Origin: Candidatus Dojkabacteria bacterium
GTDB taxonomy: Bacteria; Patescibacteriota; Dojkabacteria; B142; JAFGMG01
Direction of reading: 5' to 3'
Assembly (NCBI GenBank): GCA_016927655.1
Contig: JAFGMG010000001.1
Coordinates: 34,818-98,817, forward strand
Length of the DNA stretch: 64,000 nt
The translations under genes and the position numbers were made by a program. This document shows positions 1-64,000 of this stretch, piece after piece. Under the pieces are notes generated by a model, which was given only the letters and a program-made list of their open reading frames with translations, had not been told where the DNA came from and did no database searches. Numbering within the stretch: position 1 is the stretch's first letter; the number at the start of each line of letters is the position of its first letter.

Positions 1-792
1 CGCTATACTCAAATCAGTTATTTCTTCATCGTTTGAGACTGAATAGATCTTTCCAGATGTCTCTTTTGTGAACATTGCCTTTATAATTCCATAGGCTGCA
101 TCAAGCACATGCACATACATATTTGACTCAAGGCCATCTGATTTCAGCTTCAAATCTTTGCCCATCACTGCTTCCATTACAAGCTGATCAAATGAGTGAT
201 CTAGATCAAAATCCATTCCGGGACCTACTACCCTTCCGAGCCGAACGATGCGTGCGTCCAGGTCTAATTTTTCCATCGCTTCAAATACAAGTGCTTCAGC
301 GTATCTTTGCATCTCTGTTTGAGAATAAACTGCGTGTTTTTCTTTTGTATTTTTACCAAAATCTATTTCTTCTCTTGAGTTTAGAATTATCTGATTTGCT
401 TTTATTGAAGAACTCAGAAGCATTTTTGCCTTGTATTTGCCAGTTAGATTGATTATCAAATCAAGATAATTTGAATATTGCAAAAACTCCTGACTTGAAA
501 GCTTTGAGCTTGGATGATCATAGTTGTGTCCCAGATAAAAAACATAATCAAGTCTTCTAAGGTCGTCATCCAGAAATTCAACTGAAGAATAATCTAGGAT
601 CGTGAGTAATTTCTGATTTTTGATTACCTCATATTTCTCTCTGGTTTTCTCACTGTCCCTGTCAATAATAACCACATACCCGCCCTGCTCGATAAGACTT
701 TTTGCAATTTCTACAGCTAGAAAATCGTCTCCGCCTATTATCAAAGAGGTTGGATATTTCACACTTGATTTTAATTTATTTTTATTACTCAT
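1..792 (-). CDS. NAD(P)-binding Rossmann-fold epimerase/dehydratase-like protein. Partial: start codon at 792, 3' end runs off the window
   Basis: Minus-strand frame stays open across the whole interval with no stop. Translation begins MSNKNKLKSSVKYPTSLIIGGDDFLAVEIAKSL, a Rossmann GxxGxxG-like N-terminus, with later motifs resembling NAD-dependent epimerases. Absent from the ORF track because it is truncated by the window edge. Confidence 0.45.
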   Translation of the reverse strand, partial: MSNKNKLKSSVKYPTSLIIGGDDFLAVEIAKSLIEQGGYVVIIDRDSEKTREKYEVIKNQKLLTILDYSSVEFLDDDLRRLDYVFYLGHNYDHPSSKLSSQEFLQYSNYLDLIINLTGKYKAKMLLSSSIKANQIILNSREEIDFGKNTKEKHAVYSQTEMQRYAEALVFEAMEKLDLDARIVRLGRVVGPGMDFDLDHSFDQLVMEAVMGKDLKLKSDGLESNMYVHVLDAAYGIIKAMFTKETSGKIYSVSNDEEITDLSIA

Positions 793-1480
793 TTACTTCA
801 ATAATTTCAATTGGAATTTGAAAAAGGCTTACTTCAACATTAATATCATATCCGCTGAGTAATTCTCTCTGGACATCATCATCCGGCAGTAGACTAAACT
901 CAATCGTTTCAAAATTTTCTTTTAGAATTTTTATATTATAATCCTCAAATAGATTTATTTCATAATTACTAACAGGCGAACTGCCGGCATCTAAATTATT
1001 GATTATGACATTGCTCACATCTGGAGAAGTCGTGATATTCAACTTTGGGGAACCAGGATTTATTGCCCTGGATGTTGTAATGAGATAACCTTCCGAAAAA
1101 TCCTTTGTTGGTCCAAGCTCATATGCGATGACAGTATTTATACCTTTTTCGAACTTGATTACCCTGTTTAACTGATAATAAATCGGATCGTTTGCCTGAT
1201 CTTCAGGGACACGCTTGACAGTTACTAAATGCTCTCCTGGATCGATTTCGACAATATCTAGCGGGGAACCGTCAACAGTAACGTTCCCGGCAAGTTCGCC
1301 ATCGATTTCTACTTCTATTTCACCTGAGAGAGAATACACCTGAAGCCCTGCATAATCAATACTTTGCTTTAGACCGAAAAACTCCATTAAAGAGAAATCA
1401 AGGTTTCTCCATGGAGACCATACTCCAATGATAACGAGCAGAGTAATAACAACAATTGCGATACTGACTTTTTTCAACAC
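785..1480 (-). CDS. hypothetical membrane-anchored / secreted protein
   Basis: 231-aa ORF with an N-terminal hydrophobic segment (VSIAIVVITLLVIIGV). No recognisable catalytic motifs. Confidence 0.45.
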   Translation of the reverse strand: MLKKVSIAIVVITLLVIIGVWSPWRNLDFSLMEFFGLKQSIDYAGLQVYSLSGEIEVEIDGELAGNVTVDGSPLDIVEIDPGEHLVTVKRVPEDQANDPIYYQLNRVIKFEKGINTVIAYELGPTKDFSEGYLITTSRAINPGSPKLNITTSPDVSNVIINNLDAGSSPVSNYEINLFEDYNIKILKENFETIEFSLLPDDDVQRELLSGYDINVEVSLFQIPIEIIEVNE

Positions 1481-1547
1481 CTTTGGCAGCTAAATATAGA
1501 CTTCATTATAGGTAAGAAGTGGAAATACGTCCAGAGATTTGTGCCGT

Positions 1548-1934
1548 TTACCTCTTTGAGAATTGTCTTTGTTTCCTTGCTTTCCTAAGACCAGTCTTTT
1601 TTCTTTCTGTCATTCGATCATCTCTAGTGAGTAGTCCAGCTTTTTTGACAATTGTCTTGAATTCAGGATTCTCTTTTGCAAGCGCTCTTGCTATTGCGTG
1701 TTTGATTGCGTCAATCTGGGAGCTCACTCCACCACCTTGAGTTTTAGCCGTGAAATAATGCGAATCTATTGTTTCAGTCAGCTTCAACGGCTCAAGAATT
1801 CTGGCTCTGTCGTTTGGATCGGGATATACTTCTTCGATTTTTTTATCATTCACCAAATTATCTCCCTTTTGCGGATATAGTCTTAGAGTTGATGTTGATG
1901 TTTTTCGTCTTCCTTTTGTATATATGTACTTCAT
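1548..1934 (-). CDS. rpsI: 30S ribosomal protein S9
   Basis: C-terminal ...GLRKARKQRQFSKR is the S9 signature. Follows rplM as in the rplM-rpsI operon. Confidence 0.9.
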   Translation of the reverse strand: MKYIYTKGRRKTSTSTLRLYPQKGDNLVNDKKIEEVYPDPNDRARILEPLKLTETIDSHYFTAKTQGGGVSSQIDAIKHAIARALAKENPEFKTIVKKAGLLTRDDRMTERKKTGLRKARKQRQFSKR

Positions 1935-2368
1935 GAGTTTTCTATTTCAATTTTAATAGGTTTTTGTGCTTCATGCGGGTGACTTTCTCCTTCGAAAACA
2001 TAAAGCCTTTTTAACATTGCTGAGCCGATTTTATTATTTGGCAGCATACCCCTTACCGCAAGCCTGATAACCTCTTCAGGTTTCTCATCCATCATAGTTT
2101 TCAGGCTTTTTTGTTTTAGTCCGCCCATATGACCTGAGTGTCTGTAATACATTTTCCTATCAAGCTTTTTTGGGTGTACTGACAATTTTTTCGCATTTAT
2201 CACGACAACTTGATCCCCATTATCCAGATGGCCGGAAAGTTGCACTTTATTTTTGCCGATAAGCCTTGTCGCTATTTCAGTAGCTAATCTCCCCAGCCTT
2301 ATATTTGCTGCATCTATCAGATACCAGTCACGTTTTATTTCTTTTTCAGTCATTGTTCTTGTCTTCAT
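1931..2368 (-). CDS. rplM: 50S ribosomal protein L13
   Basis: N-terminal KRDWYLIDAANIRLGRLATEIA matches the L13 family. Confidence 0.9.
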   Translation of the reverse strand: MKTRTMTEKEIKRDWYLIDAANIRLGRLATEIATRLIGKNKVQLSGHLDNGDQVVVINAKKLSVHPKKLDRKMYYRHSGHMGGLKQKSLKTMMDEKPEEVIRLAVRGMLPNNKIGSAMLKRLYVFEGESHPHEAQKPIKIEIENS

Positions 2369-2775
2369 TTTTTATTCTTTTTAGCTTTTTTATCCTTTTT
2401 ATCTTTTGGCTTATCTTCGAGGCTCAGTTTTAAAAGGGACATTTTAGAATTATCTCCCTTCCTGTTCTCGACTTTATAGATTTTTGTAAATCCGCCAGTT
2501 TTGCTGTTATCCAGCAAAGGTTTGAGATCCTTTATCAAGTAATCATTCAAATCCTTTGTTTTTAGACGTTTTTCCAAAAAGCGCTCTAATTCCATACCTT
2601 CTTTATTTACCAGTCCAAAGAGCAGTTTATCACTAAATTGCTTTACTACTTTTGCTTTTGCAGTTGTAGTTTCAAGACGTTTATAGCGGACAAGCGACTT
2701 TGCCTGAATTATTATCAGAGCATCACGTTCGCTTTTCGGTCTCGATAGGTTGTTTACTTTATTGCCGTGTCTCAT
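2365..2775 (-). CDS. rplQ: 50S ribosomal protein L17 with a Lys-rich C-terminal extension
   Basis: MRHGNKVNNLSRPKSER... is an L17-type start. Sits directly downstream of rpoA. Confidence 0.85.
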   Translation of the reverse strand: MRHGNKVNNLSRPKSERDALIIIQAKSLVRYKRLETTTAKAKVVKQFSDKLLFGLVNKEGMELERFLEKRLKTKDLNDYLIKDLKPLLDNSKTGGFTKIYKVENRKGDNSKMSLLKLSLEDKPKDKKDKKAKKNKK

Positions 2776-3713
2776 TTTTTAAGTGAAAATCCAAAATCAG
2801 TTAATATTTCATTTAATTCTTCAAATGACTTGCTTCCCATTCCCCGATAATTCTCAACCTCTTCATAATCTTTTGAATCTAATTCATTTAGTGTAGCAAT
2901 TCCGGCATTCATCAAAGAATTTGTCAATCTTGTGGACATACTGACCTCGCTGATTTTTATTTTCTCTCCATCTTCCTCTTTTGTACTCTCTTTGCTCATT
3001 GAGGCAACCTCATCGGAATCTCCTCCAAAAATATTCACCAATTTATTTGCGATCATGTCATAAATTTCCGCTGCTTCCAGGAGAACTTCGGCTGGAGTTT
3101 TTACTTTGTTCGTAGTGATATTTAGATTTATCAAATCATAGTCAGTTCTTTGTCCAACTCGAGCTTGTGCAATCTGATACTCAACCCTCACAACAGGATT
3201 AAAGTTCGCATCAATTGGTAAATTCCCGATTTCTTTTCTAATGCTCTCATCAGGATATGCATATCCGATACCCCTTTTTATCCTTATTTCCGCATCAATT
3301 TTGCTTGCAGCTCCTGATAAAGTTGTAATAACAAGATCCTTATTTACAATCTCCACATCAGCATTTGGCTCGATGTCTTTAGCTGTAATTTCGACTACGT
3401 CACCTTTTTTGCCTTTCTTACTTAGCTTCAATACTACGTCATCTTGAGTATGTGAAACTATGGCGAGCTCTTTGATATTTAGTAAAATAGCCAAAACGTC
3501 ATCCTGGACTCCTTCTAAAGAACTATACTCATGATCTACTCCGTTTAGCTTTACTCCAACAACTGCTGCGCCCTCGATTGAAGAAAGAAGTATTCTTCTT
3601 AAAGAATTTGCGACTGTATGTCCGAATCCTTTTGGCAATGGACCGATTTCATATTCACCATGTTCCCCGTCTTCTTTTATTTTCTTTAGTTTAAATTTGT
3701 CAATTTCCAGCAT
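2772..3713 (-). CDS. rpoA: DNA-directed RNA polymerase alpha subunit
   Basis: 313 aa. Has the N-terminal dimerisation domain pattern (GHTVANSLRRILLSS) and lies between S4 and L17 as in the conserved alpha operon. Confidence 0.9.
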   Translation of the reverse strand: MLEIDKFKLKKIKEDGEHGEYEIGPLPKGFGHTVANSLRRILLSSIEGAAVVGVKLNGVDHEYSSLEGVQDDVLAILLNIKELAIVSHTQDDVVLKLSKKGKKGDVVEITAKDIEPNADVEIVNKDLVITTLSGAASKIDAEIRIKRGIGYAYPDESIRKEIGNLPIDANFNPVVRVEYQIAQARVGQRTDYDLINLNITTNKVKTPAEVLLEAAEIYDMIANKLVNIFGGDSDEVASMSKESTKEEDGEKIKISEVSMSTRLTNSLMNAGIATLNELDSKDYEEVENYRGMGSKSFEELNEILTDFGFSLKK

Positions 3714-3754
3714 TTGAATTGAAGTAATAATTAAATCTCAATATTAAATAGTTA

Positions 3755-4354
3755 TTATCTTGAATATAATTCAACTATACTTTGTTCTTTGATACTCTTG
3801 TCCATTTGATCTCTCGTTGGCTCTGCCAAGACTTTCCCGCTTGTTTTGGCCTTCGAAAGCCATTCTGGCGCTTTATGTTTCTCAGCTTTTAACTCTGCAT
3901 CGATTTGATCTGATATCGGAGATTTTGTAAACTTTGACTTCAAGCTGACCTCATCCCCGACATTTAGAATCATCGAAGGAATATCCGCTCTCACGCCATT
4001 AACTTGTACATGACCATGATTTACAAATTGTCTGGCCTGGTTTCTCGTTTTTGCAAATCCAAGCCTATAGACAACATTATCAAGCCTCAATTCAAGTAAT
4101 TGTAGAAATCTCGTTCCAGTATTTCCAGTCGCTTTCTTTGCTTCAGCAAAAAATCTTCTAAATTGTTTCTCAGTCATCAGATACATTCTTTTGACCTTTT
4201 GTTTTTCTCTAAACTGAATAGCAAAGTTAGAAGGTCTTTTCCTGCTAACTGGGTGCTGTCCTGGCAACCCTGTTCTCTTTTTCCAGGCATCACTTCCGAA
4301 TATTGTTGCTTGTTCTCTTCTTTCAAGTTTTCTTTTTGGTCCTGTATATCTCAT
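3755..4354 (-). CDS. rpsD: 30S ribosomal protein S4
   Basis: MRYTGPKRKL..., plus an S4 RNA-binding domain pattern. Confidence 0.9.
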   Translation of the reverse strand: MRYTGPKRKLERREQATIFGSDAWKKRTGLPGQHPVSRKRPSNFAIQFREKQKVKRMYLMTEKQFRRFFAEAKKATGNTGTRFLQLLELRLDNVVYRLGFAKTRNQARQFVNHGHVQVNGVRADIPSMILNVGDEVSLKSKFTKSPISDQIDAELKAEKHKAPEWLSKAKTSGKVLAEPTRDQMDKSIKEQSIVELYSR

Positions 4355-4378
4355 ACTAAGTGATTATTTCAAATTAAA

Positions 4379-4831
4379 CTATTTCTTTGGACTCTTCCTT
4401 GATACTGTCCCTCCATGTTTTACCGGTGTGTAATCAGAAAGTGAGGTAATTTTCAATCCTCCCGATCTAATGCCTTTTACAGCAGCCTGCCTGCCCATTC
4501 CCATACCAGACACAACGACAATCGCTTCTTTTGCTCCGTGTTTAGCTGCTTTAGCAACTGCATCTTCAGCAGCTTTCGTGGCTGCAAACGCAGTACTTTT
4601 TTTCGAACCGGTAAATCCGATTAAACCACCGCTGCTGCTCGCAAGAACGTTCCCATCATAATCAGTTATCGTAACGATGGTGTTGTTGTATCCGCTTTTT
4701 ATTTTAACTTTAACCTTCTGTACATTCTTTTTCTTCGTTTTTTTTGTCGCAACAGGCGCTTTTGCCACCTTCGCTGCTTTGCCCGCCTTTTCAACTTTTA
4801 CATCTTTAGTTTTTTCAGTATTTTTTGCCAT
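4379..4831 (-). CDS. rpsK: 30S ribosomal protein S11 with a Lys/Ala-rich N-terminal extension
   Basis: Core S11 motifs (IVTITDYDGNVLASSSGG...GSKKST). C-terminus is TPVKHGG. Confidence 0.9.
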   Translation of the reverse strand: MAKNTEKTKDVKVEKAGKAAKVAKAPVATKKTKKKNVQKVKVKIKSGYNNTIVTITDYDGNVLASSSGGLIGFTGSKKSTAFAATKAAEDAVAKAAKHGAKEAIVVVSGMGMGRQAAVKGIRSGGLKITSLSDYTPVKHGGTVSRKSPKK

Positions 4832-4851
4832 GTTGTTATTAGTATATTAAA

Positions 4852-5235
4852 TCAAGTTTTTTCAATCTTTCTTTTTAGGCCGCCGACTGCAATATTCCTA
4901 CCTTTTCTAGTAACGGCATTAGTTCTAGTCCGCTGACCTCTAACTGGCAGACTCAATCTGTGTCGCAAACCCCTATAGGATTTGATATCTTTAAGCCTTT
5001 TTATATTTTTGAAAACCTCCTGTTTGAGCTCTCCTTCAACTGTAAAGCTCTCCTCAACGACTTGTGCAATTTTCATCAATTTTTGCTCGTCGAGGTCTTT
5101 TACCCTGACTAACGGATCAATATTTACCATTTTGAGAATTTTTGCTGATGCCGCGTCGCCTACTCCATAAATATAGGTAAGTGCAACTCCGATTCCCTTT
5201 TCGTTTGGTATTTCTACTCCTAATATTCTAGCCAT
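4852..5235 (-). CDS. rpsM: 30S ribosomal protein S13
   Basis: MARILGVEIPNEK..., then GIGVALTYIYGVG and a C-terminal RGQRTRTNA. Confidence 0.9.
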   Translation of the reverse strand: MARILGVEIPNEKGIGVALTYIYGVGDAASAKILKMVNIDPLVRVKDLDEQKLMKIAQVVEESFTVEGELKQEVFKNIKRLKDIKSYRGLRHRLSLPVRGQRTRTNAVTRKGRNIAVGGLKRKIEKT

Positions 5236-5265
5236 TTTTCAAAATATTAATTAAATGTAAAGAGT

Positions 5266-5397
5266 CTAACCTTGTCTTTGTTTATGCCGTGGATTCTTTT
5301 TACAATAAACGTACATTATCGTCTTCCCTTTGGAGTTCTTCCTTTTGACAATGTAACAATGTACACATCTTTTTTTAACTGACGATTTTACGTTCAT
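5266..5397 (-). CDS. rpmJ: 50S ribosomal protein L36. The reading frame as given is disrupted by two compensating 1-nt indels
   Basis: From the ATG at 5397 the translation is [19 protein letters not shown]. The L36 body ([19 protein letters not shown]) is in the +1 frame, and the C-terminal QRQG-stop is back in frame 0. The interval length is a multiple of 3. Confidence 0.4.
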
Positions 5398-5403
5398 TTG
5401 CTA

Positions 5404-5631
5404 TTAGTATCTGTAAGTAATTCTTCCTTTATCAAGATCGTATGGGCTCATCTCTACATCTACCTCATCTCCCTGGATAAGCTTGATGTAGTGCATCCTC
5501 ATCTTTCCCGAGATGTATCCTAAAATTGTATGTTCTTTGCCTTTAAGATCAATCATTACTTTGAATTTTGTGTTGGGCAATACTTCGACAATTTTCCCTC
5601 TTACCTTGATTTTCTTCTTCGGATCCTTCAT
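5404..5631 (-). CDS. infA: translation initiation factor IF-1
   Basis: 75-aa S1-like OB-fold protein: [15 protein letters not shown]...[22 protein letters not shown]. Confidence 0.9.
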
Positions 5632-5708
5632 AAATACCTAAAGACAATAAAATAAGCTCTCTTATTTTTTACCAAAGAGAACTATATGAATTATATCAAA
5701 ATTTGGCT

Positions 5709-6488
5709 TTAAAACAAGCCCTTTTCGCTTCTTTTTGTCAAAATCTCCACTCCTGAGGCATTTAAAGCAACTGTATGTTCAAACATTGCAAATCTTCCAC
5801 CATCTGTTAATCTTGTTGACCAGCCATCCGAGTCTAATGTGATATCCGGTTCATATTCTGCAACCATAGGCTCTATAGTGAAAACCATTCCTTCTTTTAG
5901 CTCTTCCCCCTGGCCTGGTGTCCCGAAACAAGGAATTTTTGGTTCTTCATGCATTTCTTGCCCGATTCCATGCCCGACATAATTTCTCAAAACACTAAAT
6001 CCAAGCGGCTTGATAATTCCCTCCATTGCTGCCCCCAAATCTCCAATTGTCTTTCCGGCCTTTACTGTTGATATTGCTTTTTCCATGGCTTTTTTGGTAT
6101 TTTCAATCAGCTCTCTCCCTTTTGTATCAACATTCCAGATTCCTTTTGTCACAGCATGATCTACAAACCAGCCGTCTTGATCAATAACCATATCGATTGT
6201 TACAATATCTCCATCCTTAAATTTGTTATCTTTAGGTATATTGTGTACTGCCTGATCGTTGACACCAATACAAGTCGCTGCCGGATAACCCATGTAACCC
6301 ATACATGAAGGATTTACTTCAAATTCCCGGCAGAGTTCTATTGCTCTTTTTTCAAGGTCCAGCGGAGTATTTCCTACCTCAACCAGTTCGTATAAATTAG
6401 CAACAATTTCAGCTAGAATTGAACCCAGCTCCTTCATTTTCTCAACCTGCTGGGGTGTTTTGAGTATTATTCCCGTTTTCGCACTCAT
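5709..6488 (-). CDS. map: methionine aminopeptidase type I
   Basis: 259 aa. Metal-ligand pattern (D...D...H...E...E) typical of MetAP. Positioned between secY and infA. Confidence 0.9.
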   Translation of the reverse strand: MSAKTGIILKTPQQVEKMKELGSILAEIVANLYELVEVGNTPLDLEKRAIELCREFEVNPSCMGYMGYPAATCIGVNDQAVHNIPKDNKFKDGDIVTIDMVIDQDGWFVDHAVTKGIWNVDTKGRELIENTKKAMEKAISTVKAGKTIGDLGAAMEGIIKPLGFSVLRNYVGHGIGQEMHEEPKIPCFGTPGQGEELKEGMVFTIEPMVAEYEPDITLDSDGWSTRLTDGGRFAMFEHTVALNASGVEILTKRSEKGLF

Positions 6489-7843
6489 CTTATGTATTTT
6501 TCGTAGCTGCTGGTTACAATATATGATCCGATCTGTCTATATGTGTCAACGATTACCCCGACAATAATCAATATACTAGTCCCTCCGATTCCTGATAGAA
6601 CCAAAAGATTCTGCTCCTGGAATCCGATTTGGAAAAGAGTCGGCACTAATGCTACACTTGCTAAAAATATCGCTCCTACAAATGTAAGTTTTATAAGCAC
6701 GTGGGAAATGAATTTTGCTGTAGAGTCTCCAGGCCTTATACCGGGAATAAATCCGCCGCTCTTTCTAAGATTGTCTGCCACTTCGTCTGGTTTCATCACA
6801 ACAAAAGTATAAAAGTACGAAAATCCAACGATTAAGACAAAGTATGTAATCAAGTAGCCTACAGAATTAAAGTCAGTTAAAAATGAATCGTTTACTGTTC
6901 GTGCAATGTCAAAAAATATTCCAGAATCTAACTGCTGCACTGCAAATTGAGCGATTATTTGAGGGAATGTCAATAATGATGAAGCGAAGATTACCGGGAT
7001 AACTCCTGCCTGGTTAAGTTTCAATGGCAGGAAACTGCTTTGCATGCTTCCTGTAGTCCTTACACGTCTTGCGTATTGGATTTTTAGTTTCCTTGTTGCT
7101 TCAGTCACATATACAATTCCGGCAATCATGACTGTAAACCCAAGGATCAAAACAGCAATTGCATAAAAACTCTGCATTCTAAATAGATCGCTGAATTTAT
7201 CAAGCTCAGAGAAATCCAGGGAAAGTGATTCGAAATCCTGTCTAACTAAGGAAGGCAGCGAACCTAAAATACCAATTGTAATAATGATTGACGAACCATT
7301 TCCAATACCCCTGTCACTTATGTTTTCTCCAAGCCACATAAGCAACATACTGCCTGCTGTAAGGGCGAGAACCATTAAAGCTTTATCAATTGCAGTTACT
7401 CCAACAACGAAATCTGCCAAAGCCGGCTGAGATTCCATTTGAGAAAGCAATAGGACAATAATCACGATAGACTGAATCAATGCAAGCGGCAATGTCAAAT
7501 ATCTTGTGTATTGATTGATAATTTTTTTGCCTCTTTCCCCCTCTTTGGAAATTTCTTCGAGCTGAGGAATAATTGAGCTTAGAAGCTGCATAATAATCGA
7601 AGCGTTAATGTACGGGCCGATACCAATCGCAACAATTGAGAAGCTATCAATTCTTCCCCCGGTAATAAGTGTATAAAACGTTGAAAATGGATTATCCCCT
7701 GTGGTTTCTTGTATTACATCATTTGTAAATCCCGGAATCGGGACTATATTTAGCAGCCTTATAATCAGTATAATACCCAGGGTAAAAATAATTCTGTTAC
7801 GCAATTCTTTGTTTGAAAATACGCTTTTGATTTTCGCTAACAT
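6485..7843 (-). CDS. secY: preprotein translocase subunit SecY
   Basis: 452-aa polytopic membrane protein located after rplO. No adk gene lies between secY and map. Confidence 0.9.
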   Translation of the reverse strand: MLAKIKSVFSNKELRNRIIFTLGIILIIRLLNIVPIPGFTNDVIQETTGDNPFSTFYTLITGGRIDSFSIVAIGIGPYINASIIMQLLSSIIPQLEEISKEGERGKKIINQYTRYLTLPLALIQSIVIIVLLLSQMESQPALADFVVGVTAIDKALMVLALTAGSMLLMWLGENISDRGIGNGSSIIITIGILGSLPSLVRQDFESLSLDFSELDKFSDLFRMQSFYAIAVLILGFTVMIAGIVYVTEATRKLKIQYARRVRTTGSMQSSFLPLKLNQAGVIPVIFASSLLTFPQIIAQFAVQQLDSGIFFDIARTVNDSFLTDFNSVGYLITYFVLIVGFSYFYTFVVMKPDEVADNLRKSGGFIPGIRPGDSTAKFISHVLIKLTFVGAIFLASVALVPTLFQIGFQEQNLLVLSGIGGTSILIIVGVIVDTYRQIGSYIVTSSYEKYIR

Positions 7844-7871
7844 AGGATTATAAGAATATTTTTAGATACCT

Positions 7872-8318
7872 TTACGCCTCGATTTTGCCGCCGGCTTTTT
7901 CAATCGCTGCTCTTGCTGTTTTGGACGTGTCGATCCCTTTGATAGTCAGCTTCTTTTTTAATTCTCCGTTAGCGACAATTTTTATATCAAGATTTTGTGA
8001 TTTACTAGATATCAAACCGCTTTTCTCAAGAGTTTCAGGACTAACTACATCACCTTCAAATTTTTGGAGATCATCAAGTCCTAAAAGGATTTTCTTTGCT
8101 TTTACAAATTCACCTCTTGAAAAACCCTTAAGTTTTGGGATTCTTCTTGAAAGAGGCATTGATCCCCCTTCAAAATCAGGCCTTGGCTTTTTGTAACCTG
8201 CCCTTGATTTTTGACCTTTCTGACCTCTGCCAACAGTATGACCGCCTTTTCCACTCCCATAACCTCTACCAACTCTTTTTCTGCTTTTCGTTTTTATTTT
8301 GTTGAGCTTTTCTAACAT
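7872..8318 (-). CDS. rplO: 50S ribosomal protein L15
   Basis: Gly-rich N-terminus (GRGYGSGKGGHTVGRGQKGQKSR) typical of L15. Follows rpsE directly, with no L30 gene between them. Confidence 0.9.
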   Translation of the reverse strand: MLEKLNKIKTKSRKRVGRGYGSGKGGHTVGRGQKGQKSRAGYKKPRPDFEGGSMPLSRRIPKLKGFSRGEFVKAKKILLGLDDLQKFEGDVVSPETLEKSGLISSKSQNLDIKIVANGELKKKLTIKGIDTSKTARAAIEKAGGKIEA

Positions 8319-8332
8319 ATCGTTTAATTTGT

Positions 8333-8938
8333 TTAAATTCTAGTCGTCTTGATTGAAGCAAGTGCTTCAAGTGTTACATAGGCGTTGTTGATACTATTTC
8401 TACTGCCTAGAACTTTCGTTAATATATCTTTGATACCGGCCATTTCAATAACTGCCCTGACTGAACTCCCGGCAATAATTCCTGTTCCAGGTGCTGCAGG
8501 TTTCAAAAACACTTTAGCTGCACCCTTTTTGTACTGAATATCATGAGCAATAGTATCTCCTTTTTTCTCAATATGAACCAAGTGTTTTTTTGCGTATGAT
8601 ACAGCTTTTTCTTCTGCAGCTTTTACGTCAGCCCCCTTCCCAACACCAATCCCGACATTACCTTTTTTGTCTCCAACCACTACAACAGTACTCAGTCTCA
8701 TTCTTTTTCCTCCTTTGTAAACTCTCGTTACCCGCCTGATTGAAACAATCCTGCTATCATAACCATCATCATTTCCGGCTTTTCTTTTGTCTCTCGACCT
8801 TCTGCCGCTTCTTGGCTGAGTTCTTTTGACTTTAATTCTTTCAAGTGTTTTTTTAGGAGAAGCAGCGTTAGTGCTTACAACTTTTTTTGCCTGCGCTGGT
8901 GTATTTGCTTTTGTTTTCTTTTCTTCGGCGTCTGCCAT
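8333..8938 (-). CDS. rpsE: 30S ribosomal protein S5 with a basic N-terminal extension
   Basis: S5 dsRBD and C-terminal domain motifs (VVVVGDKKGNVGIGVGKGADV...). Confidence 0.9.
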   Translation of the reverse strand: MADAEEKKTKANTPAQAKKVVSTNAASPKKTLERIKVKRTQPRSGRRSRDKRKAGNDDGYDSRIVSIRRVTRVYKGGKRMRLSTVVVVGDKKGNVGIGVGKGADVKAAEEKAVSYAKKHLVHIEKKGDTIAHDIQYKKGAAKVFLKPAAPGTGIIAGSSVRAVIEMAGIKDILTKVLGSRNSINNAYVTLEALASIKTTRI

Positions 8939-8949
8939 TTAAATTTGAA

Positions 8950-9282
8950 TTAAAATTTAAGTCCATTCTGCCTTGCAGCTTCTGCAAGCGCTTTGATTCT
9001 ACCATGATATTTGTAAAAATTCCGATCAAACACGACTTCTTCTATCCCTTTTTTGACAGCTAGTTTTGCAATGGTTTCGCCTACTTTAACCGCCCGCTCT
9101 GTTTTATTTAGTTTTTTATCAATGACTGAATCTGTAGTCCCTACGATAGTATTTCCAGTAGCATCATCAATGACTTGAGCAGAAATATACCTATTGCTTC
9201 TAAAAACTAACAGTCTGTTTTTTCTCTGCTTCTTGAGACCTGCTCTTACTCTGTTTTGTCTTTTTTGTCTTCTTTTTTCCAT
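8950..9282 (-). CDS. rplR: 50S ribosomal protein L18
   Basis: 110-aa basic protein. Position between L6 and S5 and the C-terminal ...[20 protein letters not shown] fit L18. Confidence 0.85.
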
Positions 9283-9298
9283 AATTTTATAATTTTAA

Positions 9299-9862
9299 TT
9301 ATTCGGATGCAGCAGCTGCTTTTCCAGCTTTTCTTTTTACCTGCTCGCCTTTGTATCTGATACCTTTGCCCTTATATGGCTCCGGCTTTCTGATTTCTCT
9401 AATTGCCGCTGCGACTTGACCTACTAGATGTTTATCAATTCCAGTGATTTTGACCTCTGTCTTGTCTGCGACCTCAATTTTGATTCCTTCTGGTGTTTTA
9501 TAAAGAACCGGATGAGTAAGTCCTAGAGATAATTCTATATCATTGCCTTTCATCTCAGCTCTATAGCCGACCCCAACCAATTCCAGATCTTTCTGGAATC
9601 CTTTTGTAACACCTTCAATCATGTTTGCAATTAGACTTCTATATAATCCATGCAGCCCCTTGTTCATTTTTGAGTCATTCTTCCTCTCAAGAATAACAGT
9701 ATCATTCTCAACTTTTACATCAATGCCCTTTCTCACATCTTCACTCAATTCACCTTTTGGGCCTTTTACACTGACACTCAAGTGATTGAACCTGCCACCT
9801 GGACTAACCTCTACGCTAACCCCGTTTTCAATTGTTATTGGATTTTTACCAATTCTTGACAT
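9299..9862 (-). CDS. rplF: 50S ribosomal protein L6
   Basis: MSRIGKNPITI..., with the two-domain L6 pattern. Confidence 0.9.
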   Translation of the reverse strand: MSRIGKNPITIENGVSVEVSPGGRFNHLSVSVKGPKGELSEDVRKGIDVKVENDTVILERKNDSKMNKGLHGLYRSLIANMIEGVTKGFQKDLELVGVGYRAEMKGNDIELSLGLTHPVLYKTPEGIKIEVADKTEVKITGIDKHLVGQVAAAIREIRKPEPYKGKGIRYKGEQVKRKAGKAAAASE

Positions 9863-9878
9863 AATATTTTCTTAATTA

Positions 9879-10280
9879 TTACCAAATTTTGCATAAAAGT
9901 TCTCCTCCTACTTGCTCTTCTTTTGCTTTTTTCCCTGTTAAAAGACCTTTTGGAGTTGTTAAGATACTTATTCCAAGCCCATATTTGATCCTGCCGATAT
10001 CTCTATAACCTGAATATATTCTGACTCCAGGTTTTGATATTCGAATTAGTTCTTTGATCGCTGATTCGCCGTTTATATATTTCAATTTCAAATTAAGTTG
10101 TTTTTGGACTTCTTTCTCTTTTGGCTCTTCAACCTTATAGTCTAGAATATATCCCTCTTCCTTCAAAATCGCTGCTATAGCCTCCAGCATTTTTGTGGAA
10201 GGAACATTCAATGTTTTCTGTTTTCTTGCTATAGCATTCCTTATTCTTGTTAGGAAGTCTGCTATTGGATCATTGACCAT
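9879..10280 (-). CDS. rpsH: 30S ribosomal protein S8
   Basis: MVNDPIADFLTRIRNA... is the S8 signature start. Confidence 0.9.
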   Translation of the reverse strand: MVNDPIADFLTRIRNAIARKQKTLNVPSTKMLEAIAAILKEEGYILDYKVEEPKEKEVQKQLNLKLKYINGESAIKELIRISKPGVRIYSGYRDIGRIKYGLGISILTTPKGLLTGKKAKEEQVGGELLCKIW

Positions 10281-10305
10281 GATTTATCTCTTAAATTAAT
10301 TAAAT

Positions 10306-10515
10306 TTACCAACTTGATTTTGTAACACCGGGCAGCAATCCTTCGTTTGCTTTTTCCCTGACACAAATTCTACACATCCCGAAGTGCCTTATATACCCTC
10401 TTGTCCGGCCACATTGAGAACATCTGCTAAATACTCTTGTCGGCTTTTTTAGGGTGCCTTTTTTGCTTTTTTCTTTTAGCTTTTTTGCTTTGTGTTCTTG
10501 TGCTGCTGTACTCAT
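10306..10515 (-). CDS. rpsZ: 30S ribosomal protein S14, type Z (zinc-binding)
   Basis: 69 aa with a CxxC...CxxC pattern ([20 protein letters not shown]). Confidence 0.85.
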
Positions 10516-10538
10516 TATTTCTTTACAATTTATTTAAA

Positions 10539-11099
10539 TTATTTCGCTTTTTTCACAAAAGGCATTCCCAGATATTTCAATAAAAGCAAACTATTTTCAT
10601 CATTTGAGTTTGCGATATTGATATTGACCTGCATACTAAATGCCTTTGTAACTTTGTTTGTGTCAACCTCGGGAAAAACTGTATGCTCCCTCAATCCTAA
10701 AGAATAGTTTCCCCTTCCATCGAAAGCTTTGTTAGAAATACCTCGAAAATCTTTCAATCTTGGCAACACGATACTTACTAACCTGTCATAAAACTCCCAC
10801 ATTCTATCCCCTCGAAGGGTAACTTTTAGTCCGATATCCTGTCCCTTTCGGATTTTAAAGTTTGAGATAGCTTTCTTGGATTTTGTAATAACCGGTGCCT
10901 GGCCCGCGATCATAGAAATATCTTCAATCGCTTGATCGAACGCCGCCTTGTCTTCCTTGGCACTGCCAAGTCCAACATTTATTACAATTTTATCCAATTT
11001 TGGCAGTGCCATAATATTGGCATCTCCCAAATCTTGTTTAAGCTTTTTAATTATCTCCTCTTTGTATAATTTTTTGAGTCTTGGTATGTAATTTTTCAT
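10539..11099 (-). CDS. rplE: 50S ribosomal protein L5
   Basis: 186 aa with L5 family motifs and the expected position. Confidence 0.9.
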   Translation of the reverse strand: MKNYIPRLKKLYKEEIIKKLKQDLGDANIMALPKLDKIVINVGLGSAKEDKAAFDQAIEDISMIAGQAPVITKSKKAISNFKIRKGQDIGLKVTLRGDRMWEFYDRLVSIVLPRLKDFRGISNKAFDGRGNYSLGLREHTVFPEVDTNKVTKAFSMQVNINIANSNDENSLLLLKYLGMPFVKKAK

Positions 11100-11425
11100 T
11101 TTTTATTAACTGTTTTTTTGCTGTTATTTTTTTTTACTGTCTCTTTTTTTGTTTTGATTTTCTGCTTTGCTTCAATTCTTTTTCTAGTTGTCTTCCCGCT
11201 ATCTGGTGAAACCAGCATCACGTTCGAGACGTGAATTGGAGCTTCAATTTCGATTCGGCCGCCAGGGTTATTTTTATCCCCAGTGTTTTTTTTGTGTTTT
11301 ATAACTTTATTTACACCTTTGATCACAACTCTACCCTTTTTAGGCAGCACTTTTAAAACCTCGCCTTGTTTACCTCGGTCTTTTCCAGTTATGACTTGTA
11401 TCAAATCTCCTTTTTTTATCTTCAT
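11096..11425 (-). CDS. rplX: 50S ribosomal protein L24 with a Lys-rich C-terminal tail
   Basis: KOW motif: [25 protein letters not shown]. Confidence 0.85.
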
Positions 11426-11805
11426 AATACTTCTGGTGCTAAACTAACAATTTTATTGAAACCTTTGTCTTTTAGTTCTCTTGCAATTGGACCAAAAATC
11501 CTGGTTGCTTTCGGCTCTTTTGTGTCTTTATTGATAATCACGGCAGCATTATCATCAAATCTAATATAACTTCCTTCTTTTCTTCTTACTTCTTTTTTAG
11601 TTCTAATGACTACTGCATATACAATTTCTCCCTGCTTGTAGCTTGTGTTTGGCTGTACCTTTTTCGCACTGGCACTTACAAGTTCTCCCACAGTTCCAAA
11701 TCTCTGATGTTTCCCGCCTTTTTTCCTGCCGAGGACTTGGATCACCATGATCTCTTTTACTCCGCTATTATCTGCAATTTTTAGTCTTGATAAAGATTGA
11801 ATCAT
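11422..11805 (-). CDS. rplN: 50S ribosomal protein L14
   Basis: [26 protein letters not shown] is an L14 signature. Confidence 0.9.
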
Positions 11806-12059
11806 TACTTAGCTACTTCTATTAATTTAAATTTCTTATTCTTTGAGACCGGGGTCGTTTCCTCAATAATTACCTGATTACCAACTTCAACTTCGATTCC
11901 ATTCCTGTCTGCTAGATACTTTTTATTGCTCTTTAAAATCTTTTGGTACAAAGGATGTGCAGCTTTTCGCTCAACATCTACTTTTATTGTTTTTTCATCA
12001 ACAATTTTGACTACTACCCCTTTTAGTGTCTTTTTTGTTTTTCTTGCCTCTTGTTCCAA
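11805..12059 (-). CDS. rpsQ: 30S ribosomal protein S17
   Basis: 84-aa OB-fold protein ([19 protein letters not shown]). Position fits S17. Confidence 0.85.
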
Positions 12060-12075
12060 TTGCTTTAATTAATAA

Positions 12076-12264
12076 TTATTTTTTAGATTTTCCCAATTCG
12101 CCTAGTATTGTCAAAGCCTTTGCTAAATCAGCCTTTTTCCTCCTATACTCAGAGACTACTCCCAGATTTTGAGATTTTATCTCAATTCGTAGATCTCTCA
12201 ACTCCTGTCTAAGCTTTGCAATTTCTTCCTGTAATTTTTTTGCGTCTAATTTTCTATAATCCAT
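12076..12264 (-). CDS. rpmC: 50S ribosomal protein L29
   Basis: 62-aa helical protein sitting between L16 and S17. Confidence 0.8.
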   Translation of the reverse strand: MDYRKLDAKKLQEEIAKLRQELRDLRIEIKSQNLGVVSEYRRKKADLAKALTILGELGKSKK

Positions 12265-12268
12265 TTAT

Positions 12269-12676
12269 TTAGTCTTTCGTAATTATTCTTGTTTTTACCG
12301 GCAGCTTATCAGCAGCTCTTTTTAGTGCTGCTCTTGCGACCTCTTCACTTACTCCACCCAACTCAAAAATCATTCTGCCAGGTTTGAGAACAAAGACATA
12401 ACCCTGGACGTCGCCTTTACCTTTTCCCATTCCAACTTCTGCCGGTTTGGCAGTATAAGCCTTGTCAGGAAACAATCTCAACCACAACTTTCCTTTTCTT
12501 TTTGTTTCCCTGACAACTGCTTTTCTAGCCGATTCTATTTGATTTCCATTTAACCAAATTCTATCAGTTGCCTGCAGACCAAATTCTCCTACCGTTAACT
12601 GGTTTCCTCTAGCCGCCTCGCCTTTCATTCTACCTCTAAGTTGTTTTCTGTGTTTTGTTTGTTTTGGCTGCAACAT
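12269..12676 (-). CDS. rplP: 50S ribosomal protein L16
   Basis: MLQPKQTKHRKQLRGRMKG... is the L16 signature. Confidence 0.9.
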   Translation of the reverse strand: MLQPKQTKHRKQLRGRMKGEAARGNQLTVGEFGLQATDRIWLNGNQIESARKAVVRETKRKGKLWLRLFPDKAYTAKPAEVGMGKGKGDVQGYVFVLKPGRMIFELGGVSEEVARAALKRAADKLPVKTRIITKD

Positions 12677-12678
12677 AG

Positions 12679-13308
12679 TTATTTATCCCCTTTAAAGACC
12701 CAAACTTTTATTCCCTGCTTTCCAGCGTTTGGCACTTGAGCTGTAAGATAATAATAATCAATATCTGCTCTTAGCGTCTGAAGCGGAACTGTTCCCCACT
12801 GGAATTTTTCAGTTCTAGCAATTTCAACACCTTTAATTCTTCCCGAAACCCAGATTCTGACCCCATTTACTTCTCCTGAATTCCTTGCATTTTCGATCTC
12901 TCTGCTTGCGACATATTTTGGAACTACCCTTCTCTCTAGCTGCTCTGCAACGTTTTGCGCTATTATTCTAGCTGATGTCTCTGGTCTTTTAATTTCAAGG
13001 ATCTGCAGATCAACGTTTGTTTTCAATAGGTCGTTCAGCTTTTTCTTTAGCTCTTCAATCCCTGCGCCACCCCTGCCTATCACAACTCCAGGCCTTGCAA
13101 CTGTTACTTCAATCCTGATTCTGTTCATTGATCTTTTTATTTTTATATCATGTACCCCTGCATTCTTCAGATTCTTCTTTATAAACTTTCTTGCTTCAAG
13201 GTCACTCTCCAGCAAATTGCTATAAGTCGCCTTGTCTGCGTACCAGACCGACTTCCATCCTTTGTTTACTCCCAGTCTAAATCCTACCGGGTTTACTTTT
13301 TGACCCAT
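12679..13308 (-). CDS. rpsC: 30S ribosomal protein S3
   Basis: MGQKVNPVGFRLG..., plus a KH domain. Confidence 0.9.
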   Translation of the reverse strand: MGQKVNPVGFRLGVNKGWKSVWYADKATYSNLLESDLEARKFIKKNLKNAGVHDIKIKRSMNRIRIEVTVARPGVVIGRGGAGIEELKKKLNDLLKTNVDLQILEIKRPETSARIIAQNVAEQLERRVVPKYVASREIENARNSGEVNGVRIWVSGRIKGVEIARTEKFQWGTVPLQTLRADIDYYYLTAQVPNAGKQGIKVWVFKGDK

Positions 13309-13326
13309 AATTATTTAATTTATAAA

Positions 13327-13872
13327 TTAACCTTTTGCTTGTACTTTTCTTTGTGTACCTGTTGTTTTAATTTGCGCTTTTTTGGCAATGTCCATTCTTT
13401 TCATCTTTTCGAGCGCTTCTTTCTTTTTCTTTTCGATTGTATCACCTTGTTTTTCAATTTCTTCTTTTTGTTCCTCTGTTGACACTGCTTTTACTGCCTT
13501 TGCCTTTGTTTTTTTAGCCGCTGTCTTTTGCTGCTCACCAGATACCGCAATAATTATATGCGAATTTCTTTTTAAGATTTTATGATATCGTCCTTTACTT
13601 ACCGCTCTGCCTCTTTTAAAAATTGGGGCATCATCGACACGCGCTTCAACAATTTTCAACTCTTTCTTGTCCATCCCCTCATTGTTTACTGCATTTGCTA
13701 TTGCAGACTCAAGCGTCTTCCTGACTGGCAAAGCTGCAGCTTTGTTTACAAACTCCAATACCTCACTTGCATAAACAGCATTTTCACCGCGAATCATGTC
13801 AGCTACAAGCCTTACCTTTTGAGCTGACATTCTTACATACTTGCTTTTTGCATAAACATATTTCTTTGTCAT
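13327..13872 (-). CDS. rplV: 50S ribosomal protein L22 with a long Lys/Glu-rich C-terminal extension
   Basis: L22 core (ARVDDAPIFKRGRAVSKGRYHKILKRNSHIIIAV) followed by a ~60-aa charged tail. Confidence 0.85.
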   Translation of the reverse strand: MTKKYVYAKSKYVRMSAQKVRLVADMIRGENAVYASEVLEFVNKAAALPVRKTLESAIANAVNNEGMDKKELKIVEARVDDAPIFKRGRAVSKGRYHKILKRNSHIIIAVSGEQQKTAAKKTKAKAVKAVSTEEQKEEIEKQGDTIEKKKKEALEKMKRMDIAKKAQIKTTGTQRKVQAKG

Positions 13873-13874
13873 TT

Positions 13875-14183
13875 TTATTCTTCTACTGTTCTACCGGCAG
13901 TACCAGTAGCTTTAGCGATTTTACCTTTCTTGCTATGACCAGTAAATTTACGTGTTGGGGCAAATTCTCCCAATTTATGCCCAACCATCGATTCTGTTAC
14001 AAACACATCTAAAAAGTTCCGTCCATTGTGTACAGCAAATGTCATTCCAACCATATCAGGTGTAATTACAGAAGCTCTGGCCCATGTTTTTATTGGCTTT
14101 TTGTCACCTTCTGCTTTTGCCTTTATAATTTTTCTGGCAATTCTCTCGTCGATATATGGTCCTTTTTTTAGTGATCTGCTCAT
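13875..14183 (-). CDS. rpsS: 30S ribosomal protein S19
   Basis: [12 protein letters not shown]... VHNGRNF... are S19 signatures. Confidence 0.9.
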
Positions 14184-14197
14184 ATTATTTTATTAAA

Positions 14198-15070
14198 TTA
14201 AACAATAGTATGTCTGGTCTTTTTTACGTTTGGTCTTCTTCTTGTAGTCCTTCTTTTTATAATGTATTTATCAGTTGATGTGTTCTTCCTGGTTTTTGTA
14301 CCCTGCTTTTTGCCCCAAGGGGTCTTTGCTGGTCCTCCGGTTCCGTGTCTTCCACCTTTACCCTGACCTCCAGAGTGTGGATGACTGTCCGATTGTGCCG
14401 TACCTCTAACAGTCGGCCTGATCCCCATATGTCTTTTTCTTCCTGCTTTACCAAGTCGTACGTTTTGCTTATCCTCATTGCCTACAAGTCCGATAGTAGC
14501 CATATTTTCTTCTCTGACAAGCCTGATTTCTCCACTTGGCATTTTGAGTTGAATATATTTCTTGTCACCTCCTTGAATTTGTACGCTCATTCCTGCACTT
14601 CTTGCAATTTTACCACCTTCACCTCTTCTAAGTTCAATATTATGAACATATGTTCCAAAAGGAATGTTCTTTAAAGGCATTGCATTTCCAGGCTTGATCG
14701 GCGCTTCTTTCTCCCTTGAGATAAGTTCCTGTCCGACTTTTACCCCTTTTGGCGCCAAAATGTATCTTCTCTCGCCATCTGCGTATTTTAAAAGAGCAAT
14801 ATTGCATGATCTATTTGGATCATATTCAATAGCCTCAACATTTGCCGGCACTTCCATTTTATCTCTTTTAAAGTCAATCTCTCTATAATATGTCCTGCCT
14901 TTTCCACTTTTGTGTCTGACAGTAATAGCTCCACTGCCATTTTTGCCTCTTGAGCCTTTTTTCATTTTTTTCAACCTTTTTGTCTTTTTTGTAGTACTGT
15001 CCAGCCCTCTATTATCAAGCAAAGCTGTATGTCTTCTGGTTTGTGTTGTTGGTTTAAATATCTTTATCAT
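14198..15070 (-). CDS. rplB: 50S ribosomal protein L2
   Basis: 290 aa with L2 motifs (...HPHSGGQGKGG...). Confidence 0.9.
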   Translation of the reverse strand: MIKIFKPTTQTRRHTALLDNRGLDSTTKKTKRLKKMKKGSRGKNGSGAITVRHKSGKGRTYYREIDFKRDKMEVPANVEAIEYDPNRSCNIALLKYADGERRYILAPKGVKVGQELISREKEAPIKPGNAMPLKNIPFGTYVHNIELRRGEGGKIARSAGMSVQIQGGDKKYIQLKMPSGEIRLVREENMATIGLVGNEDKQNVRLGKAGRKRHMGIRPTVRGTAQSDSHPHSGGQGKGGRHGTGGPAKTPWGKKQGTKTRKNTSTDKYIIKRRTTRRRPNVKKTRHTIV

Positions 15071-15080
15071 TTTCGACTAT

Positions 15081-15380
15081 TTATTTGATTTCAAAACTAT
15101 CTATTTTGTCTTTCTTATTGAGCTGTACTATTGCCCTTTTCGAATTTTTTCTTCTGCCACTTGATTTTGAGCCAAAACGCTTGATTTTACCAAGTCTGTT
15201 TTGAATCCGGACAGACTCAACCTCAACTTCATATTTCTCAGCAATTCTGGTTGCAACTTGTTTTTTCGTTGTTTCACCAGACACCTCAAATGTGTACTGA
15301 TTCAATTCACTTGCCAAATTTATTGTTTTTTCTGTTAATATTGGCTTTACAATTATTTGTCTCATTTTTTGTCTCCCCAT
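15081..15380 (-). CDS. rplW: 50S ribosomal protein L23
   Basis: 99 aa. Position and KPILTEKT... motif fit L23. Confidence 0.85.
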   Translation of the reverse strand: MGRQKMRQIIVKPILTEKTINLASELNQYTFEVSGETTKKQVATRIAEKYEVEVESVRIQNRLGKIKRFGSKSSGRRKNSKRAIVQLNKKDKIDSFEIK

Positions 15381-15988
15381 TTTTCTGAAATATCTTTAAG
15401 GGCATCTTCCAAAATCACCAGGCATTTGTTATCAAGGATATTAAAGACATTTAGCTCGCCTGTTCGTATTGCTCTTGCGCCTTCAATATTTTTGACCGCC
15501 TTATGCAATCCTTTCTCTTCAACCTGAACAAATGCGACTTTTCCTTTAATTCCAAGATTTTTCAGTACTCCATCGATCTGCTTCGTTTTGTCTGTATCAA
15601 AGTTTTCAATTACAATGACTTCTTTTGCTTCATTTTTCATTGTAAATGCATTTTTAATTGCTTTTTTATTTGCAGATTTATTCAGCTTCTTTTTATAATT
15701 TCTTGCATTCGTTGGGCCGAATGTCACTCCTCCGCCTTTCCAGATTGGACTCCTGGATGATCCATGCCTCGCTCTTCCAGTCCCTTTTTGTTTCCATGGC
15801 TTTTTACCTCCACCGCTGACTTCCGATCTATCTTTCGTCTGTGCGTTTGCCTGCCTCTGATTTTGCAAATAAGTATCAACCGCTTGCGAAATAAGATTTT
15901 GATTGACTTTGGTGCCAAATACCGAGTCATCAAGTTTTACTTTTTTCTCTGTCTTTTTTCCTTTTTTATCGTAAAGATTCAGATTCAT
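15362..15988 (-). CDS. rplD: 50S ribosomal protein L4
   Basis: KPWKQKGTGRARHGSSRSPIWKGGGVTFGP is the L4 signature. Confidence 0.9.
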   Translation of the reverse strand: MNLNLYDKKGKKTEKKVKLDDSVFGTKVNQNLISQAVDTYLQNQRQANAQTKDRSEVSGGGKKPWKQKGTGRARHGSSRSPIWKGGGVTFGPTNARNYKKKLNKSANKKAIKNAFTMKNEAKEVIVIENFDTDKTKQIDGVLKNLGIKGKVAFVQVEEKGLHKAVKNIEGARAIRTGELNVFNILDNKCLVILEDALKDISEKWGDKK

Positions 15989-16599
15989 TATCGCGCTTTT
16001 CTTATTAATACATATGAATTTTTGCTTCCCGGCACTGCACCTTTAACATAAAGCAGACCGTTTTCTGTATCTAATTTTACAACTCTCAGGTTTCCAGTTG
16101 TCTGTCTTTCTCCTCCCATTCGTCCGCCCATTTTCTTGCCTTTATAAACTCTACCCGGTGTAGTCCCGGAACCGATAGAACCTGGTGCTCTTTGCCTATC
16201 TGATTGACCATGGGTCTTTGGCCCGCCTTTAAATCCCCATCTTTTAACTACCCCAGCAAAGCCTTTTCCTTTTGTCGTTCCTGTTATGTCAATTTTTTGA
16301 TCTGGCTTGATATCAAGTTCAACTTCTGCTCCAGTTTCGAGTCCCTCTGGCATCTCCTCTATTCTAAATTCGACTGCCTTTCGAGGTACAATTTTCAATC
16401 CTTTAAATTTGGTCGTTTCTGCTTTATTTGCTTTCTTTTCTCCAATCCCCAAAATGACGGCATTATAACCGTCTTTTTCTTGTGTTTTCGTTCCCGCGAC
16501 AATTGACTTGGAAATATCGATCAGGGTTACAGGAAATACTTTTCCCTCCTCATCATAAATCTGAGTCATTTCTTTTTTTATTCCGATTGTAAAGTCCAT
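15988..16599 (-). CDS. rplC: 50S ribosomal protein L3
   Basis: KGKGFAGVVKRWGFKGGPKTHGQS is the L3 signature. Confidence 0.9.
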   Translation of the reverse strand: MDFTIGIKKEMTQIYDEEGKVFPVTLIDISKSIVAGTKTQEKDGYNAVILGIGEKKANKAETTKFKGLKIVPRKAVEFRIEEMPEGLETGAEVELDIKPDQKIDITGTTKGKGFAGVVKRWGFKGGPKTHGQSDRQRAPGSIGSGTTPGRVYKGKKMGGRMGGERQTTGNLRVVKLDTENGLLYVKGAVPGSKNSYVLIRKAR

Positions 16600-16613
16600 A
16601 TCTTTAATTATTC

Positions 16614-16646
16614 AAAAAAAACTTCTTACCTTCAAAGCGTAAGAAG
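16614..16646 (-). terminator. intrinsic-terminator-like hairpin (8-bp stem CUUCUUAC/GUAAGAAG, 9-nt loop) followed by U8 on the minus-strand transcript. Lies between rpsJ and rplC, 14 nt upstream of the rplC start
   Basis: Read directly from the sequence. The plus strand shows aaaaaaaa + cttcttac cttcaaagc gtaagaag. Confidence 0.5.
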
Positions 16647-16715
16647 CTTTATTTAAGGTAACTTGCCCCTAAGCTTATTAGCTTTGAGACAGTATTGACC
16701 GACTTTGATCCAATA

Positions 16716-17024
16716 TTATTTAATTTCTACGTTGACTCCAGCAGCAAGCTGCAAATGAGTCAGTGAATCAATTGTTTTTGCGTTTGGTTCAATTATCTCA
16801 ACTAATCTTCCATGAATTCTCATCTCATAATGCTCCTTGCTTTTACCATCAACATGCGGGGATTTCAATACCGCCCACTTCCTGATTCTATTTGGCAATG
16901 GAACAGGACCGCTTGTCTTGGCACCAGTCCTGAGTGCTGTATCAAGCACTTGAGAAGCTGCCTTGTCAACGACCTTTGCATCATACCCCTTTATTTTTAT
17001 TCGAATCTTTTGCATTTGAACCAA
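16716..17024 (-). CDS. rpsJ: 30S ribosomal protein S10
   Basis: 102 aa. QKIRIKIKGYD... is the S10 signature. Confidence 0.9.
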   Translation of the reverse strand: MVQMQKIRIKIKGYDAKVVDKAASQVLDTALRTGAKTSGPVPLPNRIRKWAVLKSPHVDGKSKEHYEMRIHGRLVEIIEPNAKTIDSLTHLQLAAGVNVEIK

Positions 17025-17044
17025 TAAACTAAATTCATAACTTT

Positions 17045-17082
17045 AGAGGTGCTCTTCCTGGCACCTCTTTTTGTTTTCTTTA
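17045..17082 (+). terminator. hairpin (AGAGGTGC / GCACCTCT, 8-nt loop) followed by TTTTTGTTTTCTTT on the plus strand. Lies in the tuf-rpsJ spacer. On the minus-strand mRNA it is a hairpin with no U-tract
   Basis: Inverted repeat read from the sequence. The orientation of the T-run fits a plus-strand terminator or a bidirectional or processing element. Confidence 0.3.
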
Positions 17083-18246
17083 TTTCACAACTTTTGTTAC
17101 AACTCCTTCTCCTACTGTCCTTCCACCCTCTCTAATTGCAAATCTCATTTTCTCTTCGATTGCAACTGGAGTTACAAGTTTAATGACGAGTTCTGCATTA
17201 TCACCTGGCATAACCATTTCAGTTCCCTCTTTCAAAGTTACTGCTCCAGTCACATCAGTCGTTCTAATGTAAAACTGTGGTCTGTATCCAGTGAAGAAAG
17301 CTGTGTGTCTACCGCCTTCATCTTTGTTTAGAATGTAGACCTCTGCTTCAAATTCTGTATGTGGCTGAATACTTCCTTTTGCAGCAAGTACCTGACCTCT
17401 TTCAATATCTTCTCTTTTTAGACCTCTAAGTAGAAGTCCGACATTATCTCCAGCCTGACCTTCTTTTAGACTTTTATTAAACATCTCAACTCCAGTTATT
17501 GTTACCGGCTTTACACCTTCCATCATTCCTACCTGATCGACGGTTTCCCCAACCTTCACCGTACCTCGATCGATTCTTCCCGTTGCGACAGTTCCTCTAC
17601 CTTCGATTGAGAAAACATCTTCAACAGACATTAAAAATGGCTGATCAACCGGTCTTTCTGGAACTGGAATATCTTTATCAACAGCTGCCATAAGAGCTTT
17701 TATTGACTCAACATCTTCACCTTTTTCGGCTTTCAATGCATTTCCTCTTACAACAGTAACTTTGTCTCCTTCGAAGCCATGTTTTGTTAGAAGTTCTCGG
17801 ACTTCCTCCTCAACAAGGTCAATCAAATCATCATCCATATCTTCAAAGATATTTATATAAACAACAAAGTGCTTTACTCCTACCTGTTTGGCAAGAAGAA
17901 CGTGCTCTGTTGTTTGAGGCATAGGTCCATCAGAAGCTGATACAACTAGGATAGCCCCATCCATTTGAGCTGCTCCAGTGATCATGTTTTTGATGTAATC
18001 TTTGTGACCTGGACAATCAACAATTGCATAGTGCCTTGCATCGGTCTCTGCCTCTACATGAGCTACTGCAATAGTAATTGATTTTGCTTTCGACTCTGGA
18101 GATTTATCAAGTTTCCCCTTCCATTTATCCTTTTCATCTCCGCCAAAAACATTTAACACACCTCTAAGTAATGTGGTTTTACCATGATCCACATGACCAA
18201 GTGTACCAATATTCACATGAGGTTTATTTCTATCGAAATCTGCCAT
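17080..18246 (-). CDS. tuf: elongation factor Tu
   Basis: [26 protein letters not shown]... The real start is the second Met of the tracked ORF. Confidence 0.95.
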
Positions 18247-18361
18247 TTTAATAAAGTATAAAAAATACAAAAAGTTATACTCGTACAGTCAATACAAGCG
18301 TCTGATTATACGAGAAAGTTTTCTGTTTTGCAACAGTGAAAAAAACTATTCCGATATTTAC

Positions 18362-20503
18362 TTAGGCTCCTAGTATTCCTTCAACCAGATTCCCCGGAAC
18401 CTTCGCATAATGCCCAAATTCCATTACACTATTCGCCTTGCCCTTAGTCATTGAACGAAGATCATTCGTCCAGCCGAACATATTTTCCAGTGGGACTTCT
18501 GCCCAGATCTCCTGGACTTTGCCCTTTGGATTCATTTTTTTAATCTGTCCTCTTTTTGAGCTCAATGCACCGGTTACATCTCCGGCAAATTCATCCGGAG
18601 TACTTACAACAACTTTCATTATTGGCTCAAGAAGGATAGGCTTCGCTTTTTTCATCGCCTCTCTAAATCCTTTAGAACCTACAATTTTGAAAGTATCTGT
18701 ATTTGAGTCAACTTCATGATAAGAGCCATCGATTAATGTGACTTTGAAATCAACTACGGGATAACCCCCAAGCACACCGGTAGACATGGCTTCCTGAATA
18801 CCTTTATCAACTGATGGGACATATTCCCTAGGAATTGCTCCACCTTTAATTTTATTCTCAAATTCATAGCCCTTTCCTCTTTCATTTGGTGCCATAATGA
18901 TAAGAATATCTGCAAATTGTCCTGCTCCTCCACTCTGCTTTTTGAGAACTTCCTGATGCTGAATTTCAGCCTCAATTGTTTCTTTGTATGCTACTTGCGG
19001 CTTACCAGTATTTACTTCAATTCCATATTCTCTCTTCATAATGTCAACTTTGATTTCCAGATGCAATTCCCCCATTCCAGAAACAATAGTCTGACCAGTT
19101 TCTGTATCTGTCTCGGCTTTAAATGTTGGATCCTCCTGCATGAGTTTTCGCAAAACTTCGCCCATTTTTTCTTGGTCACTCTTTGTTTTCGGTTCAATTG
19201 CAAGGCTTACGACTGGATCAGGAAAATCGATACTTTCCAGAACAATCGGATTATTATCGTCACAAAGAGTATTCCCTGTAAATGAATCCTTGAGTCCAAC
19301 TAGTGCAGCAATATCCCCTGCCCTTATCTCATCAACTTCTTCTCTATGATTTGCATGCATGAGCAGAATTCTTCCTACTCTCTCTTTTTTGGATCTTGTT
19401 GAATTGAATACATAAGAGCCATTTTTCAAAGTTCCTGAATATACCCTTATAAATGCAAGAGACCCCACATGCGAATCCATTGAAATTTTAAACACAAGAC
19501 CGCAAAAGTGATCTTCTGGCTTAAGTTCTCTTCGCTGTTCATTGCCAGTATCTGGATGAAGACCCCGGACCATTCCTTTGAGTTCTTTCATCTCTTCGTC
19601 TTCCTCGTCCACGTATGCATAGATTTTTTCAAGCGGTGATGGCAGATATCTGCAAACTGCATCAATGATAAGTTTAGTATCTGCCATTCTTGAATCGCCT
19701 CCAAGTACTGGGAATATTTTCCCGGCTACAGTATTTATTCTGATCGCGCTGTGCATTTCTTCAATTGAGAGAACTCCGTCTTCTAGATATTTTTCAAGAA
19801 GTTCGTCATTTGCATCGGCAATTTTTTCTAAAAGCTGGTTGTGCAATTCCTCTGCTTTAGCAAGCATGTCTTCAGGAATTTCAGTTTCTTCAAATTCAAG
19901 TTTTTCTTCGTCTTTGTATACATATGCTTTCATCTTGACCAGATCAATCACGCCGCGTAAATTTTCTTCCGTTCCTATCGGCAGTTGGATTGCAACTGCA
20001 TTTTCTGAAAGTTCCTCCTGAATAGATTTTAAACTTGCTTCGAAATCTCCGCCAAGAAGGTTGAGCTTATTGATGAAGCAGAGTCTTGGGACATTGTATT
20101 TTGTTGCCTGACCCCAGACTTTGCTTGATTGAGGTTCGACTCCCATTTTTCCGTCAAATACAACAACTGCGCCGTCTAGAACTCTTAGAGATCTCTCGAC
20201 TTCTGCTGTGAAATCAACATGGCCGGGAGTGTCAATGATATTAATCCTGAATTTTCTATCTCCAATTGACCAAAAGCAGGTTGTTGCTGCTGACTGGATT
20301 GTGATTCCTCTTTCCTGTTCCTGCTCCATAAAGTCCATCTCTGCTGCTCCTTCATGCACCTCTCCAATCTTGTGTTTTTTTCCTGTGAAAAACAATATAC
20401 GCTCAGTTGTGGTGGTTTTCCCAGCATCAACATGCGCAATAATTCCAATATTTCGGTAGTCGTTAAGGTCTTTAACGCTCGAATAGTCTAACTTGGTGGT
20501 CAT
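18362..20503 (-). CDS. fusA: elongation factor G
   Basis: 713 aa with G-domain motifs ([18 protein letters not shown]) and an EF-G domain layout. Confidence 0.95.
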
Positions 20504-20600
20504 CCCTTTTTAATAATAATTATCAATAGAATTTGGAAACGACTGTAATATTATAACAGATCGAGCTGAATTGCAACGACAATAGCCCTGAATTTTTCTC

Positions 20601-20629
20601 TTGACAGCGGATCAACTTCTAGCTACTAT
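20601..20629 (+). promoter_or_regulatory. sigma70-type promoter: TTGACA, 17-nt spacer, TACTAT
   Basis: Perfect -35 hexamer with 17-bp spacing to a 4/6 match to the -10 consensus. Faces the small ORF at 20674 and the gene at 20903. Confidence 0.5.
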
Positions 20630-20673
20630 ATTCCCTATTGCATTTTTTAACTAGCTTTTAGGGAAGAGATACT

Positions 20674-20763
20674 ATGAATGACAAAGGCTTTGCCGAGATC
20701 CTGACAATTCTTACCGCTGCTTCAATAACCATTGCCGTAATTGTTCCTGTGGTGCTTCTATAA
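20674..20763 (+). CDS. 29-aa hydrophobic single-TM peptide (MNDKGFAEILTILTAASITIAVIVPVVLL)
   Basis: Purine-rich region (gggaagag) ~6 nt upstream of the ATG. Sits downstream of the predicted promoter. Too short for the ORF track. Confidence 0.25.
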   Translation: MNDKGFAEILTILTAASITIAVIVPVVLL

Positions 20764-20902
20764 AAAACCTCGAAATCTATTGGATAATTTCAATATTATC
20801 TTTTTTATTTTCATTGCTGTCAATTTGAGTTTCATATCCTTGAAATCCCCTCTATGTTCTTGCTAGATTTTCTAGTTGATTTAATATATTACCTTCCCGG
20901 AA

Positions 20903-22249
20903 ATGTCCAAAACAAGCAAATACGATTTTCTTATCGTCGGTGCTGGCCCGGCTGGAATGTTTGCTGTTTATGAGATTCTAAAGAAAAAACCCAAAGCAAA
21001 AATATTGATCCTTGAAAGAGGGAACCTCATAGAAAACAGGGGGCCGAATGAAACTATGATCGGCTTTGGTGGCGGAGGGACTTTCTCTGACGGAAAACTA
21101 CATTACACACCGATTCTCAGCCATGAAAAGGCTTTGGATCTGATTGACGTAAAAGAATATGAGAAATTGATTCAATATGTTGACGATGTATTTACAAATT
21201 ACGGAATAACAGAACCTTATTACCCCAAAAACGAGAAACAAGTTGATGAGCTAATTAATAGATGCCAGAAGAACGGAATTAAATTGTATTCCCGAAGAGT
21301 CAGGCATACCGGAACAGACAAACTAAGAAACCTAGTAGAAAAAATTCAAAAGGACTTTGAAAAAAAGGAAGTTGAGATTATAGGCAAGACAGTTGTTGAA
21401 GATATAATTATCGATAAAACTTGCAAGGGAGTAATCTGCAAAAACGGGAAAAAGTATTTTGCAGATAAGGTGCTTCTAGCTCCGGGCAGAGTTGGAGCAA
21501 GGTGGCTTCAAAACATTGCTATAGAGAAAGGAATTGAATATAAATATGACAAGGTCGAGGTTGGGGTTAGGATAGAGTTCCCATTTGCAATTATGCAGAA
21601 GTTCAGCGATCAAATGTATGAGGCTATTTTTGAAATTGACACATTAACTTATGACGATACAATTAGAACATTCTGTCCTTGTCCACATGGGAAAGTGGCT
21701 ATCGAAAAATACCAGGGTTTTGTCTGCGCAAATGGACATTCCGAATCCATACACAATTCTGAAAATTCAAATTTTGCATTTTTGACAGAAATCAAACTAA
21801 CCGAACCAGTAGAAAACACCACCCTTTATGCAAAATCTATTGCCGAACTTACCACTACGCTTGGCGGAGGGAAAGTGATAATTCAAAGACTGGCCGATCT
21901 TCAAAAAGGAAGAAGAAGTACCTGGAATAGAATTCACAAAAGCTATGTAACTCCAAGCCTTACGGATGTAACGCCCGGCGATATTTCTATGGCTCTTCCA
22001 CATAGAATAGTGGTCAACATTCTTGAAGGTTTGGAAAAATTAGAAAAGGTTATGCCCGGGATAAATTCCGGGTCAACACTGCTTTATGCACCAGAAGTTA
22101 AATACCGAGGGTCAAAGATTATAACTAACAATAATCTCGAAACAAAGATAAAAAATCTTTTTGTAGCTGGTGATGGCGCTGGAGTGTCGGGCAATATAAT
22201 CGGGGCAGCAGTCACCGGAGTGATGGCAGCTCGCGGTATGATGCGATAA
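20903..22249 (+). CDS. FAD-dependent oxidoreductase (COG2509-like NAD(FAD)-utilising dehydrogenase)
   Basis: N-terminal dinucleotide-binding motif DFLIVGAGPAGMFA and C-terminal FVAGDGAGVSGNIIGAAVTG. Confidence 0.6.
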   Translation: MSKTSKYDFLIVGAGPAGMFAVYEILKKKPKAKILILERGNLIENRGPNETMIGFGGGGTFSDGKLHYTPILSHEKALDLIDVKEYEKLIQYVDDVFTNYGITEPYYPKNEKQVDELINRCQKNGIKLYSRRVRHTGTDKLRNLVEKIQKDFEKKEVEIIGKTVVEDIIIDKTCKGVICKNGKKYFADKVLLAPGRVGARWLQNIAIEKGIEYKYDKVEVGVRIEFPFAIMQKFSDQMYEAIFEIDTLTYDDTIRTFCPCPHGKVAIEKYQGFVCANGHSESIHNSENSNFAFLTEIKLTEPVENTTLYAKSIAELTTTLGGGKVIIQRLADLQKGRRSTWNRIHKSYVTPSLTDVTPGDISMALPHRIVVNILEGLEKLEKVMPGINSGSTLLYAPEVKYRGSKIITNNNLETKIKNLFVAGDGAGVSGNIIGAAVTGVMAARGMMR

Positions 22250-22267
22250 TTTTTACAGAATCTGTAA

Positions 22268-22903
22268 ATGCTCAACAAATACAAATTCATTCTTTTCGAC
22301 TTTGACGACACTCTCGTAAACACGCGCGAGCATATTTGGGCACATCACAAATATGTCGCAAAAGAATTTTACGAAATTGAACTCACAGATGAAAAACTAA
22401 AGGAACACTACGGAGAGCCAATGGAGGAACTCGTTTTGAATCTTTATGAGCGTAAAGATACCGCCGAGAATATGCTGACTAATTACACTAAAAGCAGAGA
22501 CCAATTCCCAAAGACAGTTTATCCAGATACAATTCCTACATTAAATAATCTTTTCGCCCTAGACAAACAACTAGGGATCATCACTGCTACTATGAAAGAA
22601 TATCTTGTCTCTGATTTGAAAAAATACCAATTCCCTTATGAAAAATTCTTATTGCTTCAAGGTGCCGACGAGACAGAATTCCACAAGCCAGACGGAAGAG
22701 TTTTTGACTTCGCATTTGAAGAAGCAAATAAGCTAGGGATTTCAAAAGCAGAAATCATCTATATTGGAGATGGACTAAAAGATCTAATGGCTTCTCAGGA
22801 TGCCGGGATTGATTTCATTGGAGTTGCAAAAGGGATGACAACGAAAGAGACTTTTGAAAAAGAGGGTGTGATAGCAATCACCGATCTGAGTGAACTTCTT
22901 TAA
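22268..22903 (+). CDS. HAD-superfamily hydrolase (phosphatase-like)
   Basis: Motif I ILFDFDDTLV, and a late IGDGLKDLMASQDAG matching motif IV. Confidence 0.7.
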   Translation: MLNKYKFILFDFDDTLVNTREHIWAHHKYVAKEFYEIELTDEKLKEHYGEPMEELVLNLYERKDTAENMLTNYTKSRDQFPKTVYPDTIPTLNNLFALDKQLGIITATMKEYLVSDLKKYQFPYEKFLLLQGADETEFHKPDGRVFDFAFEEANKLGISKAEIIYIGDGLKDLMASQDAGIDFIGVAKGMTTKETFEKEGVIAITDLSELL

Positions 22904-23252
22904 CAAAATAGCGGAATTCACAGTCAGGCTCGTTGTATGCGGGGTCTAGTCTTATTCGGGAAAATCTATCAACGACTACTTCCTCACCACAATGAGGTCT
23001 CTCAATTACCCAAAAATCCTCCTCCTCCGGGATTCCTTCCCAGAAAATCCCTGCATGCTCATAGCTGCATTCAGTTGTAACCACATAAATCACAATTCCA
23101 TTCTGCATGCGCATTGCAACATTTTCCAAATCAATTTCTTCAAATTCATTCAATTCAAGGTATAGACGGACAGTCTCAGGACGATCATTTACGATTGCAT
23201 CTACTAAGCCCATGCAATTTGATCTTGTAGTCTGGAATAATTCAATATCCAT
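22878..23252 (-). CDS. hypothetical protein
   Basis: 124-aa ORF with no recognisable motifs. Ends just before direct-repeat copy 1. Confidence 0.35.
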   Translation of the reverse strand: MDIELFQTTRSNCMGLVDAIVNDRPETVRLYLELNEFEEIDLENVAMRMQNGIVIYVVTTECSYEHAGIFWEGIPEEEDFWVIERPHCGEEVVVDRFSRIRLDPAYNEPDCEFRYFVKEVHSDR

Positions 23253-23286
23253 TTATCAAATTATACAGGAAATTCGTCTTGATGAG

Positions 23287-23314
23287 CCTACTCGGACAAA
23301 AGTCGTACCAGATT
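23287..23314 (+). repeat. direct repeat copy 1 (cctactcggacaaaagtcgtaccagatt)
   Basis: One of four near-identical ~30-bp direct repeats read from the sequence. Confidence 0.7.
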
Positions 23315-23342
23315 ATGAAAGCGATAAAATACTTGAATAAAC

Positions 23343-23612
23343 TTATTTATCTAGATTATCGACAAACTTTTTAAGTCTTGTGGAAAGGAGCTCATTTTCA
23401 CCGTCACCGAAATACAATTCCAGAATAATTCTCAAATCCATCAATTCTTTGTCAAAATGTTTATATCTAATATCTGTTTTAGGAATGTCAGTAGCCTTTA
23501 AATAATTGTCTTTTTCTAAGCACTCTCGTAGATGGTCCAGCAAAGCTAATTTACAAAAGTATTTGTTACTCCATTTCCCGTTAAGTAGAGTTTTGAATTG
23601 TTTCTGTTTCAT
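23343..23612 (-). CDS. hypothetical protein (cassette gene)
   Basis: 89-aa ORF lying between repeat copies 1 and 2. Confidence 0.35.
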   Translation of the reverse strand: MKQKQFKTLLNGKWSNKYFCKLALLDHLRECLEKDNYLKATDIPKTDIRYKHFDKELMDLRIILELYFGDGENELLSTRLKKFVDNLDK

Positions 23613-23693
23613 CTATAAAGTATAAAAAGTAATACTGGGCGAATTATAACAAAATTGGCAGGATAGTGGATATTGTTATTGGGTAGGTATTAT

Positions 23694-23726
23694 GACCCTA
23701 GTGGGACAAAAGTCAAACCAGATTTT
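23694..23726 (+). repeat. direct repeat copy 2 (gaccctagtgggacaaaagtcaaaccagatttt)
   Basis: Same repeat family and same orientation. Confidence 0.7.
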
Positions 23727-23784
23727 AATTGGTTTGAAGTGTTTTAAAAAGTTCACAGTTCAGGGTGAACTATGAACTTTTCTG

Positions 23785-23793
23785 TGGTACAAT
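23785..23793 (+). promoter_or_regulatory. extended -10 element TGgTACAAT. The ATG lies 7 nt downstream, consistent with a leaderless transcript
   Basis: Read from the sequence immediately upstream of the 23800 ORF. Confidence 0.4.
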
Positions 23794-23799
23794 AGATCC

Positions 23800-24771
23800 A
23801 TGAAAACATCGGAAAAAATACTAAAATTTATTGAAGAAGAAGGGGAAGCGACACCAAAACAAATCACGACCTACTCCGGTACGACAAATAGGGCTGTATT
23901 TAAACAGCTTGCAAAAATGACAGAGGCAGGGAAATTGATCAAAATAGGTAAACCTCCCAAAGTATTCTATAAGATTAGTATTGAAAAGGATAAAACAGAG
24001 AAAGCTATAAAACTCGACCAAGCTATAGAAAAAGAGATCGAACAGAATTTTCTTTATGTTACACCTTTGGGAGAATATTTTTCTGGTAAAAAGGGTTTTA
24101 TCAAATGGTGCGAGGAAAGGAAACTTAATATAGCACAACAAGCAAAGCAATATTCAAACATGCTTGCAAGAATTTATCGAAGAAAAGATGCTAAGGTGAT
24201 CATTGCAACAGATAAATTTAAAGACACATTTAGTGAAAATTTTCTTAAAGAGGTTTTTTATATTGATTTTTATTCTATCCCGCAGTTTGGGAAGACTAAA
24301 CTTGGACAGCTTTTGCTGTATGCAAAACAAAGCCAAGATAAAAAGAGAATTAAAGAGATTTCAAATATTGTTAGAGATCCTATTGATTATGTGATAAAGA
24401 AATACAAAATTGATGCGATAGGTTATATTCCCCCAACGGTTAGAAGAGAAGTTCAATTTATGAAAGAGCTTGAGAAGAATCTCAATCTACCTCTACCCCA
24501 AATCAAACTAACAAAAATTAAAACTGAGATTATAGTACCTCAAAAGACTTTGAATAAGATTAGAGATAGAATTACCAATGCTAAGAATACTATTATGGTT
24601 GAAGATAAGAGATCGTTTAACAATGTCTTGCTTATTGATGACGCTGCTGGTTCTGGTGCCTCACTTAACGAAACAGCAAAAAAATTACTGAATAGTGGTA
24701 TAGCGAATAAGGTTTATGGGTTGACTATAACAGGCAGCTACAAGGGTTTTGATGTGATTTCTGAAATCTGA
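23800..24771 (+). CDS. winged-helix HTH + phosphoribosyltransferase (PRTase) domain fusion protein
   Basis: N-terminal wHTH-like segment. C-terminal type I PRTase PRPP-binding motif (VLLIDDAAGSGASL). The TGA stop abuts repeat copy 3. Confidence 0.5.
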   Translation: MKTSEKILKFIEEEGEATPKQITTYSGTTNRAVFKQLAKMTEAGKLIKIGKPPKVFYKISIEKDKTEKAIKLDQAIEKEIEQNFLYVTPLGEYFSGKKGFIKWCEERKLNIAQQAKQYSNMLARIYRRKDAKVIIATDKFKDTFSENFLKEVFYIDFYSIPQFGKTKLGQLLLYAKQSQDKKRIKEISNIVRDPIDYVIKKYKIDAIGYIPPTVRREVQFMKELEKNLNLPLPQIKLTKIKTEIIVPQKTLNKIRDRITNAKNTIMVEDKRSFNNVLLIDDAAGSGASLNETAKKLLNSGIANKVYGLTITGSYKGFDVISEI

Positions 24772-24800
24772 CCCTACTCGGACAAAAGTCAAACCAGCTT
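24770..24800 (+). repeat. direct repeat copy 3 (gaccctactcggacaaaagtcaaaccagctt)
   Basis: Same repeat family and same orientation. Confidence 0.7.
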
Positions 24801-24808
24801 CTAAGATG

Positions 24809-25443
24809 GCTCAATTCAGTATCTCAAACTCCAACAACTCTGGGAAATGCTCCTCTATCTGCTCATTGGTTATAGCCTCTAAGTCAAGATCTGTATTTCT
24901 TGAGATTATTTCTTCTAGTCTCTTGGCATTTTTTCGATGTTCTTTAAAGTCTTCCTCTGGAGAACGACTCTTTAAATCCTCGAGTCTTTCAGAAATAGAT
25001 AAAATGCCATTTAATCCAATTCTTATATCACTATAAACGACAATAATAGATCCGATATTTGACTCTTCTATAATATTAGGAATGAACTGCCATTCAGTAT
25101 TTTTTACAATTTCAATTATAGATTTGTCGCATCCTATTTCTTGAACGATTCCAATTAAAGCACTATGCTCGTCATCTCCATGTTTTTTAATAGTTTATTT
25201 TTGAAAACTTATTAAATCCTCTATCTGAGCTGGACTCATGCCGAACTTCGATTGTTTCTGTGGATCGAAGGTTATGGGTTTGGCAATATCATGTAGCAAG
25301 GAAGCTGTGATAATTGCAGATTTATTGAGGTCACGACTAATCCAATGGTCAAGAATTATTTGAGACAAAGCTCCAACTCTTAGCATGTGAGTGACAAGTG
25401 CCGAAGGAGTCTGATATCTTTTATAAACTTCATTTATTGTCAT
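24809..25443 (-). pseudogene. HD-domain phosphohydrolase gene interrupted by an in-frame TAA
   Basis: The 82-aa ORF 25195..25443 carries the HD motif (LLHDIAK) and ends at a TAA. The same frame then continues for ~128 more codons with no Met, down to ~24809. Confidence 0.5.
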
Positions 25444-25511
25444 ATTTCGATCTTAGAGGATTATCGACACGAAAGCAATATTCGGAGAATAGCTGATAGT
25501 AAGGCAAGATG

Positions 25512-25540
25512 GCCCTACTCGGACAAAAGTTAAACCAGAT
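25512..25540 (+). repeat. direct repeat copy 4 (gccctactcggacaaaagttaaaccagat)
   Basis: Same repeat family and same orientation. Confidence 0.7.
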
Positions 25541-25593
25541 AATCAAAACGTTAGATAATGTAATAATATTGGGCAGTCTATACACGACAAAAA

Positions 25594-25602
25594 TGGTATA
25601 AT
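25594..25602 (+). promoter_or_regulatory. extended -10 element TGgTATAAT. The ATG lies 6 nt downstream (leaderless)
   Basis: Read from the sequence upstream of the 25608 ORF. Confidence 0.45.
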
Positions 25603-25607
25603 GTGTT

Positions 25608-25871
25608 ATGGAAAAAAGACTAGAACAACTTATAAAAAAAAATAGAGAAATATTTTGGGATGTGCCTTCTGGAAGCCTAAACCAACTCTCACAAGAAGCC
25701 ATTTTTGAACGCATATTAGAATTTGGAAATATAGAGTCTTTTGAAGAATTAACTGAAGCAACCAAAGGAAATACCGCACAAATTTTTAACAGGCTAATCA
25801 ATAAAAAACGTGTAAACCTATCTCCAAGAATAATAAATTTTATGAATACTTATCTTGAATACAATTCATAG
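25608..25871 (+). CDS. small protein upstream of and overlapping the AbiEii-like gene. Possible cognate antitoxin or regulator
   Basis: 87 aa. Overlaps the downstream toxin-like gene by 17 nt. Leaderless-type promoter. Confidence 0.3.
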   Translation: MEKRLEQLIKKNREIFWDVPSGSLNQLSQEAIFERILEFGNIESFEELTEATKGNTAQIFNRLINKKRVNLSPRIINFMNTYLEYNS

Positions 25872-26466
25872 AGAGGTTTTAAATAAGAAACAGCTAGAGT
25901 TATGGCCACTTCTCCCGCAGTTTAAAGATTTCTATTTGGCTGGAGGAACATCATTAGCATTACAAATTGGACACAGAAAATCTATTGACTTTGATCTTTT
26001 TCATAATGCTCCAATCAATACAGAAGAAATACTAAAATTGCTTGATAAAAATAGAATTAGTAATGTTATTGTGGATACTCAAGATGAGTTCACATTGATT
26101 TACAATCAAATGAAGCTAACATTCTTAAATTATCCTTTTAACGTCAAGACCAACGTTAAGCTTGAAAATATCGAATCAATAGATCCTTTGACTATCGCTG
26201 CAATGAAAGCCTATGCTCTTGGAAGAAGGGCCAAATGGAAGGATTATGTAGACTTGTACTTTGTTTCCAGGAAATACTCTTTGGATCATATTATCGACAG
26301 AGCTAAGAATATTTTTGATAATCTTTTTTCAGAAAAATTATTTCGTACACAACTTTGCTATTTTGATGACGTGGATTATACAGAGAAAGTAGAATACACT
26401 GAAGGACATGAGGTTACAGATAAAAAGATCAAAGAGCACTTGAAGAAAGTTTCCACGGATTTATGA
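25855..26466 (+). CDS. AbiEii-like nucleotidyltransferase (type IV toxin-antitoxin toxin family, DUF1814-like)
   Basis: LAGGTSLALQIGHRKSIDFDLF matches the GGTAL...R.S.D.D motif of AbiEii/DUF1814 nucleotidyltransferases. Confidence 0.5.
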   Translation: MNTIHREVLNKKQLELWPLLPQFKDFYLAGGTSLALQIGHRKSIDFDLFHNAPINTEEILKLLDKNRISNVIVDTQDEFTLIYNQMKLTFLNYPFNVKTNVKLENIESIDPLTIAAMKAYALGRRAKWKDYVDLYFVSRKYSLDHIIDRAKNIFDNLFSEKLFRTQLCYFDDVDYTEKVEYTEGHEVTDKKIKEHLKKVSTDL

Positions 26467-26535
26467 CCCTACCGGGAATCGAACCCGGATTTACAGATTG
26501 AGAATCTGCTGTCCTAACCGTTAGACGATAGGGCC
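26464..26535 (-). tRNA. tRNA-Glu (anticodon CUC)
   Basis: Hand-folded cloverleaf: acceptor GGCCCUA/UAGGGUC, D-arm GUCU-AACGGUUA-GGAC, anticodon stem GCAGA/UCUGU with loop UUCUCAA, T-arm CCGGG-UUCGAUU-CCCGG, discriminator A. Confidence 0.7.
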
Positions 26536-26575
26536 GAAGCGTTTGATTTGTCCTTACGATTATATCAAAAGGAGA

Positions 26576-27595
26576 CTACTTCTCAAACACATAAAGCGGC
26601 ACCTCTTCAAGCCATTTGTCTTTCCAGCCGTTATTCACCGCCAGGAAATCCATTTTCTCAAAGCCTCCTGCAAGTGCATCTTCAATTTCATAAAGATTCA
26701 AGAAGTTCCCAATGCCTGGACAATTATCCACGTCATAACCGCATTTGATCGGAGCATAAATCTTATTATAAAGAAGAATTAGATCAACCCCCATTATTTC
26801 CCCATCAATTTCCACACTAAGCATCCTGATATCGTAAGAATCGTGAATTTTACCAAGCTCGACAACGTTCCTGAAAGCCTCAATCTGACGAGGATCCTCC
26901 CAGTCAGCAAGCTGCCCCTTTTCTTTCAGTCTGGCTTTACTCAGCCTGATCAAATGATCTAAATCTTCAAATCTATCACGAACCACAACAGGATTCCTGG
27001 ATTCAATAACTCTTCTATCACGCTTCATGTTATAACGTCTCTTCTTTTTCAAATTGTTCAGGACCGAATCCAGGGTATTGTATTTTTTCAAATCAAGAAT
27101 ATATTTCGAATCATCTTTTTTGAACCTTTCTGGATTTGCGCTTTTTTTGACAGTTTCGCTTGAAATAGAGCCTAAATGCAGCGGAGCAGGTGCCAGATCC
27201 AAAAGTAGATCAACAAGCGTGTCATCCTTAACCAGAATTTTTGTTTCTTCCTGCCACCAGCTGCCAAACCAGATAAACCTGTTGTTATCAGCTTCAAACC
27301 ATAAGGGGAATAATCCGACATTTGCATCCTGCTTAGAAATCGCAACGAAATACGGAACACGGCCGAATCCCTTCCAAAAAGCATATCGAAATTCCCATGT
27401 ATCGAAAATTGTTTTGAAGCTTGAGAATTCCTTCCACAACACTTTGCAAGAGTCAATATCACTTACTATTTTTACTTCATATCCTTTCGCTTTGAGTTCA
27501 GTTAAAGTTTTTTGGTTTAATTTTTCTATTCCTAAACTAGGAGGCTCATCACTTGAAGTAGTTTCATTTGAAGCACCAGAAATGGCACTTATCAT
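26576..27595 (-). CDS. acyl-CoA N-acyltransferase-fold protein (FemAB / CelD-BcsL-like)
   Basis: 339 aa. The only support is a weak family-level resemblance. Confidence 0.3.
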   Translation of the reverse strand: MISAISGASNETTSSDEPPSLGIEKLNQKTLTELKAKGYEVKIVSDIDSCKVLWKEFSSFKTIFDTWEFRYAFWKGFGRVPYFVAISKQDANVGLFPLWFEADNNRFIWFGSWWQEETKILVKDDTLVDLLLDLAPAPLHLGSISSETVKKSANPERFKKDDSKYILDLKKYNTLDSVLNNLKKKRRYNMKRDRRVIESRNPVVVRDRFEDLDHLIRLSKARLKEKGQLADWEDPRQIEAFRNVVELGKIHDSYDIRMLSVEIDGEIMGVDLILLYNKIYAPIKCGYDVDNCPGIGNFLNLYEIEDALAGGFEKMDFLAVNNGWKDKWLEEVPLYVFEK

Positions 27596-27637
27596 TTATT
27601 CGTCTGTTCCTTTCCTTAAATTTATATAAAATAAAAA

Positions 27638-27988
27638 TTAGTTTTTGATCTTTTCCAATTCTTCTTTTCTCACTCTTATTTTTACAGGCTTATTTGCAGG
27701 GCGGAATTGCTTTTCTTCAACTGCAACCTGGAACTCTTTCTTGATCCTTGTCTTTTCAGCTTTGGTCAGACTTCTTTCAAGTTTCAATGCTTTTTTTATC
27801 ACTCCTTTGTCAAATCCTTTTTCCAGGATCTTGATATCCGGCGAAATATTCGCGCCGCGGCCTCTTATTTTACCTTTCAAATCGACCTTGATCACTCCAT
27901 CCCTATCCTGTACAAGTCTGATCAGCTCATTTTTGAGCTTCTTTTGTTTGGTAACAACACATGTCCTGATGGGCTTATGATCCTTCAT
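27638..27988 (-). CDS. ylxR: YlxR/RnpM-family RNA-binding protein (DUF448)
   Basis: RTCVVTKQKKLKNELIRLV...GRGANI motif. Located immediately downstream of nusA. Confidence 0.7.
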   Translation of the reverse strand: MKDHKPIRTCVVTKQKKLKNELIRLVQDRDGVIKVDLKGKIRGRGANISPDIKILEKGFDKGVIKKALKLERSLTKAEKTRIKKEFQVAVEEKQFRPANKPVKIRVRKEELEKIKN

Positions 27989-29343
27989 AGTGCAGCTTTT
28001 ATCTCCTCAAGAGCTTTTGGTCCTACCCCTTCGATCTTTTCGCCGGCATCGATTTTCCCTTTGAGATCCTCTATCTCGGAAATTCCAGCCTTTATTAGTG
28101 CGTTTAAAGTTCGAGTAGATAATTTCAATCCCGCTAATGGACTATCATCTTCCGGTTTTGCATTTGCCTTCGTCTTTGTCTCCGTCTTTGCCTCACCTGC
28201 TTTTATAGTTTCTCCCTGAATATCAATTTTCCATCCAGTGAGCTTTGCTGCAAGTCTGGCATTTTGCCCATCCCTGCCAATCGCAAGAGAAAGCTGCTCA
28301 TCAGGAACCGTAACTTTTGCGTATTTTATACTTTCGCCAGCCTTTCTTTCTGGATTCGACTTCAAGGCGTCCTCAAGCGAAATTTCCTTTTTCTCATCTT
28401 TAACTTTTTTTACAATTGTTTTATCTGTCACTTCAACTTTTACTGTCTGAGCAGGACTCAAAGCATTTGAAATAAACTGAGCCGGTTCGTCGTCCCAAAG
28501 AATAATATCTACCTTTTCCTCAATCGGCCCCATTTTCAGCTCATTCATAATTGCATTGATTCGCACACCTTTTTGGCCGACGCACGAACCGATAGGATCT
28601 ATTCCATCTACAATAGAACGAACTGCAACCTTTGATCTGCTGCCTGCTTCTCTTGCAATCGATTTAATTTCAATAGAGCCCGAAACAATTTCAGGCACTT
28701 CAAGTGCAAACAATGCCCGAAGAAAGTCAGGATGTGCCCTTGATACAAAAAGCATTTTCCCTCTTGGAGTTTCCTCGATAGATTTGATAAGTACTTTGTG
28801 TCTGCTTCCGCTTTTATAAAATTCGCTGGGCACCCTGTCTTCTTTGCTCATAACTGCCGTTGCACGGTTGATATCCCAAAGCACATCTTCTCCATCCATT
28901 CTCTGGACAACTGCGCTTTCGATTTCTCCGATTCTGTCCTCGAATTCCTTGATTTGTGCTTCCTTTTCTGCCTCACGGATTTTTTGCAGGATAACCTGCT
29001 TTGCAGCTTGGGCTGCTACTCTTCCGAAGTCTCCTTCTGGTGTGACATCAACCTGGATGTGATCTCCGATCCTGAGCTTTGGTTCAATTTTCTGAGCGTC
29101 TGAAAGTGATATCTGCGTTGAATCATCACTTACTTCTTTTACAACTTTTTTATCCGCAATTACAGCAATGCTTCCAGTACCAGAGTCAATTTCAACTTCA
29201 ATATTGAGTCCTTCTTCCTCACTGTCTTTTCTAAATCCTGCCCGGATTGCTTCCTGGATGGCTGTAATGACAATATCTGCGTCAATCCCGCGTTCTGCTG
29301 CGATCTGATGTACTGCAACCATAAAATCTGTTTGTACCGCCAT
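27985..29343 (-). CDS. nusA: transcription termination/antitermination factor NusA with a C-terminal acidic extension
   Basis: 452 aa with the N-terminal domain, S1 and KH layout, and C-terminal HhH-like repeats. Confidence 0.9.
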   Translation of the reverse strand: MAVQTDFMVAVHQIAAERGIDADIVITAIQEAIRAGFRKDSEEEGLNIEVEIDSGTGSIAVIADKKVVKEVSDDSTQISLSDAQKIEPKLRIGDHIQVDVTPEGDFGRVAAQAAKQVILQKIREAEKEAQIKEFEDRIGEIESAVVQRMDGEDVLWDINRATAVMSKEDRVPSEFYKSGSRHKVLIKSIEETPRGKMLFVSRAHPDFLRALFALEVPEIVSGSIEIKSIAREAGSRSKVAVRSIVDGIDPIGSCVGQKGVRINAIMNELKMGPIEEKVDIILWDDEPAQFISNALSPAQTVKVEVTDKTIVKKVKDEKKEISLEDALKSNPERKAGESIKYAKVTVPDEQLSLAIGRDGQNARLAAKLTGWKIDIQGETIKAGEAKTETKTKANAKPEDDSPLAGLKLSTRTLNALIKAGISEIEDLKGKIDAGEKIEGVGPKALEEIKAAL

Positions 29344-29491
29344 TTTAAAAAAATTAACAACTTAATAATACGAATAATTCAGTAAAAAAAAGAGCGGCCC
29401 TTGTCCACCCTTTTACTACTCACCACGTATGAAGTATAGCAGATTATCATTCTTTTTTAAATAGTTTAGTTAAGATATAATCAAAACAACC

Positions 29492-30610
29492 ATGAATGAG
29501 ACTGGAAAAATAAAGATTGCAATTACACATGATTATTTATTGGAATATGGCGGAGCAGAAATGGTGCTATGGGAAATACTAAAAATTTTCCCCCAAGCAG
29601 AGCTTTATTCTCCAATTATCAGACCTACAAAGAAACAGCGAGCTTTTTGGCTTGAAGTTTCCAAACATAAAATACACTCGAGTTTTCTTTCATCGCTGCC
29701 TTTGCCAAAGCTCGCTTTCAAGTTTCTCCTGCCATTGCAGATAGGATTTTTCAAGAGATTGAAATTTGATGATTATGACCTGGTTATCAGCTCATCAGCT
29801 GGCTTTAGTAAATTTTTGAACTTAACGGAGAAGACAAAACACATCGCCTATATCCATACTCCTCCTAGATTTGTCTGGGGTTACGAGACTTCTTTTTTTC
29901 ACAAAATGCCCGGGGTTTTAAGGTTTATTCTTAAGCCGATTTTGAATAAGTGGAAAAGACAGGACATCGAATACGCAAAAAAAGCCGATCTTATTCTGAC
30001 TAATTCGAAAAACATTCAGGGAAAAATCCGTCAAGCATACAAAAAAGATTCTACAGTTATTTATCCGCCGGCAGATGTTGCTAACTTGCTTTCTAGTGAG
30101 CCATCAGGCAAAGAAGACTTTTATCTCACTATCGGCAGGATTTACCCTTATAAAAGAATTGATCTTATTGTAGAAGCGTTTGGGAAAACAAAAGAGAAAC
30201 TGATTGTCATCGGAGATGGGCCTGGAAGAAGACGGCTGGAAAGGATTTCCAGGGAGAATATAAGTTTTCGGGGATTTGTGGACGAGGACGTGAAGGTTGA
30301 ACTGCTGCAAAAAGCAAAAGGCTTTGTTTTTGCAGCAGAGGAAGACTTCGGAATAGTGATGGTGGAGGCACTTGCTGCAGGGACTCCCGTAATTGCCTTT
30401 GCGAAAGGCGGAGCAATCGAGATTGTCCAGGAAGGGAAAAATGGAATTTTATTTGAAGAACAGACTAAAGAATCCATCATCCAGGGTCTTAAAGAATTCG
30501 CGAGTAAGAAATTCGATTCGGAATTTATCAAAAAAAGTGCCTGGAAATTTTCAAGTGAGAATTTCAGGAAAGAAATGGAAAAATCAGTTCTTCGGACTGT
30601 CACTTCCTAA
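29492..30610 (+). CDS. glycosyltransferase family 1 (GT4-type)
   Basis: EDFGIVMVEALAAGTPVIAF is the GT1 EX7E region. Confidence 0.75.
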   Translation: MNETGKIKIAITHDYLLEYGGAEMVLWEILKIFPQAELYSPIIRPTKKQRAFWLEVSKHKIHSSFLSSLPLPKLAFKFLLPLQIGFFKRLKFDDYDLVISSSAGFSKFLNLTEKTKHIAYIHTPPRFVWGYETSFFHKMPGVLRFILKPILNKWKRQDIEYAKKADLILTNSKNIQGKIRQAYKKDSTVIYPPADVANLLSSEPSGKEDFYLTIGRIYPYKRIDLIVEAFGKTKEKLIVIGDGPGRRRLERISRENISFRGFVDEDVKVELLQKAKGFVFAAEEDFGIVMVEALAAGTPVIAFAKGGAIEIVQEGKNGILFEEQTKESIIQGLKEFASKKFDSEFIKKSAWKFSSENFRKEMEKSVLRTVTS

Positions 30611-31141
30611 GCTTTCTAAATCTTCCAGCTCCAGTATAAAAGCGCGCAATTTGGCCCATTCAAACAACATCGTAGGGAAAATTACAACCGGGAAAAGAAC
30701 TATCGTCCAGACATGAATATCAATAGCAATAGTTAGAAATGTTATTAGATAAATAACATAATAAATCAAAAAGCCAATCGAGAGACTACTGATCTTTCTT
30801 AGATCCTTTGTAAAATAAAGCACTATGGCAAACCAAAGAAAAGGCGTCGACAAGATCAAAGAGAGGGTGAGAATCGGCCTTATTAGCAGACTGTAATCAT
30901 AACCTTTCATATAAACCGCAAATACCGGGGATAAATAAGCTACAAAAAAAACCAGGAATGAACCGTATTTGAAATTTTTGGGGCTCAAAAACGCATTTTC
31001 CCTGATGAGCATTTGTAATTTCTTTGGTTTGCCCTTAAACGAGTCTTCCAATTCGTCAAATATCTCCGTCTGGCTTTTGCCTTGGATAAACATTTTTAGA
31101 ATATTTTTCTTTATATCGCTTAAAGAAGATTTAGTAGGCAT
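30584..31141 (-). CDS. hypothetical polytopic membrane protein
   Basis: 185 aa with several hydrophobic helices. Confidence 0.4.
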   Translation of the reverse strand: MPTKSSLSDIKKNILKMFIQGKSQTEIFDELEDSFKGKPKKLQMLIRENAFLSPKNFKYGSFLVFFVAYLSPVFAVYMKGYDYSLLIRPILTLSLILSTPFLWFAIVLYFTKDLRKISSLSIGFLIYYVIYLITFLTIAIDIHVWTIVLFPVVIFPTMLFEWAKLRAFILELEDLESLGSDSPKN

Positions 31142-32333
31142 ATTTCTCTTCCGGGGTTAATTCCTGGCTGACTGGATCTTTAGGTTTGTTTTTCTCCCTT
31201 TCTCTTTTACGGCGCCAGTTTAGCTTGTAAAGAACTCCAAGCAGGGTAAAGAATAGAATGATCAGGACAATCCCTGCTGTCAAAAATACAAAATCGGTGC
31301 TGAATCCTCCGAAATAAAAAGCTACCACACAAAAAACCAGAAAAATCGAAAGTTCTATCCTGAGGGTTTCTTTTGAATTAAATCCAAGATTCATAATCCT
31401 GTGATGAAGATGCGTTGTATCACTGATTGAAAGCAGGTCAAGGGCGCTATTGAGCCTATTAGCCCTAAGCCTCCCGGCTAGAACCCACAGCATGTCTATA
31501 ATCGGCACACTAAGTATCAATATTGCACTAGGTAGTTTCGTCCCGCTGATAACACCCATAGTTGCCAGAAAAAAGCCATAATTAATATGTCCGCTCGTCC
31601 CTGCAAATATTTTTGCCTTTGGGAAATTGTACGGAATGAAACCGTAAACCGCACCAGCAAACAAGAAAAACATCAAGGTATACTGCGGATTGCCGAATTT
31701 GATAGAAAGCGCTGCAAATGTCACCGCTGCAATCACTGTAATACTCTCCCCAAGAGCATCTATTCCGCATACCCATGCAAGAGCATTCATTACGATCATA
31801 ATCCATAAAAGAGTGAATAAATCAGCCGGAAGTATCATATTGTAGCTGAATAGACCGAAATCGAGAGTAGTATTAAAAGAGCTTAGATCTATAAACTGAC
31901 CGGCGATTTGAATATCAGCAATCGTAATTCCCGAAACTATCACTACGAGAGCCACGAAAAGCTGGATAAGTATTTGATATTTGCCTGAAATATCGTATTT
32001 ATCGTCCAAAATACCCATAAGAGTCAGCACCCCCATCCCGAAAAGTATCGGGAATATTTCAGCCGGGACATTGTCATAGACAAGGAGTGCTGAAAAGAAA
32101 GAAATCATTATTGCAAGACCCCCAAGTTTGGGAATAATTCCTTCATGAATTCTGCGGTCTCTTGTCTTGTCATGAAGAGATCGTTTTTCCTTTGGTAGAT
32201 CGACAATATCCAAGATTTTGGCAATTTTGCCGATTATTGGAGTTATGAGAAAAGCGATCAGAAAAGCAAACCCTGCCTTTGGGATGTAGGGTAAATACAA
32301 GTTTGTAATATCGTTTATTGTTCCTTCCATCAA
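31131..32333 (-). CDS. MraY/WecA-family polyprenyl-phosphate sugar-1-phosphate transferase
   Basis: ILGILDDKYDISGKYQILIQL, NALAWVCGIDALGES and a polytopic topology typical of Glycos_transf_4 (MraY/WecA). Confidence 0.7.
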   Translation of the reverse strand: MMEGTINDITNLYLPYIPKAGFAFLIAFLITPIIGKIAKILDIVDLPKEKRSLHDKTRDRRIHEGIIPKLGGLAIMISFFSALLVYDNVPAEIFPILFGMGVLTLMGILDDKYDISGKYQILIQLFVALVVIVSGITIADIQIAGQFIDLSSFNTTLDFGLFSYNMILPADLFTLLWIMIVMNALAWVCGIDALGESITVIAAVTFAALSIKFGNPQYTLMFFLFAGAVYGFIPYNFPKAKIFAGTSGHINYGFFLATMGVISGTKLPSAILILSVPIIDMLWVLAGRLRANRLNSALDLLSISDTTHLHHRIMNLGFNSKETLRIELSIFLVFCVVAFYFGGFSTDFVFLTAGIVLIILFFTLLGVLYKLNWRRKREREKNKPKDPVSQELTPEEKYAY

Positions 32334-32346
32334 ATTCTTTCTTGAA

Positions 32347-32802
32347 CTAGATTGAAACTATGCTCAGCAACTGTGCGAACGCTATTAAATATAGTATGTT
32401 GAAAATCCCAACCGAGCCTGCAATTATCTGTGCAAGCCTTCTATCGAATTGGAATATAGAATAAACAATGTTTAATAAAAGAAGGTTTAGACCTGTGTAA
32501 ACAATCGGCACAAGAACAACCCAGCCCTTTTCCAGAAACAGCCAGCTTGATTTGGTCGGATCATAAAACAAAGGAATTTCAAAAGGGAGATCTTTGTAAT
32601 TTATAAGAATCGCAACTTCAATGATCAAAGAAAAAGCAATTGAGGAAAAAAGCATAAAGACGAATGCAAAGTTTTTCCAGAAAGGCATTACTTCGATTTT
32701 TCTTTCAAGATTATTAAGCCTTCTCTGGACAAATATTACTGGCTGGAATCTATTGACCCTAATGCCAAGCCCGAGTTGTCCCAGTTCATTTTTGTTTTCC
32801 AT
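32347..32802 (-). CDS. hypothetical membrane protein
   Basis: 151 aa, hydrophobic. Confidence 0.4.
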   Translation of the reverse strand: MENKNELGQLGLGIRVNRFQPVIFVQRRLNNLERKIEVMPFWKNFAFVFMLFSSIAFSLIIEVAILINYKDLPFEIPLFYDPTKSSWLFLEKGWVVLVPIVYTGLNLLLLNIVYSIFQFDRRLAQIIAGSVGIFNILYLIAFAQLLSIVSI

Positions 32803-32822
32803 ATACGGGCATTATACAAGCT

Positions 32823-34421
32823 CTAGTTGCGAACGACAATCGCGATTTCTTCTTTATTGAGCCTTTTAAATGGAGCTTCACTGCCTGAATACACCTCAAC
32901 GTTTGAACCACCCAGTTCAACTAGTCTGCCAATGGCCCATTGCTTCTCTCCGTTTGAAAAATCGTAAATTTGAATATCGGGCCCATCCGCCCTTGTCTGC
33001 AAAGCATACTTACTTTCACTGAAAAACAGTGCTTCATTTTCAGCCCGAGCCTTGAAAGCTCTATAAGCGGGATTATTGAAAACTGCTTTCCCGCCTGTGT
33101 AAGCATTTACATAAGTATAAATTGCTGCCTGTTTTGGTTTTGCGTCTGGATTTTGGATCAGCTCCTGAATATACTGTCTGACTAGCTTCCATTCATCATT
33201 TGAACAGCAGGATTTGTCCCAGGCGGTTGGTATTAGATAATAACCGGATCTTGTGTGCGTACCAGGCTTTGAATATAACGGCTTGGTAAGATATGCATTT
33301 TGCCCCCCGAACTGGTCGTCAAGGACAATTTTGTTTATATTTGTCAGATCCGCCTCCCGCATGATTTCTAAGCCCATTGTGATGTCCTGCAACGAAATAC
33401 TGCTCATTTCCATTTTTGAGTTAAAATGGTTGTATAGATCAAGGAGTTTGATCGGATTAGTAAGCGTGCTATTATTTGTAATCAGATGCATAATCTCGGT
33501 GATCAACTGCTGCTGCCTTCTATTTCTATCAAAGTCACTGCTTGTTTTTCTAACCCGTACATAACAGAGAGCCTCTTTGGCATTTAGAAATTGCCTGCCC
33601 TGCGGGAAGTATACGTAATCATAGCCATACCAGTCATTTGGACAGTAATCTCCGATGTTTCTTGGAGAATCTATCCAGACGCCTTTTTCGCCACCGCTAT
33701 CCTCACCGACGATGTTTATCAGCTCGACAAATGTGTCAAGGGTTGTGATGACGTAATGATCTATCTCGTAGCCGGTAATATATGTGACATATTTTTTCAT
33801 GGCATCAGATCCGCTGAATGGGCAGTTATTTTTCTCTGCCATATCGTAGAAGCGGTTGATGTATTTTTGATCTTCTCGTTCCTGATGCATGCATTCTTCT
33901 TCCGCGGTGATGCTTGTATCTCTTGGGATGCTGATGAAATTCACCCTTTTTGTCTCGCGGTCGTAGACAATTTGCATTATAACGTCGATTTTTCTTGTTC
34001 CATCCCACTTGTCTGGGACAAATTCATCACCATCAAACTCTACTCCTCTTGTGTCTATTCCCATTACTAGTACTGAGTAGTAACGTTTTTCGGATACATT
34101 TGGATTGACCAGTTCTGCTGAACGGCTGACTACCTGCCCTGCAACGTTTGAGATTGAATCTGCGCTAGCGTCTTTGAGATTGCCTATGCTGAGTACTAAG
34201 TAGCTAAGGGATGCAACGAGAATTATCATGACAAATGATACGCTCCAATTGGTCCAGTTGATGTTGGATTTCTTTTTGGCTTTTTGGTTGGGGAAAGCTA
34301 TAGATTTAGCTCTAGCTGGTGCCATATCTGGCTCTTCCTGTGATCCTTCATCAATCTCAAATTTTCCCGACCTTTGTGTAAGGCTAATTTTTTTACTTAG
34401 CATGGCAGTATCTAGTTTCAA
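32823..34421 (-). CDS. LytR-CpsA-Psr (LCP) family glycopolymer ligase with a long C-terminal extension
   Basis: Cytoplasmic N-terminus, a single TM, then LCP motifs (VLVMGIDTRG... DVIMQIVYD... FISIPRDT). Confidence 0.7.
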   Translation of the reverse strand: MKLDTAMLSKKISLTQRSGKFEIDEGSQEEPDMAPARAKSIAFPNQKAKKKSNINWTNWSVSFVMIILVASLSYLVLSIGNLKDASADSISNVAGQVVSRSAELVNPNVSEKRYYSVLVMGIDTRGVEFDGDEFVPDKWDGTRKIDVIMQIVYDRETKRVNFISIPRDTSITAEEECMHQEREDQKYINRFYDMAEKNNCPFSGSDAMKKYVTYITGYEIDHYVITTLDTFVELINIVGEDSGGEKGVWIDSPRNIGDYCPNDWYGYDYVYFPQGRQFLNAKEALCYVRVRKTSSDFDRNRRQQQLITEIMHLITNNSTLTNPIKLLDLYNHFNSKMEMSSISLQDITMGLEIMREADLTNINKIVLDDQFGGQNAYLTKPLYSKPGTHTRSGYYLIPTAWDKSCCSNDEWKLVRQYIQELIQNPDAKPKQAAIYTYVNAYTGGKAVFNNPAYRAFKARAENEALFFSESKYALQTRADGPDIQIYDFSNGEKQWAIGRLVELGGSNVEVYSGSEAPFKRLNKEEIAIVVRN

Positions 34422-34517
34422 AATTGTGAGACATTGATTTTTCTTACCAATTTTCTGAAGAGAAAATAACGGCTCGTAAACTCAATGTCTCACTTTATCG
34501 TAAATTAGGTTTTATAT

Positions 34518-37500
34518 CTAGTCTGGACTCGGGGTAAATTTGACATCACTTCCCCCTCCATTTTGGACTCTGATGAAGTATCCTCTACCATCCACTATGT
34601 TGTAGTCATTTCCATACAATAATTCATCTTCTAGCACTACCGATGTATACAGTCCTCCTTCATACTTACTCACTACGTCTGCTTCTATACCCTGATTGCT
34701 CATTTCTCTTAGTAAACTCTCCCCAGTATAGTCTTTATCTTTAGATATTATTCCCACTAAATTCCAACCATTTCCAATCCCAATTTCCACATTGTCATCT
34801 ATCTTCTTTCCCGTATATGCCACATCATGTTGCCCATAAGAGAGTACAAATAATCCTTGTCCGGGAATTAAGTTAAAATCGTTTGAAAATTCCACATCAC
34901 CTTCTCTTACTGAAAATATTATCCACTGTCCTCCCTCATATTTCGCAATATGCTTGATATTCGCTCCTTGCTCCAACCAGGAATCCATCAGATCCCCAGC
35001 CATTTTCACCTCTTCATTCACTAACTCAAGATCGATCAAATTCCATCCATCTACTAAAGAGAACCCCTGTGCTTCATCAACTTTCTCCAAAGTTATATTC
35101 TGAATATCCTCTTGGAAAGGTTCCACTGGATCCTTTTGTCCATTTTTATTCACATCATCAAAAAATTTCACGGTCGCAGAATCCCCCTCGACAATGAATA
35201 CCTTTTCATATGTAGAACCCTTGTCTGTTATCTCATAGACACCTGATTCAACTATTTCAAGCTTTGTATCAGTATCTTTTGCCGGAACTTCTTCAGTCCC
35301 AGCATAATCACCTTTATCTTCGACATTTTCATCTTGGGCTCTCACCGGGCTAATAAATAGCCCTAAAACATCATTTGCAGAAGGTGTGTAATTATCTGCA
35401 AATACTCTGGTATTCCCATTCAAACTATGAACTATCTGATTAAACTGATCAGCATTCTGAATATCCCATTGCTGAAGAGCTGCTCCATTTGGGAGACCAT
35501 TTACAACAATTTGAACGCCAATTTGGAAATTACCGACATCAACATTTCCAAATTCATCTATAGCACCCTCAGGGAAGATATATTGAATATCTATAGTATC
35601 AATACCTAATTCAGCCAATTGAGGATTCACAGTAAAACTATAGTTAGTAGTATTGGCAGGATTAGCATAATCAATAAAGAAAGTTGCTCCTTCATCCGGA
35701 TCGCCATTTATTCCATATGTTGCTGATGGTGTGCCATGCACACGTCGATCTCCTGACTCAAAACTAATCAAAGGGATTCTCCTTCCATCCGCTGTCTCGA
35801 TATATGAGGTAACTAATGCTTGATCAAGAGTAACTAGTGCCATACAAGCTCCAGCCCCAAATCCATGTGCTTGCGTATTAACATATGGATAGTCAGCCCC
35901 TAGACTTACATCATCTATCCAAGAGTATTCATCTCCAGGTCGCAAACCCTCTATGTTATCGTTAAATTCCAGAGCTGCAGCATATGCATTTTGTTCCTTT
36001 CCTTCATAATGATCAACAGGTACCACAGCCTTTACAACTTCGACTGTATCATTGCCAACTCTTATGTCTTCTCTGTTATAGGCTTCAGTTATATCCGTAG
36101 AGGTTCTTGGGCATGATCTCCCATCCGCAACAATAAAAACTTCTCCATTCCTCGTAATGCAGCTTCTCTCTATAGTATTGTCCCCAACCCCCAAACAATC
36201 ACAATTTGAATTAAGGTTACCCCCTACTTCACTACATTTATTTACTATCGCTATACTACATCTACTATTAGCTCCTATACCTTCAACACATGTATTCCTG
36301 TCATCTAAACAGACTACCTGGCCATTGTCACAATAATTTGTTCCCGTTCCTCCATTGCAACCACAAGTCACACCCCATCTACCATCATTATGCCCTTCAC
36401 AAGTTGAAGATGGAACGTAAGCATAATCCTCAACCAAGCCCTTTTGATCATCAGTTCTGTGTAGGGGGATCCCCGTTATTTCAACAAATTGGTCCTCTCC
36501 TATCGCCTGTATTTGGATGCGCACGAACTCTTCTTGTTCTTCTTTTGTCATGGCAGCCATATCATAATCATCGTCGCCGCTATAGTTACCAGAGGGGGAA
36601 TAACCACATGCATTTTCTTCACAAGCTCCATAACCAGTGACAGTGATGCCAACACAATAACTTCTTCCAACACCACAAGAATGACATTTTGTCCCTCCTA
36701 GACATTGAGTATCATTTTCACACCCCTTTTTGCATTCATAACCTGAAGGCCCAGCTTCTTGAACATTATCTGGTTGAATTTCTGGTGCTGGCGGTGGAGT
36801 TTGTGCTTCTTGCTCTTGTGGTATAGGTTGTATGGGATTCCCACCAATACCTGGGCATTCTACTAATCCCTCCGCCCTTCCACTATTACAGCTCCCACCC
36901 AATTCGACAAATCTTCCCCAATTATCCCAACTTACACAACCGTAATAATTTGAATCGGCTGGACAGGTGCATTGCACAGGATTCGCGAATTGACACTGTA
37001 CTTGAGTTTGAGCACTAACCTGTGTGATTAGACTCATTGAATTCTCATTGAGAATTCTTGTATTTGGACTTGAAGTCTTCTCATCTTCATCACCCACGAT
37101 ATCTTCGAAGATAATGTTTACTAGTGGTTTATAGTTCTCTAATTTGAACTTATTTCTATACCTTACTTGCTCTTCATTGCTTGTTTCTAACCTTAATACT
37201 GTATCTGCTTTTACTGTATACTTAATTCCCTGCTGATTTCTAAAACTTGTCACATCCAATGTCCAGCCACCTTCCTTATTTGTATATGTACTTAGTTTCC
37301 CACTTTCTTCTATCTCTTCCTCATTATTCCCATACTTGAATAAGGTTGCTTCAACATAAATATCTCCTTTACCATTTCCCTCCTCATCTATTATCTTCCC
37401 ATACATCGGATCTGGTGTTTCTAAATCCTCATTCACAATTAACGTCTTTATCTGGGGTAGTTTGTTCCCTTCTGCATCTGTATCCTTACTCAGTATCCTT

Positions 37501-37871
37501 CCTGCTACTAATACTTCATACTCTTTCTCTGGTTCTAGTCCTGTCACACTTACATGATGTATGTGCCTCTTTTGTAGTCCTTCTTCCTTTATCTTGTACT
37601 CTCCTGTCTCTGTATCTTGTTCTACATCTCTATCATCATAAAACGTTCCTACTTTTCTTCCTCCTCCCTCTTTCACCAGTAATCTCCCAGTCGTTTTTTC
37701 TTTTGTGTACCACATATATGTTACTCCGGTCTCTGTTACATTTGTGACCTGAATATTCTCAATGTCCATCTTTCGGTCTTGATATATCAAATAGCTAATA
37801 GTCCCTGACAACAAAACTAACAAAGAAAAAAAGAGGACATACACAACATACTGAAGAAATCGACTTTTCAT
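34518..37871 (-). CDS. giant secreted/surface protein (1117 aa). N-terminal signal/TM and FN3-like domain, Cys-rich central region, two C-terminal ~90-aa GWNL...YEGG repeats
   Basis: Paralogue of 40552..43326, with conserved N- and C-termini and a divergent middle. Has a DxNxNGxxD calcium-binding-like motif. Confidence 0.6.
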   Translation of the reverse strand: MKSRFLQYVVYVLFFSLLVLLSGTISYLIYQDRKMDIENIQVTNVTETGVTYMWYTKEKTTGRLLVKEGGGRKVGTFYDDRDVEQDTETGEYKIKEEGLQKRHIHHVSVTGLEPEKEYEVLVAGRILSKDTDAEGNKLPQIKTLIVNEDLETPDPMYGKIIDEEGNGKGDIYVEATLFKYGNNEEEIEESGKLSTYTNKEGGWTLDVTSFRNQQGIKYTVKADTVLRLETSNEEQVRYRNKFKLENYKPLVNIIFEDIVGDEDEKTSSPNTRILNENSMSLITQVSAQTQVQCQFANPVQCTCPADSNYYGCVSWDNWGRFVELGGSCNSGRAEGLVECPGIGGNPIQPIPQEQEAQTPPPAPEIQPDNVQEAGPSGYECKKGCENDTQCLGGTKCHSCGVGRSYCVGITVTGYGACEENACGYSPSGNYSGDDDYDMAAMTKEEQEEFVRIQIQAIGEDQFVEITGIPLHRTDDQKGLVEDYAYVPSSTCEGHNDGRWGVTCGCNGGTGTNYCDNGQVVCLDDRNTCVEGIGANSRCSIAIVNKCSEVGGNLNSNCDCLGVGDNTIERSCITRNGEVFIVADGRSCPRTSTDITEAYNREDIRVGNDTVEVVKAVVPVDHYEGKEQNAYAAALEFNDNIEGLRPGDEYSWIDDVSLGADYPYVNTQAHGFGAGACMALVTLDQALVTSYIETADGRRIPLISFESGDRRVHGTPSATYGINGDPDEGATFFIDYANPANTTNYSFTVNPQLAELGIDTIDIQYIFPEGAIDEFGNVDVGNFQIGVQIVVNGLPNGAALQQWDIQNADQFNQIVHSLNGNTRVFADNYTPSANDVLGLFISPVRAQDENVEDKGDYAGTEEVPAKDTDTKLEIVESGVYEITDKGSTYEKVFIVEGDSATVKFFDDVNKNGQKDPVEPFQEDIQNITLEKVDEAQGFSLVDGWNLIDLELVNEEVKMAGDLMDSWLEQGANIKHIAKYEGGQWIIFSVREGDVEFSNDFNLIPGQGLFVLSYGQHDVAYTGKKIDDNVEIGIGNGWNLVGIISKDKDYTGESLLREMSNQGIEADVVSKYEGGLYTSVVLEDELLYGNDYNIVDGRGYFIRVQNGGGSDVKFTPSPD

Positions 37872-37964
37872 TTCAGGAGAATTTAATAATTATCTAAAAA
37901 TAGATTACCCAAAAAGAAGATTTGCGTCAATTTGATATAATTAAGTAAATTTAGACTAGACATT

Positions 37965-38699
37965 ATGCTAAAAGTATCAGAATTAATTGCGGAGATAGAA
38001 AATACAAAAGTCTTAGATGGCTTATATCTTGAGGTAGGGGAAGGCCAGATCCATGTTTTACTAGGTCCAAATGGCTCGGGCAAAAGTAGCCTTTCAAAAG
38101 TCATTATGGGAGTGGGCGGGTACGAAGTGACAAGTGGAAGTATAGAGTTTGAGGGCAAAGATATCACAAATATAAGCCCAGATGAACGAGCGAGAATGGG
38201 GATATTCTTGGCGAATCAATACCCAATTGAAGTCCCAGGAGTTGGTCTCGCGAATTTCTTGCGACTTGCATACAATTCCAGATTTAGTGATGACAAAAAT
38301 AAACTATCAGTAACAAAATTTAAGAAATTGTTACAAGAAAAAGCAAAACTCGTAGATCTAGATGAAAAATTCCTGGACCGCAATCTCAATGAAGGCTTCT
38401 CAGGCGGAGAAAAGAAAAAAAGTGAGATCCTCCAAATGGCAGTCCTTGAGCCAAAGCTCGCAATTCTTGATGAGACCGACTCCGGACTAGATGTAGACGC
38501 ACTCAAACAAGTCTTTAAAGCAGTCAGCAAAATCAAAAAAGAAAATAAAGATATGACACTTCTAGTCATTACCCACTACGAAAGAGTATTTGAATACATC
38601 ACTCCAGACAAAGTACACGTGATGAAAGATGGAAAAATCATAGAAACAGGAGGCAAAGAATTAGCAGATAAAATCCAAAAACATGGCTTCAAAAAATAA
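37965..38699 (+). CDS. sufC: Fe-S cluster assembly ATPase SufC
   Basis: ABC ATPase with Walker [10 protein letters not shown], signature LSGGEKKK, and Walker [11 protein letters not shown]. Confidence 0.9.
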
Positions 38700-40098
38700 A
38701 CCCGCAATTGGCGGAAAAACCGAATACAAGGAGAAATATGGCTTTTCAGACCATATAAAGTATGCAAAAAAATTCCCAAAAGGCATCAATGAAGATGTGG
38801 TGAGGCAGATCTCAGCACTCAAAAATGAACCCAAATGGATGCTGGATATCAGACTGCGAGCTTACAAAGAGTTCATATCCAGGCCTATGCCAAAATGGGG
38901 AGCAGATCTCTCGCAAATTGACTTTGACAATATCCACTACTACGCCCAGGCAAGTGAAGGCGCCAAAAATGACTGGGAAGACGTTCCAGAAAAAATCAAG
39001 AGAACTTTTGATAAACTCCAAATTCCGCAAAGCGAAAGGAAATTCCTCGCAGGGACGGCCACACAATACGAATCAGAAGTGGTTTATAGCAACCTCAAAA
39101 AACAATGGTCTGATCTTGGCATAGTTTTCGAAGACACAGATACAGGATTACGAGAACATCCAGAGATTTTCAAAAAATATTTTGGAAAACTAATTCCATA
39201 CAAAGACAACAAATTCGCAGCACTCAATACTGCCGTTTGGAGTGGCGGGAGTTTCATCTACATACCAAAAGGAGTCAAGCTCGATATGCCACTACAGACA
39301 TACTTCAGGATCAATCTTGCAAATATGGGGCAGTTTGAAAGGACTTTAATAATCGCAGAAGAGAGGAGTAGTATATCCTACATAGAGGGGTGCTCGGCAC
39401 CAATGTATTCACGAGACTCACTCCACGCAGCAGTTGTGGAGATTTTTGTCCTCCCTGGTGCCAAAGTAAGATACACTACAATTCAAAACTGGTCAGACAA
39501 TGTATACAACCTTGTCACCAAACGGGCAGCAGCCTACAAAGACTCCAGAATGGAATGGATCGATTGCAATCTAGGCTCAAAAGTCACCATGAAATATCCT
39601 GCCGTCTGGCTCAAAGGTGCAGGCGCACATGGCGAAGTGCTCTCAATTGCATACGCCGACAAAGGACAAGTACTAGACGCAGGGGCAAAAATAGTTCACC
39701 ATGCGCCGCACACATCAAGCTTGATCAATTCCAAATCAATCTGCCTAAATGGAGGAAGAACAAGCTACAGAGGGCTTCTCAAAGCCACAGAAAAAGCAGC
39801 CAATTCTAAATCAAAAGTAATTTGTGACGCATTGATCTTCGATGATCAATCCAGAACAGATACATATCCAACAAACGAAATCGACAATCCATCATTCTCG
39901 CTCGAGCACGAGGCAAGCGTGAGCAAAGTTTCCACCGAGCAACTAGAATATTTAATGAGTAGAGGTTTGAGCGAAGAAGATGCATCAGCACTCATCGTTT
40001 CAGGCTTTCTAGAGCCAGTTGCCAAAGAACTACCAATTGAATATGCAGTTGAACTCAATGCTTTGATTAATATGAGCATGGAGGATAGCGTTGGTTAA
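38683..40098 (+). CDS. sufB: Fe-S cluster assembly protein SufB
   Basis: 471 aa with a SufB/SufD beta-helix core. Overlaps the sufC stop. Confidence 0.9.
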
Positions 40099-40555
40099 TT
40101 TGAAATTTAGTAAACAAATGCAAAAACTAGAAAAACTAAAAAATGAAATACTTATCGATACAACTGGGCAAACCAAGGCATATTTCCATGGGACTAGAGA
40201 TGACCAATTCAAAGGGAAGTTGGTTTTCGAAGTAAAAACTCCAAATATCAAGCATGAGGTGATTATCAAAGCAGTTCTGGAAGGCAGTTCAGAGCTAGAT
40301 CTCGAAGCAATTCTCAAAGTTCCAAAAGGTGCCAAAAATACAGACACTTATCTCAAACTCGAATGCCTACTACTTTCAGATAAAGCTAAAGCACGGGTGA
40401 TCCCCAGTCTGGAAATCATGGAAGATGCGGTCAAATCCGGCCATGGAGCGACGGTCAGTTCGGTCAATAAAGAACACATGGACTATTTAATGAGTCGGGG
40501 CCTAAGCAAAGACAATGCCAAAAAGATTATTATTGAAGGATTTTTAGATTTTTAG
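40091..40555 (+). CDS. sufD: short SufD-like protein (C-terminal SufBD-type domain only)
   Basis: 154 aa. Its C-terminus ([23 protein letters not shown]) parallels the SufB C-terminus ([23 protein letters not shown]). Confidence 0.5.
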
Positions 40556-43326
40556 TTCGGTGTGGGAGTAAATTTAACATCACTTCCCCCTCCATTTTGC
40601 ACTCTGATGAAATATCCGCTCCTTTCGAAGATGTTGTAGTCATTTCCATAGAGAGTGCTGTCTTCATATACTATGCTTGTGTAGAGTCCTCCTTCATACT
40701 TACTTACTACATCTGCTTCTATTCCTGCTTCATTCATATCTCTTACTAGCTCCTCTGCTGTGTAAGGGGCTTCATTTGTATATACTCCTACCAGATTCCA
40801 TCCGTTTCTGACTCTAAATGGTATTGGTTCATCAAATTTGTTTCCTTTGATCTTCGCTTCTACTGGTGTGTAGTTTAGTACAAAGTAGCTTTGTCCTGGG
40901 ACTATGTTGTAGTCATTTGAGAACTCCTGCTCATTTTCTCTCTTGGTATACATCTCAAAGCCACTGTCTGTGTATTTGGCGATATGCTTGATATCTGCTC
41001 CTTGGTTATTGAAGTGATCTAGGAGTTCACTTGCTGTACTTATTCCATCACTGCTAATGAGCGGCATTGTTATCAGGTTCCAGCCTGCGCTTAGATTGTA
41101 TGTTGCTACTTCACTGTCTTTCTTCAAGCTTAGTGATGTGTAGTCATCCAGCACTGGTTCATCTTTGTCTTTCTTCCCATTTCCGTTTGTATCGATGAAT
41201 AACCTGATCTCTGCTCTATCAGCTCCATCTAGATTCACTGCAAATTCACTTACTGGCTGTTCGAAGTTATCCCCGTAGTACACTACATAGTCTCCTGATT
41301 CGGTCGTTACTAACTTGTCTGTTGCTGCTGTAATTGGGCTCATCAGAGTTCCCGGAAGATCGCTTTCTCCTAATACCTTCTCCCTTCCTGACTCATCGAC
41401 TGCGAAACGCGATGTACCTGCCCTGATAGCAGTACAGGCTGTTTGAAATTCTGGATGTGTACCGATGATACAGGGGTATCCACCATAATCTCCAATTTCT
41501 AATGCATAAGTAGGGTAGACAGCCAAAATTTCAGACAATGTAGCTTCTGGCGAAATACACTGTCTATTATTTCCGGCAGTTGTTTTACGAAATACCGAGC
41601 CATTGTTCTCCGGACTACAATATAAACACCCTACTGGATAATTTAAACCTTGAAAAATACACGTTTCGTCGTCTACATTTCCATTATCTACAACCTCATC
41701 AGCTCTACAACGAATCATCCCATACTCTTCATTAATATAATCAGCAAGGTAGTTTAAAACTCCATCATAATTAACCCTGATAACCTTTGATGGGCTAATT
41801 GTACAACCATTATTACCATCCGAGATCACGTTAACCGTGACCTCCCACACATTATCTCCTACTCCTGTTGGAGTATCCGGGTCGAAATATTCGCATCCTG
41901 GTTTATAATCATATTCAATTCCAAGTCCTGGATGATCATAAGTGCAAACACCACTACCCTCTGCAAGAACAATATTAGCAACACCGGAGAGAGTCAAAGT
42001 CGGTGTGTTACCTACAGTCTCAGCTCCGTTAATAATAGCTGTATTGTTTCCCGCTGGAGCACCAACAGCACCGGTGGCAGCAGGGGCACCCCCGGCTTCC
42101 TGTCCTGCATATTTCCTCAATATCCCGCTTGCTTCTGCTGATACCTGCCCGCCAGTCGGGATACACCGGTCACAATATGATGCTGCTGTCCAGGGACAAC
42201 TCGAATCCTGCAAGCCACAAGGATTCTGGCTATTTACCTTGTGACATTTTCTGCTCCCTAAGTTCCCATCTGCATTACAAGGTTCATCATATGAATGATC
42301 ACAGGATTTTACTTCTCCCCCTTCACAAGTGGCAGCAGTTGGGGGATTGGAACTCCCATTCACCTGCACCCATTCACCACTCTCGCAAACATAAGTCCCA
42401 AAAGGCTTTGTAGTATCAGCATTATTTACCGCAAGAAAGCCATTCCCATAACACGCACCACCAGCCTCACAGGCACTTGCACCGCAGCCATCGGCTGTAG
42501 ACGCAAAAACCTTGCCGATAAGACCAGTACTCGAAGCAGAACCTTCTTCAACTACATCATCTCCTAGATAAATCACAGGTAATGGTTTGTACTCAACCAA
42601 TGTATAACTTGTAGAATCAGACATTTCGTCAGTTAATACATCGATTTTAATCAGGGTTGTGTCTAATTTCTGAAAAGTATTTCCGCTCACATCCCTAATA
42701 TTGGCTAAATCTGCTGCCCAGCTATGAGTTTCACTAATGACTGTAGAATATAGCTGACTTTTTATTTCAAAATCTCCCCGATTCACAAGATAGAAATAAA
42801 CAATCCCATCATTTGGCGGCTCTTTGGTAAGGTCTGAGGACAAAACACTTCCATAAACTGGATCTGGAGTAACTAAATCTTCATTAACCGACAGCGTTGT
42901 AATCCCAGGCAGGGCCACTCCATTCTCATCTTTGTCTACATTCAATAACCGGCCGACCACACTCACCTCATATTCTTTTTCCGGTTCCAGTCCTCTGATA
43001 CTTATATGATGAGTATTACGTTTCTGCGCACCAACGGGTTTCAGATCATACTCTCCAGTTGCGACATTTTGCTCAATATCCCGGTCATCATAAAATACTT
43101 CATCCATCCACATCCCGCCAACCTCGCGAATTCTTACTTTCGCTACTAGCTTTTCTTCAGAATACCAGCTGAAAGCAGCTCCGGAATCCGTTACATTTGA
43201 AACGATGGGATTTTCAATCCTGATATTTTGGTCTTTATAAATTGCAAACCCAAACAAAATTGCAAAAATAGCAATAATGCCTGCAGCAAAAAGTCCAATT
43301 ATAAGAGATGTCGTCTTCTTTTGCAT
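40552..43326 (-). CDS. giant secreted/surface protein paralogue (924 aa)
   Basis: Shares the N-terminal FN3-like module and the C-terminal double GWNL repeat with 34518..37871, including a near-identical last ~60 aa. The Cys-rich middle differs. Confidence 0.6.
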   Translation of the reverse strand: MQKKTTSLIIGLFAAGIIAIFAILFGFAIYKDQNIRIENPIVSNVTDSGAAFSWYSEEKLVAKVRIREVGGMWMDEVFYDDRDIEQNVATGEYDLKPVGAQKRNTHHISIRGLEPEKEYEVSVVGRLLNVDKDENGVALPGITTLSVNEDLVTPDPVYGSVLSSDLTKEPPNDGIVYFYLVNRGDFEIKSQLYSTVISETHSWAADLANIRDVSGNTFQKLDTTLIKIDVLTDEMSDSTSYTLVEYKPLPVIYLGDDVVEEGSASSTGLIGKVFASTADGCGASACEAGGACYGNGFLAVNNADTTKPFGTYVCESGEWVQVNGSSNPPTAATCEGGEVKSCDHSYDEPCNADGNLGSRKCHKVNSQNPCGLQDSSCPWTAASYCDRCIPTGGQVSAEASGILRKYAGQEAGGAPAATGAVGAPAGNNTAIINGAETVGNTPTLTLSGVANIVLAEGSGVCTYDHPGLGIEYDYKPGCEYFDPDTPTGVGDNVWEVTVNVISDGNNGCTISPSKVIRVNYDGVLNYLADYINEEYGMIRCRADEVVDNGNVDDETCIFQGLNYPVGCLYCSPENNGSVFRKTTAGNNRQCISPEATLSEILAVYPTYALEIGDYGGYPCIIGTHPEFQTACTAIRAGTSRFAVDESGREKVLGESDLPGTLMSPITAATDKLVTTESGDYVVYYGDNFEQPVSEFAVNLDGADRAEIRLFIDTNGNGKKDKDEPVLDDYTSLSLKKDSEVATYNLSAGWNLITMPLISSDGISTASELLDHFNNQGADIKHIAKYTDSGFEMYTKRENEQEFSNDYNIVPGQSYFVLNYTPVEAKIKGNKFDEPIPFRVRNGWNLVGVYTNEAPYTAEELVRDMNEAGIEADVVSKYEGGLYTSIVYEDSTLYGNDYNIFERSGYFIRVQNGGGSDVKFTPTPN

Positions 43327-43416
43327 CAGAATTTATAAATGAGAATCAGGTATTTACAAAATAGCCAAAAACACAGTCAAAGTCAACAAATACAGAATAA
43401 ATGATATAATAATTTC

Positions 43417-44598
43417 ATGGAAATCAAGAATATAAAAAAGCACTTCCCAATCCTCAGCCAAAATCCAGATTTTACATATCTGGACAATGCTGCAACTACC
43501 CAGAAAACCAAAAAAGTCATCAAATCAATCAGCAGATTCTACCGCCAGCACAATGCAAATGTGCACAGAGGTATTTATGAGCTGAGCGAAAAAGCAACTG
43601 AGAAATACGAAGAGGTGAGAAAAACTGCAGCGAAATTTATCGGGGCAAAGGAAAAAGAAATAGTTTTCACATCAGGAACGACAGATTCGTTCAACCTATT
43701 GGCAAGGAGTTTGGGCAAAACTCCAGAGATTGTGAAGAAAAACCCCAAAATTCTAATCACTGAAATCGAGCACCATGCAAACTATCTGCCCTGGCGGGAA
43801 ATCAGCGATGATATTCACTTTGCCAGGCAGAAAGAAGATTTTACGATTGAATGGCCTGAAGGTGACTTTGACATAGTCTCAATCACTCATGCAAGCAACG
43901 TAACCGGCCTTATGCCAGATGCAAAAGAAGTCAGAAAGAAATATCCGAAAGCACTATTTATACTCGATGCAGCACAATCAATTGCGCACAAAAAAATAGA
44001 CGTCAAAAATCTGGATGTTGATTTTCTGGCATTTTCAAGTCACAAAATGTACGGGCCGACCGGTATTGGAGTTTTGTATGGGAAACAAGAACTGCTGGAA
44101 AAACTATACCCTCTCAAAGTCGGCGGCGGTATGATAGCAGAAGTCACAAAGAAAAGCGCCAAATGGGCGGAGCTTCCTGAAAGACATGAAGCTGGAACGC
44201 CACCAATCGCGCAGGCAATAGGCCTTCAAGCAGCAATAGAATTCCTGGAAAAAATCGGCATGGAAAAAATTGAAGAATATGAGAAAGAACTTCGCAAATA
44301 CGCTTTTGAAGAATTGTCCAAGATCAAAGGCCTGAAACTTTTCCACCCAAATTTAGAAATTGATGCCGGGACCGTGTTTAGTTTTCAGCTTGAGGGGATT
44401 CATCCTCATGATATCGCAGAGATGCTAAGCGAAAGAAATATTGCGGTTCGAGCCGGCCATCATTGCTGCCAGATTCTGCACCGGGAAGTATTGAAAATCC
44501 CCGCGTCAACCCGGGCAAGCTTTGCCGTTTATAATACAAAAGACGATGTTGATAAGCTTGCCAAAAGATTAAATGAAATTGTAAAAATATTTACGTGA
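43417..44598 (+). CDS. sufS: cysteine desulfurase SufS (class V aminotransferase)
   Basis: PLP-lysine region SSHKMYGPTGIGVL, and a C-terminal RAGHHC active-site Cys loop. Confidence 0.85.
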   Translation: MEIKNIKKHFPILSQNPDFTYLDNAATTQKTKKVIKSISRFYRQHNANVHRGIYELSEKATEKYEEVRKTAAKFIGAKEKEIVFTSGTTDSFNLLARSLGKTPEIVKKNPKILITEIEHHANYLPWREISDDIHFARQKEDFTIEWPEGDFDIVSITHASNVTGLMPDAKEVRKKYPKALFILDAAQSIAHKKIDVKNLDVDFLAFSSHKMYGPTGIGVLYGKQELLEKLYPLKVGGGMIAEVTKKSAKWAELPERHEAGTPPIAQAIGLQAAIEFLEKIGMEKIEEYEKELRKYAFEELSKIKGLKLFHPNLEIDAGTVFSFQLEGIHPHDIAEMLSERNIAVRAGHHCCQILHREVLKIPASTRASFAVYNTKDDVDKLAKRLNEIVKIFT

Positions 44599-44957
44599 AT
44601 GACCAGATCAGCCGTCAAAATCTAATTGATCACTACAAAAACCCCCGAAATGTCGGGGTACTTAAAAAAGCCACAAATACAGTTGAGTGCTCAAATGTAA
44701 CTTGCGGGGATGAGGTTAAAGTAAGCCTCCTTATAAAAGCCGGGAAAATCGAAGAGATCAGACATGAAAGTGCAGGATGTGTGATGAGCGTCGCAGGCAT
44801 TTCAATACTTAGCGAAGAACTGATCGGCATGGAAGTTGAAAAGGTTAAAAAATTAGATAAAGATGCACTCCAGGAAATCCTCGGAATAGAAATCACTCCT
44901 TCCAGGCTTAAATGCGCTATGCTTGGACTGGAAGCAATAAAGAAAGCGCTTAATTGA
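44595..44957 (+). CDS. sufU: SufU/IscU-like Fe-S scaffold
   Basis: NPRNVG...C..CGD...HESAGC pattern. 4-nt overlap with sufS. Confidence 0.8.
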   Translation: MNDQISRQNLIDHYKNPRNVGVLKKATNTVECSNVTCGDEVKVSLLIKAGKIEEIRHESAGCVMSVAGISILSEELIGMEVEKVKKLDKDALQEILGIEITPSRLKCAMLGLEAIKKALN

Positions 44958-44994
44958 TTGAACGAGCTTAGCACTCTATGCTATACTTTGACAG

Positions 44995-45390
44995 ATGAGA
45001 AACATTTCAGACACAACTAAAAGACAATCAGACCTTAAAAAACAGGAGCTTAAAGACCAGGCCCTAAAAGAGGCCCGTGCAGTTGCTCCAAAATACTGCG
45101 AGAAATGCGGCACACAGTACAAAGATGAGAATTTCAATCTTGTTAAAAAAGAACAGAATCAAGCGGTGTTCCACCTTAAATGCCCAAACTGTAACAATAC
45201 GTACATGCTCAATGTCGTTGCTCCGGCCCCTCATATGATGGCCAGCCAGCGAAGCAGTATAAATATTGATGTAAATTCTCCTGAAGAATTGTCTAAATTT
45301 GCCGGCAAAGGCTCAGTGACAAGAGACGAAGTAATCGATATCTATCAGAAATTAAAATCCGGTGATATCGAGGAGTTCCTGCGAAGCTAA
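44995..45390 (+). CDS. hypothetical zinc-ribbon protein
   Basis: CEKCG...CPNCNN cysteine pairs. 131 aa. Confidence 0.4.
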   Translation: MRNISDTTKRQSDLKKQELKDQALKEARAVAPKYCEKCGTQYKDENFNLVKKEQNQAVFHLKCPNCNNTYMLNVVAPAPHMMASQRSSINIDVNSPEELSKFAGKGSVTRDEVIDIYQKLKSGDIEEFLRS

Positions 45391-46466
45391 ACAAGATTTA
45401 TTTTTTTTAAGAAACTCCCAGTAAATAATTCTTTCTGCGAACTTGTTATAAATATCTGGTTATTGAGCTTCAGCAGAGAATTTTCAATATTCACCCTGTG
45501 TTTTTCATCAAGTTCAGAAAAAATATCGTCAAAAAGTAAAACCGGAGAAACTGAGAAGTCTTTATTGAAAAGCGAGTTTAGAGCAAAAAGAAGAATAATT
45601 CCGGCAATTCTCTGCTGACCTCTCGATCCTGCAGTCCGAAGTAAATTACCGTTTAAAAGGAATTCATAATCATCTCTATGTGGCCCATAAAGACCCATTC
45701 CAGCTTGGATTTCCTTCATTCTGCCGGAAGCAAGCTTCTCTTTCATTCTCAAAACCTGGTTTTCAACCACCTTGGAACTATAATTGATTCGCAGATCAAA
45801 GCCATTTTTATACAATTCTTTTGAGGCTAAATAAATGTATTCTTCTAAATCAGCAAGTAACTTCAATCTTTTTGTTAGGATCTCTTCGCCAAGGTTTACA
45901 AATCTGGTATCCCAATAATCCAGCTGCATTTCACTTTCTCTTCCTTCGCTGATTCTTGCTAAAAGCTTATTTCTGCTTTTCAGAACGAATCTGTATTCTT
46001 TGAGAATCTTGTCGTAATCTGCGTCAAATTCAGAAATATAACGGTCAAATTGGTTCCTTCTGATGTCAGGCGTTGAGCTGACTATATCCGCATTGTGCGG
46101 TGAATACATAAACGTCGCAAGCTGGCTTCTAAATTTTTTGGGAGTTGTATTTGCCCCACTGATTTTAACTGTTTTTTTTGCTCTAGAATTACCTGGATCG
46201 GAACTGATTATAACTTCAAGCTCCACAGGCTTGTCTAAAAGACATTTCGCATGAATTTTGAAATAGTCGTCCCCACTTTCCCAATTTTTCATCTCGCTAT
46301 CACCTAGCCCTCTAAATGATTTGAGTGAAGAAAGGTAGTCTATTGCTTCAAGCAGATTGGTTTTGCCCCATCCATTTGGATAAATCAGGATATTGATTCC
46401 ATTTTGGAAATTGAACCCGGTATTAAGATTCTTATAATTTTTAAGCTTCAGCTCTTTTAATATCAT
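45387..46466 (-). CDS. recF: DNA replication and repair protein RecF
   Basis: Walker A YPNGWGKTNLLEAI and RecF signature LLFDDIFSELD. Confidence 0.8.
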   Translation of the reverse strand: MILKELKLKNYKNLNTGFNFQNGINILIYPNGWGKTNLLEAIDYLSSLKSFRGLGDSEMKNWESGDDYFKIHAKCLLDKPVELEVIISSDPGNSRAKKTVKISGANTTPKKFRSQLATFMYSPHNADIVSSTPDIRRNQFDRYISEFDADYDKILKEYRFVLKSRNKLLARISEGRESEMQLDYWDTRFVNLGEEILTKRLKLLADLEEYIYLASKELYKNGFDLRINYSSKVVENQVLRMKEKLASGRMKEIQAGMGLYGPHRDDYEFLLNGNLLRTAGSRGQQRIAGIILLFALNSLFNKDFSVSPVLLFDDIFSELDEKHRVNIENSLLKLNNQIFITSSQKELFTGSFLKKINLV

Positions 46467-46473
46467 GCAGATA

Positions 46474-47496
46474 TTATACAGATTTCACCTGGTCTTTGAT
46501 GAGCTTGACTGCTTTTTGCTGAATAATCACTGAGGCAATGAAGTTCCGCCCTTGTTCAGTATCGTATTGAGCCTTGAGCTTTGGGTCCTGGATTACAGCA
46601 AGTTCTGCGTCAACATCTTCTTTGTTCACTTTTATTTCATTCTTTTTTGCAACTTCTATTAGAAGAATTTCTCTGCCAATTCTTTTTTCCGCCTCTTCTT
46701 TCCAGTCTTTCTTGAGATCTTCAAGATTGACCTTTTTTGTCTTTAAAAATGTTTCATATTCAAGTCCAAGCTCTTCAATTCTTTTTTTGTATCCCTCTTC
46801 TCTGGCTTTCATTTCTTTTTCGACCAGAATTTCCGGGATCTTGATTCCAGCCTTTTTAACTGCTTCATCTATGAGTTCCGCAGCGTATTTATCCTCTGCC
46901 ATATGTTCTTTCTGGTGTTTTAGCTGTTCTTCAATCACTTTTTTCAAGCCTTTTACATCTTCTACTCCGTCAATTTTTAGATTTTTTGCCCATTCATCAC
47001 TTGGTTTATTCTTTTTATCTTCTTGCTTAGCTTTTTCCTTGCCCTGTTTCAACATATCTTCCAGAACTGCATCGACTTCTTTGGCAGTGACTTCCGCTTT
47101 CTCCTTCCTAACTTTCAATTTTGAGAAATCCGGGAGTTTGACTTCCCCGATCCCTTCAAATTCAAAATGATACTGCAGTCCGTCATCTTCTGAAACTTTT
47201 TCCAGGTGGTATTCAAGCTGACCTACTGGATTGAGCTTTTCTTTTCTGACAATTTCTAGTGCTACGGATGGGAAAAGTGCATTTATTGCTTCTTCATAAA
47301 TGCTTGCTCCCAGTTTTGCTTCAACCACATTTTTTGGAGCTTTGCCTGGACGGAAACCTTTGACCTCGACAGTCTTGCTGAGTTTGTTGTATGCCTTTTC
47401 TTTCTGCTCCGCGAAAAATTCCTTTTTTATTTTTACAGATATTTTGTATTTAGTATCGGTCAAATTTTCTATTTCGTATGTGTAATTGTCACTCAT
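46474..47496 (-). CDS. tig: trigger factor (short form, apparently lacking a PPIase domain)
   Basis: N-terminal ribosome-binding signature GFRPGKAPKNVVEAK. 340 aa. Confidence 0.7.
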   Translation of the reverse strand: MSDNYTYEIENLTDTKYKISVKIKKEFFAEQKEKAYNKLSKTVEVKGFRPGKAPKNVVEAKLGASIYEEAINALFPSVALEIVRKEKLNPVGQLEYHLEKVSEDDGLQYHFEFEGIGEVKLPDFSKLKVRKEKAEVTAKEVDAVLEDMLKQGKEKAKQEDKKNKPSDEWAKNLKIDGVEDVKGLKKVIEEQLKHQKEHMAEDKYAAELIDEAVKKAGIKIPEILVEKEMKAREEGYKKRIEELGLEYETFLKTKKVNLEDLKKDWKEEAEKRIGREILLIEVAKKNEIKVNKEDVDAELAVIQDPKLKAQYDTEQGRNFIASVIIQQKAVKLIKDQVKSV

Positions 47497-47650
47497 TTGT
47501 AGTGTTTTAAATGTTAAATAGGCTGATTTAATTATAACATAAGAAACCTCTTGACTTTTCAGTTTTGCTTAGGTAATAATTGTCTGACAGAAATTGCGGA
47601 GAATGGCTGGCAGCAGGAGGTTCTCCAACTTTAATCATTAAGAAATTTAA

Positions 47651-47845
47651 ATGAGCGACCAGGACGATAATACCAATGCGGTTCAGGAAGACTTTGGCGA
47701 TTTAAATGAAGCACCTTTCGTCGATGAAGAAAATATCGGCTTTGCTGAACTGGAAAGTGAGGATGATCCAGAGATTGACCCCGTACATGAAGACGAGGAC
47801 GACGATGGGCTTAGTGATTTTGAATTACCTGACGAGGAGGAGTAA
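47651..47845 (+). CDS. highly acidic 64-aa protein (Asp/Glu roughly 40%)
   Basis: A TTGACT-17-TAATAA promoter-like element lies at ~47552. Overlaps the dus 3' end on the opposite strand. Confidence 0.3.
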   Translation: MSDQDDNTNAVQEDFGDLNEAPFVDEENIGFAELESEDDPEIDPVHEDEDDDGLSDFELPDEEE

Positions 47846-48898
47846 TTTTTCGACTTCCTTTGGACTATTTACCCTTACAAGTTTAGCTCTCAGCTCCCTG
47901 GCTCCGTCAATTCCTTTGATATAATCAGCTAGAATTCTGCGCATCTGAACGAAAGCCTTGGGATCTTTCAATTTGTAGTGAAATTGCGCGTGTTCGATCA
48001 TCACATCAAATAGCTTTTTCCCCTCGGGTTTTGGAGCTGAACTGAACACCCATGGATTGCCGACTGCAGCCCTGCCGATCATAACTCCATCGACGGAGTA
48101 TTTCTCTGCGTACTTTGCCCCCATTTCACGGGTTTGGATATCCCCATTCCCAATGACAATTGTCTGCGGGCTGATTTGTTTGATCAATTTCGCTGCTGCC
48201 TCGATTTGATCCCAGTCTGCTTTGCCGCGATATGCCTGACGAAGCGTTCTGCCATGAATAGAGACAGCATCCAGATTCATCTTTGCCAGAGCAGTAAACC
48301 AGTTTTTGATATCCGGGGAATCGTAGCCTATCCGGGTTTTGACTGAAACTGGGATTTGTGTGCGGACTGGATTTTTGGCCTTTGCTTCAAGCAATTTCTT
48401 TTGGATTCTTCCTTTTTTGGCTTCTTTTGGGAAATTGTCCCAGCTGATTCCGTTTTCCACCCAATCATCAATTCCCGATTTCACTGCGTGGACAATCTTG
48501 CCTGCAACATCTGGAGTTTTTATAAGTCCTGCGCCTGCACCTCTCTGCTCAATTTTTCTGGCAGGACATCCCATATTGATATCGATTCCATCGAAGCCAA
48601 GTTCTGCTGTTATCTGCGCGCAGAAGTAGAAAAGCTCGGGCTCATGACCGTAGAGCTGCGCGATGATTGGATGCTCGCTCTCCTCGTATCGCAAATCCTC
48701 GAATGCTTTCTTAATGCCGCGGATCAAAGCCTCCACCGGTACGAATTCAGTTACTAGAAGGTCCGGATTGCCGTATTTATTTGTAATCAGTCTGAATGGC
48801 AGATCAGTTACTCCATCCATGGGAGCAAGGGCAAAAAATGGCCTTGGCAGCTCCATCCAGAAGTTATTATTTTGTTTACTATTTTTCTCCATTGACAT
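47825..48898 (-). CDS. dus: tRNA-dihydrouridine synthase
   Basis: FALAPMDGVTDLPFR and a Dus TIM-barrel pattern with a catalytic Cys region (NMGCP). Confidence 0.85.
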   Translation of the reverse strand: MSMEKNSKQNNNFWMELPRPFFALAPMDGVTDLPFRLITNKYGNPDLLVTEFVPVEALIRGIKKAFEDLRYEESEHPIIAQLYGHEPELFYFCAQITAELGFDGIDINMGCPARKIEQRGAGAGLIKTPDVAGKIVHAVKSGIDDWVENGISWDNFPKEAKKGRIQKKLLEAKAKNPVRTQIPVSVKTRIGYDSPDIKNWFTALAKMNLDAVSIHGRTLRQAYRGKADWDQIEAAAKLIKQISPQTIVIGNGDIQTREMGAKYAEKYSVDGVMIGRAAVGNPWVFSSAPKPEGKKLFDVMIEHAQFHYKLKDPKAFVQMRRILADYIKGIDGARELRAKLVRVNSPKEVEKLLLLVR

Positions 48899-48945
48899 AC
48901 AGGAATTATAACACTAAGATTTGACAGTTTTTAGAATTAAATTAA

Positions 48946-49665
48946 ATGCCAGTAAGAGGGAAATTCATTGTCTTTGAAGGATTAAATGGCTGCGGAAAGG
49001 GCGTTGCGGTTAATTATGCAAAAGAATATTTTAATAAAAATGAAGTATATGATCTTCGTGATCATATGCGTAAATATAACAATCTTCCAGAAGCTTCAGA
49101 TCTAAAAAAGTACAAAGTTATTTTATCAGCCGAACCCACGCATAGTTGGGTGGGAGCAGCCATTAGGCAGGAAATGTTTTATGATAATGGCCGGGACTAT
49201 ACCGGGGAGAATATGTTATCCGCCTATTCTTTAGACAGGCTAATTTTATACAAGAGAGTACTTGTACCATTTAGGGAACTTGGAGGAATAGTCATTCAGG
49301 AAAGAACTATCAGTACAACGTTAATACAGCAGCCTGTGCAAGAACATAAACCAGTTGATATTGATACAATTATAAATCATCCAAATCATGAGTACATCCT
49401 AAAAAACTTACCTGATGAAATTATTATTTATAGAGTTGATCCAAAAAAAGTCGGAGAGTGGTTATTTGTAAGAGAAGAACAAGAAAATGACATTTTTGAA
49501 AAGCTCAAAATGCAGAAAAAATTTCAGAAGCGCTGGGAATCTACCTGGTTTAAAGAATTTTTTGAAAAGCGAGGAACAAAAATCAGCTATATTGATAATT
49601 TTGGAAGCTTAAATGAATTTGAACAAACCGTAGAAGAACTCTACAAGAATTTATTCCCGAAATAA
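48946..49665 (+). CDS. P-loop nucleoside/nucleotide kinase, thymidylate-kinase-like
   Basis: N-terminal FIVFEGLNGCGKG resembles the Tmk/dNK P-loop (IVFEGxDGxGK). Confidence 0.45.
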   Translation: MPVRGKFIVFEGLNGCGKGVAVNYAKEYFNKNEVYDLRDHMRKYNNLPEASDLKKYKVILSAEPTHSWVGAAIRQEMFYDNGRDYTGENMLSAYSLDRLILYKRVLVPFRELGGIVIQERTISTTLIQQPVQEHKPVDIDTIINHPNHEYILKNLPDEIIIYRVDPKKVGEWLFVREEQENDIFEKLKMQKKFQKRWESTWFKEFFEKRGTKISYIDNFGSLNEFEQTVEELYKNLFPK

Positions 49666-49674
49666 TTATAAAAC

Positions 49675-49902
49675 TCAGTTATAAACCGTCTCCATTGAAT
49701 AGCCGCAGGTTGGGCATAGAAATCCTGCTTCAAGGAAAAAGATCTGGTTGCCGCACTCCGGACAATGCGTTTTTGCCTCGACCTCTTTTGAAGGACGCAT
49801 TTCCCGCTCAAGCACCTTTATCTGCTCAGAAGCAAAGCTTCGCTGATATTTGTGCATAAAAGCCTGTTGTAACAAGTAAAACCAAGCATACACAAGAAGC
49901 AA
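49675..49902 (-). CDS. small zinc-ribbon protein
   Basis: CPECGN...CPTCGY. 75 aa. Confidence 0.35.
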   Translation of the reverse strand: MLLVYAWFYLLQQAFMHKYQRSFASEQIKVLEREMRPSKEVEAKTHCPECGNQIFFLEAGFLCPTCGYSMETVYN

Positions 49903-50025
49903 AGGCAGAAATAGCTAGAGTATTTATTAGAACGCTAAAACGATAAATCAATTACATCTTTTGACGGATGAGGAATAAAAAGATATCATCAGAGCACAAA
50001 GATTCTAAATCTTACCCCAAACTTT

Positions 50026-51621
50026 ATGAAATTAAAGTCGAGCTTCAATAAAGTTTTAAATATTGCATCACTCGAATCAAAGGATGCTCAAATCAAGGTG
50101 CATACTCTTCTGCAAAGCGAGAAAAATAAGCAGCCTTCCATCAATGCCTATCTTGGTGCAAGATACAGCAGATCAGCAGATTCAATAACTGATATCGCAA
50201 AAGAGATCATGGAGAGCAAGACAGATGCTGCTAAAAAACTCGAGATGATATTTCAAGGATATGGACACAAATCAGTAGGCGACATGGCAGGAATTTTTGT
50301 CTGTATAGAAAATATTCCGATGTTTCTTGCTCAAAAATTGTTTTACATGAACCCGGTACACGCAGGCCAGGAGAGATCTACCAGATACCAGAACTTTCAA
50401 GAGCCGGAATTTGCCAAAATGCCAAAAGGGACAGATCCTGAGATTGCAAAAGAATACGAGGAAATATTTAACTTGTGGATGCAAAATTACCTGGAAGTAA
50501 TGGAGCCTACAAAACAAGCTCTACAAAAGCAATTCAAGCCAGATAAGGGCGATAAAATGCAGAAAGGCGCTCTCCAGGCGAGGACTTTCGATACAGCAAG
50601 ATTCTTTCTGCCAATAGGGCTGCAAACAAGCCTAGCACTCTCAATGTCCGCAAGAAGCTGGGCAGAGCTTATCGGCTACTTGCGGGCAAGCAATCTTGGG
50701 GTCGCAAGAGAACTTGGAGAAATGCTCTATGTTCTGCTGACAGGAAACGATGAGTTGAAAAAAGAAGGCTACGTTCCGGAAGCAGATGGATTGATCAGGC
50801 ACACAGAGGCAAATCAAACTAGAAATAATTCGACGAGAGAAATACTAGAGCTTATTAGAAACAAATCCCTTCCAAAGAAAAATCTAAGCCTGCAGACTCC
50901 TCAGACCAGCAACTCAAAAGTAAATCTTGGAAATTCCGCGATTAGAGATTTCAGCAGACACTATGCTTTACTGATAAATCCTCTTGCAGATGTGGATAAA
51001 TTCAAACTTGATAATGTAACACTCAAAAAAATCGGCAGAATCCTCTCAAAATACCACAACCAGCACAATCAAATCGGGACAATCGCTCAAACCGGGGCAA
51101 TTTTAATCGAAGGTTTTGGCGACTATGGAAGTGTACTCAAAGATATCAACCGCCACAGAAGTCTGGAAAGATTTTTCCCTTTGCTTGAAGATTGGGTTGA
51201 TATTGACGCCGAACTTGGAAGAGAAGAGTCCGAGTGCTTCTTCCTTTGTGATTACCTCGAAATCAACTCGTTTGAAAAATTAAGAGCTGATTATAAAAAG
51301 CGTTTCGATCGAACATACAAAAGACTTAAGAACTGGTCTTTAAATGCAAAGGGAAAAATCTCAGAAGATCTGAGACTTGAGTATACGAGATATCTTCTTC
51401 CTCATGCACATGCCTGCAGATACAGGCTTTATGGATCGATTGATGATTGGCAGTATTTGATCCATCTTCGAATCCGTAATGGCGGACATATCTCGTATAG
51501 AAAGCTTGCCTATGACTGGCTTGTCAGATTGAGTAAGGCAGCTCCTGTATTTACAGGGATGGCGGATAAACTTGAAAAAGTAGACCATAATTCGCGGGAG
51601 CAATTCTTTGATAGATCATGA
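50026..51621 (+). CDS. ThyX-family (flavin-dependent thymidylate synthase-like) domain protein with a degenerate active-site motif and a ~280-aa C-terminal extension
   Basis: Residues ~90-230 align by eye with ThyX core blocks: IPMFLAQKLFYMNPVHAGQERSTRY against [24 protein letters not shown], and ARFFLPIGLQTSLALSMSARSWAELIGYLRA against [30 protein letters not shown]. The RHR motif is replaced by PVH. Confidence 0.5.
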   Translation: MKLKSSFNKVLNIASLESKDAQIKVHTLLQSEKNKQPSINAYLGARYSRSADSITDIAKEIMESKTDAAKKLEMIFQGYGHKSVGDMAGIFVCIENIPMFLAQKLFYMNPVHAGQERSTRYQNFQEPEFAKMPKGTDPEIAKEYEEIFNLWMQNYLEVMEPTKQALQKQFKPDKGDKMQKGALQARTFDTARFFLPIGLQTSLALSMSARSWAELIGYLRASNLGVARELGEMLYVLLTGNDELKKEGYVPEADGLIRHTEANQTRNNSTREILELIRNKSLPKKNLSLQTPQTSNSKVNLGNSAIRDFSRHYALLINPLADVDKFKLDNVTLKKIGRILSKYHNQHNQIGTIAQTGAILIEGFGDYGSVLKDINRHRSLERFFPLLEDWVDIDAELGREESECFFLCDYLEINSFEKLRADYKKRFDRTYKRLKNWSLNAKGKISEDLRLEYTRYLLPHAHACRYRLYGSIDDWQYLIHLRIRNGGHISYRKLAYDWLVRLSKAAPVFTGMADKLEKVDHNSREQFFDRS

Positions 51622-51672
51622 GGATTAGTATATAATGGTAATGTAGTCTCTATCTGTTAGAAAAATTTACTG

Positions 51673-52203
51673 ATGAAAGGAATCATTTTATTTGCAAGTA
51701 ATACTGGAAACGTTGAGAAATTCGCCAGTCAGCTTACAGATAAACTTGACGGAAGCTTCGAAATAGTAAATATAAAAACTACCAGCCCGAATAATATAAA
51801 AATCCGTGAATTTGAAAAAGTTGTGATTGGCACCTATATGAGAAGACAGAAGGCCGATCCTGATATCATCGATTTTATTATTCGAAACAGAGATATACTC
51901 CTGGAAAAGGACGTTTACATTTTTGTTTCAGCACTTGAAGCCGGTGGCAGCTACGAAAGAGAAATAATGCTTTCTTTCCCGGACAAAATCAGAGACACTT
52001 TTGAGATTTACAATGTCGGCGCTATATTTAATTATGATGGATTGAGATACATTGAGAAGGTCATGCTCAAGAATATCGCCAGCAGGCAGGGGAAAACTAT
52101 CGAGGAACTCCAGACATTTAATGAAAAACGCCTGGATAAATTTGCAGAAATCGTAAACACCACTAAACCTCAAGATAACATTGAGAAGAAGAAAGAAGAC
52201 TGA
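51673..52203 (+). CDS. flavodoxin-like / NrdI-like flavoprotein
   Basis: N-terminal MKGIILFASNTGNVEKFA matches the flavodoxin-fold FMN-binding loop (S/T-x-T-G-N-T/V). Confidence 0.4.
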   Translation: MKGIILFASNTGNVEKFASQLTDKLDGSFEIVNIKTTSPNNIKIREFEKVVIGTYMRRQKADPDIIDFIIRNRDILLEKDVYIFVSALEAGGSYEREIMLSFPDKIRDTFEIYNVGAIFNYDGLRYIEKVMLKNIASRQGKTIEELQTFNEKRLDKFAEIVNTTKPQDNIEKKKED

Positions 52204-52220
52204 AGGTCTTTTTTTAAACC

Positions 52221-52607
52221 CTAAATTGCCTCGAAATGTTCCAATCTCAAAATTTCATTCTCATCTCCAAGTAATATTGCCACATGATCCACTCTCCAAT
52301 TTTCATCTTCTAAACTTTTTTCGAATAGAAACCTCTTGGCGATTTTCTTTATATGATATACCTGTTCACCTCCTACTGTTTGATCTAGATCAAACCAATG
52401 TGTATCTCTTCTTGTTTTGACTTCAATAAATACAATTTCCTGCTGCTCCCGGTCTCTTGCAATAATATCGATTTCTCCGCCCCATTTGCGATAATTTCTT
52501 GCTAATACCTGATAACCCTTCCTCGCGAGGTAGTCACAGCACAGCTCTTCTCCAAGATTTCCCAGAAATTTCTTTTGTTTGGTGTCCAGCATGAACAAGT
52601 CTAGCAA
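52221..52607 (-). CDS. yraN: YraN-family (UPF0102) endonuclease
   Basis: GEIDIIARD...IVFIEVKTRR is the UPF0102 signature. Confidence 0.7.
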   Translation of the reverse strand: MLDLFMLDTKQKKFLGNLGEELCCDYLARKGYQVLARNYRKWGGEIDIIARDREQQEIVFIEVKTRRDTHWFDLDQTVGGEQVYHIKKIAKRFLFEKSLEDENWRVDHVAILLGDENEILRLEHFEAI

Positions 52608-52659
52608 AAAAGGATTGCCGGATTATGGAAATTTGATGGGAGTTTTGTGGAAAATCGAT

Positions 52660-53796
52660 TTATTTCCCCACTTTTTGTTCGAAATTCTCTCTTTTTCTAA
52701 TTGCCCTGTTTTCTCTAGCCTGCTTAGTCCTCTCATACATATCAATGACAAATCCTTTTATATTGAATTGAAGAAGGAATAATCCTCCAACAATTGCAAG
52801 GGCAGCATAGAGTAATTCGTCTGTTTTATCATCAATTATTGCCGTTTTCGGAAGTCCGCCGTCAACCGGGATATATGCTTCGCATCTGCATGTTGTAGTG
52901 CAGGTTTCGCCACTCAAACAGCCAGTAGGATTTGCTGCATAATCGCAGTACTCACCCGGATCAAGAGTGCCATCGCCGCACGTTTCAAGAACCTCTTCGC
53001 AAAGACAGGTTCTCGTATTGCAAGTAAATCCCTCCTCACAGTCTACACCAACCTCGCATTCCTCGTCGTCCTGGTTGATCTCGCCATCACCGCAAGTTGC
53101 TTGTGTTGTAACTGTTTTACATAGACATGTTGTAGTGTTGCATTTCTTACCAGCATAAGTACCCGTGCAGGGGATTCCGACTTCGCACTGTTCACTGGTT
53201 TGATTTATCTTGCCATCTCCGCATTTTGGCTCTGCTGGCACACACCGGCAAACACCCGTATTTACCCCACCGCCATCAGCATCGATTTGTACGCAATAGC
53301 CAGGAGAATATGCTCTATAGGTCGCTCCAGCTTGACCATCTTCATTGGCATAATTTGTCCCGTTCGAAGCATCTGTAATACAATCTGGGTAGAATGTATG
53401 ACTTGTACCAGTATATGCTCTTCTAAATTTCTTGATTTTTACACTGCTGGTACAGCCAGAGCTTAAAGAAAATGAAGTCACATCACCGCTAACTGTTGCA
53501 TAACAGGAGGTTGTTCCCTGACATTGAGACCAGCCTGCCATCCATTCATCCGTGGTATCACACCTTCCATCTGCCCAATCCCCACCGGTACAACACTTGT
53601 TGCAATCTTGAGTTTCAACACACCAGCCACATCCTGCATTACATTGTCCAGCAACAGAAGTATCTTCGGTCGTCTCCGTAGGCGTTTCCTCCTGTGTCAG
53701 TTGATATCCGAAATAAATTGCTCCAGCTCCTAGTGCAAGAGCTACAATTATCAGGATAATGGTGATTGTTTTGTTCATAGCAAGATGTCTCAACAA
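52660..53796 (-). CDS. cysteine-rich surface protein with tandem CGDG(x)4-6EEC repeats. N-terminal TM plus a C-terminal TM with a short basic tail
   Basis: KCGDGKINQTSEQCEVG, TCGDGEINQDDEECEVG and TCGDGTLDPGEYCDY resemble the Myxococcus-type cysteine-rich repeat. Confidence 0.5.
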   Translation of the reverse strand: MLRHLAMNKTITIILIIVALALGAGAIYFGYQLTQEETPTETTEDTSVAGQCNAGCGWCVETQDCNKCCTGGDWADGRCDTTDEWMAGWSQCQGTTSCYATVSGDVTSFSLSSGCTSSVKIKKFRRAYTGTSHTFYPDCITDASNGTNYANEDGQAGATYRAYSPGYCVQIDADGGGVNTGVCRCVPAEPKCGDGKINQTSEQCEVGIPCTGTYAGKKCNTTTCLCKTVTTQATCGDGEINQDDEECEVGVDCEEGFTCNTRTCLCEEVLETCGDGTLDPGEYCDYAANPTGCLSGETCTTTCRCEAYIPVDGGLPKTAIIDDKTDELLYAALAIVGGLFLLQFNIKGFVIDMYERTKQARENRAIRKRENFEQKVGK

Positions 53797-53872
53797 AATG
53801 TATCTATAACATTTAACAGGAAATCTAAAGAAATGGCAAATGTCCGGATTTTTGTGTTAAAATTGCGACGTG

Positions 53873-53945
53873 GCGCCGGTAGCTCAATGGATAGAGCAAC
53901 AGCCTTCTAAGCTGTAGGTTACAGGTTCGAGTCCTGTTCGGCGCA
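53873..53945 (+). tRNA. tRNA-Arg (anticodon UCU)
   Basis: Hand-folded: acceptor GCGCCGG/UCGGCGC, UA, D-arm GCUC-AAUGGAUA-GAGC, anticodon stem ACAGC/GCUGU with loop CUUCUAA, T-arm ACAGG-UUCGAGU-CCUGU. Confidence 0.75.
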
Positions 53946-53966
53946 CATATTACTGCCAAACAAAAA

Positions 53967-54737
53967 ATGAATTTACTAGCAGCGTTCGGGTTTCTGAGTT
54001 TAATAATTCAACCTCTACTTCCAATAAATCTTGGCGGCGTCCCGGTAAGAACAGAAGAAGGGCCGGTTTACGTCGAAGGAGAAATTGATGACGCAACATT
54101 AGATGCAAGACCGCCTGAAGTCCCAATAGAACTTCCCTCAATCAGCGCCGATTTCACAGAAATTACCCATGTGATAGCAGAACTTGATCTGCCCTTGCTC
54201 CAGCAGGACTTTTATTGGGGTAAATACGAGAATGGAAAAGCCGGAGCTGATGAATTGAACGACATGCCTATCCTCAAGCCGGGGGACAGAATAAGCGTCA
54301 TTGCAGACGGCTACGTTACCTTGAATCCAAAAAGAGGATACGTCCAATCTCAAGCAGGATACTACTACGGCTCCGGCCTCTGCTGGAGTATCAGTACTCT
54401 TGGAGGAACAATGGATGAAGCCAATAAAGTCTTTAAAGCAAAATATGGGATTGACTTGTTTGTTTTTAACTACGGTGATCGTTACGGACATTCTCACTAC
54501 TATCAAACATATCTTAATAGTAATCACGGTTATGGTTATACTGTGATCAAAGTCAGCTCCGGCAAAGGACAGGTGGATTATACTTTTACAATAAATCCGA
54601 AGATCAAGACAATCGAAGGCCTTGAAAACGCGGAGTTTAGAATTCAGATCCAAGCTACTGATAAACACAAAACCGCTTACAAAGGGCAGGCATTGAAGGG
54701 GATTGTGTACACAAATATCGACTCTTTATCGCAATAG
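53967..54737 (+). CDS. secreted protein with a VanW-like motif
   Basis: Signal-peptide-like N-terminus. GSGLCWSISTLGG resembles the VanW GGGxCQVSSTL region. Confidence 0.3.
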   Translation: MNLLAAFGFLSLIIQPLLPINLGGVPVRTEEGPVYVEGEIDDATLDARPPEVPIELPSISADFTEITHVIAELDLPLLQQDFYWGKYENGKAGADELNDMPILKPGDRISVIADGYVTLNPKRGYVQSQAGYYYGSGLCWSISTLGGTMDEANKVFKAKYGIDLFVFNYGDRYGHSHYYQTYLNSNHGYGYTVIKVSSGKGQVDYTFTINPKIKTIEGLENAEFRIQIQATDKHKTAYKGQALKGIVYTNIDSLSQ

Positions 54738-54778
54738 AATTTCCCGATTCTCACGCTGTTTGGTATAATTACATCAGT

Positions 54779-54853
54779 GGTGGTTGTAGCTCAATTGGTT
54801 AGAGCACCGGTTTGTGGTACCGGGGGTTGTGGGTTCAAGTCCCATCTACCACC
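54779..54853 (+). tRNA. tRNA-His (anticodon GUG) with G-1 and discriminator C. CCA is encoded immediately 3' (to 54856)
   Basis: Hand-folded: G-1, acceptor GUGGUUG/CUACCAC (one mismatch), UA, D-arm GCUC-AAUUGGUUA-GAGC, anticodon stem CCGGU/ACCGG with loop UUGUGGU, T-arm GUGGG-UUCAAGU-CCCAU. Confidence 0.8.
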
Positions 54854-56305
54854 CCATACTGTACTATCTTCCAAATTTGCAAGTAGATTGAACGGTTCTA
54901 AGTAGTCGTAGTGCAGTTTTTTGCCATCCCATGTAACGTTCTGAAGTACAGTCTTGATTAAAAGCTGAGCTTCATGAGGTTCCGAACGTTTAAATAACTC
55001 TGCACTATGCTTAGCCAGCTCTACAATAAGGTTTGCGGTCACATAGAAGGCTCTATCGACCTTTTGTACATTGGTTAATTTCCTTTCTATTTCGTCTAGT
55101 TGAGATTGATACTGTTTGTTCTTTTTTTCATACAATTCATTAGTAATACTTTCATCATATTTATCATCTAGTAGTTTTAGCATTCTATTATTAATAGCCT
55201 CTCTTTCTGAAACCAGATGTTTTATCAGGTCTTTTGAAATACCGTAGCTAGTCTCATTTAAATCTCTTAGGTCTTTGAGTACTTTTTCTGCAGTATTTTT
55301 ATCAAGTTGGATATTCTTAAAAGCTTTGGCAAATTGGTTCTTAAGAATTTCCTCACTTACATATTGAGCTCCATGCTTTCCTCCGTATTGTGTACATCTG
55401 TAATAGTTTTTCCCTCTTTGTTCTTCTGGGCTTAATGTATAACCGCAGACAGAGCATTTTATTAATGTTCTATAATGGAACTCCTTGCCCCTATATTTTT
55501 CTTTTCCATCCCATTTTGTTCGTCCTTCTTTAATATCTTGTACTTGATTAAATAAGTGTTCAGATACTATCGTTTCGTAGATATGTGGATACTCAAGATT
55601 TTTCTTTTTGTAGGTTGCAATGCCTATATAAAACTTATCTCCAAGTATTCTACCTATCATGGATTTACCAAGTTTTATATTATAGTCTTCAAGTATTTTT
55701 GCTGATAGTTGGCTCATTGAGTAAGTTTGTGTTGCGTATAATTCATATAGCTTTGCAACAACAATAGCCTCAATAGGTACTACTTTAACTGTCTTAATGC
55801 CTTTATCTGCATCAATAGTTATATTTTTATATCCAAATGGAGCTTTAGTAAGTATTTCTCCACTTTTTACTTTTACATCTATTTTCCTTTTTACATTGTC
55901 ACTTATAGCATCCGAATAATATTGAGCGAGTAATGCCCCAAGGTTAAATTTGAATTTCTCTGTAGCATATGAGTTCTTATCAATAATCAAGTTTTCAGAT
56001 GAAAAATGTAGTACAACTTTATCATCGTCTAATAGCCTTTGTATAGGGACTATGTGCATGAAATTTCTTAGTAGTCTGTCTACCTTATCGACTACCAATG
56101 CCACTTTCTCTTTTTGTGACTCAACATGCTTAATTACTGCATCAAACTTTTCTCTTTGAGTTTTATAAGCTGATTCGTGGAAGTCAAAAACATCTTGTTC
56201 AGAATATGTGAAGTTCACTTTTTCAGCATAGTCCTTCAACTTCAACAGCTGACCATCTGTTTCTTGTTCGTCTGTTGATACTCTAGCTAAAAGAATTGCT
56301 TTCAT
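54791..56305 (-). CDS. large serine recombinase (resolvase/invertase catalytic domain + recombinase domain + zinc ribbon)
   Basis: N-terminal ILLARVSTDEQ (catalytic Ser) and VDRLLRN. C-terminal CSVCGY...YYRCTQY zinc ribbon. The last ~25 codons of the ORF are antisense to tRNA-His. Confidence 0.8.
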   Translation of the reverse strand: MKAILLARVSTDEQETDGQLLKLKDYAEKVNFTYSEQDVFDFHESAYKTQREKFDAVIKHVESQKEKVALVVDKVDRLLRNFMHIVPIQRLLDDDKVVLHFSSENLIIDKNSYATEKFKFNLGALLAQYYSDAISDNVKRKIDVKVKSGEILTKAPFGYKNITIDADKGIKTVKVVPIEAIVVAKLYELYATQTYSMSQLSAKILEDYNIKLGKSMIGRILGDKFYIGIATYKKKNLEYPHIYETIVSEHLFNQVQDIKEGRTKWDGKEKYRGKEFHYRTLIKCSVCGYTLSPEEQRGKNYYRCTQYGGKHGAQYVSEEILKNQFAKAFKNIQLDKNTAEKVLKDLRDLNETSYGISKDLIKHLVSEREAINNRMLKLLDDKYDESITNELYEKKNKQYQSQLDEIERKLTNVQKVDRAFYVTANLIVELAKHSAELFKRSEPHEAQLLIKTVLQNVTWDGKKLHYDYLEPFNLLANLEDSTVWGGRWDLNPQPPVPQTGALTN

Positions 56306-56310
56306 GTTTG

Positions 56311-57261
56311 TTAATAATTTGATCCATAAGTCTTATTTGTTAGTTCTGCCATAGTCTTCGAATTCAGGATATCTTCCAACTTGTAGTATCTAGGACCATA
56401 GAGAGCTAATTGAGGGGTATCACCTAAGATTACAGGATTCTCAAGTTTTTGAATGTTTCCATCATGATGAATAATGTACTTTCCTGGTTTACCTTCAAAT
56501 GGCTCAATTTTGGTAATTTTTGCATAATATCTAATACTACTGATTGGGGCGGCTTCGTAAAGTGCAACGTATTTTAATTTATCAATATTTGATTGACCTA
56601 TCCTTACAGCCCACCAAGCATTTTTCTCTTCGAAAGCCTTTATTCTTCCCTCTCCTTTACATGGTCCTACGATTGTATCGTAAACTCTCTCAGCATTTGT
56701 CTGATGCTCTTTTACTGGCTTTTCTTCTATTGCTACATCACCTTCATCTTTAAGTGGCTCAAAAAGGTTAAAGCCCAAAGTAGAAACGAGTAGTTCAACG
56801 TCATCAAAGAAATCTAGAATTGTTTCCTGTTTAAATTCATGAAGGTTGTTTTGGTTTGGATTTGTCCTATTTTGCACTTCAAATCTTCCTATTTCGATTG
56901 CCTTCATTACTGCATATGATTCAAGGAACTTAACATCTGCTTTATCTAGGCTTCCATTCGAAGATACTACTACTACTGCCCATTGCCAAAAATCTTTATT
57001 GACCTCGTGATTTTTTATTCGGTGGATAAAATTTTCACACTCTCCGATGTAAACACTTGTTCTTTCATCATCAAATAACATATACAAAGCAGGAGATGTA
57101 AGGTCTTGTCTTGTATTTGCAAAACTAATTTGATTCCTTGGGATTACATAGACTTTAGCTGTACTAACAGATAATTCAGCGATTTTCACTCCATTAGGAT
57201 CAGAGTCTTTAAGAAAAATCTGTATTGTTTTTGCTCGTGCCATGTTTATTTTATTAATCAA
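56311..57261 (-). CDS. GIY-YIG (T5orf172-like) nuclease domain protein with a C-terminal domain of unknown function
   Basis: ALYMLFDDERTSVYIGECENFIHRIKNH fits the GIY...YIG...N...R...H pattern. Confidence 0.45.
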   Translation of the reverse strand: MINKINMARAKTIQIFLKDSDPNGVKIAELSVSTAKVYVIPRNQISFANTRQDLTSPALYMLFDDERTSVYIGECENFIHRIKNHEVNKDFWQWAVVVVSSNGSLDKADVKFLESYAVMKAIEIGRFEVQNRTNPNQNNLHEFKQETILDFFDDVELLVSTLGFNLFEPLKDEGDVAIEEKPVKEHQTNAERVYDTIVGPCKGEGRIKAFEEKNAWWAVRIGQSNIDKLKYVALYEAAPISSIRYYAKITKIEPFEGKPGKYIIHHDGNIQKLENPVILGDTPQLALYGPRYYKLEDILNSKTMAELTNKTYGSNY

Positions 57262-57262
57262 A

Positions 57263-59149
57263 TTATGCTACCCAAAGGTTTTGACCAAATATACTCTTTA
57301 GATTCCACTTCTTTGTAGTGTCTACAGCCCGCTCTAAGCATATAAATCGCATGTCTTTCATGCCTTCCAGTATCTTTAGTGTTGAATTACTTATCGTGTC
57401 GTCTAGACACACTAGAGCTTCTTTCTCACCATCTGAAATCTTCCATATTTTGTTTTCTTTTATCTCTTCAATTAGTTCTTTATTGAAAGTAAGTTTGAAT
57501 CCATCTTTTAGAGCGATTTCATAAAGTAACTCTTCTTCTTCAAATTCAAACTTCATTTGAGACTTTGCTTTTTCTAAGTACTCCTCAAAAGCTTTCATAT
57601 TCTCATCTTCTGATTTCTCAGGATCAGGTGTAAATTGATTTTCAGGGAAGAAGCTAGGAGCCAATTTGAATACTTTAAATCCCAAATCGAGATTTTTACC
57701 ATCTTTGAGTAGTTTCCCTTCGTCTTCTTTCTTAATTTTTTCCGAAACTCTTTTAACTCTTTCAATACAGATATCTGATATTGTTTTATATCCTGCTTTG
57801 TACGCTTCACTCTTTTCATCTGTAAGTTCAGGAAGTTGTACTAGTATGTATTTTCTATTCCCACCATCTTCTTTATTTAGTTCCATTACTGCATGAGCAG
57901 TAGTTCCTGAGCCTGCAAAGAAGTCTAGAATTATATCGTCATTTTTACCATCAGAGGAAAGTTTTAATAGGTGCGATAATAGCTGGACTGGTTTGGTATA
58001 GTTGAAATAGTTATAGTTAAATATACTAAGAAAATCTAATGTAGCTGATTGTGTACTTCCTGCAATTGAGTGATCTAAAAATGAACGAGGTACGACCTTC
58101 TCCGCTTCACTAAGAAATTGCTTTTTTCTTGGGGATTTACTATTCCCGTCACTTCCCCAATAAAGCAAATTGTCCTCTAAATGCTTTTGATGTGTTTCTT
58201 TTGAATAGGCCCATACTGCAGTCTCACGTGGCCATATTTCCTCTCCTGTATTTGGATTTATAATAGGATAATACAAATTTGGTCTCTCATTTTTATTCTT
58301 ATTGCATGTATATGCAGCAGAATTCCAAGCACCTCGAGGATCATTATCGGGATTGGAATAATATGAGTTTTGTTTCGCTGTTCTTTCAAGTCGTTGTGGA
58401 TACCAGCTGTTTTTATCCTTTCCATAAACAAGTAAGTATTCATGATCACTGCTAAACCATTTTGAATCGTTTGCTGGAGAAACCCTTTTTTTCCAAACGA
58501 GCATAGCTACAAAATTTTCCTCTCCAAACACCTCATCCGTTATCTTTCTCAAATTATGGACTTCATTGTCATCAATACTCACGAATATAACTCCGTCATC
58601 TTTTAGAAGTTCTCTTGCTAAAACAAGCCTTGGATACATCATGTTTAGCCAATTGCTATGGTATCTACCTTGTGTTTCTGTGTTTGTATCTATCTTTACT
58701 CCATTTTCTGTAGTTCCACTCTTTTCCCAATATGCTTTTTTATCTTCTGAATAGTTATCTGAATATACAAAATCATTTCCAGTATTGTATGGAGGATCAA
58801 TATAAATACATTTAATCTTTCCTGAATATGACTTTTGTAAGAGCTTTAGAACCTCTAGATTGTCTCCTTCTATTATCATATTGTCTGTACTCTCAAACTC
58901 TATACTTCGCTCCTTGTCAGGCGTTAGATTCGCTCTGCTAGGCTTGTAGGCATTCCTTTTAGCAGATATTTTACCTGCCCAATTAAATTCATATTTACCT
59001 GTTGCAAGACTTGGATAGTTTTTACTCAAAAGTTCAAGCTCTTTGATGTCTAAAACCCCGTCTTCATTGAATAATTGAGGCATAGCACTTTGGAGTGCTT
59101 TAAGCTTTTCTTCTTGTAAATCGAGTGACTGTTTGTTGATTTTGTTCAT
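57263..59149 (-). CDS. mod: Type III restriction-modification methyltransferase (Mod). Beta-class N6-adenine / N4-cytosine MTase
   Basis: Motif IV YIDPPYNTGNDF near the N-terminus, motif I FFAGSGTTAHA near the C-terminus (beta permutation), and a central variable region. Confidence 0.75.
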   Translation of the reverse strand: MNKINKQSLDLQEEKLKALQSAMPQLFNEDGVLDIKELELLSKNYPSLATGKYEFNWAGKISAKRNAYKPSRANLTPDKERSIEFESTDNMIIEGDNLEVLKLLQKSYSGKIKCIYIDPPYNTGNDFVYSDNYSEDKKAYWEKSGTTENGVKIDTNTETQGRYHSNWLNMMYPRLVLARELLKDDGVIFVSIDDNEVHNLRKITDEVFGEENFVAMLVWKKRVSPANDSKWFSSDHEYLLVYGKDKNSWYPQRLERTAKQNSYYSNPDNDPRGAWNSAAYTCNKNKNERPNLYYPIINPNTGEEIWPRETAVWAYSKETHQKHLEDNLLYWGSDGNSKSPRKKQFLSEAEKVVPRSFLDHSIAGSTQSATLDFLSIFNYNYFNYTKPVQLLSHLLKLSSDGKNDDIILDFFAGSGTTAHAVMELNKEDGGNRKYILVQLPELTDEKSEAYKAGYKTISDICIERVKRVSEKIKKEDEGKLLKDGKNLDLGFKVFKLAPSFFPENQFTPDPEKSEDENMKAFEEYLEKAKSQMKFEFEEEELLYEIALKDGFKLTFNKELIEEIKENKIWKISDGEKEALVCLDDTISNSTLKILEGMKDMRFICLERAVDTTKKWNLKSIFGQNLWVA

Positions 59150-59151
59150 AT

Positions 59152-61818
59152 TTAGAAAATATTAAGATTAAGTTTGTTATTCGCCTTTGATTTAAAATCA
59201 GTAAAGCTTTCTACAGGTGCTAAGTACTCTTTTAGTCCAATAGCTTCAAAGTGTTTAATAGCACATTGTATTTTCATCTTCTCTGTTTCCTTTAGTTGAT
59301 TCCATTCTGTAGAACCTTTTGTTTCTATTACAAAGTAGTACTTTGTTGATTCTCCATCTTCAAGCGAGGTCTTTTCTAAAACAAGTGCAAAATCTGGATT
59401 GTATTTGCCAATTGGAGTATCGATCTCATACCATTTGGGAAGTTTTATAAATGCTTTGACCTTATTTTCATTATCAACTCCAAGTGTGAAGTCTTTCTCA
59501 ATATCTGAGTCGTAAATCACACCATCGTATAAGCCATTTTTAACTGGAACAATTTCACCGTATGTTTCGATAATTTCTTGAAAGAGCGAAGTATCGTAGC
59601 TATAGCCTAAGGTCTGATAATTCACTAGATTTACCATTTCATCTTCAAGTATGTGCTGAATCCTTTTAACTGCCTCTGCTACATAGATAATTGGATTTTT
59701 GTTAAGCATATGTTTATTATTTAACCCTTCAAATATCTGAATAACTGTATTTACACTTAGTGCAGTTTGTTCGGATATTTCATCTACAAAATCTATACTC
59801 ACAACTGATACCTTTGAAACAGCTTCATCACTTCCTACATGTCTTGAGCTTTCTGTAATGCCTACATCTTCAGATAGAGATTGAATTTTGTTAAGCTCTG
59901 AAATGATAGTTTGTTCTTGTACTACTATCTCGTTAAGTGATTCGATACATTTATCTACTAGCTCAGGTTCTCTAAATACAACAGAGTATTTAGTTTTTTG
60001 AGATATTTTCTTCCATAAGTTTTTAAAGTCATCACCTCCTAGAACTGATTTATTAAGCTTAATTTTATTGAGGTTCTTTCTGGCATCTCTTGGTTTTGGT
60101 AGAGGTGATTTAGTACCAAATTCTTCGATAAGTTCGCTTTGATAACTTTCAGCAAAAGAATAATAGCTTTGATTTGCAACAACCGTTAGTAAATTCACTT
60201 CTTGACCTTCTGAAATGTCTTCTGCATCTCTGTATCGCTTACCATCTTGCATAACTGATATTCTCAAACCTCTTCCTATCTCTTGCCTTTTCTTGATCGT
60301 ACTTTCGGATTCATTTAGTGTACAGATGTTAAACACATTCGGATTATCCCATCCAACGCCTAAAGCAGAGTGAGAGAATATAAATTCAAGTGGCTCATCA
60401 AATGAAAGCAATCTCTCTTTATCTTTCATAATAAGGTTGAATATCTCACTGTTTTTTGTCATTGAGTTCTCATTATCTGTATACTCTCCTGTTGATTTTG
60501 TCTTTGCAAAATAACCGTTATGAACTTTAGCTATATCATCAGGCTCAACTCCATATTTATTCTTGAACTCTTCTTGATAGATTTCTACAAATAACTTTCT
60601 AATAATTCCGTCTACTTCAACATAGTTAGCAACTCTATCAATGAAAAACAGTGATAAGACTTTAATGTCCTTTTCTTTATAAATTTCTTTTTTCTGGAAA
60701 TGTTTTTTAATCGTCCATCTTATTTGTTCTCTAAAAATTCCTTCTTTGTCCCACCCAATTTTATTCCCTTTAGTAAGTTCTGTTCCGTTAGAGAATCTAA
60801 CTTTTTCAGTACCATCTAGAGGATCAATCAAAATTCTACTAATTACCCAACCTCTGTATACAGGGTTCTTAGTTTTTTCTTCCAAATTATCACCATCTTT
60901 AAAATACATAGATTTAGTCCGAAGTTGATTTCCAAAGCTCACATTTAGCTTGGCCTCAGGCGGTTTTCCAGTATTTGAAGTTCGGAGTCCTTCGAACATA
61001 ATCTGTACATTACTCTGCATATTACTCTCATGAATTGAGAATACTTCTATCTTTTTAACCAAACCTTGATTATATGCATCATAAGGTGTTAATCGATAAA
61101 CCAGGTTAATTTGCTTTTTGTGTGTAGCAGAGTATCTTAATTTGAATAGAGGATTGAGTCCTGCAAATCTTTTCTTCATATTAGCTGAATCCATGCCCTC
61201 TTGTGGCTCATCCATTATGATAATAGGATTTGTTTGCTTGATTAGGTCAATGAGTTTAACTCCTTGGTTTGAATCTCTTTCTTGATTGATAATCCTGTCA
61301 TCCGTATTGAATGCTTGTACATTAGTAACCATGATTTGAAGTGTATTTCCAGTTGCAAAGTTTCTAACTCTTACAGGCTTTTTACTGTCGTATTCAAAGT
61401 AGTCTGCTTTTGTGTTGTAGAGCTGTTTAAAGTGTTGTTCTGTCATTTTAAGTGTTTTTATAACACCCTCTTTGACAGGAATACTTGGGACAACAATAAT
61501 AAACTTGTTTAATCCATATTCTTTGTGAAGCTCTAGAATTGTCCTTAGATAAACATAGGTTTTACCTGTACCTGTTTCCATTTCAATTGAGAAATCTAGT
61601 GTATCTTTATCTAAAAATGTTTCTAAAATTGAATTTTCTGTAGTAATTTGATTGAAGTTTTCAAATACCTTTTCAGGAGTGATTTTTAATACATTTTTTG
61701 AGACCTCACTGAATACTCTATTTTCAGCTTTAATGTAGGGTGCTCCATCAAAGAGCTTAACTACTGAGTTAATAGCATCTATTTGGTACTGTAAGTTTGG
61801 TTCAAATTGTATTTTCAT
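59152..61818 (-). CDS. res: Type III restriction endonuclease Res subunit (SF2 helicase-like ATPase + nuclease)
   Basis: Walker A METGTGKTY, DEAH-like box IIIMDEPQ, ~890 aa. Sits immediately upstream of and co-oriented with mod. Confidence 0.7.
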   Translation of the reverse strand: MKIQFEPNLQYQIDAINSVVKLFDGAPYIKAENRVFSEVSKNVLKITPEKVFENFNQITTENSILETFLDKDTLDFSIEMETGTGKTYVYLRTILELHKEYGLNKFIIVVPSIPVKEGVIKTLKMTEQHFKQLYNTKADYFEYDSKKPVRVRNFATGNTLQIMVTNVQAFNTDDRIINQERDSNQGVKLIDLIKQTNPIIIMDEPQEGMDSANMKKRFAGLNPLFKLRYSATHKKQINLVYRLTPYDAYNQGLVKKIEVFSIHESNMQSNVQIMFEGLRTSNTGKPPEAKLNVSFGNQLRTKSMYFKDGDNLEEKTKNPVYRGWVISRILIDPLDGTEKVRFSNGTELTKGNKIGWDKEGIFREQIRWTIKKHFQKKEIYKEKDIKVLSLFFIDRVANYVEVDGIIRKLFVEIYQEEFKNKYGVEPDDIAKVHNGYFAKTKSTGEYTDNENSMTKNSEIFNLIMKDKERLLSFDEPLEFIFSHSALGVGWDNPNVFNICTLNESESTIKKRQEIGRGLRISVMQDGKRYRDAEDISEGQEVNLLTVVANQSYYSFAESYQSELIEEFGTKSPLPKPRDARKNLNKIKLNKSVLGGDDFKNLWKKISQKTKYSVVFREPELVDKCIESLNEIVVQEQTIISELNKIQSLSEDVGITESSRHVGSDEAVSKVSVVSIDFVDEISEQTALSVNTVIQIFEGLNNKHMLNKNPIIYVAEAVKRIQHILEDEMVNLVNYQTLGYSYDTSLFQEIIETYGEIVPVKNGLYDGVIYDSDIEKDFTLGVDNENKVKAFIKLPKWYEIDTPIGKYNPDFALVLEKTSLEDGESTKYYFVIETKGSTEWNQLKETEKMKIQCAIKHFEAIGLKEYLAPVESFTDFKSKANNKLNLNIF

Positions 61819-62028
61819 TTATTTCATTAAGTCATCAATTGATATGTTTAGAGCTTTGCAAAGCATAACCACCTGCAAAAAGGCAGGATTTTTTGTTTTT
61901 CCTGTTTCAATCTTTGTAATAGTGGAGTAGCTGACACCTGATATCAAGGCTAAATGCCTTTGTGTTATATGTTGAGATTCTCTTTCTTCTCGAATTTTTG
62001 TTACAACTTTTTTTATTACACTTTCCAT
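61819..62028 (-). CDS. XRE-family HTH transcriptional regulator
   Basis: HTH_3 motif ITQRHLALISGVSYSTITKIETGK. Confidence 0.75.
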   Translation of the reverse strand: MESVIKKVVTKIREERESQHITQRHLALISGVSYSTITKIETGKTKNPAFLQVVMLCKALNISIDDLMK

Positions 62029-62029
62029 A

Positions 62030-63097
62030 TTATGAAACAGTATATGGTATTTTATGTTGCTTTGTAAAATTGTTTAATCTTATTGGCTTGTAGTTTATTA
62101 ATTGTCTTTCTATCTCTGTTATCCAATTTTCAGTCTTTTTATCTATAGGAAGTTTCTTCATCAATTGGTTAAGTGAGTACCACGTCTCCCTTGAGTATCT
62201 ATATTCAATAATTTCTCTCACCCTTTTCAAACCTATCTCTTTGGTAAGTACATACATTGCAAAGATATTATTGACAGTCCTAATTCTCATTTTCGGATTA
62301 CTCATAAGAATTTCAGCATAGATTGTTTCTAAAGAAATATCCTCATATGAAAAGCTGATTAATTCTTTAGCCAGAATATCCCAATATGACTTGCATAAAT
62401 CGGTAAGGAAATAGTGGGAGGTGAGTTTTACTAATGTGTTATTATCTTTTTCTAAAGCCAATTCTCTTAAGATAACACTTTCCATTTTTAACCTAATTTC
62501 TAACCTCAAAATTTGAAAGCCATTGTTTCTCAGTAAAGTAACTAATTGTTTATTTGCTTTCTCTTTGGTTAATTCTGCAACTTTATCGTAAATAATAATT
62601 TCCCTTGATTTATTACCGATTCTCAAACTACTTCCGTTGTTGTTATAGTCTCTAATAAGACCGCTAAACCTATTACTCCAATTAGTACCTCGTAACTTAT
62701 CAATTATCATTGAGGGGAAGATATTTGATGGTAGTATTACGTTCTTACCAAAATGAACTTTAACAACCTTTGCTTTATTGAGCTCATTAAGTGGTATATA
62801 AACATCCATTTTATCAAGTGTCTTTTGTAATACTTCAAAAAGCTTTTGAATGTCATTTTGAGAAAGTTCTTCAAGATTGTTTCCGAATAGCAATTTGGGG
62901 GCTGAAAACTCAATGTATAAATATTCTTTGCTGTAACCTCTACTGCGAATTCTTAATGATGGAAAATAATCTTTGCTTTTGGTTGCCTCATGTATACGGT
63001 CATAATATCCATTACCTTTTCTTATAATACTGAATTTTGATTTATTATTGATTTTGAACTTTTTCTCATCCAACCTCAAAGTTATTGTGTCTATCAT
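62030..63097 (-). CDS. hypothetical protein, possibly a replication-initiation-like protein of a phage or plasmid
   Basis: 355 aa. The N-terminus MIDTITLRL... is reminiscent of replication initiation factor family starts. Very weak. Confidence 0.2.
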   Translation of the reverse strand: MIDTITLRLDEKKFKINNKSKFSIIRKGNGYYDRIHEATKSKDYFPSLRIRSRGYSKEYLYIEFSAPKLLFGNNLEELSQNDIQKLFEVLQKTLDKMDVYIPLNELNKAKVVKVHFGKNVILPSNIFPSMIIDKLRGTNWSNRFSGLIRDYNNNGSSLRIGNKSREIIIYDKVAELTKEKANKQLVTLLRNNGFQILRLEIRLKMESVILRELALEKDNNTLVKLTSHYFLTDLCKSYWDILAKELISFSYEDISLETIYAEILMSNPKMRIRTVNNIFAMYVLTKEIGLKRVREIIEYRYSRETWYSLNQLMKKLPIDKKTENWITEIERQLINYKPIRLNNFTKQHKIPYTVS

Positions 63098-63377
63098 TTA
63101 ATTCATTAAGTTTTCTAATTACTTCTTCCTCAATAACTTTTCCGATTTCTTTGTTGATTGGATAAAAGATGGCAATACTTCTTTCACCTCTTTGTTTAGT
63201 GGGATATACAAGGCGATATGAGCCATCTAGGCGGGTGAAAATAGCAATTGAGCTACAATAGATCCCTTCAAATAAAACGAATGTACAAAATGCGATTAAA
63301 CCATCTTTTGGCTTTACTGGAATTATCTCTATCTCTGAAATTATATTAGTTGTTCTTAACAAGTTTCTCTCTTTCAT
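63066..63377 (-). CDS. spoVG: SpoVG-family nucleic-acid-binding protein
   Basis: IAFCTFVLFEGIYCSSIAIFTRLDGSYRLVYPTKQRGERSIAIFYPINKEIGKVIEEEV parallels the SpoVG core [59 protein letters not shown]. Confidence 0.55.
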   Translation of the reverse strand: MKERNLLRTTNIISEIEIIPVKPKDGLIAFCTFVLFEGIYCSSIAIFTRLDGSYRLVYPTKQRGERSIAIFYPINKEIGKVIEEEVIRKLNELNDRHNNFEVG

Positions 63378-63566
63378 TTATCTTGATGAGGGTTTCAATA
63401 AATGTAACAAGTCTTGCACTAGCATCTGGTTTGCTTAGTACTTCTTGTAGTCTTTTCTGTTTTAGTGCGACTTGCTCGTTTTTCATAATAAGAGCTTATC
63501 GCTTGCATGAAGAATTATCCCTTTGGTAGGGATATTTGGGGTGGTTTAGTGGTGTTTAGGGGCGTT

Positions 63567-63998
63567 TTAGTATTCTAGTTTTTCAATTCCGAGTTCTAAT
63601 AAATCCCTTTGTGTAATAGGATTATTAAACTGTATATGTGTTTTTGAGATATTGAAAAACACTTTTCTTAGATTTCCTTTAAATCCGAGATTCTCGACAA
63701 TTTTATCAAAGCTTTTGCCTACTGAAATTTTACCTTGTTGCTTTATCTCATCTTTAGACCATGGTTTATTAGGGTTGTTGTATAGGAAATCAAACACTAA
63801 ATCATTTTCCTGCATAAAGTTGGGCTTTCCAATTTCATGTTCGCCATCAAGTAGGATTCGCCTATCTTTTGTTAAAGATATTTTATGAATAACTGGATTT
63901 TCATCTAAATCACCAGCAATAATCGACTTAACCAATTGATTTGTTAATCCAGCTTCAAAACGGAATAGGATTAAAGGATTGTAGTAGAGATTTAGCAT
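63567..63998 (-). CDS. hypothetical protein
   Basis: 143-aa ORF with no recognisable motifs. Confidence 0.3.
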   Translation of the reverse strand: MLNLYYNPLILFRFEAGLTNQLVKSIIAGDLDENPVIHKISLTKDRRILLDGEHEIGKPNFMQENDLVFDFLYNNPNKPWSKDEIKQQGKISVGKSFDKIVENLGFKGNLRKVFFNISKTHIQFNNPITQRDLLELGIEKLEY

Positions 63999-64000
63999 GT

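Follow-up and report, generated by a model that had tools for sequence, protein, structure and literature searches.

The 531-aa protein encoded at 50026-51621 of the window (the whole 64-kb stretch of Candidatus Dojkabacteria DNA analysed here) is an already annotated, ordinary flavin-dependent thymidylate synthase (ThyX/FDTS) whose single chain joins two ThyX domains. It is very probably a genuine member of a tandem-duplicated ThyX subfamily whose two domains complement each other, with predicted thymidylate synthase activity and a putative dimeric assembly carrying two active sites. We judge its role to be plain dTMP synthesis, an activity predicted from the sequence. Four ORFs named in a sequence-only reading of this DNA, at 48946-49665 (+), 49675-49902 (-), 50026-51621 (+) and 51673-52203 (+), were confirmed, and the features of the locus are as follows.

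48946-49665 (+): divergent thymidylate-kinase-family (d)NMP kinase, 239 aa (Pfam, NCBIfam, PHROG, PDB)
49675-49857 (-): small Zn-ribbon protein, 60 aa from the ATG at 49857 (CxxC...CxxC; conserved in relatives)
50026-51621 (+): thyX, tandem ThyX-ThyX flavin-dependent thymidylate synthase, 531 aa (Pfam Thy1, AF2 model, Foldseek, PHROG)
50026-50814 (+): N-terminal ThyX domain, aa 1-263 (Thy1 score of the domain alone, profile-profile alignment, conservation)
50365-50388 (+): GQERSTRY, aa 114-121, equivalent of canonical NELSGRY (motif mapping, conservation)
50815-51621 (+): C-terminal ThyX domain, aa 264-531 (Thy1 score of the domain alone, AF2, Foldseek, profile against PDB)
51151-51162 (+): ThyX motif R376-H377-R378-S379 (pattern search, aligned homologues)
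51466-51489 (+): L481-R482-I-R-N-G-G-H488, equivalent of canonical L173-R174...H178 (residue mapping, conservation)
51673-52203 (+): flavodoxin-fold protein, 176 aa (Pfam Flavodoxin_5)

Identity and domain structure of the 531-aa protein

In the Pfam profile search, Thy1 (PF02511) matched the 531-aa protein in two stretches with 80.3 bits (E=2.1e-22), which exceeds the gathering score of 24.8 bits, and the protein is 100% identical to the NCBI entry 'FAD-dependent thymidylate synthase [Ca. Dojkabacteria]'. The AF2 model of the whole chain (pLDDT 88.9, pTM 0.88) had T. maritima ThyX on top of its Foldseek matches, with a TM-score of about 0.67 normalised to the target. Moreover, positions 5-491 of the 491 positions of phrog_36506 ('thymidylate synthase') aligned with aa 7-530 (E=3.5e-61). 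By sequence alone, the whole protein resembled solved ThyX weakly (E ~0.3). It also scored 46.9 bits against the NCBIfam equivalog TIGR02170 (thyX), below the cut-off of 87.9; this profile has 211 positions, i.e., the length of one domain, and the shortfall is explained by divergence and architecture, without contradicting membership at the Pfam level. A Thy1/ThyX HMM search had been set beforehand as a test of the sequence-only reading, and it returned a confident ThyX whose motifs had been misplaced by eye. The fallback suggestion that ThyX of this lineage is simply divergent was essentially right. No further thymidylate-synthase or RNR domain was found in the 31 window ORFs scanned with Pfam, a set that leaves out about 20 ORFs of 1-20.5 kb and the 1117-aa ORF at 34518-37871.

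Taken separately, aa 1-263 reached 60.5 bits against Thy1 and aligned with residues 9-215 of T. maritima ThyX in the profile-profile alignment. This N-terminal domain, the residue conservation of which was assessed in two sets of 36 and 135 family members, retains ARYSRS (45-50), H81, S83, D86, Q115, E116, S118, R120, Y121, D189, R192 and R210. The serine block had been read correctly as QERSTRY and lies within GQERSTRY; its S118, R120 and Y121 correspond to S88, R90 and Y91 of T. maritima ThyX and are kept in 136/136, 135/136 and, as Y or F at position 121, 135/136 family members. The RHR motif, which had been read as replaced by PVH, is indeed gone from this domain; the canonical position is occupied by M108-N109-P110, with V111-H112 following. 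The equivalent of R174 is replaced by L219.

The C-terminal half, which had been taken for an extension of about 280 aa outside ThyX, is a second ThyX domain. On its own, this region of about 270 aa scored 23.1 bits against Thy1 (profile positions 102-191), just below the gathering threshold, and its profile matched PBCV-1 ThyX in the PDB (E=0.02) with RHRS aligned to RHRS. The separate AF2 model (pLDDT 91.3) gave Foldseek matches of which the top 36 in the PDB are all ThyX (prob 1.00), and Mtb ThyX 3gwc matched it with E=6.5e-6. The protein had also been described as lacking RHR, a claim overturned by RHRS at aa 376-379, which a pattern search found invariant in 120/120 close homologues among the matches listed and which is likewise invariant in alignment A1. 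Both R376 and R482, the latter equivalent to R174 in T. maritima and R199 in Mtb, are kept in 135/136 diverse family members. In addition to RHRS, this domain retains R382, E452, R455, L481-R482, G487-H488 and Y491-R492, while the S88 equivalent is L380, the N85/E86 equivalents are deleted and the R165 equivalent is D473.

Split active site and proposed assembly

Neither domain possesses the full motif set alone, because RHRxxSxxxxSxRY is split between them, about 260 residues apart. This complementary retention of residues by the two halves holds across 135 representatives with 23-49% identity. The profile-profile alignments from which the residues were mapped are of low probability (41% and 8%), and individual residue equivalences therefore rest on motif identity and collinearity.

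In the canonical ThyX site, subunit A provides RHR and Arg199 (Mtb), subunit B provides Ser71 and Arg190, and subunit C provides Ser105, Arg107 and Tyr108 (PMC6514825). Catalytic roles have been described for R174, S88, R90 and Y91 of T. maritima ThyX, among which R174 is the dUMP-activating arginine (PMC8316439). The product of 50026-51621 is proposed to convert dUMP, CH2-THF and NAD(P)H to dTMP. RHR from the C-terminal domain would bind the phosphate/ribityl part of FAD and the phosphate of dUMP, and the same domain would contribute R482 as the dUMP-activating arginine. The N-terminal domain would contribute the Ser/Arg/Tyr loop (S118, R120 and Y121) as well as the FAD-contacting Ser/Arg pair S83 and R210. 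Since these three residue groups correspond to three subunits in the canonical homotetramer, each site would require one C-terminal and two N-terminal domains. A homodimer of the fused chain would then probably assemble as a pseudo-tetramer in which two sites are functional and two are degenerate.

It is rather improbable that this genuine ThyX is instead monomeric as a fused chain, or active at all four pseudo-sites, with the complementary half-sites being an alignment artefact. The residue mapping was built on low-probability profile alignments, R382/F383 in the C-terminal half could substitute for R90/Y91, and both R192 and R455 are aligned to R147, all of which would suit such an artefact. 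However, RHR and R482 are present in the C-terminal half only, and S118 and the Q115/E116 loop in the N-terminal half only. This split is near-invariant in the 135 diverse members, whose 'lost' positions vary freely, as expected from relaxed selection on dead sites. Canonical sites draw residues from three subunits, more than a single two-domain chain can provide.

Genes adjacent to thyX

The gene upstream of thyX had been regarded as a Tmk-like kinase, which agrees with its Pfam Thymidylate_kin score (34.2 bits, above the cut-off of 27), although it misses the dTMP-kinase equivalog cut-off (NCBIfam TIGR00041, 60.6 bits against 83.25). PHROG thymidylate kinase (E=1.5e-7) and, as the best PDB match, S. 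aureus Tmk (E=4e-4) were also retrieved. The P-loop reads GLNGCGKG, in contrast to the Tmk pattern GxxGxGK[ST], and an insertion follows the P-loop helix; adenylate-kinase-type NMP kinases normally carry GKG in their P-loop. A Thymidylate_kin-family gene is also found upstream of thyX in the relatives' loci L081, L082, L083 and L106; the kinases in L081 and L083 are clearly of the same divergent type, while that in L082 is more canonical with a GKTT P-loop. Most likely, the 239-aa kinase acts on the thyX product, with a putative conversion of dTMP to dTDP.

The small ORF on the opposite strand, which extends mechanically to a TTG at 49902, carries CxxC...CxxC as expected from its earlier description as a Zn-ribbon protein, and contains CPECGNQIFFLEAGFLCPTCGYS. 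It is also located between kinase and thyX in L081 (85% identity), L082 and L083. The protein is similar to the Zn-finger tail at the C-terminus of class II RNR (NF006417 positions 699-756 of 759, E=5.8e-6), and a pairwise comparison with the RNR tail in L084 gave E=1e-5.

Downstream of thyX, a flavodoxin/NrdI-like protein had been suggested. The flavodoxin fold stood, with a Flavodoxin_5 match (E=4.4e-16), an N-terminal FMN-phosphate loop SNTGNV and weak similarity to the solved flavodoxin 8g64. The NrdI identity was rejected, since the only Pfam matches at E<=1 were Flavodoxin_5, Flavodoxin_3 and Flavodoxin_1, with no NrdI among them, and the scanned window ORFs include no RNR; the match to TIGR01754, a model of RNR-associated flavodoxins, reached only E=0.014. 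The window, L081 and L106 are the only loci with the flavodoxin gene downstream of thyX; SurE occupies its position in L082 and L083, and the flavodoxin gene is absent from the 80 GTDB loci. The Tmk-like, Zn-ribbon and flavodoxin neighbours are common to the closest relatives only. Of these, flavodoxin and Zn-ribbon protein are restricted to the lineage and have no demonstrated link to thyX.

Pathway context and the question of another substrate

Among the 80 relatives' loci, thyX is adjoined by glyA in 65, folD in 61 and dcd in 58. The typical neighbours of tandem thyX are folD, glyA, dcd, dut, tdk, tmk, dCMP deaminase and RNR; for instance, tmk, tdk, dut and dcd are present near thyX in L080, and dCMP deaminase, SurE or RNR adjoins it in further relatives. 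A natural Tmk-ThyX-ThyX fusion (P0283) was also identified. The relatives' FolD, GlyA, Dcd, Dut, Tdk and canonical Tmk had no tblastn match anywhere in the 64-kb window. In the window, the thyX region has the same GC content as its flanks and is surrounded by housekeeping genes (Dus, trigger factor, RecF, SufS/SufU and UPF0102).

The sequence-only reading had speculated that thyX forms a modified-pyrimidine pathway together with the kinase and a flavin reductant. In its broader form, the fused ThyX-like enzyme would act on another substrate or make another product (for example by methylating UMP or dCMP, or by producing a pyrimidine that is hydroxymethylated or modified in some other way), with the kinase phosphorylating this product and the flavodoxin reducing the flavin. 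ThyX homologues with altered substrates do exist: PolB (4P5A/4P5B), a UMP/dUMP methylase of polyoxin biosynthesis, has the ThyX fold and is at rank 37 among the structural matches of the C-terminal half. It is single-domain, belongs to a secondary-metabolite cluster and comes after all bona fide ThyX structures in that ranking; nothing like a nucleoside-antibiotic cluster was found in the window. The missed TIGR02170 cut-off, the divergent kinase below its own equivalog cut-off with an unusual GKG P-loop, and the order of kinase, Zn-ribbon, thyX and flavodoxin kept in the three closest genomes would also fit another product. Against these stand the residues for dUMP binding, activation and methylene transfer, all conserved family-wide, and the dominant folD-glyA-thyX-dcd arrangement in the 80 relatives, which amounts to a supply of CH2-THF and dUMP. 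Moreover, canonical tmk, tdk and dut neighbours and the Tmk fusion occur, and SurE replaces flavodoxin in the next-closest genomes. With RHR located in the second ThyX domain, nothing points to an exotic modified-nucleotide pathway, and we consider a different substrate or product unlikely.

Membership of the thyX locus in a phage thymidine-hypermodification system was likewise rejected. Searches against phage and defence families gave no PADLOC defence-family match for the ThyX, Zn-ribbon, flavodoxin and UPF0102 proteins, and a single weak, partial one for the kinase (VakA, E=2e-4). The PHROG matches were ordinary families, namely thymidylate synthase, thymidylate kinase and flavodoxin; the Zn-ribbon ORF additionally gave weak matches to two families of unknown function. 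Neither the locus nor the scanned window ORFs yielded any component of a hypermodification pathway. The only glycosyltransferases of the window are located at 29492-32333, about 17-20 kb away and next to a LytR_cpsA_psr gene, and resemble cell-envelope genes.

The tandem ThyX family and its known counterparts

The 531-aa protein matches 245 representative clusters at E<=1e-30. Of the best 150, nearly all are 480-640 aa long and match in a single stretch spanning both halves. Dependence on salvage is frequent in CPR bacteria, and tdk is located near thyX in some relatives, but it is highly improbable that 50026-51621 is a decaying or non-catalytic ThyX relic with dTMP coming from salvage or another synthase, given an intact ORF, 57% mean column identity with dozens of invariant residues in the alignment of 36 genomes, and catalytic residues conserved over 135 representatives. 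The large genomes of Ktedonobacteria encode distant family members that carry the annotation 'hypothetical protein' and could coexist with another thymidylate synthase.

Canonical homotetrameric ThyX (T. maritima TM0449, 1O26/1KQ4; Mtb, 3GWC; PBCV-1, 2CFA) belongs to the same Pfam family as the window protein and shares its fold with both halves, and its catalytic set is matched once the two halves are combined. The canonical pathway neighbours folD, glyA and dcd are also found beside thyX in the relatives of the window protein. Unlike canonical ThyX, the window protein possesses two ThyX domains per chain, and a dimer with two sites is predicted instead of a tetramer with four.

As judged from sequence comparison, the 531-aa protein is a member of the tandem two-domain subfamily of phrog_36506, which resembles gp020 of Microcystis phage Ma-LMM01 (YP_851034.1). 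This two-domain 'thymidylate synthase', also present in MaMV-DC, shows 30% identity to the window protein and is collinear with it over 98-99% of the query. Both carry ARYSRS, YGH and GQERSTRY in the N-terminal half and NRHRS and LRSRVGGHINYR in the C-terminal half. With 491 aa, the phage protein is the shorter one; it has D/E in place of S208/R210 of the window protein and occurs in a viral context, whereas the window thyX is chromosomal. No experimental characterisation of gp020 was found in the literature.

ThyX of Chlamydia trachomatis (CT632) has a length of about 529 aa, roughly double that of the usual ThyX. It was reportedly purified and active in the work of Griffin et al. in J Biol Chem in 2005. 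The C. trachomatis ThyX has also been cloned and assayed (PMC3498832).

Domain Architecture of the 531-aa ThyX

The gene thyX and its three neighbours are located in the window as follows:

48946-49665 (+), Tmk-like kinase, 239 aa (Pfam Thymidylate_kin, 34.2 bits)
49675-49902 (-), Zn-ribbon protein with a CxxC...CxxC pattern, 75 aa as a mechanical ORF
50026-51621 (+), thyX, 531 aa (Pfam Thy1, E=2.1e-22, 80.3 bits, two stretches matched)
51673-52203 (+), flavodoxin, 176 aa (Pfam Flavodoxin_5, E=4.4e-16)

The product of thyX, for which a sequence search found a 100% identical NCBI protein, carries two ThyX domains (N half, aa 1-263; C half, aa 264-531) and heads a tight family of 528-585 aa proteins from Dojkabacteria (WS6), Pacebacteria, and Microgenomates. 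A sequence-only reading had pointed out the ThyX-like N-terminal part and a QERSTRY block, and both are real. However, the same reading took the RHR motif to be absent and the remainder to be a C-terminal extension foreign to ThyX, while a pattern search locates the motif at R376-H377-R378, with S379 directly after it, and the supposed extension is actually a second ThyX domain: aa 264-531 alone match Pfam Thy1 (23.1 bits, profile positions 102-191 of 191). RHR occurs in 120/120 homologues among the matches listed in the pattern search, and R376-H377-R378-S379 is invariant across a 36-sequence alignment. The apparent anomaly arose from reading just the first of two ThyX domains, and for ThyX-like ORFs of about 500-600 aa any check for motifs must take in both.

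A profile of 28 C-halves retrieved PBCV-1 ThyX from the PDB (E=0.02), with RHRS aligned on RHRS and an LPxxxxTxxxxxGxxxDxxxxIxLRTxNG block also aligned. Modelled by itself with AlphaFold (pLDDT 91.3, pTM 0.85), the C half has as its best 36 PDB matches the ThyX of M. tuberculosis, PBCV-1, C. glutamicum, T. thermophilus, and T. maritima, all with a Foldseek probability of 1.00, a TM-score to target of 0.56-0.70, and about 230 columns aligned. The full-length model (pLDDT 88.9, pTM 0.88) also matches T. maritima ThyX. Against the PDB, the full 531-aa sequence reached only E ~0.3 over a 60-residue stretch, and such comparison was informative only with profiles and fold models. Since direct comparison of the N-half and C-half profiles is weak (E=0.0037 over 64 columns), the internal duplication is argued from the ThyX match of each half and not from similarity between the halves.

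The Tandem ThyX Subfamily

In a representative search, 245 clusters match the protein at E<=1e-30, and among the best 150 of the 245 the match almost always spans both domains. The protein belongs to the ThyX family and to a tandem two-domain subfamily, which is widespread in Patescibacteria, Ktedonobacteria, and cyanophages and is already named thymidylate synthase in public databases. For instance, phrog_36506, annotated "thymidylate synthase", is matched end to end over residues 7-530 (E=3.5e-61), and Microcystis phage Ma-LMM01 gp020, with the same annotation, is 30% identical across 99% of the length and shows the same split of the motifs. Unlike structurally characterised ThyX, the window protein is fused, has the ThyX motif split between its domains, and is predicted to possess half the sites; a sequence search of the PDB found no tandem-type sequence among solved structures.

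Chlamydial ThyX is also double-length (about 529 aa), and the tandem architecture itself is therefore probably already familiar to specialists. The searchable literature, outside of which key older ThyX papers lie, yielded no description of a split-motif or tandem, fused, or double ThyX architecture, and nothing relevant on ThyX in Patescibacteria.

Distant tandem members from cultured Ktedonobacteria (Dictyobacter spp., genomes of 4-6 Mb; proteins P0324, P0365, P0371, P0386, P0317, P0346, and P0377) carry the annotation 'hypothetical protein'. The same label is attached to many distant members from Woesebacteria, Daviesbacteria, and Dictyobacter, for which re-annotation is possible. As well, in the canonical ThyX locus of an IMG/VR viral contig (L099), the frame upstream of the ThyX match runs on into non-ThyX-like sequence (…HYNGKQHIYEVELENGKKIKTS…); this viral thyX may contain an intein or Hint-type insertion.

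Division of Active-Site Residues between the Two Halves

Each half was aligned to a small canonical ThyX profile built from viral ThyX genes, with the T. maritima sequence (confirmed as PDB 1KQ4) as reference; with hhalign run globally, or with T. maritima ThyX as the only target sequence, the alignments were meaningless or short. Both half-to-canonical alignments are collinear over nearly all of the 220-residue enzyme, and their low probabilities (41% and 8%) mean that single residue equivalences are drawn from motif identity.

Residues of T. maritima ThyX and their equivalents in the N half and C half of the 531-aa protein
H53: N half H81; C half Q346
T55: N half S83; C half N348
E58: N half D86; C half G351
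R78-H79-R80: N half M108-N109-P110; C half R376-H377-R378
S83: N half A113; C half S379
N85 / E86: N half Q115 / E116; C half deleted
S88: N half S118; C half L380
R90: N half R120; C half R382
Y91: N half Y121; C half F383
R147: N half R192; C half R455
R165: N half R210; C half D473
R174: N half L219; C half R482
H178: N half N223; C half G486 as aligned, H488 with a 2-residue insertion (by eye)

Conservation was assessed in 135 full-length representatives with 23-49% identity to the query. H81, S83, Q115, S118, R120, R192, and R210 are near-invariant in the N half, as are R376, H377, R378, R482, G487, Y491, and R492 in the C half, while the "lost" positions 108-110, 219, 380, and 473 are free to vary. 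As judged from these sequences, the split residue pattern is not confined to the window's protein.

Predicted Assembly

According to a review (PMC6514825), subunit A of ThyX provides RHR and Arg199 (M. tuberculosis numbering; T. maritima R174), subunit B provides Ser71 and Arg190 (T55 and R165), and subunit C provides Ser105, Arg107, and Tyr108 (S88, R90, and Y91). R174 activates dUMP, and S88, R90, and Y91 assist methylene transfer (PMC8316439). In the fused chain, role A would come from the C domain only and roles B and C from N domains only, so that each site would need one C domain together with two different N domains, and the chain would thus be at least dimeric. Such a dimer, arranged as a ThyX-like pseudo-tetramer, would contain exactly two complete and two degenerate sites. 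The complementary motif loss is a neat parallel, in a natural protein, to the active site built from three subunits, and the two-site pseudo-tetramer predicted from it is easily testable. A wider proposal, which we consider unlikely, is that tandem ThyX is an evolutionarily frozen 'heterodimer in one chain', obligately two-site with two of the four ancestral sites given up, and that the window's sub-clade may take electrons from the adjacent flavodoxin and not directly from NAD(P)H.

Genomic Context and Function

Across 80 loci of species-representative genomes, thyX has glyA (65/80), folD (61/80), and dcd (58/80) as flanking genes, usually in the order folD-glyA-thyX-dcd-sufS; folD, glyA, and dcd supply CH2-THF and dUMP. 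Elsewhere thyX adjoins tmk, tdk, dut, and dcd (relative locus L080), dCMP deaminase and SurE (L082), or ribonucleotide reductase (RNR; L084), and the contexts of two distant representatives were uninformative. A natural Tmk-ThyX-ThyX fusion of 758 aa (P0283), with a thymidylate kinase domain at aa 11-185, is present on a 1.10-Mb contig of Ca. Daviesbacteria; NCBI labels it 'hypothetical protein'. In the 64-kb window itself, folD, glyA, dcd, and dut are absent, and no RNR or second thymidylate synthase appeared in Pfam scans of 31 window ORFs; the 1117-aa ORF (34518-37871) and roughly 20 ORFs of the 1-20.5 kb stretch lie outside this set.

The 531-aa protein is annotated as a thymidylate synthase and is predicted to carry out ordinary dTMP synthesis. 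A pathway for an exotic modified pyrimidine, suggested earlier from the gene cluster, is unsupported, given the folD/glyA/dcd context in relatives and the lack of a defence-system match for ThyX; the fallback of that suggestion, a divergent lineage-specific ThyX, was right. Defence-system models gave zero matches to the ThyX protein and one weak partial PADLOC match to the kinase. A defence or phage island at the locus was rejected on the basis of GC, which is the same as in the flanks, and this search.

Neighbouring Genes in the Sub-Clade

Only the closest relatives share the gene arrangement of the window (kinase, Zn-ribbon, thyX, flavodoxin, UPF0102). All five genes are present in L081 (ThyX 72% identical), and four of them (kinase, thyX, flavodoxin, and UPF0102) in L106 (66%), where the expected Zn-ribbon site is a gap with no called gene. 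In relatives at 63-64% identity, SurE replaces the flavodoxin, and the Tmk-family and Zn-ribbon genes are still there. Homologues of the kinase, Zn-ribbon, and flavodoxin genes occur in 0/80 of the more distant loci. Scans for promoters and terminators did not rise above chance (14 promoter-like sites, 10.6 +/- 3.4 expected), and no operon is therefore claimed.

The kinase is a divergent Tmk-family member with the P-loop GLNGCGKG, above the Pfam threshold and below the dTMP-kinase equivalog threshold; the L082 kinase is more canonical in type. dTMP phosphorylation would be its simplest predicted role, with support from the natural fusion. The flavodoxin, whose association with thyX is shallow, could serve as reductant.

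The Zn-ribbon gene is conserved on the opposite strand between the Tmk-like gene and thyX in the window and in three relatives (L081, 767-949; L082, about 5081-5266 (-); L083, 5579-5797). The protein probably starts at an ATG at 49857, giving 60 aa as in L081. It resembles, in free-standing form, the CxxC...CxxC tail at the C-terminus of class II (B12-dependent) RNR, matching NF006417 at positions 699-756 (E=5.8e-6) and the RNR tail in L084 (E=1e-5). In L082, the Zn-ribbon gene is masked by a 153-aa ORF that gene callers placed on the strand opposite to it.

Other Features of the Window

The window is a bacterial chromosome segment of low GC (about 0.40). Short minus-strand ORFs at 1-20 kb are taken to be a putative ribosomal-protein operon, and beyond that stretch the window carries NusA, SufBCD/SufS/SufU, RecF, trigger factor, and Dus. 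In its 3' part, tRNA-His (54780-54856, +) overlaps with an ORF for a large serine recombinase (54791-56305, -). Next come a 316-aa ORF, a DNA methylase (57263-59149), and then a Res-like helicase-endonuclease of the type III restriction kind (59152-61818). GC drops to 0.31-0.35 in 54780-61818, which looks like an island integrated at tRNA-His with a type III R-M system.

Two very large ORFs encode 924 aa (40552-43326, -; no Pfam match) and 1117 aa (34518-37871, -). A 378-aa cysteine-rich protein (52660-53796, -), also with no Pfam match, combines a membrane segment at the N-terminus with repeats of a CGDG.I...EECE-like module; homologous genes lie at the equivalent position in L081, L082, and L083. 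At 25855-26466 (+), an AbiEii-type nucleotidyltransferase toxin domain of type IV toxin-antitoxin systems was found (E=2e-12), with a 123-aa ORF just upstream. Finally, at 38683-40555 (+), a 471-aa SufB/D-core protein is followed by an overlapping 154-aa ORF, which matches the SUFBD core over the final 125 profile positions only and may be a truncated or frameshifted SufD.

Follow-up and report, generated by a model that had tools for sequence, protein, structure and literature searches.

Integration at the 3′ ends of tRNA genes is usually the work of tyrosine integrases and rarely of serine integrases (PMC4383910, and the passages on serine integrases in PMC7192596). In reviews of island integration, serine integrases are not known to use such sites (PMC4383910). 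The passages on serine integrases in the TIGER report (Mageeney et al. 2020, PMC7192596) place 14 of 297 S-Int elements in t(m)RNA genes, while the corresponding passages on tycheposon-like elements of Prochlorococcus assign a large serine recombinase (LSR) to 27 of 937 tRNA-island elements (bioRxiv 10.1101/2020.12.28.424599). Both are computational counts for which these passages call for experimental proof, and neither set of passages describes an element family, the anatomy of the att sites, an overlap of int with the tRNA gene or a T-loop motif. Among integrative elements more generally, those of the pSAM2 type (AICEs) are presented with tRNA-type targeting in the relevant part of PMC2440964.

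The locus described herein lies in a chromosome of Candidatus Dojkabacteria (CPR), in a 64,000-nt stretch of DNA referred to as the window. With a probability of about 0.85, the region is read from its sequence as an 11,216-bp integrative element that was probably inserted by its own LSR into the last 7–8 bp of a tRNA-His gene, with a Type III R-M system and a PDC-S14-like protein as cargo. Its features are as follows; coordinates beyond 64,000 are window-equivalent.

54780–54856, plus strand: tRNA-His (GTG), the integration target (ARAGORN and sequence reading)
54833–54839: T-loop GTTCAAG, which reads CTTGAAC in the orientation of int, 14 nt after TGG
54850–54857: attL core CACCCCAT, tRNA positions 70–76 plus 1 nt, repeated at attR
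54791–56305, minus strand: LSR (integrase), 504 aa as integrated; Pfam Resolvase, Recombinase and Zn_ribbon_recom; PHROG integrase, 1.7e-63
56311–57261, minus strand: PDC-S14-like protein, 316 aa, probable GIY-YIG N-terminal domain; PADLOC PDC-S14, 3e-56
57263–59149, minus strand: Mod, Type III methyltransferase, 628 aa; Pfam N6_N4_Mtase, 5.9e-37; PADLOC MTase_III, 1.1e-190
59152–61818, minus strand: Res, Type III restriction subunit, 888 aa; Pfam ResIII, DEAD and RE_endonuc; PADLOC REase_III, 1.1e-206; NCBIfam PRK15483, 1e-89
61819–62028, minus strand: XRE-type HTH regulator, 69 aa; Pfam HTH_3, 8e-13
62030–63097, minus strand: Rep_trans-fold rolling-circle replication initiator (or relaxase), 355 aa
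63066–63377, minus strand: SpoVG-family protein, 103 aa, overlapping Rep by 32 nt; Pfam SpoVG, 1.2e-3
63346–63486, minus strand: small conserved ORF, 46 aa; gene call in contig L001, tblastn matches in five related loci
63567–64000, minus strand: 3′ part of a 324/334-aa backbone protein without assigned function (L001 8807/8837–9811)
64608–65408, beyond the window: HTH + Peptidase_M78 regulator
65648–65929, beyond the window, plus strand: DUF3892 gene
65938–66072, beyond the window: displaced C-terminal coding segment of int, an open frame with a conserved motif
66066–66073, beyond the window (L001 7305–7312): attR core CACCCCAT, an identical 8-mer adjoining the conserved attP-arm (integrase-arm) motif

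Both junctions are thus present and have the core in common. An earlier note on this DNA had described a mobile element at tRNA-His that continues past the window; it does so by 2.07 kb, and its mobility is supported by the second att copy, by a relative that lacks the element and by the occurrence of the same backbone at other tRNA genes. The element has a GC content of 0.33, compared with 0.39 for the remainder of the window (0.37–0.39 outside the element), and the stop codon of a host kinase lies 1 nt from attR. In the relative (L094), the kinase is followed by tRNA-His in the same orientation without such an element between them, although its kinase is only 68% identical and one extra gene separates it from the tRNA. 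The ORFs of the earlier note were recovered in place on the minus strand. Their common orientation holds for everything within the window, and fails only for the DUF3892 gene on the other strand beyond it.

The tRNA-His gene is intact, with an encoded CCA and a U6·U67 mismatch. Its terminal bases come from the element, so that the gene survives the insertion. The reading frame of the recombinase extends past the junction and, on the other strand, into the tRNA: its last 22 codons (54791–54856) are antisense to tRNA-His, and a tryptophan codon, TGG, is the antisense of CCA. This antisense overlap had been missed in the earlier note.

The earlier note had also suggested looking for a repeat of the tRNA 3′ segment beyond 64,000. 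The copy at attR stands next to the conserved arm motif; it is only 8 bp long, short of the length typical of tyrosine integrases. A search rule that combines the first 6 nt of the antisense tRNA with N15–17 and T[TC][CA]G[AG]A[CA], in this order, has a single match upstream of int in seven of 56 loci, this element included. The rule gave no site on the opposite strand or at three other spacings and two in 20 shuffles, i.e., about 0.1 matches expected by chance against the seven found. In these seven loci both junctions were recovered, with cores of 7–10 bp that have CCA and the next 3 nt in common. Judging from the repeated core, the crossover must lie inside CACCCCAT, with its dinucleotide expected close to tRNA positions 71–72.

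In LSR sites, one motif is shifted by 5 bp, lying nearer to the centre in attB than in attP (PMC3783163). In the present family, a T-loop-like motif stands 14 nt after TGG in the tRNA arms versus 19 nt in attP-type arms, and contigs in which int has a non-tRNA tail also have it at +19. Given this 5-bp outward displacement of the equivalent motif in attP arms, the T-loop is proposed as the zinc-ribbon-domain motif of an attB-type arm; the integrase would read the tRNA acceptor end and T-loop as an attB half-site. A test of the attP arms for dyad symmetry gave a weak signal at inconsistent positions (best centres at z of about 2.8) and no clear P′ arm motif, and the P arm of one locus (L078) could not be located in L079, a close relative.

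When the int side of attL is fused to the element side of attR, int regains, in frame, a conserved C-terminal extension of 44 residues. Therefore, attP lies inside int, and integration, on this reconstruction, exchanges the last 30–45 residues of the integrase. All seven reconstructed attP junctions are in frame and have the pattern W..(L/V)D.F(R)T in common. Junctions of the attP type also occur inside long chromosomal contigs (L063, L088 and L089); for L088, a further explanation is called for, in which integration went through a second LSR. The integrase itself, a serine recombinase as first described, has 872 homologues. A profile of its catalytic domain matches the TP901-1 integrase (3bvp, 1.8e-9), and sequence searches gave no solved LSR that matches it over the full length. 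No recombination directionality factor was identified.

A survey of 80 metagenomic loci with related LSRs points to what is apparently an undescribed, large family of small replicating elements with serine integrases at tRNA gene 3′ ends. A convergent tRNA gene (His, Asn, Asp, Glu, Gln, Arg or Pro) is present at at least 58 of the loci: ARAGORN detected a tRNA on the opposite strand in 53, and five more tRNAs are interrupted by group I introns. The distance from the conserved Pro-Phe codons of int to the tRNA 3′ end is 39 nt in 47 loci, 41 nt in seven and 40 nt in one. Among homologues from protein databases, 45 of 120 have antisense T-arm tails and 52 of 120 stop within four residues of the tryptophan position. 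The targeting of tRNA by a serine recombinase, which the earlier note had called less common, is indeed so in the literature (PMC4383910, and the passages concerned in PMC7192596), yet it is the rule in this LSR family.

The elements measure 6–11 kb and keep a fixed gene order: a protein of about 330 aa without known function, SpoVG, a Rep_trans-type Rep, usually XRE, a cargo slot and the LSR. The slot, between Rep/XRE and int, ranges from 37 nt (about 0 kb) to 6.8 kb and holds mostly R-M genes. One member (L043), with int, SpoVG, Rep and an MvaI/BcnI restriction enzyme, is a 7.6-kb contig with a terminal overlap of 123 nt and is therefore circular. The gene block is not ancestral: rather than being conserved in all relatives without att duplication, the same backbone stands beside seven tRNA species in unrelated hosts, and once as this circular contig.

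Most gene assignments of the earlier note were borne out. Mod has DPPY ahead of FxGxG, the order of the beta class, and Res combines a helicase with a C-terminal endonuclease. The 316-aa protein had been called a GIY-YIG/T5orf172-type nuclease; T5orf172 gave no match, GIY-YIG is weak (Pfam sub-threshold at E 0.068, PHROG endonuclease at 7e-4 and a hand-read motif), and the solid match is PDC-S14, a PADLOC candidate system that covers its N-terminal 184 aa. A PDC-S14-like gene is also present in the related element L002. The XRE gene was considered as an R-M control protein and rejected as such: it belongs to the backbone and lies between Rep and int in cargo-less relatives too (L014, L015 and L017). 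The possible replication initiator has a fold that matches the Rep_trans family in general and an extra helical C-terminal part of about 130 residues. It has no Pfam match of its own, but it matches phrog_702 (1.6e-4), and its homologues match Phage_CRI (G2P replication initiator) most strongly; no replication origin or nick site was identified. SpoVG falls under the Pfam cut-off in the window (19.4 vs 29.6 bits), whereas its homologue on the circular contig (tblastn, 52% identity) exceeds it (34.9 bits, 1.7e-8); the window copy is 61% identical to that in L006, and SpoVG is present in 29 loci. The 324/334-aa protein continues to 64541/64571, and its C-terminal part is conserved in seven loci.

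Given a backbone of rolling-circle Rep, SpoVG, XRE and LSR, the element resembles, by its gene content, an integrative plasmid or genomic island. Rep would initiate rolling-circle copying of the excised circle, and XRE together with the HTH/M78 protein would set the switch between the integrated and excised states. The R-M cargo would shield the host from phage and would stabilise the element through post-segregational killing.

Other explanations have to be weighed against this reading. The least unlikely is an integrative mobilizable element, in which the Rep_trans-fold protein is a MOBT-type relaxase that nicks an oriT, rolling-circle copying is secondary and the excised circle is moved by a conjugation or DNA-uptake apparatus encoded elsewhere. 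Proteins of the Rep_trans family act as relaxases in elements of the Tn916, ICESt3 and ICEBs1 type, the fold match is to this family in general, and a size of 6–11 kb without own transfer genes would suit such an element. However, the strongest matches of the Rep homologues are to the G2P initiator, neither the element nor the scanned ORFs of the window include a coupling protein or T4SS gene, and we know of no conjugation system in CPR bacteria; the circular metagenome contig, moreover, fits upkeep as a circle. A phage satellite or decayed prophage, with int, XRE, HTH-M78 and Rep as the remnant or parasite of a temperate phage and spread in phage particles, is rather improbable. The ImmA/ImmR-like HTH-M78 fusion and XRE are regulators typical of prophages and satellites, PHROG matches exist for int, Rep and the PDC-S14-like protein, two IMG/VR viral contigs (L008 and L009) have distant LSR relatives at their ends, and satellites often carry defence cargo. 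Against this, neither the element nor the backbone conserved across 45 related loci yielded a gene for capsid, terminase, portal, tail or packaging, single-protein scans of viral contigs with int and Rep came up empty, and the uniform small size and complete att sites fit decay poorly. The prophage-like nature proposed earlier was rejected, as the proteins scanned include no structural or packaging gene.

A fixed island, in which an ancient integration left a junction-truncated integrase inactive or re-used for another role, seems slightly less probable still. It would account for an integrated integrase without its native 44-residue C-terminus; the organism is known from one sample only, and its genome offers no read-level sign of excision. 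A Logan contig does break inside tRNA-His, which says nothing on excision, because another contig breaks at tRNA-Arg. The ORFs of the element, in contrast, are all intact and tightly packed, the att core and P-arm motif are undecayed, and the displaced C-terminal segment is still an open frame with its conserved motif. In addition, the sister element L002, with an integrase 74% identical, sits at a tRNA-His of different sequence, implying recent independent integrations. Mere coincidence of an int–tRNA overlap and a short repeat, with an unrelated resolvase or invertase beside an ordinary chromosomal R-M locus, is scarcely credible. An 8-bp repeat alone is expected by chance in 18 kb; nevertheless, the 39–41-nt geometry recurs in 55 loci and seven tRNA species, and the attR counts, the conserved frame restored in attP and the existence of a circular form speak against it. 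The tRNA geometry, attR counts and attP frame already contradict this reading.

The integrative element preferred here combines traits of several described systems. Its Rep is 11–13% identical to pT181 RepC/RepD, RepSTK1, filamentous-phage G2P and the MOBT relaxases of Tn916 and ICEBs1, and differs from them by the helical C-terminal part. The filamentous phage phiRSM targets tRNA-Ser. As here, a serine recombinase integrates a small rolling-circle replicon at a tRNA gene, but the phiRSM enzyme is small and resolvase-like, without Recombinase and zinc-ribbon domains, and the element type is unrelated. The relevant passage of PMC7192596 lists it as a site-specific integrase among S-Core enzymes.

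The islands of tyrosine integrases (Islander class; P4-like elements and AICEs such as pSAM2) likewise target the 3′ part of a tRNA gene that the element restores, have the integrase gene at the tRNA-proximal end and include defence genes in their cargo. In AICEs of the pSAM2 type, integration is also combined with a rolling-circle Rep. The enzymes of these islands belong to another family with a different chemistry, and the present repeat of 7–10 bp at the extreme tRNA 3′ end contrasts with the longer tRNA fragments used by Islander (PMC4383910). With the integrases of Listeria A118/LI, Bxb1, phiC31, TP901-1 and SPbeta, the LSR has in common the order Resolvase–Recombinase–zinc ribbon, a very short identity between partner sites, and short unequal attP/attB arms in which one motif sits 5 bp nearer the centre on the attB side (PMC3783163). 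Unlike in those phage systems, the target is a tRNA gene 3′ end, attP lies inside the integrase ORF, whose C-terminus therefore varies with the integration state, and the carrier is a Rep/SpoVG element of 6–11 kb instead of a phage. The TIGER and tycheposon-like elements with serine integrases, as far as the passages on them go, are also cargo-carrying elements at tRNA genes, some with replication genes, and those 14 and 27 integrases may include members of the present family. In archaea, the attP of SSV1-type integrases likewise falls within int; the SSV1 enzyme belongs to the tyrosine recombinases and is split into two large parts on integration. In both cases integration interrupts the integrase frame, and the integrated and free forms encode different proteins, but here only the last 30–45 residues are exchanged, and all recognised domains are kept in the integrated copy.

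The element at tRNA-His belongs to a family of integrative elements equipped with a serine integrase whose choice of target is unusual and systematic and whose C-terminus is set by the state of integration; the window copy is an ordinary member of this family. Nine close-set ORFs, all on the minus strand, extend from 54791 to the window end, beyond which the Logan contig L001 (SRR13394437), identical to the window over 9,203 nt, continues for another 9.4 kb.

Features of the tRNA-His locus and of its continuation past the window end
54780-54856, plus strand: tRNA-His(GTG), found by ARAGORN, intact
54791-56305, minus strand: recombinase (int), 504 aa, with the Pfam domains Resolvase, Recombinase and Zn_ribbon_recom
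Minus strand: XRE-type HTH regulator (Pfam), 69 aa
Minus strand: 355-aa protein (Rep), then a 103-aa SpoVG-like protein, then two more ORFs
Past 64000: remainder of a 324/334-aa protein
Past 64000: fusion of an HTH and a Peptidase_M78 (ImmA-like) domain
Past 64000, opposite strand to the other element genes: DUF3892 gene
Past 64000: host-like genes, including a histidine kinase split into two ORFs

From SpoVG to int, the intergenic gaps measure only -32 to +5 nt, and the packing extends to a 46-aa ORF (seven or eight genes, 54791-63486); the genes therefore resemble a single operon. No terminator precedes the int/tRNA-His junction, and transcripts of int or of the operon would then read antisense through tRNA-His. 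The GC content of the element is 0.33, against 0.39 in the remaining window (0.37-0.39 outside). On the host side, a tRNA-Arg gene sits 0.8 kb upstream of tRNA-His (ARAGORN). Upstream of it, at 52660-53796 on the minus strand, lies the gene of a 378-aa membrane-anchored cysteine-rich protein with CGDG.IN...E.CE repeats and no Pfam match, a host gene with no relation to the element.

Both junctions of the element have been located. The site attL, on the tRNA and int side, reads ...ACAGTATGGGGTGGTAGATGGGACTTGAAC..., and the far site attR (L001 7305-7312) reads ...GATTAAATGGGGTGAAACCTTAGACGCATTCAGAAC.... They share an 8-bp core, ATGGGGTG (CACCCCAT on the plus strand of the window), whose copies at 54850-54857 and window-equivalent 66066-66073 delimit an element of 11,216 bp. 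The second att copy that the earlier note proposed to look for past 64000 is thus present, as the core followed by a heptamer, and the element does run past the window end, as had been stated there. The stop codon of the host kinase finishes 1 nt before the attR core. For this genome, the reconstructed site of the free circle (attP) is ...GATAGTACAGTATGGGGTGAAACCTTAGACGCATTCAGAAC... and that of the empty tRNA gene (attB) is ...GAGGAGATTAAATGGGGTGGTAGATGGGACTTGAACC.... The 8-bp core at both ends, the integrase at one end and the intact tRNA-His are features of an integrative element.

The search for attR followed one rule, namely the first 6 nt of the antisense tRNA, then the heptamer T[TC][CA]G[AG]A[CA] at attP spacing, upstream of int. 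A single site was obtained in each of 7 of the 56 loci searched; the opposite strand and three other spacings gave 0 hits, and 20 shuffles of all loci gave 2. In the six other loci with both junctions (tRNA-His twice, Asn twice, Asp and Gln), the elements span 6.0-9.8 kb and the cores 7-10 bp. All attL/attR cores have 6 nt in common, CCA and the following three bases. A scan of the attP arms for dyad symmetry gave a weak, inconsistent signal and no defined P' arm motif, and the centre of the site was therefore placed by attL/attR identity and motif geometry. The geometry of the zinc-ribbon domain (ZD) motif in PMC3783163 would put the crossover near tRNA positions 71-72. LSRs cut with a 2-bp stagger at a central dinucleotide, which here is predicted to lie within CACCCC.

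A long repeat of the tRNA-His 3' segment, in the manner of tyrosine integrases, was looked for as well. No repeat of at least 12 nt occurs in 18.5 kb, no significant local alignment was obtained, and none of 43 related loci has such a repeat. A crossover deep inside the tRNA was consequently dropped, and the signature of tyrosine-integrase islands is absent. The short core explains why long-repeat searches failed, since the element supplies only the last few tRNA bases. Several other candidate signs were discarded as well. At L001 7894, 10 nt agree with the anticodon loop; 10-mers of this kind arise by chance, and the flank is not tRNA-like. A Logan contig that ends inside tRNA-His is no evidence of an alternative junction, as a neighbouring contig ends inside tRNA-Arg and tRNAs generally break assemblies. 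The U6.U67 acceptor mismatch (window 54785 and 54847) is no sign of a chimeric tRNA, both bases being on the host side of the crossover. No significant inverted repeat was found between the element ends. Inside the SpoVG-like ORF, at 63245-63258 on the minus strand, a 14-nt segment repeats the 5' part of tRNA-His exactly (TTGTAGCTCAATTG, acceptor/D-arm); it has a local alignment score of 14 against a maximum of 12.5 in 30 shuffles and may be due to chance.

An empty tRNA-His site was sought in relatives. The best available match to the flanking kinase, in L094 (68% identical), does not come from a close strain. L094 shows the order kinase, one surface-protein gene and tRNA-His; the tRNA gene has the same convergent orientation, and no LSR element separates it from the kinase. 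At the level of gene order, this arrangement in a distant genome supports insertion. The same contig has, at 5080-5250, a tandem duplication of about 130 nt that includes the last ~24 nt of tRNA-His, which could be the scar of another integration at the same tRNA end. When species-representative genomes were scanned with the D and anticodon arms of tRNA-His, no relative emerged, only two Sphingomonadaceae MAGs (L012 1921-1997 and L013 2503-2579), with a 37-nt stretch of D arm and anticodon arm identical to that of the window; this probably reflects plain tRNA conservation. Directly outside attR (L001 5529-7304, window-equivalent 66074-67849), the kinase consists of a 427-aa Phosphonate-bd ORF and a 159-aa HATPase_c ORF, whereas it is a single protein of 583/586 aa in L094 and L095. 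The split beside the insertion site could reflect a frameshift, a pseudogene or faulty assembly.

The recombinase matches Pfam Resolvase (9.2e-22, residues 3-150), Recombinase (5.4e-8) and Zn_ribbon_recom (1.2e-6), each over the cut-off, and a 504-aa protein with these three domains is therefore a large serine recombinase (LSR). Among 30 homologues, S10, the nucleophile of the resolvase catalytic domain, and R8 are invariant, as are C284, C287 and C304. The last 22 codons of int (...W GGRWDLNPQPPVPQTGALTN) are tRNA-His in antisense, the W codon TGG being the antisense of the encoded CCA. The earlier note had correctly seen a recombinase at tRNA-His and had missed this overlap of the two genes. 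Exact-protein look-ups of int and of a 256-aa neighbour gave no match, and sequence searches of the PDB with int, the PDC-S14-like and the SpoVG-like proteins returned nothing useful. At least 872 homologues of int are present in the protein database, and their bodies finish at a conserved P-F...W, beyond which the tails fall into three groups. Among the best 120 of these homologues, 52 stop within 4 residues, 45 resemble translated antisense T-arms (..DSNLQP.., ..DLNPQP..) and 7 have another conserved tail (..LDxFRT..).

The DNA of two relatives bears out what the tails imply. In L002, int is 74% identical to the window int, with the same gene order and cargo, and L006 (a Deltaproteobacteria MAG) carries a Type I R-M system where the window element has Type III. 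Both adjoin an opposite-strand tRNA-His, with int stop codons inside the antisense acceptor stem. The idea that 485-aa homologues represent the excised form proved wrong, as these stop codons merely fall within the antisense tRNA. Metagenomes were scanned with an alignment of 30 members of the family, on patterns from the N-terminal and middle regions of int and not from the tails, and 80 loci were obtained.

Surroundings of the int 3' end in the 80 loci
53 loci: opposite-strand tRNA overlapping the int 3' end (Asn 22, Asp 9, His 9, Glu 6, Arg 3, Gln 3, Pro 1)
5 loci: tRNA with a group I intron (Rfam)
6 loci: T-loop motif correctly placed, the tRNA being cut by the contig end or missed by ARAGORN/Rfam
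12 loci: tail not tRNA
4 loci: uninformative

The P-F codons and the tRNA 3' end are 39 nt apart in 47 loci, 41 nt in 7 and 40 nt in 1, and the tRNA genes of the 7 loci at 41 nt have no encoded CCA. This fixed geometry of 39-41 nt rules out chance adjacency. The intron-split tRNAs beside int relatives lie at L051 11508-11721, L060 3340-3565, L081 5812-6003, L056 10282-10475 and L091 1406-1582; Patescibacteria are known to have group I introns within tRNA genes (PMC13011429). Because ARAGORN misses such split tRNAs, elements there would also be missed by tRNA-based island finders. Scans of viral contigs with single proteins gave no match, and those with the alignment gave only four distant loci, each ending at int.

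The tails that are not tRNA would represent the free (attP) state. In 10 of 10 such loci, the DNA heptamer T[TC][CA]G[AG]A[CA] (F-R-T codons) stands 19 nt after TGG, and it stands at the same distance in 7 attR P arms. In the tRNA arms, the antisense T-loop (TTCGAAC or CTTGAAC) follows TGG after 14 nt, and the T-loop-type motif is thus 5 bp nearer the junction than in the non-tRNA arms. The attP and attB sites of LSRs are known to differ in length, the ZD motif of attB being 5 bp nearer the centre than that of attP (PMC3783163). By this geometry, the non-tRNA arms would be attP P arms and the T-loop of the tRNA would serve as the ZD motif on the attB side. For the window element, these motifs are GTTCAAG (T-loop, attB) and TCAGAAC (attP).

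When the int side of attL is joined to the element side of attR, the frame stays open for 29-42 more residues in 7 of 7 loci, and all seven reconstructed tails follow the pattern W..(L/V)D.F(R/Q)(T/K/N).. of the attP-type contigs. The tail reconstructed for the window element, WGETLDAFRTYLLSINLEDFNNKLRYLFEVFSINIQGAELVHPL up to the stop codon, aligns with those of L014, L020, P0017 and P0023 (...LD.FRT...FN(I/L)QP..). Such conserved in-frame tails at all seven junctions indicate that attP lies inside int and that the integrase of the free form is longer. On integration, the last 30-45 int residues are accordingly swapped for residues encoded by the antisense tRNA, and the integrated copy keeps all recognised domains. 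For the window element, the free circle is predicted to encode an integrase of 526 aa, with 483 residues up to and including the W codon and 43 beyond it, against 504 aa in the integrated form. One family member, L043, has a terminal overlap of 123 nt and assembles as a 7.6-kb circle with int, two small ORFs, a ~330-aa protein, SpoVG, Rep and an MvaI/BcnI restriction enzyme, in the order expected of an integrated element closed on itself. Its int tail matches the L042 and L035 reconstructions (...D(M/L)F..(H/R)E(I/L)EF...). A free circular form with attP has thus been found at the level of the family (L043 and the attP-type contigs) and not for the window copy.

Some attP-type junctions occur in long contigs. 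L088 has LSRs at 1832-3298 and 10001-11554, and L078 at 533-1624 and 10001-11470; in both, the second, distant LSR (22-25% identical) lies at the opposite end and the attP-type junction is intact. In L088 (a 905-kb contig), host-like Na/Ca-exchanger and signal-peptidase genes directly follow the full-length int. The two loci suggest composite elements integrated via the second LSR, which for L088 is the simplest reading. The P arm of L078 was looked for in its close relative L079 and was not found there. In L026 (8619-10190 and 11621-11695), an attP-type junction lies 1.5 kb from a tRNA-Asn with no int remnant between them, which could represent a tandem or decayed array.

The family shares a small backbone. 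In tblastn searches with the window proteins, 45 related loci gave a match to Rep and 29 a match to SpoVG; the order of the genes was constant, and both always preceded int on its upstream side. The possible replication initiator of the earlier note gained support: the Rep_trans fold was found for the window Rep (AF2 model with pLDDT 85.5 and pTM 0.81), which itself has no Pfam hit, and among 42 homologues 6 match Pfam Phage_CRI (G2P N-terminal, best 3.4e-9) and 3 match Rep_trans. Y170 is invariant. The SpoVG assignment holds for the L043 homologue (34.9 bits, 1.7e-8, over the Pfam cut-off), whereas the window copy stays below it (19.4 bits against 29.6); the copy of L006, 61% identical to that of the window, scores 24. 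The XRE regulator, also recognised earlier, is found between Rep and int even in the cargo-less L014, L015 and L017 and is therefore a backbone gene.

The slot between the Rep end and the int start measures 37 nt to 6.8 kb (43 loci). Among 59 ORFs in these slots, R-M genes dominate (Types I, II, IIG/ISP and III), accompanied by a Fic protein, an NYN nuclease, DUF3800 and a Schlafen-like ATPase. In the window, Mod matches PADLOC MTase_III over its full length (1.1e-190) and Pfam N6_N4_Mtase, and Res matches PADLOC REase_III (1.1e-206) and Pfam ResIII and RE_endonuc. The genes are ordered res then mod with a gap of 2 nt, and these profile matches identify them as the Type III R-M system already named from the sequence. 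The nuclease described as GIY-YIG/T5orf172 fared less evenly. This 316-aa protein matches PADLOC PDC-S14 (E 3e-56, residues 4-184 on profile positions 10-189 of 301), which leaves its C-terminal half uncovered; Pfam GIY-YIG remains below the cut-off (E 0.068, 13.9 bits against 22.6) and a Pfam search for T5orf172 gave no match. Since the motif Y-x10-YIG-x6-R-x3-H is readable, a GIY-YIG fold remains likely. No virion structural or packaging gene was found among the element proteins (PHROGs, Pfam), and no gene for Type IV secretion or a coupling protein in the 11.2 kb. The earlier description as "prophage-like" is not supported, while the reading as a mobile element with defence cargo is supported and the underlying observation is real.

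The choice of target varies among close relatives. When int bodies are grouped by rough distance clustering, not by phylogeny (loci L014-L093), the clade of the window int (at least 45-55% identity) uses only tRNA-His, whereas a second cluster, in which identity is at least 55%, is spread over Asn, Asp, Arg, Glu, Gln, His and Pro. In 51 of 64 cases, an int and its nearest neighbour have the same target tRNA. This distance clustering points to frequent target switching. A joint reading may be proposed, tentatively and with a probability of roughly 0.35. It holds that a large and widespread, mainly CPR family of serine integrases has specialised on the universal architecture of the tRNA 3' end (CCA end, acceptor stem and T-loop). 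Because half of attB would be generic tRNA, enzymes at least 55% identical could have moved from one target to another within a set of at least seven tRNA species. As attP lies inside the int frame, the free and the integrated form do not have the same last 30-45 residues, and the int C-terminus could act as a built-in sensor of that state and help to set the direction of recombination. Apart from this joint reading, the most likely mechanism starts from what has been shown, namely the anatomy of attL, attR and attP, the tRNA geometry of the family, the circular form and the domain identities. In this mechanism, the LSR would bring together an attP spanning the stop region of its own gene and the acceptor/T-arm end of a tRNA gene, and would exchange strands within the last bases of that tRNA gene. 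Excision would require a directionality factor, for which the small conserved backbone proteins are candidates. The circle would be copied by rolling-circle replication from Rep, the XRE and HTH/M78 proteins would regulate the switch between states, and the R-M cargo would provide defence, with post-segregational killing keeping the element in place.

For CPR/Patescibacteria, such elements would represent a common vehicle, easily overlooked for its small size, that moves R-M genes and further defence genes from one reduced genome to another; conjugation machinery is not known in these genomes. Large serine integrases are valued tools in genome engineering and are limited by their fixed target sites. 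If the joint reading is true, a natural family exists whose close relatives use different members of one conserved target class, and whose generic half-site, the T-loop, can be identified, which would provide a comparative data set for learning the rules of specificity. Genes for tRNA occur in every genome. In addition, a state-dependent integrase C-terminus is a new, testable idea for the control of directionality.

If true, the working rule that tRNA genes belong to tyrosine integrases would be overturned; it is because of this rule that island finders of the Islander type limit "integrase" to tyrosine recombinases (PMC4383910). A literature search of incomplete coverage returned no account of the present LSR family, of the overlap of int with a tRNA, of attP inside int or of the use of the T-loop. 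In the TIGER study, 14 of 297 S-Int elements are placed in t(m)RNA genes, a target which according to its authors "has not been reported previously" and for which "experimental proof will be required" (PMC7192596). In a preprint on Prochlorococcus, 27 of 937 tRNA-island elements carry an LSR (bioRxiv 10.1101/2020.12.28.424599). The preprint describes typical attachment sites in tRNA genes as roughly 40 nt long; in comparison, the repeats of the present LSR family are far shorter, at 7-10 bp.
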